Source: Bacteroidales bacterium (lineage in GTDB: Bacteria; Bacteroidota; Bacteroidia; Bacteroidales; UBA3663). Taken from it: 64,000 nt of DNA. This document shows, piece after piece, positions 1-64,000 of the stretch. Every line of letters starts with the position of its first letter. Within the stretch, counting starts at the first letter, position 1. Made by a program: the position numbers and the translations under genes. The notes under the pieces were generated by a model. The model had not been told where the DNA came from and did not search any database. It saw nothing but the letters and a program-made list of their open reading frames with translations. The stretch lies in contig JAZUDJ010000034.1 of NCBI GenBank assembly GCA_045639585.1, forward strand, positions 1,303 through 65,302, in the 5' to 3' direction.

Positions 1-2205
1 GAGTACAACGTAGTTCTTGATAAGGATATCCCAGTTGAGGGCCTCCAGGAGCTGGTTACCAAGTTCAAGGCAATGATCAAGGAGCGCACCGGCAAGGCAT
101 TCCCAGTGGATGTATACGAGCAGCTCTGGGGCGCTATCTGCGCTGTATTCGATTCATGGATGAACGAGCGTGCCATCCTCTATCGTAAGATGGAGGGCAT
201 CCCAGCTGAGTGGGGTACCGCAGTATCTGTTATGGCCATGGTCTTCGGTAACATGGGCAATACCTCAGCCACTGGCGTATGCTTCAGCCGTGACGCAGCT
301 ACCGGTGAGAACATCTTCAACGGTGAGTATTTGATCAATGCTCAGGGTGAGGACGTTGTAGCAGGTATCCGTACACCACAGCAGATCACCAAGGAGGGTT
401 CACAGCGTTGGGCAAAGCGTGCTGAGATCTCTGAGGAGGAGCGCGTAGCTAAGTATCCTTCTATGGAGGAGGCAATGCCAGAGCTTTACAAGGAGCTCGA
501 TGCCCTCCAGAACAAGCTTGAGAACCACTACCACGATATGCAGGATATGGAGTTCACCGTTCAGGAAGGTAAGCTTTGGTTCCTCCAGACTCGTAACGGT
601 AAGCGTACTGGTACTGCCATGGTTAAGATCGCTATGGATCTCGTAAAGGAGGGTCTCATCGACGAGAAGACCGCTCTCCAGCGCTGCGAGCCACAGAAGC
701 TTGACGAGCTGCTCCATCCAGTATTCGACAAGACCGCACTCAAGAAGGCTAAGGTGCTCACCACTGGTCTTCCTGCATCTCCAGGTGCTGCTTGTGGTCA
801 GATCGTCTTCTCAGCTGACGACGCAGAGGCTTGGCACAAGAATGGTCACAAGGTAGTCATGGTACGTATCGAGACTTCTCCTGAGGATCTCGCTGGTATG
901 GCTGCTGCTGAGGGTATCCTTACCTGCCGTGGCGGTATGACCTCACACGCTGCTGTTGTAGCTCGTGGTATGGGCAAGTGCTGCGTATCAGGTGCAGGCG
1001 CTCTTCAGGTCGATTATGTCAAGAAGACTGTCAAGATTGAGGACGTTGAGCTCCATGAGGGCGATTACCTCTCAATCAATGGTTCTACTGGTCAGGTCCT
1101 CCTCGGTGAGGTTGAGACCAAGGCTGCTGAGATCTCTGGCGACTTCGCAGAGCTCATGAACCTCTGTAACAAGTACACCAAGCTCGTTGTTCGCACCAAC
1201 GCTGATACTCCACACGATGCACAGGTTGCCCGCGACTTCGGTGCAGTAGGTATCGGTCTCTGCCGTACCGAGCACATGTTCTTCGAGGGTGAGAAGATCA
1301 AGGCTATGCGTGAGATGATTCTTGCAGAGGACGTTGCTGGTCGTAAGAAGGCTCTTGAGAAGCTCCTTCCATACCAGAAGGCTGACTTCTATGGCATTCT
1401 CAAGGCAATGGATGGCCTCGCAGTCAACATCCGTCTCCTCGATCCACCTCTCCACGAGTTCGTTCCACATGATCAGAAGGGTCAGCAGGAGATGGCTGAG
1501 GCAATGGGCGTAACCATCGATTACATCAAGGCACGTGTAGCTTCATTGAACGAGAACAACCCAATGCTCGGTCACCGTGGTTGCCGTCTTGGCATCACCT
1601 ATCCGGAGATCACCGAGATGCAGACCCGTGCTATCCTCGGCGCTGCTATCCAGTTGAAGAAGGAGGGTATGAACCCAGTTCCAGAGATCATGGTTCCACT
1701 CGTAGGCCGTCACCACGAGTTCGATATGCAGGAGGCTATCATTCGCAAGACCGCTGCTGCTCTCTTTGAGGAGGAAGGCGTTGAGCCATTCAACTTCAAG
1801 GTAGGTACCATGATCGAGATCCCACGTGCTGCTCTTACCGCTGACGCTGTTGCTGCTCGTGCAGAGTACTTCTCATTCGGTACCAACGACCTTACCCAGA
1901 TGACCTTCGGTTACTCACGTGACGATATCGCTTCGTTCCTCCCAGTTTACTTGGAGAAGAAGATCCTCAAGGTTGACCCATTCCAGGTACTCGACCAGAA
2001 GGGTGTAGGCCAGCTCATCAAGATGGCTGTAGAGAAGGGCCGCTCAGTACGTCCAGACCTCAAGTGCGGTATCTGTGGTGAGCACGGTGGTGAACCATCT
2101 TCTGTTAAGTTCTGCCACCGCGCAGGCTTGAACTACGTCTCTTGTTCTCCATTCCGTGTGCCTATCGCACGCCTTGCCGCCGCACAGGCCGCGGTCGAAG
2201 AATAA
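1..2205 (+). CDS. ppdK: pyruvate, phosphate dikinase (5' end cut by window edge)
   Basis: Frame 1 is open from nt 1, so the track ORF 73..2205 is only the first in-frame Met. GGMTSHAAVVARGMG phosphohistidine swivel motif and C-terminal PEP-utilising barrel (GTNDLTQ, CGEHGGEP). Confidence 0.95.
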   Translation, partial: EYNVVLDKDIPVEGLQELVTKFKAMIKERTGKAFPVDVYEQLWGAICAVFDSWMNERAILYRKMEGIPAEWGTAVSVMAMVFGNMGNTSATGVCFSRDAATGENIFNGEYLINAQGEDVVAGIRTPQQITKEGSQRWAKRAEISEEERVAKYPSMEEAMPELYKELDALQNKLENHYHDMQDMEFTVQEGKLWFLQTRNGKRTGTAMVKIAMDLVKEGLIDEKTALQRCEPQKLDELLHPVFDKTALKKAKVLTTGLPASPGAACGQIVFSADDAEAWHKNGHKVVMVRIETSPEDLAGMAAAEGILTCRGGMTSHAAVVARGMGKCCVSGAGALQVDYVKKTVKIEDVELHEGDYLSINGSTGQVLLGEVETKAAEISGDFAELMNLCNKYTKLVVRTNADTPHDAQVARDFGAVGIGLCRTEHMFFEGEKIKAMREMILAEDVAGRKKALEKLLPYQKADFYGILKAMDGLAVNIRLLDPPLHEFVPHDQKGQQEMAEAMGVTIDYIKARVASLNENNPMLGHRGCRLGITYPEITEMQTRAILGAAIQLKKEGMNPVPEIMVPLVGRHHEFDMQEAIIRKTAAALFEEEGVEPFNFKVGTMIEIPRAALTADAVAARAEYFSFGTNDLTQMTFGYSRDDIASFLPVYLEKKILKVDPFQVLDQKGVGQLIKMAVEKGRSVRPDLKCGICGEHGGEPSSVKFCHRAGLNYVSCSPFRVPIARLAAAQAAVEE

Positions 2206-2231
2206 ACGAAAGCTAAATTAGCTATATAAAT

Positions 2232-2269
2232 GGCAAGTATCTGGTAGCAGATACTTGCCATTATTTTTT
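2232..2269. terminator. bidirectional intrinsic terminator between ppdK and the convergent lipoprotein gene
   Basis: Perfect 12-bp stem GGCAAGTATCTG/CAGATACTTGCC with loop GTAG, followed by ATTATTTTTT. Confidence 0.7.
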
Positions 2270-2287
2270 GTTCGTCCAATTGATTGA

Positions 2288-2995
2288 TTACTTGTTGATG
2301 CTTAAGCCCAACTGATAAGCCTGTTCGATGTAAGGTGTTCCAGCTACGGCACCAGCTCTACCCATGGCGATAGCACGGACATAGCCACGCTCGGTAGGAT
2401 TTGGCAGACACATCACAAAGCCACGGAAACCATTGAGACACCACTCTGCTGTCTCGTCAGAATTCTGGGCGCAGGCGGTGATGTAGTAATACTCCTTGTT
2501 GCCCATACGCTCGTCACCCCAGGCAAGGAATGTAGCGTCGATGAAGGTCTTCATGCGGTCATTGACATTCATATAATAGGTAGGAGAAGCCATGCAGAGG
2601 ACGTCTGCTGCCAGGAATTTCTCGACCAGCTGTCCTGTCTCGTTGTCTCGTGGAACGTCAAGAGGTTTATTTGCACCATCTTCTGACAGAAATTCGAGAT
2701 TCAGATCAGCAAGGAAAACCTTCTCGACATTACCTCCTGCTTCCTGTGCACCTCGCACAAAAGCATCGGCCAGGAGATCGGTATTTCCACCACGGCGAGG
2801 ACTTGAGCTGATGACAAGCACATTCTTGCCCTCTTTCTTGTTGACTGTAGTTTCGCTATAAGGGATGCCAGAAACACTGGCCAGCGATGCCGTCTGAGGT
2901 GTTGTCTCAACTGTCACGTTTGTATCCTTATTGCCACTACATGATGCCAAAATCACCATCAATGCTGATGCAGTAATTGTAAATAGCTTATTCAT
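2288..2995 (-). CDS. flavodoxin-fold NAD(P)H-dependent FMN reductase-like protein with a lipoprotein signal peptide
   Basis: 235-aa ORF. N-terminal signal with lipobox ILASC, a ~45-aa linker, then VLVISSSPRRGGNTDLLADAF, which is typical of the NADPH-dependent FMN reductase/flavodoxin-like fold. Confidence 0.65.
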   Translation of the reverse strand: MNKLFTITASALMVILASCSGNKDTNVTVETTPQTASLASVSGIPYSETTVNKKEGKNVLVISSSPRRGGNTDLLADAFVRGAQEAGGNVEKVFLADLNLEFLSEDGANKPLDVPRDNETGQLVEKFLAADVLCMASPTYYMNVNDRMKTFIDATFLAWGDERMGNKEYYYITACAQNSDETAEWCLNGFRGFVMCLPNPTERGYVRAIAMGRAGAVAGTPYIEQAYQLGLSINK

Positions 2996-3033
2996 TAGTT
3001 ATAATTGTTTTTATTGCGTAAATAATCATTCTC

Positions 3034-3579
3034 TTATTCACCCAGCTTAGCCTTCAAATAACTGATGCCGAATTTTGCGACCTCCAGATCATCCTCAGAA
3101 AGACCTCCACTGAAGGCAAAAGCAAACTTATAGTTTTCCGATTCACCGTATGCACCACCAGTATAGTTCAGTTCTCCAGTCATGCACTTTCGATCAGGAT
3201 CGCCGCTGTCTGCCCCAGAGGCAATCACTTCACCTGCTTTCGACCAGGCAATGGCAACAAGGTTCCACCCTTTGTCTCCACCTTCTGCATTGTAGGGAGT
3301 ATCGACGACTTTCATCTCGCCAATCCAATCTACTTCTGACTGTTTGGGAAGTACTGAGGCGACGGCTACACCCTGCATGTTCATAGATCTGGCTTTCTTG
3401 GCCATCTCTTCAAGCGTTTCTGTTACTGCATTTCTGAGATCATTCATATTGTTTTCTTTATTGATTGTTTGTATAGATTCTTCATCATTTGTATTGCCCG
3501 AAGTGGGAGTTGCTGGTTGGCAGCTAAAAAGACTGAATACAGCAATAAGAAGACTGAAACTACGGAATGGACTTTTCAT
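3034..3579 (-). CDS. lipoprotein, possibly GlcG/HbpS-like (DUF336) heme-binding fold
   Basis: 181-aa ORF with lipobox LFSC. The C-terminal half (GVAVASVL, NLVAIAWSKAGEVIASG, GGAYGE..AFAFSGGLSEDDLEVAKFG) loosely matches the GlcG pattern. It lies 39 bp upstream of the FMN-reductase-like gene on the same strand. Confidence 0.5.
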   Translation of the reverse strand: MKSPFRSFSLLIAVFSLFSCQPATPTSGNTNDEESIQTINKENNMNDLRNAVTETLEEMAKKARSMNMQGVAVASVLPKQSEVDWIGEMKVVDTPYNAEGGDKGWNLVAIAWSKAGEVIASGADSGDPDRKCMTGELNYTGGAYGESENYKFAFAFSGGLSEDDLEVAKFGISYLKAKLGE

Positions 3580-3685
3580 TTTCTATTTATATTTTTTTGA
3601 TGTATTATTACTCATTTTAGTTTTACTACTCACCGAAACTATGGCATGATTGGCAAGAGCTACCTCTTCAAAGAAAAGTTTGGCA

Positions 3686-3693
3686 CAAAGATA
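3686..3693 (-). promoter_or_regulatory. Bacteroidota -7 box (TATCTTTG on minus strand) for the lipoprotein pair
   Basis: Plus strand reads CAAAGATA, which is TAnnTTTG on the minus strand, ~105 nt upstream of the ATG at 3579. Confidence 0.55.
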
Positions 3694-3839
3694 CGCAAAA
3701 CCTTTTGAAATGACAAATCTTTGCGCTCGAAATTCTTAATCTTTAACTATTGATAGATTTTTGTTGATACTTATGATCCTCGTCGGTCTTAACTTATGTC
3801 CGGCCGTTGGCATAACTTATGACCTCGAAAATCGCGCTG

Positions 3840-3847
3840 CAAAGGTA
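3840..3847 (-). promoter_or_regulatory. second, orphan -7-like box (TACCTTTG on minus strand)
   Basis: Plus strand reads CAAAGGTA. The nearest minus-strand CDS is 260 nt downstream, and an imperfect hairpin (3786-3825) lies in the predicted transcript. Confidence 0.3.
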
Positions 3848-3958
3848 CTGCTTTTTTCTGGAGCAAACAATACTTTTCCCGTATCACGAGATGCAGTTTC
3901 CCGCACTACGAGACGTCTGTCTTTTCTGGTCCTTCTCTTTAGGAGTAAAAATGTTGAA

Positions 3959-4182
3959 TTGTTAACTTGTTAACTTTAATAATCTCACTTTCTCTCTATT
4001 CTTCTCATCTCTCATCTGTTCTCGTTTTTCTCTTTTCTCTAAAGAGCTCTTTAGAATATATATAATAATATATTTATATTACATATAATAATGCGCGCGA
4101 TATTAATATATAAAAACATAGTTAATCTTCACCTCTTTTACATCATAAAAGCTAAGAATTTCTGGAGTTAACAAGTTAACAA
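3959..4182. repeat. 17-bp perfect inverted repeat pair flanking a 190-bp AT-rich segment
   Basis: TTGTTAACTTGTTAACT (3959-3975) and AGTTAACAAGTTAACAA (4166-4182). Each arm consists of two GTTAAC palindromes. Confidence 0.8.
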
Positions 4183-4352
4183 ATTAACAAATCAATAGAG
4201 TAAAGATGACATTGGTGATTTGTAATCGTCTTTGAGTCATAATTTTGATTGATATTGTCATTTTTGAGTAGTAATTTTTGACAGAGAGAAGCAAAATCAA
4301 ATTATCTTTTCATTTTTATATAATAATATTTGTTACTTTTACTTATTATTAT

Positions 4353-4360
4353 TATATTTG
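4353..4360 (+). promoter_or_regulatory. -7 box TATATTTG upstream of galE
   Basis: Matches TAnnTTTG, 70 nt upstream of the ATG at 4431. Confidence 0.5.
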
Positions 4361-4430
4361 TGACGGATTATGCTTAGAAAAGCTGTCTGGAAAAATTGAT
4401 TGTCTTGTTTACTCATTAACTATATTCGAT

Positions 4431-5459
4431 ATGAAAATTTTACTTCCTGGTGGAGCTGGATTTATTGGCAGTCACACCATTATAGAACTTGATAAGGCTG
4501 GTCATGAAGTCGTCGTAGTTGACAATTTTGTAAACTCTCAGCCTGAGGCGCTTCGTAGAGTGGAGAAGATCATTGGTAAGCCTGTGCCATTTGTAGAGGC
4601 TGACATCCGTGATCGTGCTGCTATGGATAAAGTTTTTACAGATTATCAGATTGATGCTGTAATCAACTTTGCTGGTCTCAAAGCAGTAGGCGAGAGTGTA
4701 GCTAAGCCACTTGAGTATTACGAGAACAATATGAATGGCGTTTTTGTTCTTGTTGACGTTATGCGTCAGCATGGCTGCAAGAACATCATCTTCTCATCAA
4801 GTGCTACCGTTTATGGTGATCCTGCAATCATTCCTATCACCGAAGAGTGTCCTAAGGGCCAGTGTACCAACCCTTATGGTTGGACCAAGTCGATGCTTGA
4901 GCAGGTTTTGATGGACGTGCAGAAGGCTGATCCGGAGTGGAATGTTGTCCTGCTTCGCTACTTCAATCCAATCGGAGCACATGAGTCAGGTCTCATCGGT
5001 GAGAATCCTAATGGTATCCCTAACAACTTGATGCCATACATCACCCAGACAGCTATTGGCATCCGCAAGGAACTTGGTGTCTTCGGTAACGATTATGATA
5101 CGCCAGATGGCACAGGTGTACGCGACTACATCCATGTTTGCGATCTTGCTGCTGGTCATGTTGCTGCCTTGAAGTGCTTCCAGAACGCTTCTGATACAGG
5201 TTCTCTCTACATTTACAACTTAGGAACTGGCCATGGATACTCAGTGCTCGATGTTGTCAAGGCCTTCGAGAAAGCCAATGGATTGAAGGTCCCTTATGCT
5301 ATCAAGCCTCGTCGCCCTGGTGATATTGCTACATGCTATTGCAACCCTGCCAAAGCCAAGGCTGAGCTCGGATGGGAGGCAAGATTTGGCATCGAAGAGA
5401 TGTGTCGTGATTCTTGGAATTTCCAGAAGAACAATCCTAAGGGTTACGAAAGCAAATAA
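4431..5459 (+). CDS. galE: UDP-glucose 4-epimerase
   Basis: MKILLPGGAGFIGSHT Rossmann start and a full-length SDR epimerase pattern (SSSATVYG, YGWTK). The track ORF start at 4278 adds an implausible AT-rich extension. Confidence 0.93.
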   Translation: MKILLPGGAGFIGSHTIIELDKAGHEVVVVDNFVNSQPEALRRVEKIIGKPVPFVEADIRDRAAMDKVFTDYQIDAVINFAGLKAVGESVAKPLEYYENNMNGVFVLVDVMRQHGCKNIIFSSSATVYGDPAIIPITEECPKGQCTNPYGWTKSMLEQVLMDVQKADPEWNVVLLRYFNPIGAHESGLIGENPNGIPNNLMPYITQTAIGIRKELGVFGNDYDTPDGTGVRDYIHVCDLAAGHVAALKCFQNASDTGSLYIYNLGTGHGYSVLDVVKAFEKANGLKVPYAIKPRRPGDIATCYCNPAKAKAELGWEARFGIEEMCRDSWNFQKNNPKGYESK

Positions 5460-5464
5460 TCTTG

Positions 5465-6877
5465 ATGACATTCATGGAACAGAAAATTACGGATTTCCTG
5501 AATATGATCAATGAGCCGATGGGTACAGTACTGGTGGTAGTGCTGGCACTCACCGGCCTCTGGTTTACGATCAGGACGAAAGGAATGCAGTTCAGGATGA
5601 TTGGGGAGATGACGAGACTTTTGTTTCAGTCGTCACCTAATCAGAAAGAGGGTAAGACGGTGAGCAGCTTCCAGGCATTTACGGTGTCGCTGGCTTCGCG
5701 TGTAGGCACTGGCAATCTGGCTGGTGTGGCTACGGCTATCGTAGTAGGTGGCCCAGGTGCGATCTTCTGGATGTGGGTCATGGCGCTTATCGGTAGTGTG
5801 AATACCTTCATCGAGTGTACGCTGGCACAGCTCTTCAAGGAGAAGGGTGAGGACTCGTATATCGGAGGTCCTGCCTATTATATCACCAAGGGTCTGAAGA
5901 AGCGCTGGTATGCCTGTATCTTTGCGGTGGCTATCATCGGTCAGTTCGGCTTGACCAATAATATGGTGCAGGTCAATACGATTTCATCGGCCTTTACTGT
6001 GGCGTTCGGCTTTAGTCCGATGGTGATGGCGGTGGTGCTGACGGTGGGTTCGATGGCGGTGATCTTCGGTGGTATCCAGCGTATTGCTAAGGTATGTTCG
6101 GTGATTGTGCCATTCATGGCGTTGGGTTATCTGCTCATCGCGCTGTGGATCATCGTGACCAATCTGGATCAGATTCCAGCGGTGCTGTCGATTATTGTCA
6201 AGAATGCTTTTGGCTTTGAACAAGCGCTCGGTGGTACGGTGGGTACTGCTATCATGATGGGCTTCAAGCGTGGTATCTTCAGTAATGAGGCTGGTGAGGG
6301 CAGTGCTCCTAATGCTGCTGCTACAGCTGAGACGTCGCACCCAGTGAAGCAGGGTCTTATACAGACGCTCGGTGTGTTTACTGATACGCTGGTGGTATGC
6401 TCTTGTACAGCCTTTATCATCATGTGCTCTGGTTTGTATGACTGTGGCGAGAATGGCATTGAGCTGACGCAGGTGGCGCTCTCGGCTCATATCGGAGAAA
6501 TCGGTAAGACGATCATTGCGGTGGCAATCCTCTTCTTCGCTTTCTCAAGCGTCTTGGGCAACTATTACTATGGAGAGTGTAATGTGCAGTTCCTCTTCGA
6601 GAAGACGCGTATGGAGAAGCATGGTGTACTGATCTATCGTCTGATACTGACCGTTGTCTTATTCCTGGGCGCGCTGATGACCATCGATATTGTGTGGGCA
6701 TTGGTCGATTTCTTCATGGTGATCATGACTGTATGTAACCTCATTGCAATCTGCCTGCTCGGACATTATGCTATACGTCTGCTGGATGACTATATCGAGC
6801 AGAAGAAGGCTGGAAAGGATCCTGTGTATAGGAAGGAGACTTGTCCGGAGATTCAGGATGAGACGGAGTGCTGGTGA
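5465..6877 (+). CDS. alanine/glycine:cation symporter (AGCS) family transporter
   Basis: Polytopic membrane protein with AGCS-type motifs (GTGNLAGVATAI, SNEAGEGSAPNAAA, FFAFSSVLGNYYYGE). ATG at 5465; the ATG at 5474 is also possible. Confidence 0.88.
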   Translation: MTFMEQKITDFLNMINEPMGTVLVVVLALTGLWFTIRTKGMQFRMIGEMTRLLFQSSPNQKEGKTVSSFQAFTVSLASRVGTGNLAGVATAIVVGGPGAIFWMWVMALIGSVNTFIECTLAQLFKEKGEDSYIGGPAYYITKGLKKRWYACIFAVAIIGQFGLTNNMVQVNTISSAFTVAFGFSPMVMAVVLTVGSMAVIFGGIQRIAKVCSVIVPFMALGYLLIALWIIVTNLDQIPAVLSIIVKNAFGFEQALGGTVGTAIMMGFKRGIFSNEAGEGSAPNAAATAETSHPVKQGLIQTLGVFTDTLVVCSCTAFIIMCSGLYDCGENGIELTQVALSAHIGEIGKTIIAVAILFFAFSSVLGNYYYGECNVQFLFEKTRMEKHGVLIYRLILTVVLFLGALMTIDIVWALVDFFMVIMTVCNLIAICLLGHYAIRLLDDYIEQKKAGKDPVYRKETCPEIQDETECW

Positions 6878-6879
6878 TG

Positions 6880-7037
6880 AACCCACCCCCGGCCCCTCCC
6901 GTCAAGGGAGGGGAGTAAGATGTGATTTGGGGTAAAGAATAAAGACCGCCCTCGTTACGAATGTGTAGCGAGGGCGGTTTTTTATATGCTGAACTAATCA
7001 CTCCCCTCCCTTGACGGGAGGGGCAGGGGGTGGGTTT
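6880..7037. repeat. GC-rich palindromic (REP/MITE-like) element filling the convergent gap
   Basis: 37-bp arms AACCCACCCCCGGCCCCTCCCGTCAAGGGAGGGGAGT (6880-6916) and ACTCCCCTCCCTTGACGGGAGGGGCAGGGGGTGGGTT (7000-7036) are reverse complements with 1 mismatch. Each arm contains its own hairpin CCCCTCCC-n5-GGGAGGGG. Confidence 0.85.
6945..6984. terminator. intrinsic terminator at the centre of the palindromic element
   Basis: Stem ACCGCCCTCG/CGAGGGCGGT with a 14-nt loop, followed by TTTTTT. Confidence 0.7.
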
Positions 7038-9075
7038 ACTTCAATACGTATACCGCGAATGACTTAGCACCGAGCTTAACGCTGAGAGTCTGGCCATCGA
7101 TAGTGAGAGCGCTCTCCTTTGGAGTGATCTTCTCAGGCTCGTCGAGAGTATTCTCTGCATCCATCTCAGGATAGGTGAGGAGAATCTGCTTTGCTGACTG
7201 GAAAGTCTGACCCTTCTTCATGCCCTGGAACTGGAGGTTGAGATCCTGAGCCTCGTCGCCTACGTTAGCTACCTTGACGATGTATGAGTCGGTCTCCTTG
7301 TCATATACTGCACTTGCGAAGAGACCATTCTGATCTGCATCGCCAGCGACTGACTTCTTGTTCATGGTCAGCGAGAGGACGTTGGTGCCCTTGTAGTGGC
7401 AGTAGAGCTGCTGAACGTAGTATGAAACTGACTTGAATGAGCGGAGGTTGTCGAACCAGATCATGTCAGGACGCCACTGCCAACCCTTGACGTGAGCGAA
7501 GAGAGGAGCGTAGGTAGCCATGTGTACGATGTCTGCATTGCGCTCAATACCAGTCATGTGTGCAGCCTCAAGGAGAGAGGTGTAGAAGTGATTCCACTTC
7601 TTGCCGTCGCCGTGGCATGCATACTCGCCTGCGAATACCTTTGGACCCTTGCGATCGTAGTTGTCATAACGATGACCGTGGCTGAGGAACCACTGCTCGT
7701 TGCGATAGTAGTGCTCGTCATAGAGATCGACCTTGAGCTCCTTCATCTTAGGCTGGGGGAGATCGAAGTCCCAACCCTCTGAGTTAGGGCCAGTGGTGCC
7801 GATGAGCTTGAGGTCAGGATAAGCTTTGCGGAGAGCCTCATTGAACTTCTTGAGACGATCGGTGAAAGCGTTGTTAGGACCTCCGTGAGCCTCATCATAG
7901 TCCCACTGCTCGTTGCCGACGCCGAGGTACTTGAGGTTGAATGGCTCTGGATGACCCATTTCTGCACGAACCTTGCCCCACTTGCTGTCTACAGGACCAT
8001 TGGCAAATTCTACGAGGTCGAGAGCGTCCTGGATGTATGAGTCGAGGTCGTCGATAGCAACGTGAGCGGTCTTCTCATTCCAGATTTCGTTTTGGAACTG
8101 GCAAGCCAAACCACAAGAGATAACTGGGAGCGCCTCGCAACCGAAGTCCTCACAGAGCTGGAAGTACTCGAAGAAGCCGAGGCCATAGGTCTGATGGTAC
8201 TCAGGATAGAGACGGTATGGGAAGGTGTTCTCCCAACGGTTCTCGTTGAGTGGACGGTTCTCTACAGGACCTACAGAGTTCTTCCACTGATAGCGCTGCT
8301 CGAGGTTGGTACCCTCGACGATACAACCGCCAGGGAATCGGAAGACACCAGGATGGAGGTCGCAGAGAGCCTGAGCGAGGTCTTTGCGCATGCCGTTCTC
8401 ACGACCCTTCCAAGTGTCGGTAGGGAAGAGGCTGACGTGCTCGATGTCGATGCTATTCATAGGAGCCCAGAAGTCTCGGCCTTCCTCAGGACGGAGGAAG
8501 AGACGGAGGTGCGAATCCTCAATAGTGATAGGTGACTTGATGGTGAGGGTGTACTTCTTCCACTCTTTGCCAGAGACAACGATCTCAGCGTTAGTGAATT
8601 CCTGATTCTCGCCCATGGTGTCATTGTCGACGAGCTGAACCTGCAGTACGCCACTGCCGCCTTCTGGAACGCGTGCCCAGAGGGAGAAACGATAGGTAGC
8701 GTCTTTCTTGACCGATACGCCGAAGAAGCCTTCGTTCTCGATGCCAGTGCGCTTGTGTGGGTGACCTGGGTCAGAGAGGCGTACGTAGTGTGGGTTCTTG
8801 TCGAATGGGCCATCGTCGAGCACCTGGAACTTGCCGAAGGCTGTCCAGCCCATGAGGTTCTGTGGGAATTCGAACGAGCGGTTCTTGATCATCTCGGCAT
8901 AGAGGCCGCCATCAGCTGCGAAGTTGATGTCCTCGAAGAAGATGCCATACATGGTAGACTGGATAGGTGCGCCCAGTTTCTTGGTCTGGATCACCATGTC
9001 GTTGGTGGCAGCGTGTGTGTTCATTGCTGCTGCACCTAAGGCGAAGGTGGCCAGGAGTGTTTTGTAGGTGTTCAT
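7036..9075 (-). CDS. GH51 alpha-L-arabinofuranosidase (secreted)
   Basis: Signal peptide; YGIFFEDINFAADGGLYAEMIKNRSFEF; RFPGGCIVEG; LGVGNEQWD (GNE acid/base motif). Confidence 0.88.
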   Translation of the reverse strand: MNTYKTLLATFALGAAAMNTHAATNDMVIQTKKLGAPIQSTMYGIFFEDINFAADGGLYAEMIKNRSFEFPQNLMGWTAFGKFQVLDDGPFDKNPHYVRLSDPGHPHKRTGIENEGFFGVSVKKDATYRFSLWARVPEGGSGVLQVQLVDNDTMGENQEFTNAEIVVSGKEWKKYTLTIKSPITIEDSHLRLFLRPEEGRDFWAPMNSIDIEHVSLFPTDTWKGRENGMRKDLAQALCDLHPGVFRFPGGCIVEGTNLEQRYQWKNSVGPVENRPLNENRWENTFPYRLYPEYHQTYGLGFFEYFQLCEDFGCEALPVISCGLACQFQNEIWNEKTAHVAIDDLDSYIQDALDLVEFANGPVDSKWGKVRAEMGHPEPFNLKYLGVGNEQWDYDEAHGGPNNAFTDRLKKFNEALRKAYPDLKLIGTTGPNSEGWDFDLPQPKMKELKVDLYDEHYYRNEQWFLSHGHRYDNYDRKGPKVFAGEYACHGDGKKWNHFYTSLLEAAHMTGIERNADIVHMATYAPLFAHVKGWQWRPDMIWFDNLRSFKSVSYYVQQLYCHYKGTNVLSLTMNKKSVAGDADQNGLFASAVYDKETDSYIVKVANVGDEAQDLNLQFQGMKKGQTFQSAKQILLTYPEMDAENTLDEPEKITPKESALTIDGQTLSVKLGAKSFAVYVLK

Positions 9076-9142
9076 AAATATATAATTTAAAATGTATAAT
9101 TAAAAATGTAAAATGAAAAATTAAATGTGTCTGTGTGTGGTG

Positions 9143-9150
9143 CAAAGATA
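9143..9150 (-). promoter_or_regulatory. -7 box TATCTTTG (minus strand) upstream of GH51
   Basis: Plus strand reads GGTGCAAAGATA, ~70 nt upstream of the ATG at 9075. Confidence 0.55.
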
Positions 9151-9215
9151 GTCATTATTTTGATTTCTCCGAAAAAATTGGCGAAAAATAATGATTATTT
9201 GCCGTATTTCATGAC

Positions 9216-11336
9216 TTATTTGACGATATACTTGAAGACTGCACCATTCTTTCGTGCAGGATCGGCACCCTTATAATCCATTGAGTAAGGGCTTCCTGTG
9301 GTTGGGCTCTTGCCGATGTAGGTGTGGGTGCGAGTGCTCATGAGCATGAATTCCTGATCGAGATAATCCTGCCACATGAACTCCTCGGCCAGATTGATGT
9401 CCTGGGTGAGACGCACGTCGCCTGGGAGACCCATGCCGCTGACGAAAACGTATCGTCCATCTTCGCACTGGAGGAGAACTTTGCCATTGCCTCGGTCGAT
9501 GAGGTGGAAGAGGTCGTGCTGCTCGCTGGCATCCAGCTGAACTGCATCGGCAGGAGCTTCGCGGATAGGTTCGGTATCGTGCAGCAAGCCGTGAGGCATA
9601 GCATACATTGGACGATCGGTGGCAAGGTTGATGATCTGGAAGGTCTTGCCGTAAGGAATATTCTTCGAGCGGTCGGCATCGAGTTCCTCACAGGTGAAGT
9701 TGTCAAACTCTGCCATACCACCGTTCTTGCCGTCCTTGTTGAAGGCGAAGAGCGAGACGCGAACGCCCTGGAAGGTGACGAGCTGATAAGAGAGCTTCAT
9801 CTCTGGACCGATCTGCTTGAACTCCTTGCCATCGAGCGAATAGGTGTAGTGAGCTACGTTACGGTCATAGTCGCCTACGAGCTGTAGCCAGATGCGACCA
9901 TCTTTAGGAAGGGTGATCTGGGTATCGATGGTGTCGTTGTTAAGCTGCTCGAAGCAGCGAAGGGTCAGCAGATTGCCTTCCTTGACGATACCTGCCCATG
10001 AGCAAGGGACGTTGATATTGCCGAGACCAGCTACGTCTCCGCTCTTCATCTTGGCAGTGTAGAGTTCTACGGTGCAGATGCTACGAGGGCCTACAGCGCG
10101 CTGTGTGAGCGTGTTACGAGCCCACATGAGCTGATCTGCTGGCATAGTGTTGAGCTGGATGCGGCCACCTTTGAGTCGCCACATCTTGTCGTCAGGATTG
10201 TGGTTCCACTGCCATACGCGACCGAGCTGCTTGCCGTTGAAGTCCTCATCGGGCTCATAAGCTGCATGTGGCTTGATGTCTGCGGTGCCATCGATATCTG
10301 GCTTGGTCCAGGTGCGAGGAGCACGTCCGAGGTTGCCTGCAAGTCCGATCATTGGCCAACCTTCTTTCCAAGTCATTGGAGCGAGGGTGACGGTGCGACC
10401 TACAGAATGGAAATCCTGCATCAGTAGTGCATACCATTCGCCTTTCTGGGTCTGTACGATACCTCCCTGGTGGATGTTGGTTGCAGCGGTGGCGTTGACG
10501 TCCTCAAAGCCGATGGCGAATTTTGAGCCATCAGGAACGATGCGACCGTCCCACTCGGTGAGTCCTACAGGATGGTAGCCGAAGGTCTCATCTGCCGTGA
10601 TGACACAGGTCTCGTAAGGCCCCCAGATGCTCTTGGAACGAGAGCAGAGGGTACGGCCATTCGGACGATAGTCGGTCGAGATGAGGTAGTACATGCCATT
10701 GATCTTGTACATGTGATGACCTTCGCCGACTGCTGAACCATTAGGAATGATCACGCGGTCAGTCTCTTCGATAGGTCCGCTCATATCTGGCTTGAGCCCA
10801 GTGCAATGCACCTCTCCGTAGCCGTGGATGGCGTAGACCTTGCCATCGACGTCAAAGAGGACACTGAGGTCATAAATGCGGCCTTCCATATTGTGGTGAG
10901 TCCAAGGTCCGTGGATGTCTTTGGCTGTGTAGCACTGGAGGCCCTTGCCATTGACATTAGAATAGATGTAGAACTGATCGTTGGCATAGCGGATACATGG
11001 TGCCCAGATGCCTTGACCATAGATTTCCTGACCGTTCTTGAGCGAGAAGGCGTCATCCTGGAAGTCGAAGCGATCGAAGCAATAAGAGATATTCTCCCAG
11101 TTGACGAGGTCGCGAGAATGGAGAATGACGAGGCCAGGGACCGTGTGCATAGTGGTGCCAGCGAGATAATAGTCGTCACCGACGCGGAGGATATCCGGAT
11201 CGGAGAACTCATCATAAAGCAGCGGATTGGTAAATGTGCCGTTGCCATTGTCTGCCGTCCAGCGTGTGGTCTGTGCCATAGTGTGGCAGCAGGCGGTGAG
11301 AGCCAAGGCAGAGAGGAGGAGTTTGGTTGTTGTCAT
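9216..11336 (-). CDS. GH43 beta-xylosidase/alpha-L-arabinofuranosidase-type hydrolase with C-terminal accessory domains
   Basis: Signal peptide; NPLLYDEFSDPDILRVGDDYYLAGTTMHTVPGLVILHSRDLVNW (GH43 five-bladed propeller N-terminus). It also has a beta-sandwich and an extra ~150-aa C-terminal module. Confidence 0.88.
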   Translation of the reverse strand: MTTTKLLLSALALTACCHTMAQTTRWTADNGNGTFTNPLLYDEFSDPDILRVGDDYYLAGTTMHTVPGLVILHSRDLVNWENISYCFDRFDFQDDAFSLKNGQEIYGQGIWAPCIRYANDQFYIYSNVNGKGLQCYTAKDIHGPWTHHNMEGRIYDLSVLFDVDGKVYAIHGYGEVHCTGLKPDMSGPIEETDRVIIPNGSAVGEGHHMYKINGMYYLISTDYRPNGRTLCSRSKSIWGPYETCVITADETFGYHPVGLTEWDGRIVPDGSKFAIGFEDVNATAATNIHQGGIVQTQKGEWYALLMQDFHSVGRTVTLAPMTWKEGWPMIGLAGNLGRAPRTWTKPDIDGTADIKPHAAYEPDEDFNGKQLGRVWQWNHNPDDKMWRLKGGRIQLNTMPADQLMWARNTLTQRAVGPRSICTVELYTAKMKSGDVAGLGNINVPCSWAGIVKEGNLLTLRCFEQLNNDTIDTQITLPKDGRIWLQLVGDYDRNVAHYTYSLDGKEFKQIGPEMKLSYQLVTFQGVRVSLFAFNKDGKNGGMAEFDNFTCEELDADRSKNIPYGKTFQIINLATDRPMYAMPHGLLHDTEPIREAPADAVQLDASEQHDLFHLIDRGNGKVLLQCEDGRYVFVSGMGLPGDVRLTQDINLAEEFMWQDYLDQEFMLMSTRTHTYIGKSPTTGSPYSMDYKGADPARKNGAVFKYIVK

Positions 11337-11382
11337 GTGTGTATGTGAATATATTTATGAAATACTAATTTCGGATTACTAT

Positions 11383-14300
11383 TTATTTTTTCTGGTATTC
11401 CGATGGAGTCACACCGAAGACTTCCTTAAACGAGGTGCGGAAATACGCCAGATTGCTGAATCCGCAGCGATATGCGGCCTCTGAGACGTTGCAGCGCTCA
11501 TTACGAAGCAGTTCGGCGCTATGCAGGACGCGTGTCTTACGGATGAATTCTGCACCAGATAAGCCTGTGAGCGCCTTGATCTTTCGGTAGAGCGTCGAGT
11601 GACTGATATGCATTGACTGAGCCACATCTTCCATACGGATATTGTCTGCCTCGATGTGCTCGATAATGAAGGCCTTGACATCGCGTAAGAAATTCTGATC
11701 GTAGGTGCTGAGCACAGGTATAGGCTCGTCTTCTGTCTCCGGAGTCGTTGCCTCTGTATGAATAGGAGAGGTCTGCAGCGGATGAAGCCCCTGTGCATTG
11801 ATCCATGCCACCATATGAGCACGAGCGCTGAGAATGTTCTGCAGTCGCGCACGTAGCATCATGATACTGAATGGCTTGGTGAGATAGATGTCGGCTCCAT
11901 CAGTAAAGCCTTTCATCTGGTCTTCTGGAGTATCCTTGGCCGTAAGCATGATGACAGGGATGTGGCTGGTGCGGATGTCGTTCTTGAGCGTGCGACACAG
12001 GATATTACCATTCATCACAGGCATCATGAGGTCGGTGATAATGACGTCAGGCATGTGGACGAGTGCCAGATCAAGGCCTTCCTGACCATTATGAGCTCGC
12101 AGGATACGATAGTCTCCGCTGAGCGACTCAGACATGAAATGAAGGATCTGATGGTCATCCTCCACGAGGAGCAGCAGCGGCCGTGTGTCGCCTTCGGTCA
12201 GTATTTCTTCTGCATGTGTCTCTGCTTCGTCCTGCGAACCGTATTGGCTCTGTGTGTGGAGTGCATCCGGATAGGTCTGGCTGCCATCGAGCACGAAGGT
12301 GAACGTTGTACCTGAGCCTTCCTGACTCTTGACCTTGATCTCTGCCTTATGCAGTTCGGTCAGCGAGCGGACGATAGAAAGGCCGATGCCTGTGCCAGAG
12401 GCCTGATGAGGTCCGCTGACCTGATAATAGCGGTCGAAGATATGCGGCAAGGCTGAGGCTGGGATGCCGTAACCTGTGTCGGTGACAGAGATCTCTGTAT
12501 ACATCTTCTCGCCGAACATATACTGTCGCTGCAGGAGCTGGATGCTTCCCTTTGGCGTATATTTCATCGCATTTGACATCAGATTGGTCACGATGCTACG
12601 GATCACGTCGGCATCGAACAGAATCTGCTGCTGAGGCTGGCTGACATTGACCAGAATCTTCAGGTTTGGATTGGTATTGAGTTCGATGAACGACTGTCCG
12701 ATCTCTTGAACGAGCTGTCCGAGATCGCCCAAGCTGACCTTGAGATGCTGTGCATGTGTCTCTGACTTGCGGAACTCCAATAGCTTGTTACATAGGTCGG
12801 TAAGACGGCAGGAACTGTCATAGACAAGACGTATACGCTTCTCGTCGGCAGGGGAGAGGCTGTTGTTTTGCAGGAGTTCCTCGAGCGGAGCCTGAATCAG
12901 CGTGAGTGGCGTTTTGAGCTCGTGGGTGATGTTGGTAAAGAACTGTAGTCGTTCTGCACTATTCTCATGCTCAACGAGGTTCTTGCGCTTCTCCAACTCG
13001 AGCTCTGAGGTCAGTCGGATGCGATGCAGATAGTGGAGGATGTAGATGACAATGATAGCCAATGCCAACAGCACATAGAGGCAACGAGCCCACCATGACC
13101 ACCACCAGTGATTGCGGACATGGATATATATATCAAGGACGTTGTCGTCAGTCCATGGCTGGCCTTTCATCCTTGCGCGTACACGAATCTTATATTTATC
13201 TGGTGTGAGGTCTCGGAAAGTGATGATGTTGCGTGTAACATTGATCCAGTCTCGCTGGTCGCTGCTGGATTTATATTCCAGTTCGATGAATCGGTTTAGT
13301 GCATAATCCTTGGTGCCGAAAAATAGTCGGAAAGAACTTCGTGATGGATCGAGCTGATAGACTCCATCTTCATCGGGCATGACAATATTCTGCGAGCTGA
13401 ATACTCCATCGGAACTAAGCAATTGCAGAGACTGCAGATGGAATGTGGTTGGATTGCTCGAAATATTGAGACTATCTGGATAACAGAGGCATAAGCCACT
13501 CATGGAGTTAAAGACCAAAGCTCCGTCAGAGAGCAGGATTGCACCACCATTCATATTATTGAGAGGCAGATAGTCTGACTGATTGTAGTTGACGAATGTC
13601 TGAGTGGTGTGATCGAGCATCGAGATGCCGTTGATGGTAGAAATCCAGACATTGCCGTTTCTATCTTCTTGAATAGCACGGATAAAGGTGTCGTGCAATC
13701 CTTCGGCATAACCGTACGAAATGTACTCCTCTGGATGATTCGTATCTGGTATGCAGCATGGACCATCTGGCGTTGACATCCAGAGTCTGTCCTGACTGTC
13801 GAACTTGAGATGCTGAATGCAGTTCGTAAAGAATCCTGATTGCTGAGAGAGATTGCTGATCAGCTTCAGATCCTTGTCAAACAGATACATACCATTCTCG
13901 AAGGTCGCTACCCATAGCTTACCTTGTTTGTCGCGTCGGATGCCGTGGAGGGATTGCTGGTTGATGGCTTCGTTGATCGGTTGGCATGGAACGGCATAGC
14001 CATCCTGCAGGCTGTAGATGCCTTCGGAGGTAGTGATCCAGAAGGTTCCATCGTCTTCGCGGTAGAAGGTGATTGCATCAACATTGCGACCGTCGGCTGT
14101 CGTGACGTAAGAAAGGGCGCCTGTAACTTTGTTGTAAGCAAGCATGTGATTTGGTACAGCGAGGTAGAGCAGATCCTTGCCATTGCCATTGATAGATAAT
14201 ACGACTCCGTGAGCAAAGCCTTTGGCTGCCAGATCGATATCTTTGATACATTGGGTGCCCTGGAAGGCCAATATCCTATCTCGTGAACCTACCCAGAAGA

Positions 14301-15357
14301 TATCTCCTTCGGCATAAATTCCCCAGACAGGTTCGCTAAAGAACTTGCGGAAGAAGGGACTGATATGGCTAATGAATTCGATACCATTGCCACTGCTACC
14401 GATCCAGATGTTGCCGTATGGATCCTGATAGAGCGACTGTATTTCGTCAAAGAGTGCAATCTCTCCTGTGGTGTAGAGGCTGGAAACTTCCTCGTTATCC
14501 AAATTGATCTTGTAGTTGGCTGAACGTGTAATAACCCAGAGATGCTGGTTGTCAATCTCCTCGATATGAAAGACTTCCGCTTGGCTTAGCGCTTGGAAGG
14601 GGAGTAGCTGAGAACTGCCAGGAAGATAATACCAGAGACCAGCATTCGTAGCCACCCAGATACGGCCGTGATGATCTTTCAGAATCTCGCTGACGTTGAC
14701 ATTCTCGTATTCTTTTCCTGTCTGGCCGAGGGTGAGAGGAATAAGCTGATGGGTACGTGCATTGAGCACGCTTGCACCATGCATGTGCGAACCTATGACA
14801 AGATTACCATTGCCATCGTCGACTCCACAGCGGAAGTGCTGACTGAGCTGTCCGAGATCGACACGTTCGATGCTGCCAGAATCCATGTTGAGCAGCATGA
14901 TGTCATTGTGGCAGATGAGCCAGAGCTGTCGGTTATCTGCAGGAGTGATGTCGAGGACATTGGTGAGGGTGCTGTCCGACACGTTATATACAGTCACTTC
15001 GCCTGTGTCAGGATGTACTCGGCAGATGCCTTCGCCTTTGGTGCCAGCCCAAAGATAGTTGCCTTGGGCATCATACCAGAGGCAGTTGACCATGTTGGCT
15101 GTGAGTCCGGAATTCGAGACATTGTAGCTAATGCAAACCGACCCATTGTAGGCGTTGAGCCCAGATTCGGTAGCAACCCAGAGACGTCCCTTGTTGTCGA
15201 GCGTCATCTCGCAGATGAAGTTGTTCGACAGACCCTCGTTGATAAGGATATGTTCGGTAATATGGTACTGCGCCAGTGCTGGTAGCGTCGAATAAAACGC
15301 TATCAGAAGGAGCAAAAGCCGATGTCCGAGGTGTTTGAGAAGGGTAGTGAGTTGCAT
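11383..15357 (-). CDS. hybrid two-component system sensor kinase/response regulator with AraC-type HTH (HTCS)
   Basis: Periplasmic beta-propeller repeats (GLWVAT-type), a TM segment, HisKA FFTNITHELKTPL, HATPase DTGYGIP, receiver LLLVEDD..MPVMNG and a C-terminal AraC HTH. The start is set at MQLTTLLKH (15357), which has a signal-like segment and a -7 box 30 nt upstream. Confidence 0.92.
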   Translation of the reverse strand: MQLTTLLKHLGHRLLLLLIAFYSTLPALAQYHITEHILINEGLSNNFICEMTLDNKGRLWVATESGLNAYNGSVCISYNVSNSGLTANMVNCLWYDAQGNYLWAGTKGEGICRVHPDTGEVTVYNVSDSTLTNVLDITPADNRQLWLICHNDIMLLNMDSGSIERVDLGQLSQHFRCGVDDGNGNLVIGSHMHGASVLNARTHQLIPLTLGQTGKEYENVNVSEILKDHHGRIWVATNAGLWYYLPGSSQLLPFQALSQAEVFHIEEIDNQHLWVITRSANYKINLDNEEVSSLYTTGEIALFDEIQSLYQDPYGNIWIGSSGNGIEFISHISPFFRKFFSEPVWGIYAEGDIFWVGSRDRILAFQGTQCIKDIDLAAKGFAHGVVLSINGNGKDLLYLAVPNHMLAYNKVTGALSYVTTADGRNVDAITFYREDDGTFWITTSEGIYSLQDGYAVPCQPINEAINQQSLHGIRRDKQGKLWVATFENGMYLFDKDLKLISNLSQQSGFFTNCIQHLKFDSQDRLWMSTPDGPCCIPDTNHPEEYISYGYAEGLHDTFIRAIQEDRNGNVWISTINGISMLDHTTQTFVNYNQSDYLPLNNMNGGAILLSDGALVFNSMSGLCLCYPDSLNISSNPTTFHLQSLQLLSSDGVFSSQNIVMPDEDGVYQLDPSRSSFRLFFGTKDYALNRFIELEYKSSSDQRDWINVTRNIITFRDLTPDKYKIRVRARMKGQPWTDDNVLDIYIHVRNHWWWSWWARCLYVLLALAIIVIYILHYLHRIRLTSELELEKRKNLVEHENSAERLQFFTNITHELKTPLTLIQAPLEELLQNNSLSPADEKRIRLVYDSSCRLTDLCNKLLEFRKSETHAQHLKVSLGDLGQLVQEIGQSFIELNTNPNLKILVNVSQPQQQILFDADVIRSIVTNLMSNAMKYTPKGSIQLLQRQYMFGEKMYTEISVTDTGYGIPASALPHIFDRYYQVSGPHQASGTGIGLSIVRSLTELHKAEIKVKSQEGSGTTFTFVLDGSQTYPDALHTQSQYGSQDEAETHAEEILTEGDTRPLLLLVEDDHQILHFMSESLSGDYRILRAHNGQEGLDLALVHMPDVIITDLMMPVMNGNILCRTLKNDIRTSHIPVIMLTAKDTPEDQMKGFTDGADIYLTKPFSIMMLRARLQNILSARAHMVAWINAQGLHPLQTSPIHTEATTPETEDEPIPVLSTYDQNFLRDVKAFIIEHIEADNIRMEDVAQSMHISHSTLYRKIKALTGLSGAEFIRKTRVLHSAELLRNERCNVSEAAYRCGFSNLAYFRTSFKEVFGVTPSEYQKK

Positions 15358-15385
15358 CGTGTGGTGTGTTTCTGTTTTGATGGTG

Positions 15386-15393
15386 CAAAGATA
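15386..15393 (-). promoter_or_regulatory. -7 box TATCTTTG (minus) with a -33 TTTG (15412-15415) for the HTCS gene
   Basis: Plus strand reads GGTGCAAAGATA. The spacing to CAAA at 15412-15415 (18 bp between the boxes) is close to the Bacteroides consensus. Confidence 0.6.
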
Positions 15394-15532
15394 GCGATAA
15401 ATGATGAGATGACAAAGGAAAAATGATGTAATTATAGGTGACGAATCGGTCAAATAGCGTTATTTTTCGGTCATGACCGATATGTATACCCTTTTGACGA
15501 CCTGAAAATGAGGTAGGTGTGAATTATTGCCG

Positions 15533-15540
15533 TATCTTTG
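15533..15540 (+). promoter_or_regulatory. -7 box TATCTTTG for the plus-strand PUL operon
   Basis: GCCGTATCTTTGCG, ~160 nt upstream of the ATG at 15703. Confidence 0.55.
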
Positions 15541-15702
15541 CGTCGTAAATTAAACACTCACATGTCTTTTTACTCTTATTATAACACACACACATTGTTT
15601 TTAGTTTTTAGGTAGTTGTGCAAGTACTTTGATGTGAAAGGTTATTCCTAACCAGAAGGATCGGGTACTTGCATTTTATTTGAAAACATCAATAACACAA
15701 AA

Positions 15703-18066
15703 ATGAAACACCTTATTTATATATTTAAGAACAGCCTTTGCTGTCTCATGATCGCAGGTCTGATGCTTGCCAGCACAAACGTAGGCGCTGAGAATCTTGA
15801 TGAGGTCATCGAACGTGGATTATCAGTCTCTCGTAGTCAGAGCTTGATCATGGCCAAAGCGCTGGAGAAGGATACAGAAGCCTTCCCGCGCAGTTTTGAG
15901 AACGGTAAGATGGTCACGAGCGATTATCACTGGTGGTGCTCAGGATTTTTCCCAGGCGTTCTCTGGCAGCTTTATAGCGATAAGCCATCCGAAGAACTGA
16001 GACGCTATGCTGAGCTTTACACCGATCGCACGGAACCAGTCAAGAAGATGTCCGACACGCATGACCTCGGTTTTATGCTCTACTGCAGCTTCGGTCAGGG
16101 TTACCATCTTACAGGCAACGAGCATTATCTTGACGTCATCAAGGAAGGTTCGGACAATCTGCTGACACGCTATAACGATAAGCTTGGCGTGATTAAGTCC
16201 TGGGACTGGTCGGACAAATGGAAGTATCCGGTTATCATCGATAATATGATGAACCTTGAGATGCTGACCTTCATCTCACGAGAGACTAACGATCGTAAGT
16301 ATGCACTGGTGGCTGAGACACATGCCAACACGACGATGAAAAATCACTTTCGTGATGACTACACCACTTATCACGTCGTCTCATACGATCCTGCCACGGG
16401 TCAGCCTCACGCTAAGCAGACAGCGCAAGGATTTTCGGATGGTAGTGCATGGGCAAGAGGTCAGGCCTGGGGCCTTTACGGATACACGATGATGTATCGT
16501 GAGACGCTCCAGCCGAAGTATCTTGAGCAAGCTCGCCACATTGCACACATGATCACTGAGCATCCGAGACTGCCAGAAGATGGTATTCCTTATTGGGATT
16601 TTGATGCTCCGGATATCCCTAACGCTTATCGCGATGCTTCTGCAGGTGCAATCATGGCTTCGGCTTTTATCGAGTTGAGCCAGTTGGATAAGACAGCAGA
16701 TGCTGCCAAGTGGCTGGCAATGGCAGAGAAGCAGATCCGTTCGCTCTCTTCTCCTGCATATCTGGCCAAGATAGGGGAGGTAGGAGGTTTCATCTTGAAG
16801 CACAGCGTGGGTTCGCTGCCAGGAAAAAGCGAGATCGATGTTCCTCTCACTTATGCGGACTATTATTATGTAGAAGCATTACTCCGCATGAAGAAGTTGC
16901 TCGCTAAGCCAAGTGCAGCACTGGACCGACAGGTTTGGGTCGATGCTTTGACAAAGATCGCCACTCCCGTACTGAAGAATCTGGCTGATGGTACGCTCAA
17001 GCAGAACTTCCCTTTTGAGTCACTCTCAACCGATCCTGATCGTCGTGAAGTCTCTTATCTTGAGGCTTTTGGCCGTACCCTTTGTGGTATTGCTCCTTGG
17101 TTGGAGTTAGGGCCAGATGGTACTCCAGAAGGCCAAAAGAGAGCGCAGATGCTTGATTGGGCCGTGAAAGGTCTGGCCAATGCAGTGAATCCTAAATCAC
17201 CTGATTATCTGCGATTCAAAGCCAATCATCATCGTCAGCCTTTAGTCGATGCTGCATTCTTGGCAGAAGGACTTCTGCGAGCTCCAATGCAGCTATGGGG
17301 TAATCTTGATAAGACCACACAGAAGAATCTCATCAAGGAACTGAAGGCAAGTCGTAACATTGAGGCTTACGAGAGCAACTGGCTCCTCTTTGCTTCGATC
17401 ATCGAGGCCGCGCTACTGGAGTTCGATGGCAGCTGTGATGAGAAACGACTCAACCATGGCGTGGAGTGTTTCTGTGACGGATGGTATAAAGGCGATGCAT
17501 GGTATGGCGATGGTCCTGATTTTCATCTCGACTACTACAATAGTCTCGTCATTCAGCCGATGCTCACCGAGGTGCTGATGGTGATGGACAAGCATCAGAT
17601 GAAACACGCAGACCTGTTGGCAAGTCAGCAGAAGCGTATGGGACGTTATGGAGAGCAGCTGGAGCGACTGATTTCTCCAGAGGGAACTTATCCTGCTATC
17701 GGACGTAGCATCACCTACCGCTTCGGATCGTTCCATGCATTGTCTGATGCTGCTTTGCTGCATATCCTGCCAGCACATCTTAATCCTGCACAGGTTCGTT
17801 GCGCACTCACATCGGTCATCAGCAAACAGTTGAGTCAGCCCAACACCTTCGACCAGAATGGATGGCTGAGAGTCGGCTTCACAGGTTCGCAGATTCACAT
17901 GTCGGAGGATTATATCAACACAGGAAGTGAGTATCTCTGTTGTGCAGCTTTCTGTGCATTGGGTCTCCCTACTGATGATGCTTTCTGGACTAATCCGTAT
18001 GCAGAGTGGACCAACAAGATGGCATGGGCTAATATGGAGGTGCCTGCTGATCATGCAATCCATTGA
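15703..18066 (+). CDS. fusion protein: GH88/GH105-type unsaturated uronyl hydrolase (N) + DUF2264 (C)
   Basis: Signal peptide. The N-terminal ~400 aa carry the (alpha/alpha)6 GH88/105 pattern (HWWCSGFFPGVLW, DHDLGF, WARGQAWGLYG). The C-terminal ~385 aa start at DRQVWVDALTKIATPVLKNL and resemble DUF2264 proteins. Confidence 0.75.
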   Translation: MKHLIYIFKNSLCCLMIAGLMLASTNVGAENLDEVIERGLSVSRSQSLIMAKALEKDTEAFPRSFENGKMVTSDYHWWCSGFFPGVLWQLYSDKPSEELRRYAELYTDRTEPVKKMSDTHDLGFMLYCSFGQGYHLTGNEHYLDVIKEGSDNLLTRYNDKLGVIKSWDWSDKWKYPVIIDNMMNLEMLTFISRETNDRKYALVAETHANTTMKNHFRDDYTTYHVVSYDPATGQPHAKQTAQGFSDGSAWARGQAWGLYGYTMMYRETLQPKYLEQARHIAHMITEHPRLPEDGIPYWDFDAPDIPNAYRDASAGAIMASAFIELSQLDKTADAAKWLAMAEKQIRSLSSPAYLAKIGEVGGFILKHSVGSLPGKSEIDVPLTYADYYYVEALLRMKKLLAKPSAALDRQVWVDALTKIATPVLKNLADGTLKQNFPFESLSTDPDRREVSYLEAFGRTLCGIAPWLELGPDGTPEGQKRAQMLDWAVKGLANAVNPKSPDYLRFKANHHRQPLVDAAFLAEGLLRAPMQLWGNLDKTTQKNLIKELKASRNIEAYESNWLLFASIIEAALLEFDGSCDEKRLNHGVECFCDGWYKGDAWYGDGPDFHLDYYNSLVIQPMLTEVLMVMDKHQMKHADLLASQQKRMGRYGEQLERLISPEGTYPAIGRSITYRFGSFHALSDAALLHILPAHLNPAQVRCALTSVISKQLSQPNTFDQNGWLRVGFTGSQIHMSEDYINTGSEYLCCAAFCALGLPTDDAFWTNPYAEWTNKMAWANMEVPADHAIH

Positions 18067-18303
18067 CAAAATAAGCTTGTTTTGGTGCAATATTGATATG
18101 AAAGTACCATATTTTGCTATAATACTTACTTTTTTTCGCAGAATAGTTGGAACTTGTTAAAAAAAAACTCATATTTGCACCCACTTATTTATTATTTGGA
18201 CTTATGCTTGAAAACACATAATGCACTTTACATACATTAGTCCTAATACACTTTATAAAATACTATTTAACTCATATTTCACACACAAAATTTTCTTAGT
18301 ACA

Positions 18304-21300
18304 ATGAGAAAAAGATTTTGTCTTCCCTATCTTTTGGGAGCTGGTGTCATTGGTGGGTTTGCTGTATTACCAAATACAGTGACTACTCCAACGGCATACG
18401 CGCAGGCCAAGACCATTAAGGTCACTGGCCAGGTTGTTGACGATCTTGGTGAGCCTTTGATGGGTGCTACCATCAAGGTGAAAGGTACTGCCAACGGTAC
18501 TGTGACCGATCTCGATGGTAACTTCGAGCTCAACGTCGCTTCGAACGGCGTTCTCGAGGTCAGTTTCGTAGGTTTCCAGGCTACCGAGGTTGCAATCAAT
18601 GGCAAGACCGCAGTTGGCGTCATCAAGTTGACTAACGATGACAAGCTTCTTGAGCAGGTCGTAGTCGTTGGTTACGGTACACAGAAGAAGGCCGACTTGA
18701 CCGGTTCTGTATCTATCGTCAACGCAGATGAGCTCAAGCGCTCTTCTAACTCTAACATCTCTACCATGCTTGAGGGTAAGGTTCCTGGCGTTCAGATTAC
18801 CTCTGACGGTCAGCCTGGTGCCGATCCTTCTGTTCGTATCCGTGGTATCGGTAGTTTTGGTTCTACCGCTCCTCTCTACGTTATCGATGGTGTACCTATG
18901 GGTACTTCTATCCGTGACTTCTCTCCAAATGATATCGAGACCATCCAGGTGCTCAAGGATGCTGCTGCAGGTGCCATCTACGGTTCACGTGCTGCAAACG
19001 GCGTTGTGATCATTACCACCAAGAGCGGTAAGAAGGATCAGCCAATGAAGCTCGATTATAAGGGCTACTTTGGTGTTGACCAGATATCTAAGGGTGTTTA
19101 TGACGTAATGGATGCCAAGCAGTACAGCCAGTACCTCGGTGAGGCTTGTTTGAACTCTGGTACTCCTCTCGCTGGTGGCTATACTAATAATAATGGTGTA
19201 TTCAGTTTCCGCGATAACACTGACACTGATTGGTTCAATGAGGTCTTCAAGACAGGTATCCGCCAGAATCACAACATCAGCATGAGCGGTGGTGGTGCTA
19301 ACAATACTTATAATATTGGCCTCGACTACTTTAACCAGAAGGGTACTCTTGAGGGAGCTGGTCCTAACTACGAGCGCTACACTGCACGTATCAACAATAC
19401 CTTTGAGACCAAGTTCATCAAGTTCCGCACTGGTATCGTTTACTCTCACTCTAGTCAGGACGGTATGGGCCTCTCTAATGCATCTGAGTATGTACAGGGT
19501 CTCTATGGTGATGTTACCAACGTGCTTCGCGGCACTTTGCTGATGCAGCCAACTATCAAGGCGTACGATCCTTCTACATGGGTACTTGATGATATGGTAG
19601 GTTCTGCCAGCGGTTACAACTATGATGCATATGGCTATGGTGTTTACTACGATACCGTACATGGCGATATCTCTGCTTCGAACCCATTGCTGGTTAACAA
19701 TAAGTTGACTCGTAATACCCTCGTAGATCGTTTCAATGGTACACTCTCTGCTAACGTTGATCTCCTTAAGATGATCGGTATTGAGAGCAAGAACCATAAA
19801 CTCAGCTACAACATTAACTTGGCTTATAACAAGACTCTCGTTTCTGGTAAGACTTGGGTTGGTGCATGGATTCAGTCCAATCGTGTATACCTCGATAAGA
19901 CCAATGAAAGACTTGACGAGAACAAGCGTACTTATACTGATGCTTTGATTGAGAATACTCTTACTTATGATGGTACCATCGGTAAGCACCATATCAATTT
20001 GGTAGGTGGTCAGACTTATGAAGAGGAGAATACTCATGATCTCAATGGTTGGGCAAAGAACTTCACCGAGCCATATTACCTCCAGCTTCAGAATGGTGCT
20101 TCTCGTGATGCCAGCACCTACGAGTATAAGCACGCTATTACCTCTTACTTCGCTCGTTTGAACTACGACTTCGATGGTAAGTACCTTCTTTCTGCTATTG
20201 TTCGTCGCGATGGTAGCTCACGTCTTACCAAGAGCATCCGTTGGGAAACCTTCCCTTCAGTATCTCTCGGTTGGCGTCTTGATCGTGAGAACTTCTTCCC
20301 TGTTGATGAGAGCATTATCAATATGATGAAGGTGCGTGCATCTTATGGTGAACTTGGTAACGAGAACATTGGTGAGTACGTATATCAGGCTACTATGGAT
20401 CGTAACAACATGTCATATAGCTTCGGCGGTCAGCCTATCTATGGTTCTGCAATCTCAACCTTTGTAAACGAGAAGCTCGCTTGGGAGAAGAAGAAGACTA
20501 CCAACGTCGGTATCGATATGGCCTTCCTCAACAATAGTATCGAGTTCACCGCAGAGTGGTATCTCAACAAGTCTACTGACCTTCTTTATTCAGTTCCTGT
20601 TCCTGCTAACGCTGGTGTAGCTAATACCGCTGTTACCATGAACGCTGCTGCTATGGAGAATAGTGGTCTTGAGTTCTCGCTCACTTATCGTAATCACACT
20701 GCATTTGGCCTTGGCTACGATATTACTGCTAACATGAGCACCTTGAAGAATAAGGTTACCTCACTCGGTTTCGGTACAGAGTCTTATATTACTGGCGCTT
20801 ACAAGACTGAAGTTGGTCAGGAAGTAGGTAAGTTCTACGGCTGGAAGTACCAGGGTATCGCTCGTACACAGGCTGATCTTGACAATCATGTCAATGCTAA
20901 TGGTCAGAAGATTCTGCAGGAAGGTGCTGGTATTGGTGACTGCCTCTATGAGGATATCAATAACGATGGTGTGATCGATGATCTTGACCAGACAGTTCTT
21001 GGCAGCGGCCTTGCTAAGGTTAACTTTGGTCTCTCTGCTCACCTTTCTTATAAGAACTTCGATCTCGCAGTTTCTACCTTCGGTGCACTCAACTATCATG
21101 TATCAGATGATATCTATAATTCACTCAACTCTTGCTATGGTCCTGGTAACAAGTCTGTAGATATGCTCAATGCTAACAAGTTTGATAGCAATGGCAACTA
21201 CACTTCTGCTAATCCTAAGACTTACTATCAGGCTAATGGCCGTGCTTGGAACGATATGTTCAGTGACCGAAAGATCCAGAATGCAGCTTATTGGAAGATC

Positions 21301-21516
21301 GCTAATGTTGAGATTGGTTACAACTTCCCTGACAAGTGGTTCAATGGCATTGTAAGTGGCGTTCGCGTCTACGCTTCTGCTCAGAACCTCTACACCTTCA
21401 CTGGTTATAAGGGTTACAATGTTGACTACGCTGGTGGTACCTTCACCCCAGGTTACAACTTCTGTTCATTCCCAACTCCACGCACCTTCATGGGTGGTGT
21501 CCTCTTCTCATTCTAA
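18304..21516 (+). CDS. susC: SusC/RagA-family TonB-dependent outer-membrane transporter
   Basis: 1070 aa with a carboxypeptidase-regulatory-like N-terminus (VTGQVVDDLGEPLMGATIKVKG..TDLDGNFEL), a plug (VVVGYGTQKK) and a barrel ending in F. Confidence 0.95.
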   Translation: MRKRFCLPYLLGAGVIGGFAVLPNTVTTPTAYAQAKTIKVTGQVVDDLGEPLMGATIKVKGTANGTVTDLDGNFELNVASNGVLEVSFVGFQATEVAINGKTAVGVIKLTNDDKLLEQVVVVGYGTQKKADLTGSVSIVNADELKRSSNSNISTMLEGKVPGVQITSDGQPGADPSVRIRGIGSFGSTAPLYVIDGVPMGTSIRDFSPNDIETIQVLKDAAAGAIYGSRAANGVVIITTKSGKKDQPMKLDYKGYFGVDQISKGVYDVMDAKQYSQYLGEACLNSGTPLAGGYTNNNGVFSFRDNTDTDWFNEVFKTGIRQNHNISMSGGGANNTYNIGLDYFNQKGTLEGAGPNYERYTARINNTFETKFIKFRTGIVYSHSSQDGMGLSNASEYVQGLYGDVTNVLRGTLLMQPTIKAYDPSTWVLDDMVGSASGYNYDAYGYGVYYDTVHGDISASNPLLVNNKLTRNTLVDRFNGTLSANVDLLKMIGIESKNHKLSYNINLAYNKTLVSGKTWVGAWIQSNRVYLDKTNERLDENKRTYTDALIENTLTYDGTIGKHHINLVGGQTYEEENTHDLNGWAKNFTEPYYLQLQNGASRDASTYEYKHAITSYFARLNYDFDGKYLLSAIVRRDGSSRLTKSIRWETFPSVSLGWRLDRENFFPVDESIINMMKVRASYGELGNENIGEYVYQATMDRNNMSYSFGGQPIYGSAISTFVNEKLAWEKKKTTNVGIDMAFLNNSIEFTAEWYLNKSTDLLYSVPVPANAGVANTAVTMNAAAMENSGLEFSLTYRNHTAFGLGYDITANMSTLKNKVTSLGFGTESYITGAYKTEVGQEVGKFYGWKYQGIARTQADLDNHVNANGQKILQEGAGIGDCLYEDINNDGVIDDLDQTVLGSGLAKVNFGLSAHLSYKNFDLAVSTFGALNYHVSDDIYNSLNSCYGPGNKSVDMLNANKFDSNGNYTSANPKTYYQANGRAWNDMFSDRKIQNAAYWKIANVEIGYNFPDKWFNGIVSGVRVYASAQNLYTFTGYKGYNVDYAGGTFTPGYNFCSFPTPRTFMGGVLFSF

Positions 21517-21536
21517 TTATATAAGAGCTATCTGAT

Positions 21537-23336
21537 ATGAAACTATATAAAATTTCCTTTGCCCTTATGTTGGGCATCGGCACGCTTTCATCGTGCGACG
21601 ATAAGCTGGATGTCACTAATCCAAACCAGCAGACTTCTGCTACCTTTGGTAACACGGTTCAGGAACTGGAGGAGTGCATCAATGCTTGCTATAACCACAC
21701 CCGTATGGAGGGTACCTACGCTCGTGTAGGCTATAATATTGATGTATGTCGTGGTGATGAGGCCTGGAACTCTTCACAGGTTTGGTATATGCCTTTCGAT
21801 GATCTCAACATCTCTACTACCGATGAGATCGAGCAGTGGTCATGGCGTGATTGGTACTACACCATCAACGTCTGCAATTTTGTCCTCTCTCGTACTACAG
21901 ATGAGGCTATTGCCAACAATGAGGCCATGAAGCGCATCAAGGGTCAGGCTCTCTTCCTCCGTGCTCTTGGTTATTATAATCTCGCAGGTTATTACAATAA
22001 TCCAGCACTTATTACTGACTATAATCAGTATTCATCTCTCGACGGTCTCTTTGCATCTAATGTTCCTGAGTCTGGATATCAGTACGATATCGTACTTGAT
22101 CAGGTAGAGACGGATTTTAAGGAAGCTCTCGAACTTCTCCCAAGCAAGACTGTCGGCGGCCAGTGGGCACAGGGTCGTGCCAATAAGGGTGCAGCTGCTG
22201 GTTTCCTTGCTCGTACTTATATGATGCGCCACAAGTACACTGAAGCATACTCTGTCTTGAAAGATATCATCAGTCAGAAGGATGGTGGCAAAGAACAGTA
22301 TGGTTTTTATAAGCTCATGCCAAACTACGGAGACAACTTCCGTGAGGGTCCTGCTTTTGAGAACAATGATGAGAGCCTATATGAGGTACAGTACCTAGAC
22401 TTCGGTAAGCAGGGTACTGACGATGAGTGGACTCCTGTAAATACTTCTAAGGATGCTACTCAGGGTCATGCCATTGAATCGAACTTCGGTCCTGGTGACT
22501 TCGGTGGTTGGGCAGATATCTCTGCTTCTCCTTGGCTTTATGACCTCTTTAAGCAGGAGAAGACCATCAACGGTACTCTCGACCCACGTCTTTACTGGAC
22601 CATCGGTACTTATGAGAATGACTGGGAGGGCTTTGAGTTCGGCAATGTATGCTACACATCTCCTATGGATCCTAATATGCCTGTTGTAACCAACAACAAT
22701 AATGGAGGTCTTCCTATCGCCAAGAATACCAACCTTCGCACAGGTATCTATGACAAGGTTGTTACTGGTCTTCATTGTGGTATCAATCTCCGTATTCTCC
22801 GTTATTCTGATGTATTGCTTCGTGCTGCAGAGTGTATCAATGAGATTAAGGGTCCTGATGCTGAGGCAATCGGTTATATCAATCTGGTTCGTGAGCGTGC
22901 TAACCTCAAGCCACTTGATTTGAATGACTTTATAGGTGATGCAGACAAACTCTTCGAGCAGATTGCTAACGTAGAGCGTCCTAAGGAGTTCGGTTGCGAG
23001 TACGGTCGTGGTTTCGACCTCATTCGTTGGGGCTTCTTCTATGACGAGGGTCGTCTTGCTCAGTTGAAGGATCATGGTTCGTTCTTGAAGTCAACAGATA
23101 AGACTACAGCTAAGAACTTGGTTACATACGCTGACGTTCAGGCAGATCCTGAGAACTGTAAGAGTTCTTACGATACTTATCTCCTCGGTCATGAGTTCCT
23201 CCCAATCTATCAGGGAACTTTGAATGCTAACTCTAACCTCGTAGGCAACTCAGCTAACAGCGGTTCTGCTAACAACGAGACAAAGGAGTATTTCCAGAGC
23301 AAGAATTGGACCGTTCGTCCTGTCGTCAAACTCTAA
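21537..23336 (+). CDS. susD: SusD/RagB-family lipoprotein
   Basis: Lipobox LSSC. It lies immediately downstream of susC and has a TPR-like SusD pattern (RALGYYNLAGYY, RYSDVLLRAAE, ERPKEFGCEYGRGFDLIRWG). Confidence 0.93.
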   Translation: MKLYKISFALMLGIGTLSSCDDKLDVTNPNQQTSATFGNTVQELEECINACYNHTRMEGTYARVGYNIDVCRGDEAWNSSQVWYMPFDDLNISTTDEIEQWSWRDWYYTINVCNFVLSRTTDEAIANNEAMKRIKGQALFLRALGYYNLAGYYNNPALITDYNQYSSLDGLFASNVPESGYQYDIVLDQVETDFKEALELLPSKTVGGQWAQGRANKGAAAGFLARTYMMRHKYTEAYSVLKDIISQKDGGKEQYGFYKLMPNYGDNFREGPAFENNDESLYEVQYLDFGKQGTDDEWTPVNTSKDATQGHAIESNFGPGDFGGWADISASPWLYDLFKQEKTINGTLDPRLYWTIGTYENDWEGFEFGNVCYTSPMDPNMPVVTNNNNGGLPIAKNTNLRTGIYDKVVTGLHCGINLRILRYSDVLLRAAECINEIKGPDAEAIGYINLVRERANLKPLDLNDFIGDADKLFEQIANVERPKEFGCEYGRGFDLIRWGFFYDEGRLAQLKDHGSFLKSTDKTTAKNLVTYADVQADPENCKSSYDTYLLGHEFLPIYQGTLNANSNLVGNSANSGSANNETKEYFQSKNWTVRPVVKL

Positions 23337-23388
23337 TCAATGTGTAAAAAACAACAAAGGTTTTTCTACATTTAAAAATTGAACAATT

Positions 23389-25335
23389 ATGAAAATTCAA
23401 AATAAATTGACTTCAATCCTGGGCGTTGCATCACTCGCTGTGATGGCTTTGACCAGTTGTGAAGGAGGTGATCTCTACTCGGTAGATTCTCCTGACTGGA
23501 TTGCTGCACGCGTTGACTCAATTGCTGAGGCAAAGAAGAATGATGTTCCTGAGCAACTTGACCTCATGGAGGATGTCTATACCTTTGGTAAGACCGACTT
23601 CTCTTCAGGTTGGTGGGCAGAGTTCTCTAAGTACTATGTAGTACCTGATGGCAAGAAATGGCAGGCTCAGTTCAACCTCAACATTAATCCTTCTGACGAT
23701 ACCTATTATAAGAATTTTGCACTCGTAGTAGCTAATACCGTCCGTGGTGGTGATGGCTACTCGGAGTATGGTGCTATCCGTTACGACCTCACAGGCGATG
23801 CTAATGCATTCAACTCAAACTGGGGTACCGTTTTCGGTCAGATTGAGGGTAATGGTTTCAAATACACTGAGAGCAACCTTATGCTGGCTCCTGTCGATAA
23901 CAAGGATGCTGCTGTCCAGAAGCTCGGTGGCAAGGTGACCTTGACCATTGATCGTACCGATGCTAATCGTTTCTATATCGAGATGAACAATGGTACTGCT
24001 GTCAAGACCTTCAATATGCCTGCGAATATCGAACCAGGTGGAGATATCTATTGTTTCCTTGTTCCAGAAGGTTCATACATCAACTTCATCGGCACAGACA
24101 TCGAGCCAATCGGTGGCTGTACTTCAAAGGAAGACAAGCAGCCTCTTGGCATCACCTTGAAGGGCGTTCCTGGAAAGGTAATGCAGGGCACCGTACTTGA
24201 TTCACTTATTACAAGTGTTTCTGCTATCATTGACTTCGAGACTGGAGTCACCAAGGAGGTTTCTTATAAGGATCTTACTTTCCAGGCTATCCCTGATCTC
24301 AATGGTCTTGGCGAGAAGACTCTCATCGCAGTTTATAACCAGACCTATAAGGGTGAGGGTGCTGCTAAGCCAGTTATCGGTAACGCTACCTTCAACGTTG
24401 TTGACAAGATGTACAACACGCTTGGTGAGTCTAGCTGTACTACTGGATGGTGGGGTGCCCACTCAACAAACATTAAGGTCGCTCCTGGTGAGACCGTAGT
24501 CTCAACCTTCACCAACTACACCAGCGGTGGAAGTAACTGGAATAACTGGGTAATGGTTCTCTGTAAGGAGGATAACTCTGAGTATGCAGTAGTTCGTGCC
24601 GACAACTATGGTTGGGGTGCTGGTTATGAAGGTATTGCTACTGCTACTTGCGATAATGGTGGCGACTGGGGTGCTTGGCTCGCAGCAATGAACGGTGCAA
24701 AGGTTACCACCTTCGTTACCAACTATGGCGATGGCACTGCTGATGTCAATGCAGTCATCATTGGCAATGATGGCAATACATATACTCAGGCATACACTGG
24801 CATTGCAGTTAACGATCCAGATGATTTATGGTTCCGCTTTACTGTCGATGGTTCTTGCCTCGTATTCGATGATGTTCTTGGTGCAGAGGATTGCACTTCA
24901 GGTTGGTGGAGCGCTCACTCACAGAATATCAATGTACCTGCAGGTATGAGTGTAACTCAAACTTTCATCAATCGTTCTTCTGGTAATAGTAACTGGAACA
25001 ACTGGGTATTGGTTCTCTGTAAGGAGGACAACTCTGAGTATGCAGTAGTTCGTGCAGATAACTACGGTTGGGGTGCTGGTTATGAAGGTATTGCTACTGC
25101 TACTTGCGATAATGGTGGCGACTGGGGTGCTTGGCTCGCTGCAATGAATGGTGCTCGTGTTACCGTAACCGTTACTAACAATGGTGATGGCACAGCAGAC
25201 ATTTTGGCTACAATTATTGGCAATGGTGGTGAGGAATTCTGGCAGAAGTATGAGGGTATCTCAATTTCTGATCCTGATGATGTCTTCTTCCGCTTCACTG
25301 TCGATGGCAGTTGCCTCATATTCGATGCTAACTAA
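23389..25335 (+). CDS. surface glycan-binding-protein-like lipoprotein with three related Trp-rich modules
   Basis: Lipobox LTSC. It occupies the SGBP position after susD. Three copies of a ~150-aa module share GWW...NWNNW...VRADNYGWG. Confidence 0.65.
   Translation: MKIQNKLTSILGVASLAVMALTSCEGGDLYSVDSPDWIAARVDSIAEAKKNDVPEQLDLMEDVYTFGKTDFSSGWWAEFSKYYVVPDGKKWQAQFNLNINPSDDTYYKNFALVVANTVRGGDGYSEYGAIRYDLTGDANAFNSNWGTVFGQIEGNGFKYTESNLMLAPVDNKDAAVQKLGGKVTLTIDRTDANRFYIEMNNGTAVKTFNMPANIEPGGDIYCFLVPEGSYINFIGTDIEPIGGCTSKEDKQPLGITLKGVPGKVMQGTVLDSLITSVSAIIDFETGVTKEVSYKDLTFQAIPDLNGLGEKTLIAVYNQTYKGEGAAKPVIGNATFNVVDKMYNTLGESSCTTGWWGAHSTNIKVAPGETVVSTFTNYTSGGSNWNNWVMVLCKEDNSEYAVVRADNYGWGAGYEGIATATCDNGGDWGAWLAAMNGAKVTTFVTNYGDGTADVNAVIIGNDGNTYTQAYTGIAVNDPDDLWFRFTVDGSCLVFDDVLGAEDCTSGWWSAHSQNINVPAGMSVTQTFINRSSGNSNWNNWVLVLCKEDNSEYAVVRADNYGWGAGYEGIATATCDNGGDWGAWLAAMNGARVTVTVTNNGDGTADILATIIGNGGEEFWQKYEGISISDPDDVFFRFTVDGSCLIFDAN
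24436..25332 (+). repeat. intragenic tandem duplication (2 x 456 bp) inside the SGBP-like gene
   Basis: Copy 1 is 24436-24891 and copy 2 is 24892-25332. The core 24532-24702 versus 24988-25158 is near-identical, including a long perfect block GGTTGGGGTGCTGGTTATGAAGGTATTGCTACTGCTACTTGCGATAATGGTGGCGACTGGGGTGCTTGGCTCGC. Confidence 0.9.
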
Positions 25336-25454
25336 TCTGTAATAGAAGAGGTTCGTCTTCTACGATAAACCTCTTCTGTGCGAAATACTTATTAATTTCG
25401 GGGGAGTTCCCAAGTAGGAAGCTCCTCCGAGATTTACCATTTTAACAATACATC

Positions 25455-27335
25455 ATGCTGAAACATTTTTACGCCTTAGCATTACTTTCTTCTGTTACAT
25501 TGGCCTCTTCAGCTCAGGTTTCTATTGGCCGTGTAGTATGTCATGACCCTTCCATCTTTATGGACGGTGTTACCACTGGTACCCCAGAGTCTCCTGTTTA
25601 TTATATCTATGGTTCACACCTCGGACATGGTAAGACTACAGCAGAGAAGAATTATATCAATTGGAGTACTTGGGCCAGCGATGAGGGGGCAATGACTGCA
25701 GACAAATCTCTCTTTGTCGATCAGAATGGCAATAATGTACTTTACTCTAGTGCTTATGGAGATGCTCATGACTGGCAGGCCAAAGGTAATAGTGTAAGAG
25801 GGATGCAGTGGGCTCCAGACGTCATCTACAACAAGCAGATGAAGAAGTGGTGCATGTATATGAGCCTCAATGGCGATAGCTGGTGCTCTGTCATAGTCCT
25901 CTTCACCTCTGATCGTCCTGATGGGGGTTGGAAGTATGCTGGTCCTGTCGTATACTCTGGTTTCCAAGGAACTTATGACCACAATGGTTATACTAAAACA
26001 GATGACTACAAACATACAGATCTTGAGAAAGTTATCGGAGAACAGGCCTCTCTACCAGCTCGCTATAAGGTATCGGACAAATGGGGTGAGTACTGGCCAA
26101 ACTGTATTGACCCATGTGTCTTCTACGATGCAGAGGATCAGCTCTGGATGTCATATGGCTCATGGAGTGGAGGTATCTTTATGTTCCAGCTTGATGAATC
26201 TACAGGTCTTCGCGATTATTCTATCCAGTATAAAGAAGAATTGGATAATGCTGGCGACTATCATACATGTACGTCCGATCCCTATTTTGGTAAGAAGATC
26301 GCAGGCGGATATTATGTCTCAGGTGAAGCTAGCTACATCCAGCGCATTGGCAAATACTACTATCTCTTTATGAGCTATGGTGGCTTGAGTGCCGTTGCAG
26401 GTGGTTCTTGGCCATACGGAGCTGTCGGTTATCAGATGCGTATCTTCCGCTCGGAGAATCCAGATGGTCCATATATGGATTGCAACACATCAAAGGGGCA
26501 GAAAGCTTTGTTCTCGCAGTATCAGCTTAATTTCGGTAAAGATGCCGTTACTGATCGTGGCACACGCCTCATGTCAGCCTATAAGTGGGATAGCATGACC
26601 AAGGCCGAGATTGCGCAGGGACACAACAGCGCTATTGTCGATCATAAGGGTCGCGCTCTCGTGGTTTATCACACTCGTCAGGTCGCCTCTGGTGAAGGTC
26701 ACTCAGTACGCGTACACCAGCTCTTCCAGAATCAGGATGGCTGGCTCGTCGCTGCGCCATACGAATTTTATGGTGAGGAGATCACACAGGAGGATATTGA
26801 TACAAAACAGATATATAACGCTAATCAGGTCGCTGGTGAGTATGACCTCATCGTACATAAGATTCGTCAGGATGCTGTAACTCAGGACTATGCTAAGCCA
26901 GAGAAGATCACCCTTGGTACAGATGGCAAGGTCACTGGTGCGTATGCAGGTACTTGGAAACTGGTTGACAACACAGGCTACGTGAGTGTAGCTTTGAAGG
27001 GTGTCAATGGAGGTAGCAAAACCACAACCGTAGCCTTCAAAGGTGTCGTAGTTGAGCAGACACTCAAGGCTAACGTTGATCCATCCAAGGTTACTAAAGC
27101 TCTCTGCTTCACAGCACTCAGTTCGTCAAGTGGTGTTGCTGGAATTAATGCAACTCGCGGCCTCTGCATCTGGGGTACACAAACCAAGGCTGCAGAACCT
27201 TCTGGCATCGAGGCGGTGCACTCAGACGATGCTGTAGAAACAAATGAAGATGTCTTCGATCTCTTCGGCCGCAAGCAGGAGGATTTACAGAAGGGCCTCA
27301 ATATTAAGAAGGGTCGCATATTGCTGGTTAAGTAA
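25455..27335 (+). CDS. GH43 arabinanase-like hydrolase with a C-terminal T9SS-type sorting tail
   Basis: Signal peptide; VCHDPSIFMD and WAPDVIY GH43 motifs. The C-terminus DVFDLFGRKQEDLQKGLNIKKGRILLVK resembles the short Prevotella por-secretion tail. Confidence 0.85.
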   Translation: MLKHFYALALLSSVTLASSAQVSIGRVVCHDPSIFMDGVTTGTPESPVYYIYGSHLGHGKTTAEKNYINWSTWASDEGAMTADKSLFVDQNGNNVLYSSAYGDAHDWQAKGNSVRGMQWAPDVIYNKQMKKWCMYMSLNGDSWCSVIVLFTSDRPDGGWKYAGPVVYSGFQGTYDHNGYTKTDDYKHTDLEKVIGEQASLPARYKVSDKWGEYWPNCIDPCVFYDAEDQLWMSYGSWSGGIFMFQLDESTGLRDYSIQYKEELDNAGDYHTCTSDPYFGKKIAGGYYVSGEASYIQRIGKYYYLFMSYGGLSAVAGGSWPYGAVGYQMRIFRSENPDGPYMDCNTSKGQKALFSQYQLNFGKDAVTDRGTRLMSAYKWDSMTKAEIAQGHNSAIVDHKGRALVVYHTRQVASGEGHSVRVHQLFQNQDGWLVAAPYEFYGEEITQEDIDTKQIYNANQVAGEYDLIVHKIRQDAVTQDYAKPEKITLGTDGKVTGAYAGTWKLVDNTGYVSVALKGVNGGSKTTTVAFKGVVVEQTLKANVDPSKVTKALCFTALSSSSGVAGINATRGLCIWGTQTKAAEPSGIEAVHSDDAVETNEDVFDLFGRKQEDLQKGLNIKKGRILLVK

Positions 27336-27346
27336 TTTTTGAAATG

Positions 27347-27598
27347 GGAAAGGACGTCTTGCTTGCAGGACGTCCTTTCTTATATCAAGGAATGGATGTC
27401 TTGCTTGCAGGATGTCCTTTCTTATATCAAGGAACGGATGTCTTGCTTGCAGGATGTCCTATCTTATATCAAGGAATGGATGTCTTGCTTGCAAGATGTC
27501 CATTCTTACGTGTAGGAAGGTCTCGCAGGAATTCGTGTGATCCCTTCTTGCAATCAGGAAGGTCTCGCAGAGAATCGAGTGATCCCTTCTTGCACAAA
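27347..27598. repeat. tandem array A: six 42-bp stem-loop units
   Basis: Units run 27347-27388, 27389-27430, 27431-27472, 27473-27514, 27515-27556 and 27557-27598. Units 1-4 read AGGAAnGGAYGTC-TTGCTTGCAR-GAYGTCCWWTCTT. Units 5-6 keep the outer stem AGGAAGG/CCTTCTT. Confidence 0.9.
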
Positions 27599-27665
27599 TG
27601 AGAGGAAAGTGTATTAATTAATGTTATTTTTCTACTCGAAACTTGCAAGTATATTTTAAAAGGTG

Positions 27666-27673
27666 TATATTTG
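27666..27673 (+). promoter_or_regulatory. -7 box TATATTTG for the thi operon
   Basis: GGTGTATATTTGCAG, just upstream of the TPP aptamer. Confidence 0.55.
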
Positions 27674-27684
27674 CAGCGCAAAAT

Positions 27685-27770
27685 CGGTTTCCGATTCGGG
27701 GTGCTTGCTTTGTGCAGGCTGAGATTATACCCATTGACCTGATGCAGGTAATGCTGCCGTAGGAAGTGCT
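27685..27770 (+). promoter_or_regulatory. TPP (THI-box) riboswitch aptamer
   Basis: CGGGGTGC...GGCTGAGATTATACCCATTGACCTGATGCAGGTAATGCTGCCGTAGGAAG matches the conserved THI-box core (GGGGUGC, CUGAGA, ACCC, ACCUGAU, AAU.C..CGUAGGRA). It is followed by hairpin 27792-27826 in front of thiS. Confidence 0.88.
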
Positions 27771-27840
27771 TATTATTTCAAGACAATTTGTATACCCCGC
27801 AGTGAAGCAGTTTCGCTGAGGGGTATTAATGTTAATAATT

Positions 27841-28038
27841 ATGACTATTCTGATCAACAACAAACCAACTGAGACGCAGGCTACTAATCTGCAAGAACTC
27901 GCCACCGAACTGGCATTGCCAGAGAAGGGTGTGGCTATGGCCATAGCTAACAAGATGGTGCCACGTGCAGAGTGGAGCGCAAAGTCGCTCCAGGAGAATG
28001 ATAGCGTAGTGATTATCAAAGCTGCTTGCGGAGGATGA
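27841..28038 (+). CDS. thiS: sulfur carrier protein ThiS
   Basis: 65 aa ending in the diagnostic C-terminal GG (..IIKAACGG). An alternative ATG lies at 27829. Confidence 0.85.
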   Translation: MTILINNKPTETQATNLQELATELALPEKGVAMAIANKMVPRAEWSAKSLQENDSVVIIKAACGG

Positions 28039-28664
28039 TACAGTTCATATCGCATTATACAGATAGGATCGGCTATCTTGACTCTATTCGTCTGGCTCTG
28101 GAGGGTGGCTGCCGATGGGTACAGTTGCGCGTGAAAAACGCTACCATCGACGAACTGAGACCTATGGCGCTCGAAGCTCAGCGTATGTGTCGTGAGGCTG
28201 GAGCAACGTTCATTATCGACGATCAAGTGGCATTGGTCAAGGAAATCGGTGCTGATGGTGTGCACCTCGGTAAGAACGACATGCCAGTCACAGAGGCACG
28301 TAAGGTCTTAGGTCCTGATTTCATCATCGGTGGCACGGCCAATACGTTTGATGACGTCAGGATGCACTATGAGGCTGGAGCAAACTACATCGGCTGCGGC
28401 CCTTTCCGTTTCACAACGACAAAGGAGAAGCTCTCTCCTGTACTAGGGTTGGAGGGTTATCGCAGTATCGTGTCTCAGATGCGCGAAGAGGGTATTAATC
28501 TTCCGATTGTGGCCATAGGTGGTATTACGGCCGACGACATCCCTGACATCATGAAGACGGGAGTGACGGGTATTGCGCTCAGCGGTACGGTGCTTAGAGC
28601 GGAGGATCCGATCCAGGAGATGCAGAGATTGCTGACCATAGTCAATAGCTCTATCGACAAATAA
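28035..28664 (+). CDS. thiE: thiamine-phosphate synthase
   Basis: MIQFISH.. start; the ATG overlaps the thiS stop (ATGA); TMP-synthase barrel motifs (VQLRVK, GADGVHLGKNDM, AIGGI). Confidence 0.88.
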   Translation: MIQFISHYTDRIGYLDSIRLALEGGCRWVQLRVKNATIDELRPMALEAQRMCREAGATFIIDDQVALVKEIGADGVHLGKNDMPVTEARKVLGPDFIIGGTANTFDDVRMHYEAGANYIGCGPFRFTTTKEKLSPVLGLEGYRSIVSQMREEGINLPIVAIGGITADDIPDIMKTGVTGIALSGTVLRAEDPIQEMQRLLTIVNSSIDK

Positions 28665-28705
28665 GAAAATCTACAATTTGAAAATATTAAATATTCAGAT
28701 AAAAC

Positions 28706-29476
28706 ATGAAACCACTTGTAATTGCAGGTCGTGAGTTCAATTCACGCCTCTTCCTGGGAACAGGAAAGTTTAGTAACAACCAGCTTATGGCTGAGGCTAT
28801 CAAGGCTTCGGAAACTGAGATGGTGACTGTAGCAATGAAGCGTATCGAACTGGAGGACAAGCAGGATGACCTCTTGCAGCATATCGTTCAGAATCAGGGC
28901 ATCCAGCTTCTTCCTAATACCTCGGGTGTCCGTAATGCTGAGGAGGCCGTCTTCGCAGCTCAGATGGCTCGTGAGGCCTTCGGTACCAATTGGCTCAAGC
29001 TCGAGATTCATCCAGATCCTCGCTACCTCCTGCCAGATAGCATTGAGACATTGAAAGCTACTGAGGAACTCGTAAAGCTCGGCTTCGTCGTACTGCCATA
29101 TTGCCAGGCAGATCCTACGCTCTGTAAGCACCTTGAGGAAGCTGGCGCGGCTACCGTCATGCCACTCGCTGCACCTATCGGTACTAACAAGGGACTTCGT
29201 ATGAAGGATTTTCTTCAGATCATCATCGAGCAGGCTACCGTTCCTGTCGTAGTCGATGCAGGTATCGGTGCACCAAGCCATGCTGCTGAAGCTATGGAGA
29301 TGGGTGCTGACTGCTGTTTGGTCAACACGGCCATCGCAGTAGCTGGTGATCCTGTACAGATGGCCGTTGCCTTCAAGGAGGCTGTCATCGCTGGTCGTCG
29401 TGCTTACGAGGCAGGATTAGGAGCTATCAGCGATTCGGCAGAGGCCAGCTCACCATTAACTGCGTTTTTGAATTAA
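28706..29476 (+). CDS. thiG: thiazole synthase
   Basis: [28 protein letters not shown] and [13 protein letters not shown] are typical ThiG motifs. Confidence 0.93.
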
Positions 29477-29499
29477 TTCGCTTGTAAGAAATAAATTAA

Positions 29500-31230
<1,731 letters not shown>

Positions 31231-31292
31231 GAGACCCACCTCCTTTACCAATAGGGAGGAGGAGTGGTTACTTATTATTAACGACTCTTCGA

Positions 31293-32003
31293 ATGAATTT
31301 ATCATTTGAGCAAAAAGACAGATATGATCGCCACATCCGCTTGGAAGGATTCGGCGAAGCAGGGCAGGAGCGACTGCTGAAGGCCAGGGTGCTGATCGTC
31401 GGTGCCGGTGGCTTAGGATCTCCTTGTGCACTATATCTGGCTGCTGCTGGTGTCGGGACGATAGGTATTGCCGATGCAGATGTTGTATCATTGAGCAATC
31501 TACAGCGACAGGTGATACATGCGTCAAAGGATGAAGGACGTCTCAAGGCTGAGTCAGCAGCAGAAAAGATGACATCTATCAATCCGGAAGTTAAGGTGGT
31601 GACATACCCTTATTATATAAATAAGGAGAATGCTGCTGAGATTTTCGCGCAATATGACTTCATTGTGGAGTGCACGGATTCGTTTGAGTCAAAATACCTC
31701 ATCAATGACGTCTGTGTGGAGCTTGGCAAGCCTTTCTGCATCGCAGGTATTGTGAAGTACAGCGGCCAGATGATGACGTATGTACCTGGTTCGATGACTT
31801 ATCGTAACGTCTTCGCAGAACCTCCTACAGGAGATGTAGAAAAGGCTGCAACTGTGGGAGTGCTTGGTAGTGCAGTTGGTACGATGGGAACGCTTCAGGC
31901 GACTGAGGTGATCAAATACCTCACTGGCATCGGACGTTTGCTTACAAATCGTATGCTTATTTTTGATGCACTGAATTTAGATTTTCAATGTTTTGAATTA
32001 TAA
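31293..32003 (+). CDS. thiF: ThiF/MoeB/HesA-family adenylyltransferase
   Basis: RYDRHIRLEGFGEAGQERLLKARVLIVGAGGLGSP nucleotide-binding motif, in thi operon context. Confidence 0.85.
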   Translation: MNLSFEQKDRYDRHIRLEGFGEAGQERLLKARVLIVGAGGLGSPCALYLAAAGVGTIGIADADVVSLSNLQRQVIHASKDEGRLKAESAAEKMTSINPEVKVVTYPYYINKENAAEIFAQYDFIVECTDSFESKYLINDVCVELGKPFCIAGIVKYSGQMMTYVPGSMTYRNVFAEPPTGDVEKAATVGVLGSAVGTMGTLQATEVIKYLTGIGRLLTNRMLIFDALNLDFQCFEL

Positions 32004-32007
32004 TAAA

Positions 32008-33144
32008 ATGTTTTCAGACGAACTATTAAAGATTGATTGGGACGAAACAACCCAGAAGATTGCGTCGAAGACCGATGCTGATGTGCGTCGTGCTTTGGCC
32101 AAATCTCGCTGTGATGTAGAGGACTTCATGGCCCTCATCTCACCAGCGGCAGAGCCATACCTTGAGGTGATGGCCCGTCTGAGCCAGAAATATACCAGGG
32201 AACGTTTCGGCAATACGATGTCGATGTTTATTCCCCTCTATATTACCAACTCATGTACTAATTCCTGTGTGTATTGTGGTTTCCATCGAGAGAACCCGAT
32301 GGCGCGAACAATCCTGACCATTGACCAGTGTGAGGATGAGTACAAGGCAATCAAGCGCATCGCGCCATTCGAGAACCTGCTCATCGTGACGGGTGAGAAT
32401 CCGGGTGTGGCAGGCCCTAAATACTTGGCCGAGGCACTTGATCGTGCAAAACCATACTTCTCGAACCTCAAGATCGAGGTCATGCCACTCAAGGCCGAGG
32501 AGTACGAGATGCTGACACATCATGGTTTGAATGGTGTCATCTGCTTCCAGGAGACCTATAATCGCAAGAACTATAAGCTTTACCATCCTCATGGCATGAA
32601 GTCACACTTCGAGTGGCGTTGCGATGGCTTCGATCGTATGGGTCAGGCAGGTGTTCACTCCATCGGTATGGGTGCTTTGCTCGGCTTGGAGAAGGAGTGG
32701 AAGACCGATGTAACCATGCTGGCTTATCATTTGCGTTACCTACAGAAGCATTACTGGCGTACCAAATATAGCGTCAACTTCCCTCGTATGCGTCCTGCTC
32801 AGAACGAAGGCTTCCAGCCAAACTGCTTCGTTAATGATCGCGAATTAGCACAGGTAACTTTTGCCATGCGAATCTTTGATCATGATGTAGATATCTCGTA
32901 TTCTACTCGTGAGCCAGAGTTTATCCGCAATAACATGTGTACCCTTGGTGTGACTACTATGTCGGCTGAGAGCCGTGTTAATCCTGGTGGATACTATACT
33001 TATCCTGAGGCACTTGAGCAGTTCTCTGTAAGCGATGACCGTAAGGTCGACGAGATTATCCGTTCACTAAAGGAACGTGGCATTGAACCTGTCTGGAAGG
33101 ATTGGGATGCGTCGTTTGATTTCACAAGAAGCCAGGTGAAGTAA
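32008..33144 (+). CDS. thiH: 2-iminoacetate synthase (radical SAM tyrosine lyase)
   Basis: CTNSCVYCG radical-SAM cluster motif, ~378 aa, thi operon context. ATG at 32008; the track starts at the in-frame TTG at 31993. Confidence 0.88.
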   Translation: MFSDELLKIDWDETTQKIASKTDADVRRALAKSRCDVEDFMALISPAAEPYLEVMARLSQKYTRERFGNTMSMFIPLYITNSCTNSCVYCGFHRENPMARTILTIDQCEDEYKAIKRIAPFENLLIVTGENPGVAGPKYLAEALDRAKPYFSNLKIEVMPLKAEEYEMLTHHGLNGVICFQETYNRKNYKLYHPHGMKSHFEWRCDGFDRMGQAGVHSIGMGALLGLEKEWKTDVTMLAYHLRYLQKHYWRTKYSVNFPRMRPAQNEGFQPNCFVNDRELAQVTFAMRIFDHDVDISYSTREPEFIRNNMCTLGVTTMSAESRVNPGGYYTYPEALEQFSVSDDRKVDEIIRSLKERGIEPVWKDWDASFDFTRSQVK

Positions 33145-33153
33145 TCTTTTTCT

Positions 33154-33717
33154 ATGGTTATCGTAATCACCCTTCCGACCTTTATTGACGGAGAAGCAGA
33201 TAAGATTGTTGCTCTTTTTGAAACGCGACATATCGATTATCTGCATCTCCGTAAACCAGAGGCTTCTGAGAAGGAAGTTGAGCGTCTGCTAAAGGAAATA
33301 CCGAAGAAGTATTATCCGCAGATCACCTTGCACGACTTCCATGATTTGGCCGTCAAATACGATGTCGGAGGTATCCATCTGACTGGTCGACATCCAGAAG
33401 CACCTTGTGATTGGAAGGGGAGGATTTCTACCAGCTGTCATAGCATAGAGGAATTAGCACAACGCAAACAGGAAGGGTATGTGATGAATGGAATACAAAG
33501 GTCTTTCGCCTACCTGTCACTGAGTCCTATTTTCGATAGTATCTCCAAACAAGGATATAATGCAGCCTTCTCTGAAAATGAACTAAAAGAAGCTCTTCGT
33601 CGGGGTATTATTGATGATGGAGTATTGGCTTTGGGAGGTATCACTTTTGATCGAATTGAGAAAGTACGTAGTATGGGTTTCGGTGGAGCGATGATCTTAG
33701 GAGATGCATGGAGATAA
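33154..33717 (+). CDS. second ThiE/TenI-family protein
   Basis: 187 aa with TMP-synthase/TenI-like motifs (IDYLHLRKP, GGIHLTG, LALGGI). Confidence 0.7.
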   Translation: MVIVITLPTFIDGEADKIVALFETRHIDYLHLRKPEASEKEVERLLKEIPKKYYPQITLHDFHDLAVKYDVGGIHLTGRHPEAPCDWKGRISTSCHSIEELAQRKQEGYVMNGIQRSFAYLSLSPIFDSISKQGYNAAFSENELKEALRRGIIDDGVLALGGITFDRIEKVRSMGFGGAMILGDAWR

Positions 33718-33727
33718 ATTGCAGAAT

Positions 33728-34498
33728 ATGGAAGTAGTATTGACCATTGCCGGGAGTGATACTTCGGCAGGAGCTGGCATTCAGCAGGACCTCAAGACAA
33801 TCACAGCCTTGGGGCAATATGGTGCCACGGTAATCACCGCTCTTACTGCGCAGAATACCGTCGGTGTACAAGCTGTCGAACCTGTTTCAGGAGAGATGGT
33901 TGCCCGTCAGATTCGCTCAGTGATGGATGATCTGGATGTACGTGCCATCAAGATCGGTATGATACCGACGCTCGAAGTCGCTAGGGCGATTGTGGAGCAA
34001 CTAACAAAATATAAGGATGAAATAGCAAATAATTCCTCACTACTCACTACTCACTACTCACTGAATCTCGTCTGGGATCCTGTCATGATCAGTACTTCTG
34101 GTACTCGACTGATGGCCGAAGATTGTATCGCTTATCTCCAGGAGCATCTGTCGCCACTCTGCTCGCTTATTACACCTAATTTGCCAGAATCAGAGTTATT
34201 TATGCCACCTTATAAGACTAGTATGCTTATCAAAGGCGGCCATGCGATAGGGGATGAGATGACAGATACACTCATTCTTACAGACGGTACTCAGCACAAG
34301 TTCACCGCACCTAGAATATCCTCTACAAATCTCCATGGTACGGGATGTACACTCTCTTCAGCTATCGCCTCGTATCTGGCCTCAGGACGTCCTCTGCCTG
34401 AAGCTGTTGCTTTAGCAAAAGATTATCTTACACGAGCCATTTTGGCTGGTCAGCATCAGCATATTGGCCATGGAAATGGTCCTTTAGGCTTGTTATAA
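33728..34498 (+). CDS. thiD: hydroxymethylpyrimidine/phosphomethylpyrimidine kinase
   Basis: VLTIAGSDTSAGAGIQQDLKT, DPVMISTSG and GTGCTLSSAIASYLA. The upstream in-frame ATG at 33704 would overlap the preceding gene. Confidence 0.9.
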   Translation: MEVVLTIAGSDTSAGAGIQQDLKTITALGQYGATVITALTAQNTVGVQAVEPVSGEMVARQIRSVMDDLDVRAIKIGMIPTLEVARAIVEQLTKYKDEIANNSSLLTTHYSLNLVWDPVMISTSGTRLMAEDCIAYLQEHLSPLCSLITPNLPESELFMPPYKTSMLIKGGHAIGDEMTDTLILTDGTQHKFTAPRISSTNLHGTGCTLSSAIASYLASGRPLPEAVALAKDYLTRAILAGQHQHIGHGNGPLGLL

Positions 34499-34591
34499 GA
34501 ACAAAATGGAGCATTATACGAATAATAATTGTGAAAAAAAGATGTTTTAGTGTCTTTTTTTTGTTTTTTTCGTCATTAATTACGATATTTG

Positions 34592-34629
34592 CAGCGAAGA
34601 AGTGCTCGTCATTTCCTCGCTGTTTTTTT
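34592..34629 (+). terminator. intrinsic terminator-like hairpin + U7 (thi operon end or leader attenuator of the next gene)
   Basis: Stem CAGCGAAGAA/TTCCTCGCTG (9 of 10 paired) with a 10-nt loop, then TTTTTTT. It lies 95 nt after the thiD stop and 21 nt before the ATG at 34650. Confidence 0.5.
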
Positions 34630-34649
34630 GCTAATTTCATTCTTAATAT

Positions 34650-37600
34650 ATGCCATCCGCTTCTCTTATCTCTAAGAATAGCCAGATATTCAAACTTGCT
34701 GACTATATCGCCAGTAGCCATCTTTCATTCGATGTATTAGACACCATACAGCGCGTCTTTCTGTTGAGCAACAGGGTCAGTTCTGTATTGATTAGCGTTG
34801 AAGATGATAGTGTAATCTATATTTCCTCACATTTGATTTCTGATGTCTCGAAACTGACTCCAGAAACCAATATTGAGGTCGTTTCTTATAATGAATGGCG
34901 TAAAGAGGTGTCAGAGTCGTTTGCTTACGATTATGATCGAAGCAGGTTCACAAGAAGTACTTTGCTTGAGACGTTGCGATATAAAGTTCGTGACCATCAG
35001 CGTTATTCTTTTGTGGCTCATCGTCTAGAGGACGGTCATGAGAGTGTCGTGAAGCAAACCTTCATCAGCTTGGGCAAGGATGCTAAGTTTATTCTTTCCA
35101 CCCAGCAGGAGATTACCAACAACCTTGAGCATGACGTGCTGACGGGAGGTCTTAATCGTGCTGGCCTATTGCGAGAATTGCAGAATAAGATTGAGATGAA
35201 TGAGGTGGGTACCGAGTTGTCTATCCTCTATTTCAATATCCAGAACTTCCGAATGATCAACGAGTTCTATGGAGATGAAATAGGCGATAAGGTCCTCCAG
35301 TTCTTATACACTCGTCTTGTCTATTCTGCTTTGCATCCAGTGTCTTATGCTCGCATGGAATCCGACAAGTTTGTACTTCTGGTTCATAAGGAGAACTGTG
35401 ACGTGGAGGTAATCGACCAGCTCTGCCGTCAGGAATTCGAATCGGAACAGCAGAAGATTCCTTTCCAGTGCTTGTGTGGTATCTATCACATCAAGGACAT
35501 GCTCATTTCGCCGATCAACGCCATCAATCGAGCTAAGCTGGCGATCTCATTTATTCGAGATCTTTTCATCAAGCCATGGATGGTTTTCGAGGAATACATG
35601 CAGAGTTCGTATTTCTCAGATAATGAGATCTTGCTTTCTTTTGAAGAAGCTCTTAATAATAACGAGTTTGTCCCTTATTTCCAACCTATTGTCAATGCAC
35701 AGACAGGTCGTATTGAGATGGCAGAGGCGTTGGTGCGCTGGGTGTCGCCTAAGCATGGTATCATTTCTCCGACACTTTTCATTCCGATTCTTGAGCGCCA
35801 TGGAGGACTCTCGCGTATTGATATGCTCATGGAGGGTAGGATCATTGAGTTGCAGCGCCGCCGCCTCAGCAAAGGTCAGCCTGTTATTCCTATCGATATA
35901 AATCTATCGTGGGTCGACTTCTCTGATCGTAAGTTTGTAGAGCAGCTCTTCCAGCATATAGAGGATCACTCGTTGCCAAAAGATCTTGTCTGCTACGAGA
36001 TCACGGAGACAGCACTCTCAGACATTGCGGAAAACCGTCTCGATGTTCTCGCTTTCTTTAAGAAGCATGGCATCAACATGCTTATTGATGATTTCGGCCA
36101 AGGCTATTCGTTCGGTTCGATGAAGGATGTTGAGTTCAAAATCATCAAGCTCGACAAGTCGCTCATTGATCGCATTGGCCAGAGTCGCAAGAACGATCTT
36201 CTTCTGGAATCGCTCATCACGATGTTCCACAAGATGAATGCCAAGATCATTGCAGAGGGTGTTGAGACAGATATTCAGCTCAAGTTCTTGCGTGAAATGG
36301 GTTGTGATTATATCCAGGGCTTCTATTTCTACAAGCCGATGGATGAGAACGCTTTCCTTGCTTTGCTTGAGCAGCAGCAGATTGCTGTAGAATATAACAA
36401 TGTCCAGGTTCCACTTGCATCTGCACCGAACTATAGTCAATGGACTTTACCATCTGTCGGAGCTAAAAAGGAGTCTTTTGCTGCTAATGACAAGCAGAAG
36501 CAGGATGCTTCGGAATTGAAATGTCTGCGTTTCCTCCTTGATGAGCAGGATGTGCATATCTTTTCATGGAATGTCAAGACACATGTCACTACCTTGCCTG
36601 AGAAGTTCTGCAAGAAGTACGGTTTGCCTTCAGAATTGTCTAATATGCCAGAGAATGGCAATCTGACTGTTCCTGAAGACATGGAACGTTTTATCAATTT
36701 CTATAAGCGGATAGAGCGTGGCGAACAGATGGGTACCGACTACTTCCGTCTCCTCAATCCCGATAAGAAAGGCTATCGTTGGTACCGTAAGACCTTCTAT
36801 ACAATCTTCGACAGCAATGGTTTCCCTGTCAAAGCCATCCTCGCTATGCAGGACTGTGGCGACAAATACAATCTTCGCGTACACCGTACCCGTGAATTGA
36901 TGCTGACGCAGGAGCAGGACATTCTGACCTTCATCTACACTTTGCCAGATGACTCTTTGCGTTTCAACTACCTTAATGCTAATGGTAGCGTTGTGTCTCG
37001 TGTCTTCCCGGATTATCTTAAGACAGTTACTAGCGAGAATCGGCTTGCCAGTAAGATCAAGAAGACGATAGAGGATATCGATGGACCTCGTACTGGCTGG
37101 ATAGATTTTTATAATAACTACAGTAAGTGTGAGCAGCGTGCGCACTTCTCCAAGATTGATGGTGAATACGGTCATCTTTATGCCATTGTCGGTCAGGCAG
37201 AAAACATCAATCGTACCAAGGAACGATTGACTGAAACCATCAAAAAGCAGAGCGAGCTTTTGGGTATGACCGAGAGCCTCCGTAGCATTTATAACCTCGT
37301 AGCTTATTATGACATAGAGGAAGATAAGCAGAGTACCTTGATTCTTGATAAGGCTTATGAGAGATATCTTTCTCCACACATGGATATCCGTACGTCATTC
37401 CGAATTTATGTTGGTCGAGTGCTCAAGGAAAACTATCGCGAAGACTTTGTGAAATTTGAGGATCTTTCTACGCTCGACGAGCGAATGAAGGGACAGAAGT
37501 TTATTTCGCATGAGTATGAGGATAATGTATGTGGTTGGATGCGTGCTTTCCTGATTCCATCAGAGTACACACCAGAGGGAAAGATTCGTTCGGTCCTCTT

Positions 37601-38141
37601 CGCTGCACAATCTATTGGTCAGGAGAAGAGTATGATGGAGCGTCTCATCTATCTCTCAGAGATTGATGGCCTTACACAAATTCGTAACCGTTATAGCGGT
37701 ATGCGTGAGATCTCTAAGGCGTTGCAGCAAGGAGGTCCTGGAGTCTTCGGTATCCTCGATAGTGACAAGTTTAAGTTTGTCAATGATAATTATGGACACA
37801 TTGTAGGTGATCATGTCCTTGAGTGTATTGCCCAGGGTCTTACTGTCATGAATCCGGATGGCATCAATATGCGTCTCGGAGGAGATGAGTTTGCCTTCTA
37901 TATATCAGGTAGTCTTACAGACGAACAGATACATCAGAAAATGGAAGAGTTCTTCGCATACCTCAATGAATTCAGATATAAAGAAGGAGACAACAATCAT
38001 ATATCTGTGAGCCTCGGTATCGTTGCCATTGAAGAGAATCAGGTTATTGACATCGATGAGGCTTATCGTCGAGGTGACGCGTTGCTTTATCAAAGTAAGA
38101 AGACTTATGGCAACGCTGTGACCATCGAGCGAATAAAATAA
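34650..38141 (+). CDS. multidomain c-di-GMP signalling protein: degenerate GGDEF - EAL - PAS-like region - GGDEF
   Basis: First GGDEF-like domain has MESDKF in place of GGDEF. EAL domain has EALVRW, INLS, YEITE, DDFGQGYS, KLDKS, AEGVET and IQGFYF. C-terminal domain has an intact RLGGDEFAF. No TM segments. Confidence 0.85.
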   Translation: MPSASLISKNSQIFKLADYIASSHLSFDVLDTIQRVFLLSNRVSSVLISVEDDSVIYISSHLISDVSKLTPETNIEVVSYNEWRKEVSESFAYDYDRSRFTRSTLLETLRYKVRDHQRYSFVAHRLEDGHESVVKQTFISLGKDAKFILSTQQEITNNLEHDVLTGGLNRAGLLRELQNKIEMNEVGTELSILYFNIQNFRMINEFYGDEIGDKVLQFLYTRLVYSALHPVSYARMESDKFVLLVHKENCDVEVIDQLCRQEFESEQQKIPFQCLCGIYHIKDMLISPINAINRAKLAISFIRDLFIKPWMVFEEYMQSSYFSDNEILLSFEEALNNNEFVPYFQPIVNAQTGRIEMAEALVRWVSPKHGIISPTLFIPILERHGGLSRIDMLMEGRIIELQRRRLSKGQPVIPIDINLSWVDFSDRKFVEQLFQHIEDHSLPKDLVCYEITETALSDIAENRLDVLAFFKKHGINMLIDDFGQGYSFGSMKDVEFKIIKLDKSLIDRIGQSRKNDLLLESLITMFHKMNAKIIAEGVETDIQLKFLREMGCDYIQGFYFYKPMDENAFLALLEQQQIAVEYNNVQVPLASAPNYSQWTLPSVGAKKESFAANDKQKQDASELKCLRFLLDEQDVHIFSWNVKTHVTTLPEKFCKKYGLPSELSNMPENGNLTVPEDMERFINFYKRIERGEQMGTDYFRLLNPDKKGYRWYRKTFYTIFDSNGFPVKAILAMQDCGDKYNLRVHRTRELMLTQEQDILTFIYTLPDDSLRFNYLNANGSVVSRVFPDYLKTVTSENRLASKIKKTIEDIDGPRTGWIDFYNNYSKCEQRAHFSKIDGEYGHLYAIVGQAENINRTKERLTETIKKQSELLGMTESLRSIYNLVAYYDIEEDKQSTLILDKAYERYLSPHMDIRTSFRIYVGRVLKENYREDFVKFEDLSTLDERMKGQKFISHEYEDNVCGWMRAFLIPSEYTPEGKIRSVLFAAQSIGQEKSMMERLIYLSEIDGLTQIRNRYSGMREISKALQQGGPGVFGILDSDKFKFVNDNYGHIVGDHVLECIAQGLTVMNPDGINMRLGGDEFAFYISGSLTDEQIHQKMEEFFAYLNEFRYKEGDNNHISVSLGIVAIEENQVIDIDEAYRRGDALLYQSKKTYGNAVTIERIK

Positions 38142-38159
38142 TCTCATCATAAAAAATTC

Positions 38160-39440
38160 TCATCGCTTACGGACAAAGTAGCATCCCCATCGGCAATGCA
38201 TGCATAGATGATGCTGACAGTAGGTGCGATGTAGATGAAGTAATGCTTGTGTATCAAATGCGGATCGGACGGGAATTCCTCGTTCGATCCATTGTTGTAT
38301 ATAGCGGTTGTTCTCTGCAGGAACACGTTCGAGCATCATCAGTGCTTCCTCGCATTTCTCGTCATCACCACGCCATTGTGCATAGCCTATGAGAATCGGT
38401 ACAACGGCATTGATAATCAAGCTATGAATGGTCTGCTGACCAATACCATTCACGGAGAGAATCTTGTAGATAGAATTAAGGTCTGTCGCACTGCAGATTT
38501 CATCGAAAAGATCCTTATGTGTGAAGAGTAGCTGTGCCAGTGCGATTAGTCGGTTATGAGGCTGCGCCTGAGGTCTGACTCCTCCAAGTTTCCAAACTTG
38601 AAAAGGTAATGGATTGAGTGAGAATTTTTGTCTTAAGAAAGCGTATTCTCGTATTAGTATCTCCTTTTTGGATGTACTTTTTTCTCCCTTTGATATACTT
38701 GCTTGATTTTCTTTGGAAGTACTTTGTGTATTAGAAACTTCAAAACAATTCTCAGGAAGTTCTAATAATCCTGCTTGTCCTAACAAAAGTGCTTCTATCT
38801 GCATCAAATTATCTTTATGATGCAAGATGCAAGAAAGCCGAAGAGATCTTGCCAACCGCTCCATGGCATCACTATTTACACCTGTTCCTAAACTACGTGT
38901 CAGTACCACATAAAACGCCTCTCTCCAGCCAAAGAGCTGATTGTCGACCAAGTCACGTACTCGGTTTGTTTTCTCGATCATCCTTTGTGTGCAAAGTGCT
39001 GTCTGCCAGTCATGAATCAATAAGGACGGGAGCTCTCCCAATCTAGGTGCACAACGTATCGGACAGAAAGGATCGCGGTCGGTCAATAATTCGTTATGAC
39101 GAGACATGATATCATTAGGAATGAGCATCACAACTGTACGTAATAGGGTGCCATCATGAAGTCGGATCATTGCATCGGCTTGCATGACCACGTGCAGAAT
39201 CACAGAGTCATACGCTCGGTCATCATTATGTTTATGACGATACCAATCTGAAGACCTTACATGCATCTCAACATTTCCTGCAAAAGTTAGGCCGTCCATT
39301 CGTATTTTCGCATTGAAGAAGTCTGGACCAGCTTCTGTATTGCGCTGGCCAGGATGTATTATTTCGATAGGTTCTCCATCGACGGTGGCTATGCTGCTGA
39401 AGAGTCTCTGCTGCCAGACGTAGTACATGAGATTTTCCAT
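38160..39440 (-). CDS. DUF2851-family protein
   Basis: 426 aa. The N-terminus MENLMYYVWQQRLF..GQRNTEAGPDFFNAKI and the C-terminal Cys/His cluster HHLCMHCRWGC resemble Bacteroidota DUF2851 proteins. Confidence 0.65.
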   Translation of the reverse strand: MENLMYYVWQQRLFSSIATVDGEPIEIIHPGQRNTEAGPDFFNAKIRMDGLTFAGNVEMHVRSSDWYRHKHNDDRAYDSVILHVVMQADAMIRLHDGTLLRTVVMLIPNDIMSRHNELLTDRDPFCPIRCAPRLGELPSLLIHDWQTALCTQRMIEKTNRVRDLVDNQLFGWREAFYVVLTRSLGTGVNSDAMERLARSLRLSCILHHKDNLMQIEALLLGQAGLLELPENCFEVSNTQSTSKENQASISKGEKSTSKKEILIREYAFLRQKFSLNPLPFQVWKLGGVRPQAQPHNRLIALAQLLFTHKDLFDEICSATDLNSIYKILSVNGIGQQTIHSLIINAVVPILIGYAQWRGDDEKCEEALMMLERVPAENNRYIQQWIERGIPVRSAFDTQALLHLHRTYCQHHLCMHCRWGCYFVRKR

Positions 39441-39765
39441 ATTTACTTTTTATTTGAGTTAATTTTCGTGGTAAATATACATCGATTCTCTTGCTTGACT
39501 GCGATTAAAATAATAATTATCAAATTCTATGTTTTTCCGAGGACATAACACTCGAAATTGCTATCTGCAATAGGCTATTTTGACTTTATTCAACAGAAAT
39601 GACGTCGTCCTATTTGGTCTGAAAATATGATGTCGCGATTTCGATTGTGCTAATTATAATTGTTATTTGATTTACAATTTCTTTTGAATTTCTCCTAAAA
39701 TCTAAAAATAACTTATTTTTTGGAAGTTTTTGTTCCGAACATTTCCGAATGTGATTTTTTTTTGT

Positions 39766-39773
39766 TATCTTTG
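39766..39773 (+). promoter_or_regulatory. -7 box TATCTTTG upstream of dapB
   Basis: TTGTTATCTTTGCGCC, 77 nt upstream of the ATG at 39850. Confidence 0.55.
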
Positions 39774-39849
39774 CGCCGTTATATGCGTGTGTATATGCTC
39801 TACGAGCAAATCCGCTCCAATTACAAACGAATAAACTACTAGAAAAGAT

Positions 39850-40638
39850 ATGAAAATTGCATTGATCGGTTATGGCAAAATGGGCCATATCATTGAAGAG
39901 ATAGCAGTGAGTCGCGGCCATGAGGTTGTGTGTACTATTGATATTAACAATTTGGAGGACTTTGAGAGCGAGGCGTTCAAGAGTGCTGACGTTGCTATTG
40001 AGTTCACGACCCCTAAAACTACACGTGGCAATATGGCCAAGTGTTTGAAGGCAGGTGTGTCAGTGGTGGTGGGTTCTACTGGTTGGTACGATCAGCTCGA
40101 CGAGGTGAAAGCCGAGGTCGCTGCTGCTAATGGTTCTCTGTTCTGGGCTTCGAACTTCTCGATTGGAGTTAACGTCTTTGTGGCAATGCAGAAGTATGTG
40201 GCTAAGATTATGAACGCCTACCCTCAGTATGACGTGGCCATGGAAGAGACTCACCACATTCATAAGCTCGATTCTCCTTCGGGTACAGCGATTACCATTG
40301 CTAATGCTATCACCGACAATCTGGATCGCAAACAATCATGGAAGGAGACCTCTTGCCTCTGGCTTAACGAGGACATGAGCGTCAACGTGGATCGCAATGC
40401 CGAGATGAACACCACCTTCGCGCCACACAATGAGGACGAACTAGAGGTCGTCGCTTTCCGTCGTGGCGAGGTGCCAGGTATCCATACCGTAGTGTATGAC
40501 AGTGAGGTCGATACTATCACCATGACCCACTCTGCCAAGAGTCGCCGTGGTTTTGCTCTTGGTGCTGTCTTTGCTGCTGAGTGGATGGCTGACGGCAAGA
40601 AGGGTGTCTACACAATGACAGACCTCATGAAATTCTAA
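39850..40638 (+). CDS. dapB: 4-hydroxy-tetrahydrodipicolinate reductase
   Basis: MKIALIGYGKMG; EETHHIHKLDSPSGTA catalytic motif. Confidence 0.92.
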   Translation: MKIALIGYGKMGHIIEEIAVSRGHEVVCTIDINNLEDFESEAFKSADVAIEFTTPKTTRGNMAKCLKAGVSVVVGSTGWYDQLDEVKAEVAAANGSLFWASNFSIGVNVFVAMQKYVAKIMNAYPQYDVAMEETHHIHKLDSPSGTAITIANAITDNLDRKQSWKETSCLWLNEDMSVNVDRNAEMNTTFAPHNEDELEVVAFRRGEVPGIHTVVYDSEVDTITMTHSAKSRRGFALGAVFAAEWMADGKKGVYTMTDLMKF

Positions 40639-40660
40639 TATAAACCTAACCAAAACTAAA

Positions 40661-42148
40661 ATGACAGAAAACAAGACGAGTGAAGATTGTCAGCGTGGCT
40701 TTGATCGTAAGATGACAACCTTCGACAAAGTAAAGATGGCCTTCTGGCTGCTGGCACTGGCGCTCTTTGCGCTGTGGGCATCGAGCTGGGTGCCATTTGT
40801 ATTCATGCCTTTTGTGGTAGATCTCTACTGGATGCACTTCATCAAGTGGGATTGGTGGAAAGACCTTAATAATAGCTTACTGCGCAACGTGATGTCGTGG
40901 ATCGACGCTATTGTTTTTGCGCTCTGTGCTGTATGGGTATTGCAGAACTTCTTCTTCCAGAACTTCCAGATTCCTACCACCTCGCTCGAGAAGACTATGC
41001 TGGCAGGTGACTACTTGATGGTGTCGAAGTATCACTATGGACCTCGTGTGCCAATGACACCACTTTCATTGCCTCTCTTCCAGAATACTATCACGCTGGG
41101 AGGAACGAATCTCGGTAAGTCGTACATCGAGCATCCACAGATCAACTACCGCCGTATGCCAGGATTGACCGACATCGAGCGTTATGATATTGTCGTGTTC
41201 AATTACCCGAACGGTGATACAATCTGCACCAAGTGTGAGAATCCTGACTACTACAGTCTATGTCGCGCTTATGGCCGTGACAAGGTATGGAACGACAAAC
41301 GACAGTTCGGTGATGTGGTATACCGTCCTGTAGATCGCCGCGAGAATTATGTAAAACGTCTTGTCGGTATGCCAGGCGAAACGCTTCAGATTATTGATCG
41401 TAAAGTGCTTGTTGATGGCAAAGAGTTGCCAGAACCTCAGTATCTACAACATTTCTATCTGGTGCTCAGTAAGAATGGTATCACTGATAACTACTGGCGT
41501 CGTGAGCTTGGTATCTATACTAAGGGTAATGGTTCGACTCTCAGTCCTGACGTCTATCAAATTAACGATCCAGGCGTATATGACTACCTTGGCATTAAAC
41601 CTGATAGCGTTTCTGGCCAGTACAAACCGCTTTATCAGGTCAACATGACTCGTGAAATGGTAGCTAAGCTCGAAAAGAGCGGTAAGGCTGAATGGGTGCG
41701 AGAGATGCCAATGGAGTGGGAGCAGCCGGGTCAAGTGTATCCACAGCGAGAACTCAGCGAATGGACATCTGCTAACTTTGGACCTATCTGGATTCCTCGC
41801 CGAGGTGCTTCTATTAAGTTGACTGACGAAAATGTAGAACTCTATGGTCGTTGCATCCGCAGCTACGAGCAGAACCTCAAAACAGGAGATGGCCAAGGTA
41901 ATGAACTAATTCGCACAGGTAAGGACAGTTATGAACTCAATGGTGAGCCAGCAAAGGAATATACCTTCCAGATGGATTACTATTGGATGATGGGTGACAA
42001 TCGCGACAACTCGCTCGACTCACGCTTCTGGGGCTTCGTCCCTGAGGATCATATTGTGGGTACACCGCTATTCGTATGGTTCTCAATCGATCAGGAGACG
42101 GGTGAATGGAGAAAAGATCGTTGGTTCAAACAGGTGAAAGGATTGTGA
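40661..42148 (+). CDS. lepB: signal peptidase I
   Basis: SLEKTMLAGDYLMVSK (Ser box), YVKRLVGMPGETL (Lys box), GDNRDNSLDSRFWGFVP. Confidence 0.92.
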   Translation: MTENKTSEDCQRGFDRKMTTFDKVKMAFWLLALALFALWASSWVPFVFMPFVVDLYWMHFIKWDWWKDLNNSLLRNVMSWIDAIVFALCAVWVLQNFFFQNFQIPTTSLEKTMLAGDYLMVSKYHYGPRVPMTPLSLPLFQNTITLGGTNLGKSYIEHPQINYRRMPGLTDIERYDIVVFNYPNGDTICTKCENPDYYSLCRAYGRDKVWNDKRQFGDVVYRPVDRRENYVKRLVGMPGETLQIIDRKVLVDGKELPEPQYLQHFYLVLSKNGITDNYWRRELGIYTKGNGSTLSPDVYQINDPGVYDYLGIKPDSVSGQYKPLYQVNMTREMVAKLEKSGKAEWVREMPMEWEQPGQVYPQRELSEWTSANFGPIWIPRRGASIKLTDENVELYGRCIRSYEQNLKTGDGQGNELIRTGKDSYELNGEPAKEYTFQMDYYWMMGDNRDNSLDSRFWGFVPEDHIVGTPLFVWFSIDQETGEWRKDRWFKQVKGL

Positions 42149-42191
42149 GAATTCATAATTCATAGTTGAGAATTCATAATTGGGAATTTCT

Positions 42192-42803
42192 GTGAAAGTA
42201 TTACCAACCGCATATCTTGCTCCAATAAGCTATTATGCTGTTCTTTTCCATGAACCAGAGGTTGTCATTGAGGCGCATGAACACTATGTGAAACAGACGT
42301 TGAGAAACCGCACGGTGATCAGTACTGGACAAGGTCCTCAGACGCTCTCGATCAATGTGCAGAAAGGTAACAAACTCAAGATGCCTATCACTGAGATCCT
42401 GCTGAGTGACCATGGGAATTGGATGCACCAGCATTTGTATTCGCTTGCTACATACTATGGTAACAGTCCTTTCTATGAGTACTATATCGACGAACTGAAA
42501 GAGGTAATGCTGCATGGACACGACGGCTCGCTCTTCGGACTTAATGAAGCGCTACGAAAGAAGATCTGTGAGCTCATCGGCTTTGAACCAAATGTGCGAT
42601 ATAGTGAGGAGTGGATGGGCGTGAACCGATTGGGAGAAGAGCTTGTAAACCCTGACATTGTGACTCCAATGTATTATCAGGTAGCTGGTTTGGGAACAGA
42701 GAAGCAGGCTTTTATGCACAATCTGAGCATACTGGATTTACTATTTAATATGGGCAATGAAAGTATACTTGTACTGAACCAAATGAATGTTGTTAATTGT
42801 TAG
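42192..42803 (+). CDS. WbqC-family protein
   Basis: (M)KVLPTAYLAPISYYAVL N-terminus is typical of WbqC-like proteins that follow lepB in Bacteroidota. GTG at 42192 is preferred over the TTG at 42180. Confidence 0.7.
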   Translation: MKVLPTAYLAPISYYAVLFHEPEVVIEAHEHYVKQTLRNRTVISTGQGPQTLSINVQKGNKLKMPITEILLSDHGNWMHQHLYSLATYYGNSPFYEYYIDELKEVMLHGHDGSLFGLNEALRKKICELIGFEPNVRYSEEWMGVNRLGEELVNPDIVTPMYYQVAGLGTEKQAFMHNLSILDLLFNMGNESILVLNQMNVVNC

Positions 42804-42828
42804 CATTTTTTTGTTGACTGTTTTATAA

Positions 42829-44727
42829 ATGGATCAGAAATTGACTGACATACTACAGAAAAACGGGTATCCTGAAGACCTTCGCAAGTTGCCTGTGAAC
42901 GACTTGCCAGAGGTATGTGAGGCTATCCGTCAGTTCATCATTGAGCAGGTGAGCGTTCATCCGGGACATTTCGCCTCAAGTCTTGGCGCTGTGGAACTGA
43001 CTGTAGCATTGCACTATGTATATAATACTCCTGAGGATCGTCTCGTTTGGGACGTCGGTCATCAGGCTTATCCGCATAAGATTCTTACAGGGCGTCGCGA
43101 GCGTTTTTCGACGCTCCGTCAGAAAGGAGGTTTAAGTGGCTTTCCGACTCCGATGGAGAGCGAATATGATACCTTTTCTACAGGACATGCCAGCAACAGT
43201 ATCAGTGCCGCTCTTGGTATGGCCGTGGCCAACAAGCTGAAAGGTGATGATCGTAAGGTTGTAGCTGTAATCGGCGATGCATCGATAAGTGGAGGTATGG
43301 CCTTCGAAGGATTGAACAACGCATCTTCGCACCCCAATGACTTGCTCATCGTGCTTAACGATAACCAGATGGCGATTGATCAGAATGTAGGAGCCCTCTA
43401 TCACTATCTGACCACTATCACTACCAGTCAGCGCTATAATCTATTGCGTTATAAGGCTTACAATGTGCTGAAGAAGCATAACCTGATTGGAGACAAGTTC
43501 CGCCGAGCTATGGTGCGCTTTGCCAACTCAATTAAGTCATTGGTAAGTCGCCGTCAGAATATTTTCGAAGGCCTCGATATTCGTTATTTCGGTCCAGTGG
43601 ATGGTCATAATGTTGTAAAGTTGGACAAGACATTGCAGAAGATTAAGGATCTCCATGGCCCAAAGATGCTGCATGTCTGCACCATTAAAGGCAAAGGCTT
43701 CAAGCCGGCAGAGGATGAGGCGACGATATGGCATGCTCCGGGTAAGTTCAATCCAGAGACGGGTGAGCGTATCAAGGAGAGTACCCAGGGAATGGCGCCA
43801 AAATTCCAGGACGTCTTCGGTAAGACGCTGGTGGAGCTGGCAGAACAGAACGAGCGTATTGTGGGTATTACGCCTGCTATGCCGACAGGTTGTTCGATGA
43901 ACTTCATGATGGATCGCTTCCCTGATCGCACCTTCGATGTGGGTATTGCTGAGGAGCATGCTGTGACCTTCAGCGGCGGTTTGGCCAAAGAGGGACGGTT
44001 GCCATTCTGCAACATCTATTCGGCCTTCATGCAGCGAGCTTTGGATCAGGTGATCAACGATGTGGCATTGACCCATCTGCACGTGATCTTCTGTCTGGAT
44101 CGTGCCGGCATCGTAGGTGCGGATGGTCCTACTCATCATGGTGTGTTCGACATCGCACAATTCCGTGCCATTCCGGGTATGACCGTATGTTCGCCAATCA
44201 ACGAACACTGGTTGCGTCGACTGATGTATACGTCTACGCTTAATACAGAAGGTCCTTGGATGATCCGTTATCCACGTGGCAACGGTAGCATCGGTGGAGA
44301 AGAAGCTGATGGCACGCCACACTGGATGTGTCCGCTCGAAAGGGTAGAGGTCGGCAAGGGCTACTGCTTGCGCGAAGGTAATGGCGACACCGCCATCCTG
44401 AGCTTTGGACCTATCGGTACAGAAGCAGCGAAGGCCATCGAGCAGAGCGGTAAGGACGTCGCACATTATGATATGGTCTTCTGCAAACCGATAGATAAGG
44501 CGTTGCTCGCAACCATATTTAATAAGTATACTCGCATCATTACTGTAGAGGATGGCATCGCTGACGGAGGCTTCGGCTCGGCCGTGCTTGAAGAAGCCAA
44601 CCGCCAGCAATATAAAGGTCAGATTGTACGTCTGGGTGTACCAGATGAGTTTGTGACACATGGTGCGGTCAAGGAGTTGTATCATGATTGTGGCATTGAT
44701 GCTGCAGGAATATTACAGAAGTTATGA
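42829..44727 (+). CDS. dxs: 1-deoxy-D-xylulose-5-phosphate synthase
   Basis: [50 protein letters not shown]. Confidence 0.95.
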
Positions 44728-46061
44728 AAATCATTGTCGCCGGTGCCGCTGAGGTTGGTACCCATCTGGCCAAACTGTTGGCCAAAGAGAACATGGACGT
44801 AGTGCTGATGGATGCAGATCCAGAAAAGATTGCACAGCTCACGTTCATGAACCTCATGACTATGGTCGGTAAGCCTACCAGCATCACGTCGTTACGTGAG
44901 GCGGGAGTTCCAACGTGCGACCTTTTCATCGCTGTAACTCCAGACGAGAGTATCAACATCCACGCCTGTATACTGGCAGCTAACCTCGGCGCTCGTAAGA
45001 CGGTGGCTCGCATTGATGATAAGGAGATGCTCAAGCCGGCCAGCGTGGAGTTCTATAAGCGCATTGGCGTAAGTCATCTCGTTTATCCAGAGATGCTGGC
45101 AGGTCAGGCGGTGTCGTCGGCTATCATGCGTCCATGGGCACGTCAGAGCTACGAACTGTGCGACGGTAAGTTGCAGCTGGTAGGTGTCAAAGTGTATAAG
45201 GATGCACCGATCGTAGGGCAGACGCTCATCGAGATCGGTAAGCGCCACCATGATCACTTCCATGTGGCTGCTATTAAACGAGGCGACGATCTGATGATAC
45301 CGAGCGCTACCGACATGGTGCTGGCCGATGATGTGGTGTATTTCGTCACGGTGCCAGAGAAGCTCGATGTGATACGCCTTACTTGCGGCAAGCGCGAGGT
45401 GCACCTACAGCGCGTAATCATCATGGGAGGTACACGTATTGGTGTACAGACGTGTTATCATCTGCCAGACAACCTTGATGTACTCTTTATTGAGCCGAAT
45501 CGTCACCGAGCCGAAGAACTTATGGAACTCGTTCCAAAGGCGCACGTTATTCAGGGAAAGGTGGCTGATCAGGAAGCTATGACCTCGGTGCATATTGAAA
45601 AGTCAGATGCACTGGTGGCTTTGGGCATGGAGAGCGGTTCGAACATCCTCGCCTGCCTGTCGGCCAAGAAGATGGGTGTGGGTAAGACCGTGGCTGAGGT
45701 TCCGGATGTGGAGTATATCTCATTGGCCACGAACCTCAACATCGGTTCGGTGGTCAACAAGAAGATCGTTACCGCCAGCGCCATCTACCAGTTGCTGCTT
45801 GATGCGGATAAGACCAATGCCAAGTGCTTTAGCCTTGACGACGCTGAGGTTGCCGACTTGGTGGCACAAGAGGGTAGCCGTATCACCGCCAAACCAGTCA
45901 TGAACCTCTCGTTGCCAAAGGGAATCACCTTGGGTGGTCTTGTGCGTGACGGTAAGGGTATGACTGTTACAGGTCAGACTCAGATCCAGCCGAGCGATCA
46001 TGTTATCGTTATCTATATGAACGAGAAGATTTCGCAAGTAGAGAAGTTGTTTGTCAAGTAA
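44724..46061 (+). CDS. trkA: Trk system potassium uptake protein TrkA
   Basis: [19 protein letters not shown], two RCK/NAD-binding halves, ATGA overlap with the dxs stop. Confidence 0.9.
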
Positions 46062-46091
46062 ATAGTACATGGTGCTTGATTAAATGATAAA

Positions 46092-47606
46092 ATGAATAAT
46101 ATTAACTGGTCATTGATTCGCCACATCTTCGGTGTGCTGCTGCTTATGGAAGCCTTCTTCATGGGCTTGGCAACACTTGTGGGTGTATACTATCATTATC
46201 AGATAGGAGAGGGCGACTGGTTGGCATTACTCGTCACTACGCTGATCACAGCGACGGTGGGAGAGGCGATGCTGATGACCAGTAAGGGGCATACTCGACG
46301 GATAACTACACGAGAAGGCTTTCTCGTCGTCTCGTTGGCATGGGTGGTGTTTTGCACCTTAGGTATGATACCGTTCCTGCTCACGGGTACAAGTCCGACG
46401 GTAGGAAGCGCTTATCTTGAGGCTATGTCTGGCTTCACGACTACGGGTTGCACCACGATTACCGACCTCGAATCGGTGCCTCATGGATTGATGTTCTGGC
46501 GTCACATCATGCAGTGGCTTGGAGGCTTGGGCATCGTGGTCATCAGCTTGGCACTAATCCCAATGATCGGCACGGGAGCCACACAGGTATTCAGTGCAGA
46601 GACGAATGGATTGAGTGTGGATAAACTCCGTCCGAAGATCCAACAGACGGCACAACGCCTCTGGACGATTTATCTTGGCTTGAGCGTACTCAACGTATTG
46701 CTCTATTGGTTAGGCGATATGTCGTGGTTTGACGCTGTCTGCCACACGTTCTCTACGATGGCTTCGGGTGGATTCAGTACACATTCTGCATCGATTGGCT
46801 TCTTCCAGTCTTCATATATAGAATATGTGTGCATTGTCTTCCTGTTTGTCACGTCGGTCAACTATAATCTGTTCTATTTCTTGGGTATGGGTTATTTCCG
46901 GCTGACTTGGAAGAATGAAGAACTTCGATGGTTTACCTACGCCGTCATAGGTTTCACGTTGCTCTTTATGTTTCTTAACTACTTGACGGCAACGGGAGTT
47001 ATCGGAGATGTTACTGATCCCTCAAGTCTTGGTGATGGCACGTGGGAATGCCGATTCCGTACTTCGCTCTTCCATACTTTGACCATTATCTCGTCAGCAG
47101 GCTATCAGGCGCAGTATTTCGACTATGTGGCATGGGGTCATGTCTTCTGGCTCCCGACGCTCATGATGATGGCTATGGGAGGTTGCTCATCGAGTACTGC
47201 AGGTGGCTTAAAGGTGGTTCGATTTGTGGTACTTTTTAAGAACGCCAAGCAGGAGTTTTTTCAGGCTTTGCATCCGCGTTCGGTAAGTGCAGTACGTCTC
47301 AATGGACATACGCTGCCACATGATACGGTTTTCAAGATACTGGCTATGCTGAGTATTTATCTCATTCTGCTGGTTATCTCGATATTTATACTGCAATGCA
47401 TGGGTATTACATTCGACACGTCTATCGGCTGTGTCATCTCTGCATTAGGTAATACTGGTCCTGCTTTGGGAGATGCAGGTCCTGCTTTCAACTGGGCTTT
47501 CCTGCCGGAGGTTGCTAAGTGGTACCTTGCATTTCTGATGATGGTAGGACGACTTGAAATTTTTACGGTGATACTGTTATTCTCACCGATGTTCTGGAAG
47601 AAGTAA
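46092..47606 (+). CDS. trkH: TrkH-family potassium transporter
   Basis: Polytopic protein with repeated selectivity-filter-like motifs (SGFTTTGCT, STMASGGFST, SSAGYQ, LGNTGPALG). Confidence 0.9.
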   Translation: MNNINWSLIRHIFGVLLLMEAFFMGLATLVGVYYHYQIGEGDWLALLVTTLITATVGEAMLMTSKGHTRRITTREGFLVVSLAWVVFCTLGMIPFLLTGTSPTVGSAYLEAMSGFTTTGCTTITDLESVPHGLMFWRHIMQWLGGLGIVVISLALIPMIGTGATQVFSAETNGLSVDKLRPKIQQTAQRLWTIYLGLSVLNVLLYWLGDMSWFDAVCHTFSTMASGGFSTHSASIGFFQSSYIEYVCIVFLFVTSVNYNLFYFLGMGYFRLTWKNEELRWFTYAVIGFTLLFMFLNYLTATGVIGDVTDPSSLGDGTWECRFRTSLFHTLTIISSAGYQAQYFDYVAWGHVFWLPTLMMMAMGGCSSSTAGGLKVVRFVVLFKNAKQEFFQALHPRSVSAVRLNGHTLPHDTVFKILAMLSIYLILLVISIFILQCMGITFDTSIGCVISALGNTGPALGDAGPAFNWAFLPEVAKWYLAFLMMVGRLEIFTVILLFSPMFWKK

Positions 47607-47637
47607 AGAAACAAACAAAATAGAATTTTCAAATATA

Positions 47638-50226
47638 ATGGCAACAAAAGATAAGAAATCAACTGTAAAGGAAAGTAAGGCTCCAAAGAAGCCCAGCAAG
47701 CTGAAAGCATTTTTTCAGAGTGAGCGTTCCCGGTTTATTGCTGGCTTGTTGATCCTGGTCTTTTCAGCTTCATTAGCTGTAGCTTTCCTGTCATTCCTCG
47801 TTACGGGTAAGGACGATCAGGCTCTGCTCGAGAATATGCCTCTCTCTGCCATTTTTAGTACAGGTAATGGTCTGAACAACTGGGGTGGTACTATAGGCGC
47901 GTTTGCTTCTGAATACTGCATCAATCGCTGGATTGGCCTTTCTGCGTTCTTGTTCGTGGTGTTCTTATTCCGTTTTGGATATAGTATGATTCAACGTCTG
48001 AGCCTTCGTCCGATGGTCGGTATCTTTGTTCGCACAGCTTTATGGGCTATCTGGTTCTCGTTGTTCTTCGGTATGGTCTGTGCGGTGCTTGATGCATGGT
48101 TCGACTTAGGAATGCAGTCGCAATTCATCTACCTAGGAGGTAAGCATGGTTATGACTTTGCCCAACTACTGATTGCCAATTTAGGTACGATGGGACTTAT
48201 ATTCGTCATCATCGCTACAGGATTGATTCTGAGTGCTTTCGTATTTACAAGCACGATGGATCGAACACGTCGTCTCTTCGAGGTGGCTCCTTGGTTCAGG
48301 GTTCGATATAGTGATTTGCGAAAGAAGGTCCTTGAGCGTCAGGCTAAGCGCAAGGCAGAGAAAGAGAAGCAGGAGGAAGAGGCTCGGCAAGCCGCTCTTC
48401 TGGCTCAACAGCAGCAAGAAGTAGTGGATCCTCAAGAAGAACCATTAGATGTTGTTGATCAGGAAGGACAAGACCAAGACCCTGTGGTCGGTACAGAAAT
48501 TCCAGTCATTATCCCAGCTGCTACTATTACCCCAGAAGTTCCTGAGGTAATTACAGACGTAGTCCCTGAGACTCTTGCTACCAATGACCCAACCTTCACG
48601 GTTAAGACCAATACTACTGAGGTTGTGGATGAGCCTGTAGCTAAGGATACGGATGATTTGCCGATGGAGGATTATGATCCTACGGCAGACTTGTCTCATT
48701 ACCAGTTCCCTGGCTTCGACCTGCTCAAGGCTTATGACAGCAATGTCTCGGTAGATATGAACGAGCAGAATGAGAACAAGGAGAAGATCCGTCAGACATT
48801 GAGTGACTATGGTATTGAGATTCAGAGCATCTCCGCTACTGTTGGACCGACCATTACATTGTTTGAAATCGTTCTGGTATCAGGTACGAAGATCAGCCGT
48901 GTCAAGAACCTGAGTGACGAAATCGCCATGTCTATCGCTTCGAAGAGCGGTATCCGTATCATTGCGCCAATCCCTGGTAAGTCGGCGATCGGTATTGAGG
49001 TACCTAACAATGATCCGCAGACCGTCTCGATGCGAGATTGTATCGCTTCTCGCGCCTTCCAGGAGGCGAAGATGGAACTTCCTGTTGCGTTGGGTAAGAC
49101 TATTACCAATGAGGTGTTTACATTCGACCTTGCCAAGGCTCCACATCTTCTTGTTGCTGGTGCAACTGGTCAGGGTAAGTCTGTAGGTTTGAATGCTATC
49201 ATTACTTCGCTACTTTATAAGAAGCATCCTTCTCAGTTGAAGATTGTGCTTGTAGACCCAAAGATGGTAGAGTTCAGCATCTACAAGCGTATCGAGAAAC
49301 ACTATCTGGCCAAGTTGCCTGATCAGGAGAATCCTATTATTACTGACGTCACAAAGACCGTCGACATTCTCCGCTCGCTTTGTGCAGAGATGGAGGATCG
49401 CTATGCTTTGGTCGAAGACGCAGGCGTACGTAATATTAAGGAATATAACGAGAAGTTCATCCATCGTCACCTTAATCCAAAGAAGCACATTACAGCTCCA
49501 ATCGGTAGCCGAGAGGGTACACATCACCGTTATCTGCCTTATATCGTGGCTGTTATCGATGAGTATGGTGACTTGATTATGACAGCAGGTAAGGAGGTGG
49601 AGCTTCCTATCGCTCGTATTGCACAGAAGGCGCGCGCTGTGGGTATTCACATGATCATCGCTACCCAGCGTCCTTCTGCCAAGATCGTGACAGGTATCAT
49701 CAAGGCCAACTTCCCTGCACGTATTGCTTTCCGTGTATCCCAGAGCATCGACTCAAGTATTATCCTTGATCAGCCTGGTGCACAGAACCTGATTGGTCGT
49801 GGTGACCTGCTCTATTCGTCTGGTAATGTTCCGGTACGTGTGCAATGTGCATTTGTTGATACACCTGAGGTGGATCGTATCAACCACTTTATCGCTGACC
49901 AGCAGAGCTATCCTACGGCGCTTATCCTTCCTGAACCTAAGTTGCAGGAAGGAGAGGATGATGGAAGCGGAAGTGCTGAAGTTGATCTGAACCAGCTTGA
50001 TTCCATGTTCGAAGAAGCTGCCGAGATGGTAGTTGCCACAGGACAGGGTAGCACCTCGATGATCCAGCGTAAGTTCAGTATTGGATATAATCGTGCTGGC
50101 CGCATTATGGATCAGCTCGAGGCTGCTGGTATTGTAGGTCCTTATACGGGTAGCAAGGCGCGTGCCGTGTTGGTTGATAGTGATAGTGAATTACGACAGA
50201 TTCTGGAGGATCTCAAGAACAGATAA
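47638..50226 (+). CDS. ftsK: DNA translocase FtsK/SpoIIIE
   Basis: N-terminal TM segments, an acidic/Pro-rich linker, Walker A VAGATGQGKS, IHMIIATQRPS, and a gamma domain MIQRKFSIGYNRAGRIMDQLE. Confidence 0.95.
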   Translation: MATKDKKSTVKESKAPKKPSKLKAFFQSERSRFIAGLLILVFSASLAVAFLSFLVTGKDDQALLENMPLSAIFSTGNGLNNWGGTIGAFASEYCINRWIGLSAFLFVVFLFRFGYSMIQRLSLRPMVGIFVRTALWAIWFSLFFGMVCAVLDAWFDLGMQSQFIYLGGKHGYDFAQLLIANLGTMGLIFVIIATGLILSAFVFTSTMDRTRRLFEVAPWFRVRYSDLRKKVLERQAKRKAEKEKQEEEARQAALLAQQQQEVVDPQEEPLDVVDQEGQDQDPVVGTEIPVIIPAATITPEVPEVITDVVPETLATNDPTFTVKTNTTEVVDEPVAKDTDDLPMEDYDPTADLSHYQFPGFDLLKAYDSNVSVDMNEQNENKEKIRQTLSDYGIEIQSISATVGPTITLFEIVLVSGTKISRVKNLSDEIAMSIASKSGIRIIAPIPGKSAIGIEVPNNDPQTVSMRDCIASRAFQEAKMELPVALGKTITNEVFTFDLAKAPHLLVAGATGQGKSVGLNAIITSLLYKKHPSQLKIVLVDPKMVEFSIYKRIEKHYLAKLPDQENPIITDVTKTVDILRSLCAEMEDRYALVEDAGVRNIKEYNEKFIHRHLNPKKHITAPIGSREGTHHRYLPYIVAVIDEYGDLIMTAGKEVELPIARIAQKARAVGIHMIIATQRPSAKIVTGIIKANFPARIAFRVSQSIDSSIILDQPGAQNLIGRGDLLYSSGNVPVRVQCAFVDTPEVDRINHFIADQQSYPTALILPEPKLQEGEDDGSGSAEVDLNQLDSMFEEAAEMVVATGQGSTSMIQRKFSIGYNRAGRIMDQLEAAGIVGPYTGSKARAVLVDSDSELRQILEDLKNR

Positions 50227-50238
50227 CTGGCATCTATT

Positions 50239-51207
50239 GTGAAGCGAAGACTACTTTTGATTTTCTTTTCCTTGCTGATTACTACACAGTTGATAGCAGG
50301 CCCGCGCTGGCGCTCGTTTATCAACTGGGTAGATAGTGCAGACATAGCTGGCGCTGATACTAGCTATGTTCGTTGGCCGAAGCAGGATTTGATTGCGTCT
50401 ATCAATTCAAAGATAACCAGTTCTACACTTCATGTCCATTATCATTATCCTACTGAATATGGAGATCTGAGTTACGATGGCTCTGCCACTGCCGAACTTC
50501 AGACTCCAATCTCTCTTAGCTTGGCTTATCGTGGTTGGGGTGTGAGTTATTCGCGCAATTTTGAGAAGAATGTCGATGATGAGTTTTCGTTCTCAACATG
50601 TGGCAGGAAGTATGGTGCGGAGCTTCGTTATCAGCATAGTCATTCTTATTCGGGTACTATCGAAGATGATATGGGCTATCAGGAAGACATTGATATACAA
50701 CCTGGTGATATTACACAGGAATTGTATTATGCCAATGTCTATTATGTCTTCAATAGTAAGCGCTTTTCCTTACCAGCTGCCCTTTTACAAACCGTTATTC
50801 AGCGTCGTAGTGCAGGCAGTTGGTTGGCGGCGATAAATTTCCAGCGCAATATCCTGAATTTTCAAGATATACCTTTCTATAAGGTTACTTCTACGAAAAT
50901 CAGCTTAGGAGGTGGATATGCTTATAACTGGGCCTTCGCTAAGGAGAAGTGTCTTTTACATGCCTCTATAATGCCATTGCTCAATGTCTATAATCATAAT
51001 AGTATTTATTCGGATGCTGGCAAGGAAGCAGCTACAGAGTCTATTTCACTTAATGGAAACATTCACTTAAGTTTCGTATACAATGTTTCCAGATATGTGA
51101 TGGGAGCCTCAAACATATATTACTTGTCATGGCAGAATTTATCCGATCGTATTGCTGTTGTTGATTTGAATTGGTCAAGTAGACTTTTCATTGGTGTACG
51201 TTTTTAA
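50239..51207 (+). CDS. hypothetical secreted protein, probable outer-membrane beta-barrel (possibly DUF4421-type)
   Basis: GTG start, signal peptide, alternating beta-strand-like pattern, C-terminal ...FIGVRF (terminal Phe). Confidence 0.5.
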   Translation: MKRRLLLIFFSLLITTQLIAGPRWRSFINWVDSADIAGADTSYVRWPKQDLIASINSKITSSTLHVHYHYPTEYGDLSYDGSATAELQTPISLSLAYRGWGVSYSRNFEKNVDDEFSFSTCGRKYGAELRYQHSHSYSGTIEDDMGYQEDIDIQPGDITQELYYANVYYVFNSKRFSLPAALLQTVIQRRSAGSWLAAINFQRNILNFQDIPFYKVTSTKISLGGGYAYNWAFAKEKCLLHASIMPLLNVYNHNSIYSDAGKEAATESISLNGNIHLSFVYNVSRYVMGASNIYYLSWQNLSDRIAVVDLNWSSRLFIGVRF

Positions 51208-51269
51208 CGGAAAAGCTGCTTCATTATCAGTTTCTGAATTATTTTTTTGCTATTTCCAATAATAATTAT

Positions 51270-51277
51270 TATCTTTG
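51270..51277 (+). promoter_or_regulatory. -7 box TATCTTTG upstream of the acyltransferase gene
   Basis: ATTATCTTTGCCCC, 22 nt upstream of the ATG at 51299. Confidence 0.5.
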
Positions 51278-51298
51278 CCCCAATTCTAATTTTTATTG

Positions 51299-52051
51299 AT
51301 GAAAAGATTGATTAACCAGCTCAAGACCTACTACTCGTTCGGCATTTTTGTGCTGTACATTTTCTTTGTGGGGGTTCCTATGGGTTGGTATTATTCATTG
51401 TTTTATAAAGACCTTGCTAAAAATCAGGATAAGTACCACAAACATGCTGCACATTTCTTCCGTCGTTTCATGCGGCATTATCTCTGTTGTGGCACTCATG
51501 AGGTACGTAATCCATATTGTGAGGACTTCAAGAAGCCAGCTCTGATTATTGCCAATCATCAGTCTCTCCTCGATCTTCCGCTTACCATGATGATGTCTCC
51601 TAAACTGGTAGTCATGACAGGACAGTGGGTGTGGGAGAGTAAGATTTACGGAAAAGTTGTCAAGTTCTGCGACTATTTCCCTAGCAGTATGCCGATGGAC
51701 GAAATGCTGGCTCACCTCAAGGATGTGATGAACCGAGGTTATTCCGTGGTTATCTTTCCTGAGGGCACGCGATCTGAAGATTGCCAGATTCACACCTTCC
51801 GCCGTGGCGCTTTCCATCTTGCAGAGCAATTACGCTGTGATATTCTTCCGATGGTTATCTGGGGTACGGGTAAGGTGCTCCCGAAGCAGGACTTCTGTTT
51901 GCAGAATGGTCACATGATTCTTGATATTGGCAAGCGTGTAAGTTTTGAAGAAGGTATCATGGGAGAGAATCATGGCCAGTTGACACGATATTGGCACAAG
52001 TTCTTCCTGAAGAGATATGCTGAACTCGAAGAGGAGAACGCTCCTCAATAA
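51299..52051 (+). CDS. plsC: 1-acyl-sn-glycerol-3-phosphate (lysophospholipid) acyltransferase family protein
   Basis: NHQSLLD (HX4D) and FPEGTRS acyltransferase motifs. Confidence 0.8.
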   Translation: MKRLINQLKTYYSFGIFVLYIFFVGVPMGWYYSLFYKDLAKNQDKYHKHAAHFFRRFMRHYLCCGTHEVRNPYCEDFKKPALIIANHQSLLDLPLTMMMSPKLVVMTGQWVWESKIYGKVVKFCDYFPSSMPMDEMLAHLKDVMNRGYSVVIFPEGTRSEDCQIHTFRRGAFHLAEQLRCDILPMVIWGTGKVLPKQDFCLQNGHMILDIGKRVSFEEGIMGENHGQLTRYWHKFFLKRYAELEEENAPQ

Positions 52052-52072
52052 TTCCGAAATTAATTCATTTGA

Positions 52073-53580
<1,508 letters not shown>

Positions 53581-53581
<1 letters not shown>

Positions 53582-54369
53582 TGAAAAGACTCTATACACT
53601 GATAATGCTGCTCCTTTCAGGGGCAGCATTATTTGCTCAATCTCACGAAGTCCTTATCAGCACTAACATGGGCAATATGCGCGTCGTGCTTTATGATGAT
53701 TGTCCAAAGACGGTTGCCAACTTCCTCGGCAAGGTACGTGCTGGCTACTATGATGACTCACTCTTCGGTCGTGTCATTCCTACCTTCATGATCCAGGGTG
53801 GTGCACCGGATAGTAAGACGGCTGGACCTGGCCAGAGCATTGGTTGGGGAGATGTCAGCGAAGAGATCCCGATGGAGACCACCCGTCATATTCCGAAGAA
53901 AGGCGCTCTCTGTGCTCCTCATCGTGACGGTGTAAGGAAATCTGATATGTCGCAGTTCTTCATCGTCGAAGGTTATCCGATGTCTGACGCAACGCTCAAC
54001 AACTGGGAGAAGACTCACAACGCTGAGGCTCGTAAGAAGGCTAAGAAAGTGGTCATGACCAAAGCGGTGGTCGATAGCCTTGATATGCTGAAGACTGTTG
54101 ACGCCAAGATGTACAACCAGCTGGCGCGTCGTGTCAATCATGACATAGACAGTATTGCACGCTCTTATCCAGGTACTCGCTTCTTCACTCCAGAAGAGCG
54201 CGAAGCCTATACGACAGTAGGCGGTGCCTACCACATCTATGGCGAATATACCTGCTATGGAGAGGTTGTCGAAGGTCTCGAAGTCATCAGCAAGATTGCT
54301 GCTCTTGAGAGCAATGTTGCAAACCGTCCTCGCACGGATGTGCGAATGAAGATTAAGGTAATAAAATGA
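53581..54369 (+). CDS. cyclophilin-type peptidyl-prolyl isomerase (secreted, with a ~90-aa insertion)
   Basis: Signal peptide; FGRVIPTFMIQGG, MSQFFIV and CYGEVVEGLEVISKI. The start overlaps the guaB stop (TAATG). Confidence 0.85.
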
Positions 54370-54397
54370 TGCTTAGACATTAAAGCATATATTCATT

Positions 54398-54608
54398 ATA
54401 ATAATAACGGACGTCCTGCAAGCAAGGCGTCCGTTATTTTATGTAGGAAAGGACATTTTGCAAGCAAGGCGTCCATTCTTATATGTGGGAATGGCTCTCC
54501 TGCAAACAAGACGTCCATTCTTTTATGCGGGAACGTCCATTCTGCAAGCAAGGCGTCCATTCTTTCGATTAAGAACGTCCGTCTTGCATGCAGGATGTCC
54601 ATTCTTTA
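54398..54608. repeat. tandem array B: five diverged 42-bp stem-loop units of the same family as array A
   Basis: The loop motif GCAAGCAAGG and its variants start at 54418, 54460, 54502, 54544 and 54586, an exact 42-bp phase. Stems are AAYGGACG/CGTCC-type and the outer stem is GGAA..TTC(T)T. Confidence 0.85.
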
Positions 54609-54609
54609 A

Positions 54610-56631
54610 TTACTTGAAGATAGCACACCAGCCACCGGCAGGAGCCAGGTTGATGTTAATCTTTTCTGAAGCTGAGACCTTGCGGGTCACGTGCTTGTAA
54701 TCCGTAGCCTCACGATCAGCGTTGATGCCATCGGTGAAGCTGTCCATGCTCACGTCAGAAGTCAGGAACTTAGAGAGGTCGATGGTCATGGTGCGAGGCG
54801 ACCAGTTGTTCATGGCTGCCACGTACCAGGTGTCACCCTTGCGACGAGCGATGGCAACGTATTCGCCCATTTCTCCGCTGAGAGGGATGGTCTCGTCGAA
54901 GGTGGTAGGTACAGCGGCAATGAAGTCGGTGCACTCCTGGTTCTGCTCGTAGTGTGTCGGCGAGTCGGCCATCATCTGGAGAGGAGCCTCGTAGATGACA
55001 TACATAGCCATCTGGTGCACGCGGGTACCCATGCTCATAGGGTGGTTGTTGTTGCCGAAGAAGTGGTCGCGGGTAGCGTTGTGCATAGCGCCTGGGGTGT
55101 AGTCGAGTGGGCCAGGGAGCATGCGGAGGTAAGGGATCGAGACGTCGTAGCGTGGCATGTCGTGCACAGGGCCATTGGCATTGCGCTGCTCCCACTTGCA
55201 GTTCTCCAAACCCTTGACGCCCTCGAAGTTGACGACGTTAGGATAGGCGCGCTGCACGCCCATTGGCTTGAGGCCGTGGTAATCTACGAGCAGGTGGTGC
55301 TTGGCAGCATACTCAGCCATCTCGTAAGCAGAGGCGATAACGATCTGATCATCACGGTCGAAGAAATCAATCTTGAAGCCTTTGACGCCAGCTTCCTTGT
55401 AGTGATTCATGTTGCGCTCCATGTCTTTGATGAGGTTGCGCCATGAGCTCCAGAGGATAATACCAACGTTCTTCTCCTTGCCATATGCCACGAGCTCAGG
55501 AATAGAGAGTTCGTCGTTGGCGTACTTGAGGAGGTCTTCTTCATCGCTCCAACCTTCATCGACGATGATGTATTCTACGCCATTCTTCGATGCAAAGTCG
55601 ATGTACTTCTTGTAGGTGAGGGTGTTGATGCCAGCGCGGAAGTCGACGTTATAGAGGTTCCAGTTGTTCCACCAGTCCCAAGCCACCTTGCCCGGCTTGA
55701 TCCATGAGGTGTCAGCGAGGCGGCACTCAGGAGAGAGGCAGAATGGGGTGTCTGTGTCGAGCAACTGAGTATCCTGCGCAGTGACAAGCACCAGACGCCA
55801 AGGCAACTGCTGGAGAGGCTTGAGGTCGGCGATGTAGTCGGCACGCTTTGTTGGCACGAGGTTCAGACGGTCGAAGCCACCTACTACGGTTTCGAGTGGC
55901 AGAGGTGCGAAGTCGGTGAGGAGCGTGTTGGCTGGGGTAGCGTCATTGCGATAAAGGAACATGCCAGGGTAGTTCTCGACGCTGGTTTCCATCACGATGG
56001 CCTTCATCTGGTTAGGCAGACAGACAGCCAGTGGAGTGATGGCTATAGAGTCAGGGAACATCTTCGAGATTGGCTGTTCGTCGTAATATGACTCAAAAGA
56101 ATAGCAGTACTTCTCGCCGCCGCGGTTGTCGTTGACGTATGGCACGAAGGCCTTGTAATCGTCAGCGAAGCAGAAAGCGTTGTTCTCGCTCACTACGCGC
56201 ACTGGCTTGTTTACTTTGCTCACGAGGCGGTATGCGCAACCGTCGTTATAAGCTCTGACCACGAGGTTGAATTCGCCGCTACATGTGAGGGTGAGCTCGT
56301 TGCAAGTCTCGTTGACGGTACTCCTTTTGTAGTTAATAGGGTTGAAGGTACGGCTGATGGCCTTCTGCTTAGCGCCTGAGATGCGGGTCTTCTCGCCCCA
56401 CTCTGTCTGCATTGTTTTCTTACCGACGCTTTTTGTGGTCTTGATGCTGATAGCCGATGGGAGAAGCACTGTGGCGCCGTCGCGCTCGATGCTCCAGGTG
56501 ATTTTCTCTGTGTCACAGACTGTGGCTTTCAGGTGGCCATCAGGAGAGGTCACGACATAGTCCTTGGCCTGCATGCTCATGCCAGTAAGGAGCAGAAGAG
56601 CGGTTAGTGATAGTGCTTTGTAGTGTTTCAT
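54610..56631 (-). CDS. GH97 glycoside hydrolase (alpha-glucosidase/alpha-galactosidase family)
   Basis: Signal peptide MKHYKALSLTALLLLTGMSMQA; IIVDEGWS; GVKGFKIDFFDRDDQ; ~670 aa. The start is set at 56631 rather than the ORF start at 56673. Confidence 0.88.
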   Translation of the reverse strand: MKHYKALSLTALLLLTGMSMQAKDYVVTSPDGHLKATVCDTEKITWSIERDGATVLLPSAISIKTTKSVGKKTMQTEWGEKTRISGAKQKAISRTFNPINYKRSTVNETCNELTLTCSGEFNLVVRAYNDGCAYRLVSKVNKPVRVVSENNAFCFADDYKAFVPYVNDNRGGEKYCYSFESYYDEQPISKMFPDSIAITPLAVCLPNQMKAIVMETSVENYPGMFLYRNDATPANTLLTDFAPLPLETVVGGFDRLNLVPTKRADYIADLKPLQQLPWRLVLVTAQDTQLLDTDTPFCLSPECRLADTSWIKPGKVAWDWWNNWNLYNVDFRAGINTLTYKKYIDFASKNGVEYIIVDEGWSDEEDLLKYANDELSIPELVAYGKEKNVGIILWSSWRNLIKDMERNMNHYKEAGVKGFKIDFFDRDDQIVIASAYEMAEYAAKHHLLVDYHGLKPMGVQRAYPNVVNFEGVKGLENCKWEQRNANGPVHDMPRYDVSIPYLRMLPGPLDYTPGAMHNATRDHFFGNNNHPMSMGTRVHQMAMYVIYEAPLQMMADSPTHYEQNQECTDFIAAVPTTFDETIPLSGEMGEYVAIARRKGDTWYVAAMNNWSPRTMTIDLSKFLTSDVSMDSFTDGINADREATDYKHVTRKVSASEKININLAPAGGWCAIFK

Positions 56632-56642
56632 AAAATAATTAG

Positions 56643-57764
56643 TTAGTAGGGTATAGTTGTAATTTGTAAGCAAATTCTGTGCATATTCTCCATTGCATTT
56701 TCCTTCCTCATCAGTTCTTCAATGGGTCTATTGTCTCCCTCATTGATTGATCGAACCTCTGAGAAACCAGCAAGGAGCAGTTCTTGTGAGTCTTCTATTG
56801 CACCAGAAAGAAGCGTGCAGGGGATACCTAGCCTTTTAGCTCTTGCAAGTACTCCCATCGGTACTTTCTTCGGAGCTTCTGCACAACTTCTTTGGTCAAT
56901 ATTTTCTCCTATTATATTATATAATGTCTGTCCATCCGTCTTGCCTTCGCCTGTCAGCACCAGGTCGGCATCTGCAATTTGCTGGTCAAAGTGGATGGCA
57001 TCAAGAAGCAGGTCTACGCCAGAGGTGAGCTTGGCGTTGAGATAGGCCATCAAGCCATAACCTAAGCCGCCTGCTGCACCTGCGCCTGGATGATTGACCA
57101 GTACGGGAGAAGCAATCCCTGCTGACTCTGTTTCTCGTGCGAAGTCCCTCAGTCTTTTGTTCAGGAGGATGACCTGCTCAGGGGTAGCACCTTTCTGTGG
57201 AGCGAAGACGAATGCTGCACCCTCAGGTCCATAGAGCGGATTGCTGACATCTGAGGCTACGATGACTTCTACAGGCAAGGGTACGTAAGGACGCAGACAC
57301 TCAATCATACCCTGTCCACCATCGCACGTGGCGCTTCCTCCTATGCCCATGATGATCTTCGTACATCCGCGGCGAATGGCGTCAAGAATCATTTCTCCAA
57401 TACCGTAGGTGGTCGTAATCATCGGGTTGCGCTTCTCCATTGGCACTAAAGTCAAGCCGCTGGCAGCCGCCATCTCCATATACGCGGTCTTCTGCTCTTG
57501 GTTCGTGCTATTACTTGATGAGAAAGAGACCGCATACTTCGCTTCAATCTCCTGCATCAACGGGTCATGAACCTTGACTGTAATCATCTCCACGTCAAGA
57601 GCCTCTGCAATACAATCCACCATTCCTTCTCCGCCATCGCTCATCGGCAAGCATACTACCTCAGCGTCCGGATAGCACTCCTGCAATCCAGAGGCTGCTG
57701 CATGGCATGCTTCCTGTGCACTCATGCAACCTTTGAACGAGTCGAAGGCGGTGATGATCTTCAT
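56643..57764 (-). CDS. glycerate kinase
   Basis: MKIITAFDSFKGCMSAQEAC N-terminus, MSDGGEG, LVLTGEGKTDGQTL. Confidence 0.88.
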   Translation of the reverse strand: MKIITAFDSFKGCMSAQEACHAAASGLQECYPDAEVVCLPMSDGGEGMVDCIAEALDVEMITVKVHDPLMQEIEAKYAVSFSSSNSTNQEQKTAYMEMAAASGLTLVPMEKRNPMITTTYGIGEMILDAIRRGCTKIIMGIGGSATCDGGQGMIECLRPYVPLPVEVIVASDVSNPLYGPEGAAFVFAPQKGATPEQVILLNKRLRDFARETESAGIASPVLVNHPGAGAAGGLGYGLMAYLNAKLTSGVDLLLDAIHFDQQIADADLVLTGEGKTDGQTLYNIIGENIDQRSCAEAPKKVPMGVLARAKRLGIPCTLLSGAIEDSQELLLAGFSEVRSINEGDNRPIEELMRKENAMENMHRICLQITTIPY

Positions 57765-57793
57765 TGTGATTATTCAGGATATGATATGTTTTG

Positions 57794-58510
57794 TCAAATA
57801 CTTGTCAGCTCCAGTATCTTAGCAAACAGTGGCGTGAAGAGTGTATCATCGCCAAAAGCCAGACGCTCAGGATGGAACTGCACGGCGGCGATAGGGTAGG
57901 TGTCGGACTCTATGGCTTCAATAACTCCATCAGGAGATGTGGCAGTGACGCGGAGTGTGCGACCTAAGTCCTTAAGCGCCTGATGATGTGTGCTATTGAC
58001 ATAGGCTTTGTCGACTTGCAGCACTTGATAGAGTCGTGACTCCTTATTAATATATATATCATGCACTCCTGCCCATTCTGAATCCGGACGTGAGTGATTG
58101 ATCAGCGGAGCAAGGCCACGAGTGGTAGGATCGGGATATTCGGTCGGAAGGTCCTGATAGATTGTTCCCCCTAAAGCGATGTTGATGAGCTGATGGCCTC
58201 GGCAGATTCCCATGATGGGGAGTCTTCGCTGCAATGCCAGCTTGAACAGCAGCATCTCAAACTCATCACGTCTCTGGTTTGGGGTTCCTGCCAACGGAGA
58301 TTGTTCTTCTCCAAACCATTTCGCTTCAATGTCGCCACCTCCCATAAACAGGAGGACATCCAAGCCATCAAGCATCTGCTGACAAGTCTCCTCATCCATG
58401 TTATATGGAAGGACACGCACCTCATGGCCAACACGCTCCACAGCGTTGACATAATTGACAGGAACGATAGGCGGCTCCTGGGGACACGTATCTGGAAGGC
58501 CGATAATCAT
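57794..58510 (-). CDS. class I glutamine amidotransferase-like, peptidase C26 (gamma-glutamyl-GABA hydrolase family)
   Basis: GICRGHQLINIALGG nucleophile elbow, STHHQA, QFHPE. Confidence 0.8.
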   Translation of the reverse strand: MIIGLPDTCPQEPPIVPVNYVNAVERVGHEVRVLPYNMDEETCQQMLDGLDVLLFMGGGDIEAKWFGEEQSPLAGTPNQRRDEFEMLLFKLALQRRLPIMGICRGHQLINIALGGTIYQDLPTEYPDPTTRGLAPLINHSRPDSEWAGVHDIYINKESRLYQVLQVDKAYVNSTHHQALKDLGRTLRVTATSPDGVIEAIESDTYPIAAVQFHPERLAFGDDTLFTPLFAKILELTSI

Positions 58511-59736
58511 CCGAAGAACAAATAATTGACCAGAATAGCCGAAGTAATACCAATGAGGTCAGCCATCAATCCATACGCAGCTGCATAGCGGAATTTGCTT
58601 ACACCCACCGAACCAAAGTATACAGCAAGGATATACATAGTTGTATCCGTGCTTCCCTGGATGGTGCTACATACGTGTCCGACAAATGAATCCACACCGT
58701 AGGTCTGGAAGACGTCGAGCATCATGGCACGAGCACCAGCTCCGTTGAGTGGTTTGAGGATAGCGCAAGGCAAAGCTGGCACGAAATCCGTGTTGAATCC
58801 TAAATGTGCGAAGCACCAACCTAAGCCATCTGTAATATAGGTCAAAGCACCACACTCGCGGAAAAGGCTGATACCGACGAACATCGCAATCTGGTAGGGA
58901 ATGATAGTCACGACCGTCTGAAAACCCTCCTTCGCGCCTTCAACGAAAGTCGGGAAGAGTTCCACCTTCTTGCGGAGTCCTGCCAGCAGGAACAGCATGA
59001 TGGCACTGAAAAGCAATACATTACTGAAAACACTACTATACAGCGTCAACTGTTCTTGTGAAAGCGATGAGAAGAACCATCCAATGCCACCGATGGTAGC
59101 TGCTGCGCCGAGGAAAGTGCCGATGATGACAGGATCGAGCAACTTGACCTTCTGCTTGAGACAGCATAGGAACAAGGCTCCGAACGATGAGCAAGCCGTA
59201 GCAAGGAGCAATGGCAGGAAGACGTCTGACGGATTAGCTGCACCGAACTGAGCGCGGTACATCATGATCGAGATCGGGATGATGGTCACGCCAGAGGTAT
59301 TGAGCACCAGGAACATGATCATCGCATCGCTGGCCGTGTCTTTCTTCGTGTTGAGTTCCTGCATCTCCTTCATTGCCTTGAGTCCCATAGGTGTAGCTGC
59401 ATTGTCAAGGCCGAGCATGTTGGCACTGACATTCATCAGGATGCTACCCTGAGCAGGATGACCAGCTGGAATACCTGGGAAGATGCGAGAAAATAAAGGA
59501 TTGATGAGACGGCTGAATGCTGCAATGACACCGCCTTTCTCGCCGACTTTCATCAAGCCGAGCCAGAAACTCAGTACGCCCGTCAAGCCGAGACAGATCT
59601 CAAAAGCCTTGGCCGAGGAGGTGAATGATACATTCATCAGTCGCGACCATATCTCTGGATCTCCACCGACGGTTGAGATCAGGATGGCCGAGAGGAAAGC
59701 CACGACGAAAAACGAAAGCCAGATGTAATTTAGCAC
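58507..59736 (-). CDS. nucleoside-recognition-domain membrane protein (fused SpmA/SpmB-like)
   Basis: 409-aa polytopic protein with SpmA-like N- and SpmB-like C-halves. There is a 4-nt overlap with the downstream amidotransferase gene. Confidence 0.7.
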   Translation of the reverse strand: MLNYIWLSFFVVAFLSAILISTVGGDPEIWSRLMNVSFTSSAKAFEICLGLTGVLSFWLGLMKVGEKGGVIAAFSRLINPLFSRIFPGIPAGHPAQGSILMNVSANMLGLDNAATPMGLKAMKEMQELNTKKDTASDAMIMFLVLNTSGVTIIPISIMMYRAQFGAANPSDVFLPLLLATACSSFGALFLCCLKQKVKLLDPVIIGTFLGAAATIGGIGWFFSSLSQEQLTLYSSVFSNVLLFSAIMLFLLAGLRKKVELFPTFVEGAKEGFQTVVTIIPYQIAMFVGISLFRECGALTYITDGLGWCFAHLGFNTDFVPALPCAILKPLNGAGARAMMLDVFQTYGVDSFVGHVCSTIQGSTDTTMYILAVYFGSVGVSKFRYAAAYGLMADLIGITSAILVNYLFFG

Positions 59737-59771
59737 TTTCTAGTGAGGAATTAGGAGTGAGGAGTTAGGAA

Positions 59772-60566
59772 TTACTGCTTACCCGCAGCCTTCTTCAAAC
59801 CAGCAATAACCGCATGGTCAAAGCCTTCCTTGGTCATCTCATTGAGTCCCTTGATGGTAATACCGCCAGGGGTACAGACCTTATAGATCTCTGCGTCAGG
59901 CATAGTACCATTATGCTCGAGCAATGCCACAGCACCCTGCACCGTCTGATCGATCATCTGCTTAGCTACGTGTGGATAGAAGCCGAGCTCGATTGCTCCT
60001 TGGATAGCTGCACGGATATAAGCGAAAGCGTAGGCAATGCCACAAGAGGTGATAGCTGTACCAGCTGCCATGTGAGCCTCGTCGGTGACGATACTCTGTC
60101 CGAGTTCGTCGAAGATAGCCTTGACCAACTGCTGCTGAGCCTCGCTCATAGCCTCGTTGAAGCACATTAAGGTAGGACTCATCTTGATAGCAATAGCGGT
60201 ATTAGGGATGACGCGAGCCACAGGACGGATATCACCCGCCATCATAGTCGAGATCTGCTCGAAACTGATACCTGCAGCCACATTGATAATCATCGGATTT
60301 GACTGATTGATGGCAGGATAGATTTCCTCCAATACAGGTTGTACAAGCCAAGGCTTGATGCACAGTACGATGATGTTGGCACCTTCTGCTGCCTCACGGT
60401 TATTGAGCGTAGTGTTGATGGTAGGAATATCTGCCTTCAGTTTGTCGAGCGTGGCTTGTGTATGTGCTGTGACTACGATTTCTTCAGCCTTGATAATGCT
60501 ACCAGTGGCCATGCCACGAGCGATGGCACCGCCCATGTTGCCGGCACCGATGATTGCTACTTTCAT
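59772..60566 (-). CDS. proC: pyrroline-5-carboxylate reductase
   Basis: MKVAIIGAGNMGGAIARG and a C-terminal VCTPGGITIKGL motif. Confidence 0.92.
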   Translation of the reverse strand: MKVAIIGAGNMGGAIARGMATGSIIKAEEIVVTAHTQATLDKLKADIPTINTTLNNREAAEGANIIVLCIKPWLVQPVLEEIYPAINQSNPMIINVAAGISFEQISTMMAGDIRPVARVIPNTAIAIKMSPTLMCFNEAMSEAQQQLVKAIFDELGQSIVTDEAHMAAGTAITSCGIAYAFAYIRAAIQGAIELGFYPHVAKQMIDQTVQGAVALLEHNGTMPDAEIYKVCTPGGITIKGLNEMTKEGFDHAVIAGLKKAAGKQ

Positions 60567-60568
60567 AA

Positions 60569-61444
60569 TTAGAATACCTTAATATGTATATATTTCTTTG
60601 GATTAGCCTTGATGTCGTTGATCAACGAATCCACATCAGCAATGGTGCGGTTCAGCTGGTCATGAAGCTCGGTTGTATTGAGCATCTTACCCACGGTTCC
60701 GTCCTTGCTCTGCATCTGCTTAAGCAATTCGTTGGCTGTCTGCATGGTGGCGTTGGTGTTGGCCAACAGCTGCTTGATGTCTGCTTCCTTGGCCTGAACG
60801 CTCAACGTGTCGAGGTTGGCCGTAGCACTCTCAAGGTTGCTCATGATACCTGGCACGTCTTTGCGGAGTAGCTGGTTGAGCTGGTTGACGGTGGTGTTGA
60901 GATGCTGGGTCAATGCATTGATCTGCAGCAGGCTCTCCTGCATCTTGCTTTCGTTGACCAGGACATTGATGCCCGAGATCAGGGTGTCAATCTTTGGCAT
61001 GAGGCTGTTGATCTGGTCGACGATAGGATCAGCTTTCTCCATGAGGCTTGCCGATGCAGCTGGCGACTGAATGGTGTCCCAAGGAGTATAATACTGAGAG
61101 CTTTCGCCCATTTCAATGACCACATCCGATGTGCCCAGTAGTTCAGACTTGATACTAACACGGCTGTCTACAGGAATCTTCATGTCGCTGTCATAGATAT
61201 TAAGCAGAACGATGATGTTGTTCGATTTTGCATTATATTCCATCGAGCGTACCATACCTACCTTGAGACCATGTAAGGTGACATGGCTGGATACTGCCAA
61301 TCCGTCGACCTTATCGCAGGAAAGATAATAGAACTGACCCTCTTTGAAAGAGTTGATTCCCTTAAGGTATCGCATGCCATAGAACATGACAACGATAGCG
61401 ACAATGGCCCAGAAGCCAATTTTGAGTTCGTTATTGATCTTCAT
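60569..61444 (-). CDS. MlaD/MCE-family protein
   Basis: N-terminal TM helix, an MCE domain (VTLHGLKVGMV) and a long C-terminal coiled-coil-like tail. Confidence 0.8.
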   Translation of the reverse strand: MKINNELKIGFWAIVAIVVMFYGMRYLKGINSFKEGQFYYLSCDKVDGLAVSSHVTLHGLKVGMVRSMEYNAKSNNIIVLLNIYDSDMKIPVDSRVSIKSELLGTSDVVIEMGESSQYYTPWDTIQSPAASASLMEKADPIVDQINSLMPKIDTLISGINVLVNESKMQESLLQINALTQHLNTTVNQLNQLLRKDVPGIMSNLESATANLDTLSVQAKEADIKQLLANTNATMQTANELLKQMQSKDGTVGKMLNTTELHDQLNRTIADVDSLINDIKANPKKYIHIKVF

Positions 61445-61445
61445 A

Positions 61446-62675
61446 TTATTTCAGTTTATTCCCTTCGCTGTCAAACTTGACTGGGAAGGCGTCCTTAAAC
61501 AATTTCTTAACATACTGCAAATCCTTGTTCATCTGTGCACGGGACGTAGTGTTGCCGTATGTGTATTTATAAGCATTGCCATCTTTATAATACTGCACTG
61601 GCGAGAGTCCCTTCAGCTGTTTAGCATTAGCTTTTAGCTCAACGTCTGAGAGCAGGAACTGGATGCGATAATATACAGCGTCATCTTTTGCCGCAGCGGA
61701 TGGCGTATTTTTCTTCTCTGCGGGTTTAGTCTCTGCAGGTTTAGTCTCTGTGGGTTTTACCTCAGCTGGCTTTGTCTCCGTCTTTGCAGGCTTTTCTTCC
61801 ACAACAGGCTTTGTAGGTTGTTCTTCTATCTCCACTGTACCTACATTGCTCAACTGTCGCTTATCCCAATTCTTCTTATAGTTGCTGACAGCGTAATAGA
61901 TGCTTTGAGCAAAGTTGTCCTGTGCAGCATCACTGGTGATGAACTTTTCCTCGGCCAAATTGCTCATATAACCGAGCTCGATAAGGACGGCTGGCATAGG
62001 GGAGTAGCAGAGAACGAAAAGATTCTTTGGTCTTACGCCGCGATTATTTACATTCTTGGCATACGATGTTTTCTTGACTCCGTTGATAATGGCATTGTGC
62101 ACTGAGTTTGCAAACTCCAGACTCTGCTTATTGTGCTTCTCGCGCTGCGCCTGGCAGAGGATTTTGGTCTCAATATCAATGTCTGTATCGAAGTTGACCA
62201 GTTTGCCGTTGATGTCGAGGTTCTCACGCTCTTCCTCCATACGCTCCTTCAGTCGCTTCTGCTCATCCTCACGCTTGCCTTTCTCGCCAGATACGCCGAA
62301 GACATAAGTCTCAAAGCCACGTGCACTGGCATCAGGAGCAGCATTGACATGGATGGAAATAAACAGGTCGCCTTTAGCGTTCTTGGCAATCTGGGTACGG
62401 TCAGGGAGCGAAGGATAGATGTCCTTCTTACGGGTATAGACAACCTTTATATCAGAGTTGTTCTGTTCGATGAGCTTGCCGAGTTTGAGCGCCACATTGA
62501 GTGCGATGGTTTTCTCGTCCTGCTTGCATTTTCTATGAGGGGTTCCAACGTCTCCGCCGCCATGTCCAGGGTCAATGACCACAGTGAACTTGTTCTTAGC
62601 CTCTGCCACCATTGGTAGTGTAAAGGCAAAAAGTAGGATAAAGACGATCGAAATATATGTGTAAAGCGAGCGCAT
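61446..62675 (-). CDS. N-acetylmuramoyl-L-alanine amidase (Amidase_3) with a Lys/Pro/Thr repeat linker and a SPOR-like C-terminus
   Basis: VVIDPGHGGGDVGT, ISIHVNA, CYSPMPAVLIELGYMSN, the linker KPAKTETKPAEVKPTETKPAETKPAEKK and a C-terminal YYRIQF.. SPOR-like domain. Confidence 0.88.
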   Translation of the reverse strand: MRSLYTYISIVFILLFAFTLPMVAEAKNKFTVVIDPGHGGGDVGTPHRKCKQDEKTIALNVALKLGKLIEQNNSDIKVVYTRKKDIYPSLPDRTQIAKNAKGDLFISIHVNAAPDASARGFETYVFGVSGEKGKREDEQKRLKERMEEERENLDINGKLVNFDTDIDIETKILCQAQREKHNKQSLEFANSVHNAIINGVKKTSYAKNVNNRGVRPKNLFVLCYSPMPAVLIELGYMSNLAEEKFITSDAAQDNFAQSIYYAVSNYKKNWDKRQLSNVGTVEIEEQPTKPVVEEKPAKTETKPAEVKPTETKPAETKPAEKKNTPSAAAKDDAVYYRIQFLLSDVELKANAKQLKGLSPVQYYKDGNAYKYTYGNTTSRAQMNKDLQYVKKLFKDAFPVKFDSEGNKLK

Positions 62676-62701
62676 ATGTTCAATTTTACATTATTTGGGT
62701 G

Positions 62702-62709
62702 CAAAAATA
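62702..62709 (-). promoter_or_regulatory. -7 box TATTTTTG (minus strand) for the amidase-led operon
   Basis: Plus strand reads CAAAAATA, 27 nt upstream of the ATG at 62675. Confidence 0.5.
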
Positions 62710-62742
62710 GTAAAAAAATTTGTATCTTCGTCAAAAAGTGTC

Positions 62743-62750
62743 TATTTTTG
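62743..62750 (+). promoter_or_regulatory. -7 box TATTTTTG for aroE
   Basis: CTATTTTTGCGCC, 38 nt upstream of the ATG at 62788. Confidence 0.5.
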
Positions 62751-62787
62751 CGCCATCTTTAGAATAATTTGACAAAATTGATTGATT

Positions 62788-63555
62788 ATGACACTTAAAT
62801 ACGGTTTATTAGGCCATCCGCTCGGACATTCTTTCTCTCGCAAATTCCACAATGAGCGTTTCGAACGTTTGTCTATCGATGCAGAGTATGTGAACTTTGA
62901 TCTGGAGAGCGTTGACCTCCTCCCGGATGTTCTGGCCAATGAGCCTTCGCTTCGTGGCCTCAATGTGACTATCCCTTATAAGCAGCAGGTGATGCAGTTC
63001 CTCGATGAGCTTGACCCTGTGGCGGAGCGTATCGGAGCCGTCAACACCATCAAGGTTAGACGCGCACCAGAAGGGGCAAAGACCAAGCTCGCTGGTCTCT
63101 ACCTCAAAGGTTATAATACTGATATCATAGGATTCCGCGACAGCATCAAGCCGCTGCTTGGCGGAGTTGCTGGCAAGGCTCTTGTCCTTGGTACCGGTGG
63201 TGCCAGCCGCGCCGTCTGTGTAGCTCTCGAAGACATGGGTATTCAACCTGTCTATGTCAGTCGTTCCTCTGCTCCTGGACGCTTGACTTACGACGAATTG
63301 ACTCCAGAGATGATGGCAGATTATCCGGTCATCGTCAACTGTTCACCTGTCGGCATGTTCCCACACGTCGATGAGTGTCCGGCCATTCCTTACGAGGCTT
63401 TGACTCCTAATCATGTATGTTATGATTTGATCTATAATCCTGCTGAGACATTGTTCCTCGCCAAGGCCAAGGCTCAGGGAGCCAAGACAATGAGCGGTGG
63501 TGCTATGCTCGAAGGTCAGGCCATTGCCTCATACGGGATCTGGACAGAGGACTAA
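62788..63555 (+). CDS. aroE: shikimate dehydrogenase
   Basis: YGLLGHPLGHSFS, GLNVTIPYK, GAVNTI, LGTGGASRAV. Confidence 0.9.
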   Translation: MTLKYGLLGHPLGHSFSRKFHNERFERLSIDAEYVNFDLESVDLLPDVLANEPSLRGLNVTIPYKQQVMQFLDELDPVAERIGAVNTIKVRRAPEGAKTKLAGLYLKGYNTDIIGFRDSIKPLLGGVAGKALVLGTGGASRAVCVALEDMGIQPVYVSRSSAPGRLTYDELTPEMMADYPVIVNCSPVGMFPHVDECPAIPYEALTPNHVCYDLIYNPAETLFLAKAKAQGAKTMSGGAMLEGQAIASYGIWTED

Positions 63556-64000
63556 TCATTTCCATGTCTGCCAGTCACCCATCATAATGTCAGGATCTTC
63601 CTCCTCATCGGTGGCATTTCCTTTATGCTCGTTTTCAAGGTCTGTCAGTATTTCTCCCAGTGTCTTCTCATAGGTGCTGTTGGCTTCTTCTAGTAGATCC
63701 AGTACATGTAGTGCACATGCAACGGGTGGCTGGTCAATAGGGAACTTGACATCAACATGCATTAGACAGGCGCCATAAAGGCCAAGACTGAAATTCATCT
63801 GTCGCTCCAGATTTTCGTTCCCGTTTGGGATATAATAGCCTTCACTTTGTAGTGGCTTAAGATAGTCATGAAAGGTGAGGGCTTTCACTTTGCCCTCTAT
63901 ACCACTGATACTGAGGGTCCACATATCTTCTCCTAATTGTCCTACGTGAGCTTCTCGCTCAAGGTAGACTTGGCACTCAATCCCTCGGAATATATAATCC
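63556..64000 (-). CDS. hypothetical acidic protein (5' end beyond window edge)
   Basis: The minus-strand frame stays open from the stop at 63556 to nt 64000, so the track ORF 63556..63924 is only the first Met. No motif was recognised. Confidence 0.45.
   Translation of the reverse strand, partial: DYIFRGIECQVYLEREAHVGQLGEDMWTLSISGIEGKVKALTFHDYLKPLQSEGYYIPNGNENLERQMNFSLGLYGACLMHVDVKFPIDQPPVACALHVLDLLEEANSTYEKTLGEILTDLENEHKGNATDEEEDPDIMMGDWQTWK

Follow-up and report, generated by a model that had tools for sequence, protein, structure and literature searches.

The window, as we call the whole 64 kb stretch of Bacteroidales DNA that was analysed, holds 2 arrays of 42-bp palindromic units, 11 units in all, each array following the stop codon of a GH gene. 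Array A begins 11 nt past the stop codon of a GH43 gene that belongs to a PUL with an HTCS regulator, a GH88/DUF2264 protein, SusC and SusD; beyond the array lie a putative promoter and the riboswitch leader of a thi operon, whose genes were identified by Pfam. Array B directly abuts the stop codon of a GH97 gene and fills most of the gap between it and a PPIase gene. The features are as follows.

25455..27335, plus strand: GH43 gene (Pfam PF04616 and PF16369), stop codon 27333-27335, last gene of the SusC/SusD PUL
27347..27514, plus strand: array A units 1-4 (type 1), each AGGAAnGGAYGTCTTG-CTTG-CARGAYGTCCwwTCTT plus an ATATCA linker
27515..27598, plus strand: array A units 5-6 (type 2), AGGAAGGTCTCGCAG..GTGATCCCTTCTTGCA, centres 27531.5 and 27573.5, on the same lattice as units 1-4
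27666-27673, plus strand: TAtaTTTG box downstream of array A, matching the Bacteroides -7 promoter consensus (putative promoter)
27687-27780, plus strand: TPP riboswitch, leader of the thi operon (Rfam RF00059, 57.7 bits against a gathering score of 54.3)
53581..54369, plus strand: cyclophilin-type PPIase gene (Pfam PF00160), convergent with GH97
54400..54609, minus strand: array B, five type-1-derived units (TRF period 42, centres 54420.5 + 42n)
54610..56673, minus strand: GH97 gene (Pfam PF10566, PF14508, PF14509)

Array A is reported by TRF at 27347-27508 with a period of 42, 3.9 copies, 92% matches, 0% indels and a score of 275, together with a second 42-bp family at 27514-27594, and a repeat search places copies in register at 27347, 27389, 27431, 27473 and 27515. 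The array as a whole (27347-27598) comprises four type-1 and two type-2 units in steps of exactly 42 bp. The first-pass annotation of this DNA had described six 42-bp stem-loop units after the GH43 stop codon, and TRF, the in-register copies and the Pfam-supported ORF establish that these are real; its arm sequences, GGACGTC/GACGTCC in unit 1 and GGATGTC/GATGTCC in units 2-4, are likewise correct. The stem geometry must be revised, however, as a dyad scan gives 16-17 pairs including 3-4 G.T with a CTTG apex (G-CUUG-C in RNA) in place of a ~13-bp stem and a 10-nt loop. Dyad centres of units 1-4 lie at 27363.5, 27405.5, 27447.5 and 27489.5, again in exact 42-bp steps, and units 5-6 are weaker palindromes with 13/16 and 11/16 ring positions paired. 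The right arm of each unit can also pair with the next left arm, an alternative that generates dyad centres every 21 bp, and the MFE fold of the array nests adjacent units. A 24-nt core, GGAYGTCTTGCTTGCARGAYGTCC, has 8 matches in the window, all within arrays A and B, where shuffles predict 0.00. At the 98%-identical GH43 locus of a relative (L010) the array starts as array A does, with one apex change; this contig ends inside the array. In another assembly (L139) two units stand ahead of the orthologous thi promoter, where the upstream gene encodes a TPR protein and not GH43; units 5-6 match these two in placement and, to some extent, in sequence, and they probably form the thi side of a composite array.

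The related second array that the first-pass annotation had mentioned does exist, with five units, a period of 42 and, from minus-strand core matches and the sequence itself, an orientation opposite to that of array A. Its units fit the lattice with 11-15 of 16 pairs each. A distance of 30 nt separates the last of them (unit 5, 54400-54441) from the stop codon of the convergent PPIase gene; with AATAA-hairpin-TTATT placed symmetrically between the two genes, this unit looks like a bidirectional terminator. An ortholog of array B (L002) has five units too and is 181/210 = 86% identical without an indel, the last unit matching at 42/42 positions, while identity at fourfold sites between the two loci is 55% for GH97 and 72% for the PPIase gene. 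As far as these sequences indicate, the conservation of array B goes well beyond the synonymous level, and both orthologs share quirks of individual units. Most changes between them are one-sided and destroy or create a pair (10, as against 2 kept), so that the constraint looks to be on sequence rather than on pairing.

Altogether 13 arrays were found. They come from related uncultured Bacteroidales/Prevotella-like assemblies, at least 8 in number, represent no fewer than 8 unrelated hairpin sequences, and all lie between ORFs or called genes. A scan of genome contigs with the type-1 core, in a collection of genomes other than the window's own, gave two Bacteroidales MAGs and ~4 chance matches; the type-1 unit was found at 5 further places on 5 contigs of two Bacteroidales MAGs (4 contigs + 1), 3 of the 5 being mosaic with other hairpin types, and the strict core gave 5 units on 4 contigs of one MAG. 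No further copies were detected in the window by an nhmmer profile built from 19 type-1 units, two scans of viral contigs (type 1 and GTAC type) gave 0 matches, and a search for exact-protein matches to the window GH43 and IMPDH found none. A metagenome scan with CTTGCWTGCA-N32-CTTGCWTGCA returned at least 120 loci, none with hairpin arms among the matches listed, and these were set aside as unrelated low-complexity repeats.

GH43 orthologs at 98, 86, 86, 83, 82 and 77% amino acid identity all have an array directly past the stop codon, and array A and the five complete orthologous arrays contain 4-6 units each. The hairpin sequence differs per taxon group, as does the downstream gene, across five groups, and two relatives at 66-68% GH43 identity have a single terminator-like hairpin instead of an array. 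Arrays lie at synteny breakpoints, and they are found in further contexts as well: type-1 units in L005 are inside a minus-strand operon in the opposite orientation, and the array of L140 is in a divergent promoter region. One type-1-to-type-3 mosaic is common to three loci (L003, L004, L007). A module, about 42 bp long, consists of an imperfect palindrome of 28-36 bp with A/T-rich, GGAA/TTCC-like feet and a short linker, 6-14 nt between contiguous units, often with a TGCA(T/G)C-like motif. By eye, an IHF-like WATCAANNNNTTR match is seen in some linkers and stems, inconsistently between types. Judged by the linker motif, the orientation is sense with respect to transcription at 4 of 5 independent loci; the orientation of the apex is unreliable for this purpose because apex sequences flip between orthologous units. 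From sequence comparison these appear to be lineage-specific, dispersed, intergenic mosaic arrays of an apparently undescribed family in Prevotella-like gut bacteria, and a search of the open literature found no description of a REP/RAYT-type family for Bacteroidota.

The most conserved property across the whole family is the 42.0-bp spacing. That 42 bp is four turns of B-DNA had been remarked upon in the first reading, and this has become the more interesting lead. The best dyad centre falls exactly on a 42.0-bp lattice in 55 of 59 units, with dyads of 11-17 pairs spanning 28-36 bp, against a background in the window where 0.5% of all centres reach 12/16 pairs. Only one array (L136) is off the lattice, by 0.5 bp per step. 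TRF misses the strongly diverged units of L134, five dyads of which are nevertheless in phase. The orthologous arrays L012 and L013 have flanks that differ in length by 3-23 nt around a 210-bp interior free of indels, and their third units, though of different types, have centres in phase. Apexes are often self-complementary (GTAC, GCATGC), and one L012 unit is a perfect spacer-less 30-bp palindrome.

Pairing, too, is maintained. Over 53 distinct units ring positions 3-16 are paired in 79% of cases, as compared with 37-44% when the partner is slid by 1-3 columns, each ring shows 3-6 pair types, and 585 pairs are observed where shuffling of arms between units gives 397 +/- 17. Nine two-sided changes keep pairing between L012 and L013. 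It is covariation that preserves the pairing.

REP/BIME elements are the closest known kind to arrays A and B. The likeness to these elements, which are known from Enterobacteria and Pseudomonas, extends to imperfect palindromes of ~30-36 bp, a size within the ~20-40 bp of REP units, that are strictly extragenic and often lie past stop codons or between convergent genes, to mosaic arrays with regular spacing in which different unit types are combined, to species-specific sequences, to arms that stay complementary while the sequence drifts and to a probable dual role as terminator and stabiliser. For P. fluorescens SBW25, for example, mosaic tandem REP arrays (GI/GIII) with fixed spacing have been described (PMC3116915). 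There are also clear differences. The present units run head-to-tail on an exact 42-bp lattice, with only the half-site arms alternating, every 21 bp, whereas BIMEs alternate in orientation and use several linker classes. The unpaired GTAG/CGTC foot tag of REPs (PMC3733652) is missing, CGTC occurring only within the type-1 stem and being absent from the other types, and copy number is apparently modest, whereas REPs usually exceed 100 per genome. Orthologous arrays are retained here across species with a conserved number of units, and the host is a member of the Bacteroidota. REPs flank the gene of a cognate Y1 transposase (RAYT); none of the 41 window ORFs scanned with Pfam encodes a RAYT or another transposase, and there is no RAYT in the called genes of the other loci compared.

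Other known systems were compared as well. Tandem or bidirectional terminators resemble the arrays in having, directly past a stop codon, a hairpin that is A-rich at its 5' foot and T-rich at its 3' foot, in the passing of a terminator scan by some units and in the terminator-like hairpin that occupies the same place in the array-less relatives, but they differ from what is seen here, namely 4-6 copies in strict phase, many without a T-run, that are found within an operon and in a region of divergent promoters too. The sopC centromere of the F plasmid consists of 43-bp repeats in tandem, each containing a short inverted repeat to which SopB binds. Like the arrays, it is made of head-to-tail repeats of about four helical turns with one dyad-symmetric site each; the arrays, however, are found at many chromosomal loci, their dyad sequence varies by unit and no partition genes lie nearby (Pfam). 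Gut Bacteroidota also have the tandem hairpin arrays of UG27 RT ncRNAs, where structure is conserved and sequence little. These are found in Bacteroidota prophages, with units of ~135-167 nt that contain an internal loop and a pseudoknot, and adjoin an RT and two accessory genes (bioRxiv 10.64898/2026.09.22.753630); with units of 42 nt, no RT in the window and no prophage context, this identity was rejected. Lineage-restricted intergenic repeats of Bacteroidales include the MITE/minisatellite BrickBuilt of Porphyromonas gingivalis, a spacer-less tandem repeat of 23-nt non-palindromic units with leader and tail segments that have inverted-repeat ends (PMC4596501), and a dispersed 188-bp repeat of Prevotella intermedia (PMC4755523), and both were rejected as neither has 42-bp palindromic modules. 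A CRISPR array was rejected as well, the units being contiguous with their 6-14-nt linkers and the window having no cas domains, and so was a ToxI-like type III toxin-antitoxin RNA, the neighbours being the TPP riboswitch with the thi operon and the convergent PPIase gene, with no ToxN/AbiE-type toxin downstream. In Rfam only the TPP riboswitch exceeds the gathering threshold in the window, and a permissive search adds sub-threshold miRNA-like hairpins. The earlier conclusion, which rejected a gene, a CRISPR array and an ordinary single terminator for array A, is upheld, and what abuts the stop codon is a structured repeat.

The explanation that we prefer, and to which we would give about an even chance, is by analogy: arrays A and B would form a REP/BIME-like family of mosaic palindromic units that probably act as barriers or insulators at transcript 3' ends, a function that we infer. 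Arrays would grow and be remodelled in register by duplication of units and by gene conversion between arrays, with intra-palindrome repair and apex flipping preserving the complementarity of arms during sequence turnover, and recombination between arrays would leave them at synteny breakpoints. Array A may be such a composite, with four GH43-side units joined to two thi-side units. A row of hairpins transcribed past a stop codon, in either orientation, could then behave as does REP325 of E. coli, reportedly a partial terminator and mRNA stabiliser that is transcribed as a ladder (bioRxiv 10.64898/2026.03.23.713779), blocking 3'-5' exonucleases and terminating transcription in part. The upstream PUL/GH mRNA would in this way be stabilised and the riboswitch-controlled thi operon, or the convergent gene, insulated. 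A terminator scan flags units 2 and 3, and unit 1 of L011 is a hairpin followed by seven T; many other units have no T-run. Several points weigh against this explanation. The role at the RNA level is deduced from sequence, and a model based on RNA hairpins provides no reason for a spacing of exactly 42 nt across hairpin types, nor does RNA function require self-complementary apexes or the perfect 30-bp palindrome of L012. Termination would be harmful in the operon of L005 and in the divergent promoter region of L140. The changes between array B and L002 are mostly one-sided (10 as against 2 kept), and there are only two arrays in 64 kb, no RAYT in the scanned ORFs, a head-to-tail arrangement and no GTAG/CGTC tag.

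Two other readings place the function of array A in its transcript or its translation product. The first-pass annotation took the G.U wobbles to indicate a structured RNA (or ssDNA) from the GH43 sense strand, with the wobbles reflecting selection or else a history of strand-biased deamination, and the asymmetry on which this was based is real in array A, which folds at -143.5 kcal/mol on the plus strand vs -85.2 on the minus strand, with 18 G.U vs 1 A.C positions. The apex G-CUUG-C, on the sense strand, is of a stable tetraloop type, and 4 of 6 GH43-locus arrays fold somewhat better in sense. The asymmetry is not general, however. None is present in array B (-86.0 vs -85.0 kcal/mol), in its ortholog L002 (-95.8 vs -94.9 kcal/mol), in L003 or in L013, it is reversed in L005, L007 and L011, where the strand antisense to the flanking genes folds better, and the sense-orientation totals over 12 arrays are 88 G.U vs 72 A.C. 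Moreover, the ~11 wobbles of array A are the same two C>T changes in three near-identical units, and since the two arms of GGACGTCC in addition repeat each other directly at a distance of 21 bp, these count as 1-2 independent events. With GGACGCC variants that give C.A mismatches on the unit-sense strand, type-1 units that are antisense inside the operon of L005, apexes that flip between orthologs and no match in Rfam, we consider a strand-specific RNA quite improbable. As to translation, an ATG-initiated ORF of 85 codons (27344-27601) spans exactly array A and would encode a small protein of 14-residue repeats, as 42 is 14 codons, but a unit without a stop in one frame leaves that frame open throughout the array. 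The ORF does not share the frame of GH43, the matching frame of array B has stop codons, and L011, L012, L013, L134 and L136 have stops in all six frames. With orthologous arrays closed in every frame a coding role is effectively refuted, and we attach next to no probability to it.

The remaining readings concern the DNA itself. In one of these the selected feature would be the 42.0-bp spacing, four B-DNA turns with half-sites every 21 bp and dyads on one face of the helix, such that a structure-recognising or dimeric protein, or a row of cruciforms, would separate transcription units by a barrier, either a cooperative nucleoprotein complex or a topological one, in analogy with phased plasmid centromere repeats or with gyrase at BIME-2, which has been reported to bind it (PMC2817692). 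The exact lattice speaks for such a device, since it persists in no fewer than 8 assemblies and among no fewer than 8 unrelated hairpin types and survives when a unit is replaced in place, and so do the five phased dyads of L134 beyond TRF detection, the indel-free 210-bp interior of L012/L013 between flanks that vary by 3-23 nt, the self-complementary apexes and the spacer-less 30-bp palindrome. The lack of a consistent strand bias, the conservation in array B of sequence rather than pairing and the occurrence in any intergenic context, including a divergent promoter region, point the same way. Yet the units of one array differ in sequence and compensatory changes keep their pairing, which makes a single sequence-specific protein unlikely, the Pfam scan finds no candidate binding-protein gene nearby, L136 drifts by 0.5 bp per step, and the period could descend from one 42-bp ancestor through in-register conversion, with no selection on phase. 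We hold a phased array of this kind to be possible and rather unlikely. Taken further, the lattice itself would be the conserved quantity, with rows of interchangeable palindromes that the Prevotella-like clade would maintain four turns apart, and half-sites every two turns, serving as a DNA-level device for a structure-specific protein or for cruciforms that insulates transcription units or supercoiling domains and is, in addition, an in-register recombination substrate that reshuffles the neighbours of PUL operons. This extended version we likewise regard as rather unlikely; if true, it would describe a bacterial chromosome element of a kind not described so far. A selfish or neutral satellite, with non-autonomous units moved by a putative HUH/Y1 (RAYT-like) or other enzyme, or spread by slippage and conversion only, and tolerated without host function, would account for the lineage-specific hairpin repertoires with their complete turnover between taxa, for the multi-unit blocks common to different loci (the type-1 to type-3 mosaic of L003, L004 and L007), for the position at synteny breakpoints and for the end of the L010 contig in an array, which is typical for repeats, and it has a precedent in REP/REPIN-RAYT systems (PMC3116915, PMC2817692). 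It is doubtful in view of the retention of position and approximate unit number (4-6, or 5 and 5) where fourfold sites are saturated (40-55% identity) and of the above-synonymous conservation of array B with its unit-specific quirks in both orthologs; in addition, no target-site duplications or clear ends were seen, there is no transposase in the window and the viral contigs scanned have no copies.

REP-like repeats are well known mainly from Proteobacteria and their function is still debated. The present family is useful in this regard, with its strict 42-bp phasing across unrelated hairpins, its orthologous arrays retained with a constant number of units and one locus that is conserved above the synonymous level, and these three properties make it an unusually clean case in which to separate the RNA-hairpin, DNA-phasing and selfish-element readings. 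At a practical level the arrays break short-read assemblies, and they are of relevance to MAG quality. Since they lie at PUL operon 3' ends and where synteny breaks, an effect on the expression of PULs and on the rearrangement of genomes is possible in gut bacteria that are abundant.

The GH43 gene of the polysaccharide utilisation locus (PUL) is followed, beginning 11 nt past its stop codon, by array A, six 42-bp units (27347-27598, plus strand) of which units 1-4 are of one type (type 1) and units 5-6 of another (type 2), with a TPP riboswitch and thiamine (thi) biosynthesis genes on its 3' side.

25455-27335, GH43 ORF (Pfam PF04616 and PF16369)
27347-27508, first 42-bp repeat family of array A (Tandem Repeats Finder, TRF: 3.9 copies, 92% matches, no indels, score 275)
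27514-27594, second 42-bp family of array A (TRF)
27687-27780, TPP riboswitch, 3' of array A (Rfam)
54400-54609, minus strand, array B, five units adjoining the GH97 stop codon

The sequence of array A is as the first-pass annotation had described it, and the 42-bp register was recovered both by TRF and by a repeat search placing copies at 27347, 27389, 27431, 27473 and 27515. The ~13-bp stem proposed there, with a 10-nt loop, is too short, as the hairpin has 16-17 pairs closed by a CTTG apex; a right arm can alternatively pair with the left arm that follows it, so that dyad centres recur every 21 bp. The second array noted at 54398-54608 is present as array B, where the upstream minus-strand GH97 gene converges with a PPIase gene. 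All 8 matches in the window to the 24-nt core GGAYGTCTTGCTTGCARGAYGTCC lie in arrays A and B, compared with 0 in 100 shuffles. The feature is real and non-random.

Several identities were rejected. An ATG-initiated 85-aa ORF (27344-27601), with 14-residue repeats, spans exactly array A and could be labeled a hypothetical protein by automatic annotation; it has no counterpart, and since orthologous arrays are stopped in all six frames it is judged fortuitous. This agrees with the earlier view that neither a gene nor a CRISPR array is involved, the latter being ruled out by the absence of spacers and, in the window, of cas genes. A ToxI-type antitoxin was dismissed as there is no toxin gene downstream, as were UG27 arrays (units of ~135-167 nt beside a reverse transcriptase in prophages; bioRxiv 10.64898/2026.09.22.753630), BrickBuilt (23-nt non-palindromic units within a MITE; PMC4596501) and the P. 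intermedia 188-bp repeat (PMC4755523). The arrays match no Rfam family, and no transposase, RAYT (the cognate transposase of REP elements), reverse transcriptase or partition gene was found among the 41 window ORFs scanned with Pfam.

Among 185,579 species genomes the type-1 core matched just two MAGs, both of uncultured Bacteroidales, apart from four chance matches, and scans of viral contigs for the type-1 and GTAC types gave zero hits. L002, orthologous to the array B locus, likewise has five units, a further five-unit array occurs in L005, and in L003, L004 and L007 one type-1 unit sits within mosaics of other hairpin types. Close relatives of the window GH43 are confined to metagenome assemblies (for proteins of Segatella copri the identity is 54%), and the orthologous loci that we fetched encode proteins of 98, 86, 86, 83, 82, 77, 68 and 66% amino-acid identity. 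Each ortholog of at least 77% identity carries an array directly after the stop codon, whereas the two remotest (68, 66%) have a single terminator-like hairpin in its place. Complete orthologous arrays (n=5) contain 4-6 units, the window array six; for the 98% relative (L010) the Logan contig ends at 2298, within its array. The hairpin differs by taxon group, reading TTAACACCCGGTACCAGGTGTTAA in L011, TCAACAYC..GTAC..GRTGTTGA in L012 and L013, TTGTCCGA...TCGGACAA in L134 and L135, and GTCGATGTCAAC...GTTGACAT in L136.

The gene downstream of the GH43 array is nearly always different (thi operon, M13 peptidase, AhpC, AraC-type gene or MG2/A2M protein, by lineage), placing the arrays at synteny breakpoints. 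A look-up with the window ThiG gave two further cases: L139, with a TPR-protein gene upstream, nevertheless has three lattice units ahead of the orthologous thi promoter, and L140 has a five-unit array of still another type in a divergent intergenic region. Because units 5-6 of the window align to the thi-side units of L139, array A appears to be a composite, probably of GH43-side and thi-side arrays joined in register. Several ThiG contigs (L143-L146) begin just 3' of the expected array position; arrays seem to break short-read assemblies.

The surprising part, and one that is directly testable, is the phased lattice. Dyad symmetry was scored at all centres within +/-4 bp of a 42-bp lattice for 59 units from 12 arrays, and the best centre falls exactly on the lattice in 55 of the 59; over the whole window 12 of 16 pairs are reached at just 0.5% of centres. 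L136 is the sole array to drift, by 0.5 bp per step, and in L134 five dyads stay in phase in units too diverged for TRF. Hairpins span between 28 and 36 bp, with linker length compensating. The orthologous arrays of L012 and L013 align unit by unit with no indels, versus length differences of 3-23 nt in their flanks, and unit 3 has been swapped for another type whose GTAC centre keeps the phase. The central 10 nt of a hairpin are often the reverse complement of those in the orthologous unit (L012:5869-6100 vs L013:5964-6195, for example CGTGTACGTG vs CACGTACACG), which indicates small, arm-mediated inversions of the apex; a flip of this sort also distinguishes the type-1 apexes of L003 and L007.

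Pairing is maintained over 53 distinct units, ring positions 3-16 being paired in 79% of cases vs 37-44% with the partner column slid by 1-3, with 3-6 pair types in each ring and 585 observed pairs vs 397 +/- 17 when right arms are shuffled among units. In unit 1 the outer stems of L012 and L013 differ by three compensated pairs (CCTTCGG/CCGAAGG vs CTCACGG/TCGTGAG), among nine two-sided pairing-preserving changes in all. This covariation is as compatible with templated quasi-palindrome repair as with selection acting on a single strand that folds, and does not single out RNA. Array B and L002 have unit-specific quirks in common and are identical at 181 of 210 positions (86%; last unit 42/42), compared with fourfold-site identities of 55% (GH97, n=260) and 72% (PPIase gene, n=71), so that array B changes at a lower rate than synonymous sites do. 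With 10 one-sided changes that break or make pairs vs 2 that keep them, its constraint looks to be on sequence more than on pairing. The L012 and L013 arrays, 67% identical, are weakly above their synonymous level of 50-64%.

The plus-strand wobble asymmetry noted at first pass holds for array A itself, which folds at -143.5 kcal/mol on the plus strand vs -85.2 on the minus, and is no property of the family as a whole. Strand bias is absent from array B and its ortholog. In L005, L007 and L011 the more stable fold belongs to the strand that is antisense to the flanking genes. On the unit-sense strand C.A mismatches arise from GGACGCC variants, and a sense-orientation count over 12 arrays yields 88 G.U vs 72 A.C positions. 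The five-unit type-1 array of L005 lies, in opposite orientation, between an unknown ORF and the acyl-carrier-protein gene of a minus-strand KAS operon. Since units 2-4 of array A are near-identical copies with the same two C>T changes in each, and the two arms of GGACGTCC repeat each other directly at a 21-bp distance, the wobbles need no more than one or two events with subsequent duplication or arm-to-arm conversion. As a general property, the strand-specific RNA reading finds no support.

Other repeats and genes were observed nearby. Directly 3' of the thi operon is a 1163-aa EAL and GGDEF protein (34650-38141); proteins of cyclic-di-GMP turnover are not known to be common in genomes of Prevotella-like bacteria. 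L139 carries a 143-aa PDDEXK_3 (nuclease-fold) gene between thiG and thiC (4835-5266) that the window thi operon lacks. Pfam gave no match for the third PUL gene (23389-25335; 648 aa, 641 aa in relatives), whose counterpart in L012:1916-3841 has within it a tandem duplication of 453 bp (1.9 copies, 82% matches); the gene product may be a SusE/F-like glycan binder at the cell surface, built with repeated domains. Another repeat class in the L013 genome (6814-6966, between AhpC and formate-tetrahydrofolate ligase genes) has 10-bp TAAGGGAAAC-like repeats (~7 copies) and then the inverse motif TCCCTTAGAA (~3.6 copies). In the window an A/T-rich 7/14/21-bp tandem repeat, AAATGTA (~7 copies, 9076-9125), lies between two glycoside hydrolase genes of the minus strand (arabinofuranosidase, GH43) that are 140 bp apart, and a 15/30-bp repeat TCTCTGCGGGTTTAG (2.9 copies, 61715-61778) within the minus-strand ORF 61446-62675 probably encodes a short peptide repeat. 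The mosaic array of L007 is followed by about 600 bp (7160-7750) that lack a long ORF and match no Rfam family at gathering score; inverted segments CCTAGGAAAC...CCTAGGCAC lie at ~7460-7640.

The nearest known kind is the REP/BIME class of E. coli and Pseudomonas, with which the arrays have in common imperfect palindromes lying outside genes, mosaic clusters at regular spacing, sequences peculiar to the species and a frequent location after stop codons. We class them as a variant and not as strict members, since our tests found neither alternating orientation nor the REP GTAG/CGTC tag (PMC3733652). P. fluorescens SBW25, with its mosaic tandem arrays, provides a precedent (PMC3116915), as does REP325, reported to be a partial terminator and mRNA stabiliser (bioRxiv 10.64898/2026.03.23.713779). 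A role at the level of DNA is the main rival and we consider it unlikely; it would nonetheless better explain why the phase is exactly 42.0 bp, why apexes are self-complementary and why array B is conserved at the level of sequence. The arrays described here belong to a lineage-wide phenomenon, of which our searches of the open literature turned up no description. Most likely, we infer, they would have arisen by in-register duplication and conversion and would present, in the transcript, a row of hairpins acting as exonuclease barrier, partial terminator and insulator.

Follow-up and report, generated by a model that had tools for sequence, protein, structure and literature searches.

Dispersed palindromic repeats have been much studied in Proteobacteria but, to our knowledge, hardly described in Bacteroidota, which are the dominant polysaccharide degraders of the gut. 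In Escherichia coli, BIME-2 binds gyrase and BIME-1 binds IHF, and the REP/BIME sequences of malE-malF form hairpins that set relative mRNA stability. Head-to-tail arrays are represented by the MIRUs of Mycobacterium, intergenic repeats of 40-100 bp that occur at many loci and change in copy number by whole units; they are not known to be palindromic hairpins and often overlap the flanking stop and start codons as small ORFs. The Type III ToxI arrays of ToxI/ToxN consist of structured tandem repeats of ~36-45 nt, directly upstream of the toxin gene and present once per system. Finally, bidirectional intrinsic terminators occur between convergent genes.

REPs are short imperfect palindromes that fall into GTAG/CGTC-tagged super-families of Enterobacteria and Pseudomonas (PMC3733652, PMC2817692). 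Their defining feature is an unpaired GTAG or CGTC tag at one end, and their dimers are arranged head-to-head or tail-to-tail, the head-to-tail arrangement being negligible (PMC3733652). In Porphyromonas gingivalis, the minisatellite-MITE BrickBuilt is built from 23-nt units without spacers and possesses conserved leader and tail subunits and inverted-repeat ends (PMC4596501).

The locus described here, array B, belongs to a family of 42-bp palindromic units that appears to be undescribed so far. A second member, array A, is located in the same window, the whole 64-kb stretch of DNA that was analyzed. Literature searches yielded no description of the family or its motifs, and Rfam (gathering and E-value thresholds) left it unmatched, returning only a TPP riboswitch near array A and two meaningless sub-threshold matches in array B.

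Like REP and BIME sequences, the units are short imperfect palindromes (~35 nt) in extragenic positions, near the 3' ends of genes and inside operons, and bring no gene of their own. They form mosaic arrays of several unit types as BIMEs do, and share with REPs compensatory stem changes and plausible roles in termination or mRNA stability. With a stem of 13-15 bp, a loop of 4-8 nt and 77% pairing, they correspond to the 20-40 bp stem-loop of a REP palindrome. Unlike REPs, however, they lack an unpaired end tag; the ends read (A/C)(A/G)GGAA...TTC(C/T)T, and CGTC is found only inside the stem beside the loop. Most arrays run uniformly head to tail at 42 nt, in contrast to REP dimers, and only those at loci L014 and L016 mix orientations. 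The spacing is as regular as in a BIME, whose palindromes alternate in orientation between defined linker motifs, but here the orientation does not alternate, the spacers are array-specific, and the family is confined to one narrow Bacteroidota lineage, unlike the hosts of REPs. Judged by this comparison, the arrays would work like REP/BIME elements, yet are not members of those families.

The likeness to BrickBuilt extends to the order Bacteroidales, the intergenic position, the many copies and the tandem short repeat. The family units differ in being 42 nt long and palindromic and in having no flanks common to the arrays. A MITE-like leader and tail of the BrickBuilt type was not found in the 250-nt flanks of 14 arrays; an all-against-all blastn of these flanks gave only orthologous-locus matches plus one match of ~20 nt, so that non-orthologous arrays have no common leader, tail or terminal inverted repeat. 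The head-to-tail intergenic layout is that of MIRUs, from which the family departs by its palindromes and by the lack of a coding signature. Compared with a Type III antitoxin array, array B is flanked by PPIase and GH97 genes rather than a ToxN/AbiE-type toxin gene, and many dispersed copies exist. Compared with CRISPR arrays (identical repeats, unique spacers of at least 26 nt), the units abut with spacers of ~8 nt.

Array B in the gap between two convergent genes

Array B consists of five 42-bp units in exact phase (54398-54607) and occupies the gap of ~240 bases between the convergent PPIase and GH97 genes (Table 1). It starts 29 nt past the PPIase stop codon and ends 2 nt short of the GH97 stop codon. 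The borders of about 30 and 2 nt given in the first-pass annotation, which had been made from the letters alone, are therefore sound: the two ORFs end at 54369 and 54610 and the Pfam identities agree. TRF reports the region 54406-54607 with a period of 42, 4.8 copies, 76% matches and 1% indels. Both TRF and a cut in register from 54398 confirm the exact 42-bp phase, with the loop motif TGCA(A/T)(G/A)CA(A/G) at 54417, 54459, 54501, 54543 and 54585 on the plus strand, 1 nt away from the positions listed earlier. Pairwise unit identity inside the array is 64-83%, close to the 65-80% estimated by eye. An exact-protein look-up of the PPIase sequence found no record.

Table 1. Arrays A and B and the genes on either side of array B, in coordinates of the window
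Feature	Position	Strand	Evidence and remarks
Array A, four units of the sub-family of array B, better preserved	27345..27512	+	TRF, 92% match
Array A, two units of a second hairpin sub-family (GGAAGGTCTCGC...GATCCCTTC) in the same 42-nt register	27513..27596	+	TRF, register
Cyclophilin-type PPIase gene, last of the guaB-PPIase pair	53581..54369	+	PF00160, E 2.7e-29
Array B, unit 1	54398..54439	-	-20.2 (+, z -4.7) and -19.4 (-, z -5.3) kcal/mol
Array B, unit 2	54440..54481	-	nhmmer 44 bits (minus strand); good hairpin on plus strand only
Array B, unit 3	54482..54523	-	3' arm degenerate (GGAGAGCC); weak canonical hairpin, minus strand only
Array B, unit 4	54524..54565	-	D-type, GGAC in both arms; no significant hairpin on either strand
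Array B, unit 5	54566..54607	-	D-type, symmetric loop GCATGC; short central hairpin, orientation ambiguous
GH97 glycoside hydrolase gene, convergent with the PPIase gene	54610..56673	-	PF10566, PF14508, PF14509

A profile built from four array-A units only recovered all five units of array B on the minus strand with E-values from 4.6e-9 to 2.7e-4 (unit 5 scored higher on the plus strand) and gave no other match below E 0.4 anywhere in the 64-kb window. Likewise, a profile of 76 distinct units matched nothing in the window besides arrays A and B. Since both profiles match solely these two arrays, their kinship is real and not a generic likeness of palindromes, the outcome that would have spoken against the proposed relationship; A and B are one family in opposite orientation, as had been read from their loops. 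A 24-mer family pattern occurs 8 times in the window and in none of 100 shuffles.

Folding of the units and a candidate terminator

Each unit of array B was folded on both strands against shuffled controls. The z-scores of units 1 to 5 are -4.7, -4.3, -0.4, +1.05 and -1.9 on the plus strand and -5.3, -2.5, -2.5, +0.25 and -1.3 on the minus strand. Strong hairpins are limited to unit 1 on both strands and unit 2 on the plus strand (-17.7 vs -8.4 kcal/mol on the minus strand). Unit 3 (-10.9 kcal/mol on the plus strand, in a non-canonical fold, vs -12.6 on the minus strand) and unit 5 (-10.7 and -9.8 kcal/mol on plus and minus) are weak. Unit 4 folds no better than its shuffles on either strand, and GGAC in both of its arms yields a tandem G.A/A.G mismatch. 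The array can therefore not be described as five hairpins, as it was at first, and of the plus-strand folding preference ascribed to units 2 and 3 only the part concerning unit 2 is retained. Summed over the array, the folding energies (-56 vs -54 kcal/mol) give no strand preference. Array B is regarded as a decayed copy because most of its units fold poorly; those of array A form hairpins of -14 to -24 kcal/mol.

The palindrome of unit 1 (AATAACGGACG / CGTCCGTTATT) is lengthened by A/U pairs to 54398-54442. It contains the perfect 11-bp stem 54403-54413/54428-54438 noticed earlier; the U-rich run UUAUUUUAU, thought to follow this stem, overlaps its last 5 nt instead. In the layout AUAAUAAUAA-stem-UUAUUUUAU, a stable GC-rich hairpin is combined with an A-rich 5' flank and a U-rich 3' flank, the features of an intrinsic terminator, and because both flanks surround a strong stem, unit 1 could stop transcription from both sides. 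Unit 1 is identical at 42 of 42 positions between the window and its ortholog L002, and in the ortholog L066 it has been remade with one compensatory pair change (A-T to T-A) and again a U-rich tail; both comparisons speak for the earlier suggestion of a guaB-PPIase terminator. On the grounds of sequence, folding and conservation, a candidate bidirectional intrinsic terminator for guaB-PPIase (+) and GH97 (-) is the most likely local function of unit 1. Unlike ordinary bidirectional terminators it is one member of a repeat family and not a unique hairpin. It looks as if at this locus solely unit 1, the outermost copy, does a job. A terminator-like site is also present inside unit 5 (54580-54597, +).

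The metatranscriptomes searched, including large 2026 runs, contained no reads of this organism. Logan RNA contigs from relatives include one gut metatranscriptome contig of 4218 nt with family units within ~110 nt of one end, which indicates that units of the family are transcribed somewhere; such contigs show neither strand nor 3' ends, and the depth of 320, as for any repeat-bearing contig, sums all copies and may contain DNA carried over into the RNA run.

Unit architecture and covariation across the family

The 78 units of 14 arrays follow one 42-nt register with one symmetry centre and comprise several hairpin sub-families. The plan of a unit is an arm of ~13-15 nt, a loop of 4-8 nt, the complementary arm and a spacer of ~8 nt. 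The register is kept across sub-families: the array at L018 contains 12 units of three sub-families over 504 nt with zero phase slips. Loops of the sub-families include TTGCTTGCA, GTGATTTCGGG, AGGAATTCG and CGTACGG, and one unit type resembles a terminator. The second sub-family of array A is also found at L015, L017 and L018.

Among the 76 distinct units, 77% of cells are paired at the true partner, compared to 40-50% when the partner is slid by 1-4 nt and 66% (sd 0.8%) when partners are shuffled among sequences. Covariation is seen at pairs 5/34, 6/33, 7/32, 8/31, 11/28 and 12/27 and includes full compensatory switches at 6/33 (A-T in 57 units, T-A in 12) and 11/28 (C-G in 49, T-A in 10). 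The conserved positions are themselves symmetric (GGAA..GGA..C..G / C..G..TCC..TTCC). These compensatory changes across sub-families, together with those between orthologous arrays, uphold the earlier view that the palindromic structure has been kept despite sequence drift.

The arms occur in two forms. In P units, which are perfect palindromes, the 5' arm contains GGAC and the 3' arm GTCC. D units, about a quarter of the total (20 of 78, units 4 and 5 of array B among them), carry GGAC in both arms, so that their TT-loop strand is left with a tandem G.A/A.G mismatch. The orientation of a unit that carries the central TT loop is referred to as its native strand.

Distribution of the family

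Outside the window, a species-representative genome collection was scanned with one exact 21-mer pattern. With this single pattern, true family members were found in three uncultured Bacteroidales MAGs, SGB_3601 (6 loci), SGB_5476 (5) and SGB_3790 (1), and the remaining matches in the collection are due to chance or to a different long palindrome in the MAG RUG002. The family is thus present at 12 loci in other genomes in addition to the two arrays in the 64 kb of the window, and the possibility that these two are the only loci no longer applies. One further ortholog of the PPIase/GH97 gap was found on a Logan contig (L066), and the locus is present in gut metagenome runs from 2021-2025. The 21-mer pattern gave 36 matches in 241 million metagenome records, none of them a family member, and two matches in viral contigs, both in coding sequence and due to chance; plasmids gave no blastn match to array A. 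The apparent lineage range is narrow and takes in a few uncultured gut Bacteroidales.

Orthologous arrays and sequence constraint

The PPIase/GH97 gap carries an array in the window, in L002 (SGB_3601) and in L066; the three gaps measure 239-244 nt and contain five units each that can be aligned unit to unit. Between the window and L002 the array has diverged by 13% and the spacer before it by 21%, compared to 28% and 45% at the four-fold degenerate sites of the PPIase and GH97 genes, respectively. The array divergence between the window and L066 is 34%, near neutral. A second orthologous pair is formed by L014 (6 units) and L016 (5).

The 14 orthologous unit pairs differ at 0.39 per site in their spacers, compared to 0.24 in loops and 0.21 in stems; where both partners of a stem pair have changed (18 cases), a standard pair results in 12. 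This speaks for either constraint on stems and loops or their repair by conversion, and for drift in the spacers. Unit 5 illustrates this pattern: the window and L066 differ at 6 positions, all inside the 8-nt spacer, and the 34-nt palindrome is identical. Of the selection on structure or spacing that had been proposed from the conserved period and fold, the part on structure gains from the lower divergence of stems and loops and from the paired double changes; the period on its own is a weak sign of selection, because tandem duplication in 42-nt steps followed by substitution keeps it too.

Two of the three orthologs have a D-type unit 4 and the remaining one a P-type; replacement from another copy accounts for this difference more readily than a pair of adjacent transversions would. 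Unit 5 of L002 has a 4-nt insertion. Contigs from DNA metagenomes break within the array, and their joints skip or repeat one to three units, which is consistent with unit-number variation and is confounded by other copies of the family.

In relatives whose PPIase is at most 88% identical, and in two further ones at 92% and 95%, another gene lies downstream and the array is absent. Among close relatives (L059-L067), the PPIase gene is preceded by guaB or a DUF2007 gene and followed by GH97, CinA, a WYL-domain gene, a C26/M19 peptidase gene or a HepT-like toxin gene; the 3' end of the PPIase gene is a synteny breakpoint in this lineage. In the comparison of window positions 53581-54790, the PPIase side is nearer to L002 (3-9 differences per 90 nt) than to L066 (8-20), and the 3' side of GH97 is nearer to L066 (4-7 differences) than to L002 (8-13). 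Within the array, unit 1 equals that of L002 and unit 5 is nearest to that of L066. The point of recombination appears to be located inside array B or next to it.

Genomic context and orientation

The genes on the two sides of an array are either convergent or co-directional, and a stop codon is usually 2-30 nt away. Array A follows the GH43 stop codon and precedes the promoter and riboswitch of the next operon, as can be deduced from a TPP riboswitch (57.7 bits) at 27687-27780, 90 nt past the array and before thiamine genes. Elsewhere the neighbours encode a Na/Pi transporter, a ferredoxin reductase, DUF711, an acetyl-xylan esterase, ACP/KAS, a 2-hydroxyacid dehydrogenase and a fimbrillin. 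Since these are unrelated housekeeping or surface genes, the link to glycoside hydrolases suggested by the two arrays of the window is a coincidence. In REPIN-RAYT systems the repeats flank a Y1 (IS200-like) RAYT transposase gene; among the 20 ORFs flanking arrays in the scanned MAG loci, none has a Pfam transposase domain.

A common orientation relative to the upstream gene, also suggested by arrays A and B, is not a rule of the family either. The native strand is sense in array A, in array B (relative to GH97) and at L008, L015, L017 and L003, antisense to both neighbours at L005, L006 and L018, and mixed at L014 and L016. At L005 (1255-1464), the five units of the array separate a 175-aa ORF from a gene that apparently encodes an acyl carrier protein (ACP) and whose start codon is ~28 nt away. 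The surrounding KAS-ORF-ACP-KAS string is encoded on the opposite strand, which makes this array an antisense copy within an operon. At L015 (2468-2775), the array is enclosed by two convergent terminator hairpins, one of which fills a 42-nt array slot, and at L006 (7571-7612) a separate terminator is found between gene and array. Such positions beyond canonical terminators fit a tolerated element rather than a required signal.

Origin and possible function of the arrays

We consider it probable, if not by much, that array B is a copy, by now partly decayed, of a REP/BIME-like family of palindromic minisatellites that is dispersed and restricted to one lineage, and that its unit 1 has been co-opted as a bidirectional terminator. 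Slippage or unequal recombination would add or remove whole units of an array, and occasional overwriting of units by conversion from other copies would keep the arms complementary. Both converging transcripts, guaB-PPIase and GH97, would end at unit 1 here, with a contribution from unit 2 on the plus strand, and units 3-5 would be mostly tolerated filler or at most provide weak RNA hairpins in the GH97 3' UTR. Within its family, array B is real but ordinary.

The strand asymmetry of the units could instead mean that the arrays are strand-specific RNA elements, that is, chains of hairpins formed by the native strand in 3' UTRs or operons that stop 3'-5' exonucleases or adjust the relative stability of mRNAs. 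Of 47 units, 37 fold better as the native strand (mean -14.6 vs -10.4 kcal/mol), the ratio of G.U to A.C pairs is about 2:1, and D arms are linked to the TT-loop strand 13:1, so that the tandem G.A/A.G, a stable motif, is on the native strand and pyrimidine mismatches are on the opposite one. These asymmetries hint at a strand-specific single-stranded form, for which a neutral duplex repeat has no need; inheritance from master copies may also suffice to explain them. The deeply covered metatranscriptome contig of a relative points the same way, with the reservations on summed depth and DNA carry-over given above. Against RNA elements stand the arrays that are antisense to both neighbours (L005, L006, L018) or mixed (L014, L016) and the equal summed energies of array B on its two strands, and we hold this reading possible though unlikely. 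Loops are as conserved as stems, which a plain terminator or stabilizer would not need. A further, improbable reading would make the arrays cis elements of an unrecognised Bacteroidales system, in which a structure-specific enzyme or binding protein reads one folded strand (TT loop, conserved U.G pair, tandem G.A/A.G of the D-type) and copies or stabilizes units in strict 42-nt steps; such a system would be REPIN-like, mobile or regulatory, with head-to-tail units and no GTAG/CGTC tag. Alternatively, the 42 bp of a unit, four helical turns, would place all palindromes on one face of the DNA, where a dimeric or oligomeric protein (nucleoid, gyrase-like or insulator) could dock on the duplex. 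The exact register across sub-families over up to 504 bp, the symmetric conserved positions, the conserved loops, the independence of orientation from transcription and the E. coli precedent of BIME-2 and BIME-1 agree with docking sites. A duplex reader should not, however, tolerate the D-type, which flips one arm core (GTCC to GGAC) in 20 of 78 units; arm and loop sequences differ widely among sub-families, the compensatory stem changes point to pairing or arm-to-arm correction and not to base-specific contacts, and no candidate protein was found. Duplex docking is thus judged decidedly improbable.

Two further readings carry next to no weight. As 42 nt equal 14 codons, arrays could encode small proteins of 14-residue repeats, and frame 2 of the native strand indeed contains 4 stops in 78 units compared to 10-36 in the other five frames; ORFs cross arrays A and B, and the frame is open through all 12 units of L018. 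A stop-free consensus frame is, however, expected by chance among related units, and the orthologous differences (57/44/40 at codon positions 1/2/3, with third positions not the most variable) and the codon changes (73 non-synonymous, 11 synonymous) led to rejection of the coding explanation, which is also at odds with the absence of a Pfam match and with the frame break caused by the unit 5 insertion of L002. The mechanical ORFs across the arrays (27344-27601, 85 aa, and 54458-54700, 80 aa) have neither Pfam match nor coding signature and are by-products of one frame of the 42-nt unit having no stops. Head-to-tail units of ~40 nt, each with a hairpin, also bring to mind a tandem-repeat RNA gene (a ToxI-like Type III antitoxin or a processed small-RNA array) or a CRISPR-like array. 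This is scarcely credible for a locus flanked by PPIase and GH97 with no adjacent toxin or cas gene, with copies dispersed at unrelated loci, spacers of ~8 nt, below the length of CRISPR spacers, and no Rfam match.

Implications

Through this family, a narrow lineage of Bacteroidales is seen to possess REP-like elements of its own, whose head-to-tail arrangement is unusual and strictly phased. Array B, with its three orthologous copies, represents a small natural experiment that reveals constraint on stems and loops, not on spacers. Arrays of this kind break short-read assemblies, yield spurious ORF calls such as the two above, mark recombination boundaries and may supply terminators. Should a dedicated protein read the arrays, it would open a new approach to mRNA stability or genome organisation in the Bacteroidales of the gut.

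A palindrome in RUG002

The palindrome encountered in RUG002, a MAG labelled as uncultured actinobacterium, is another and longer one with a 17-bp outer stem (CGCCCTTTGGACGCC...) and a loop of ~33 nt. The 21-mer GGACGCCTTGCTTGCAAAACG is common to this palindrome and to the Bacteroidales family, which could be the result of chance, convergence or transfer. At least 4 copies are present in the MAG, at L001 (1110-1134), L007 (4180-4204), L011 (1614-1638) and L022 (6290-6314).
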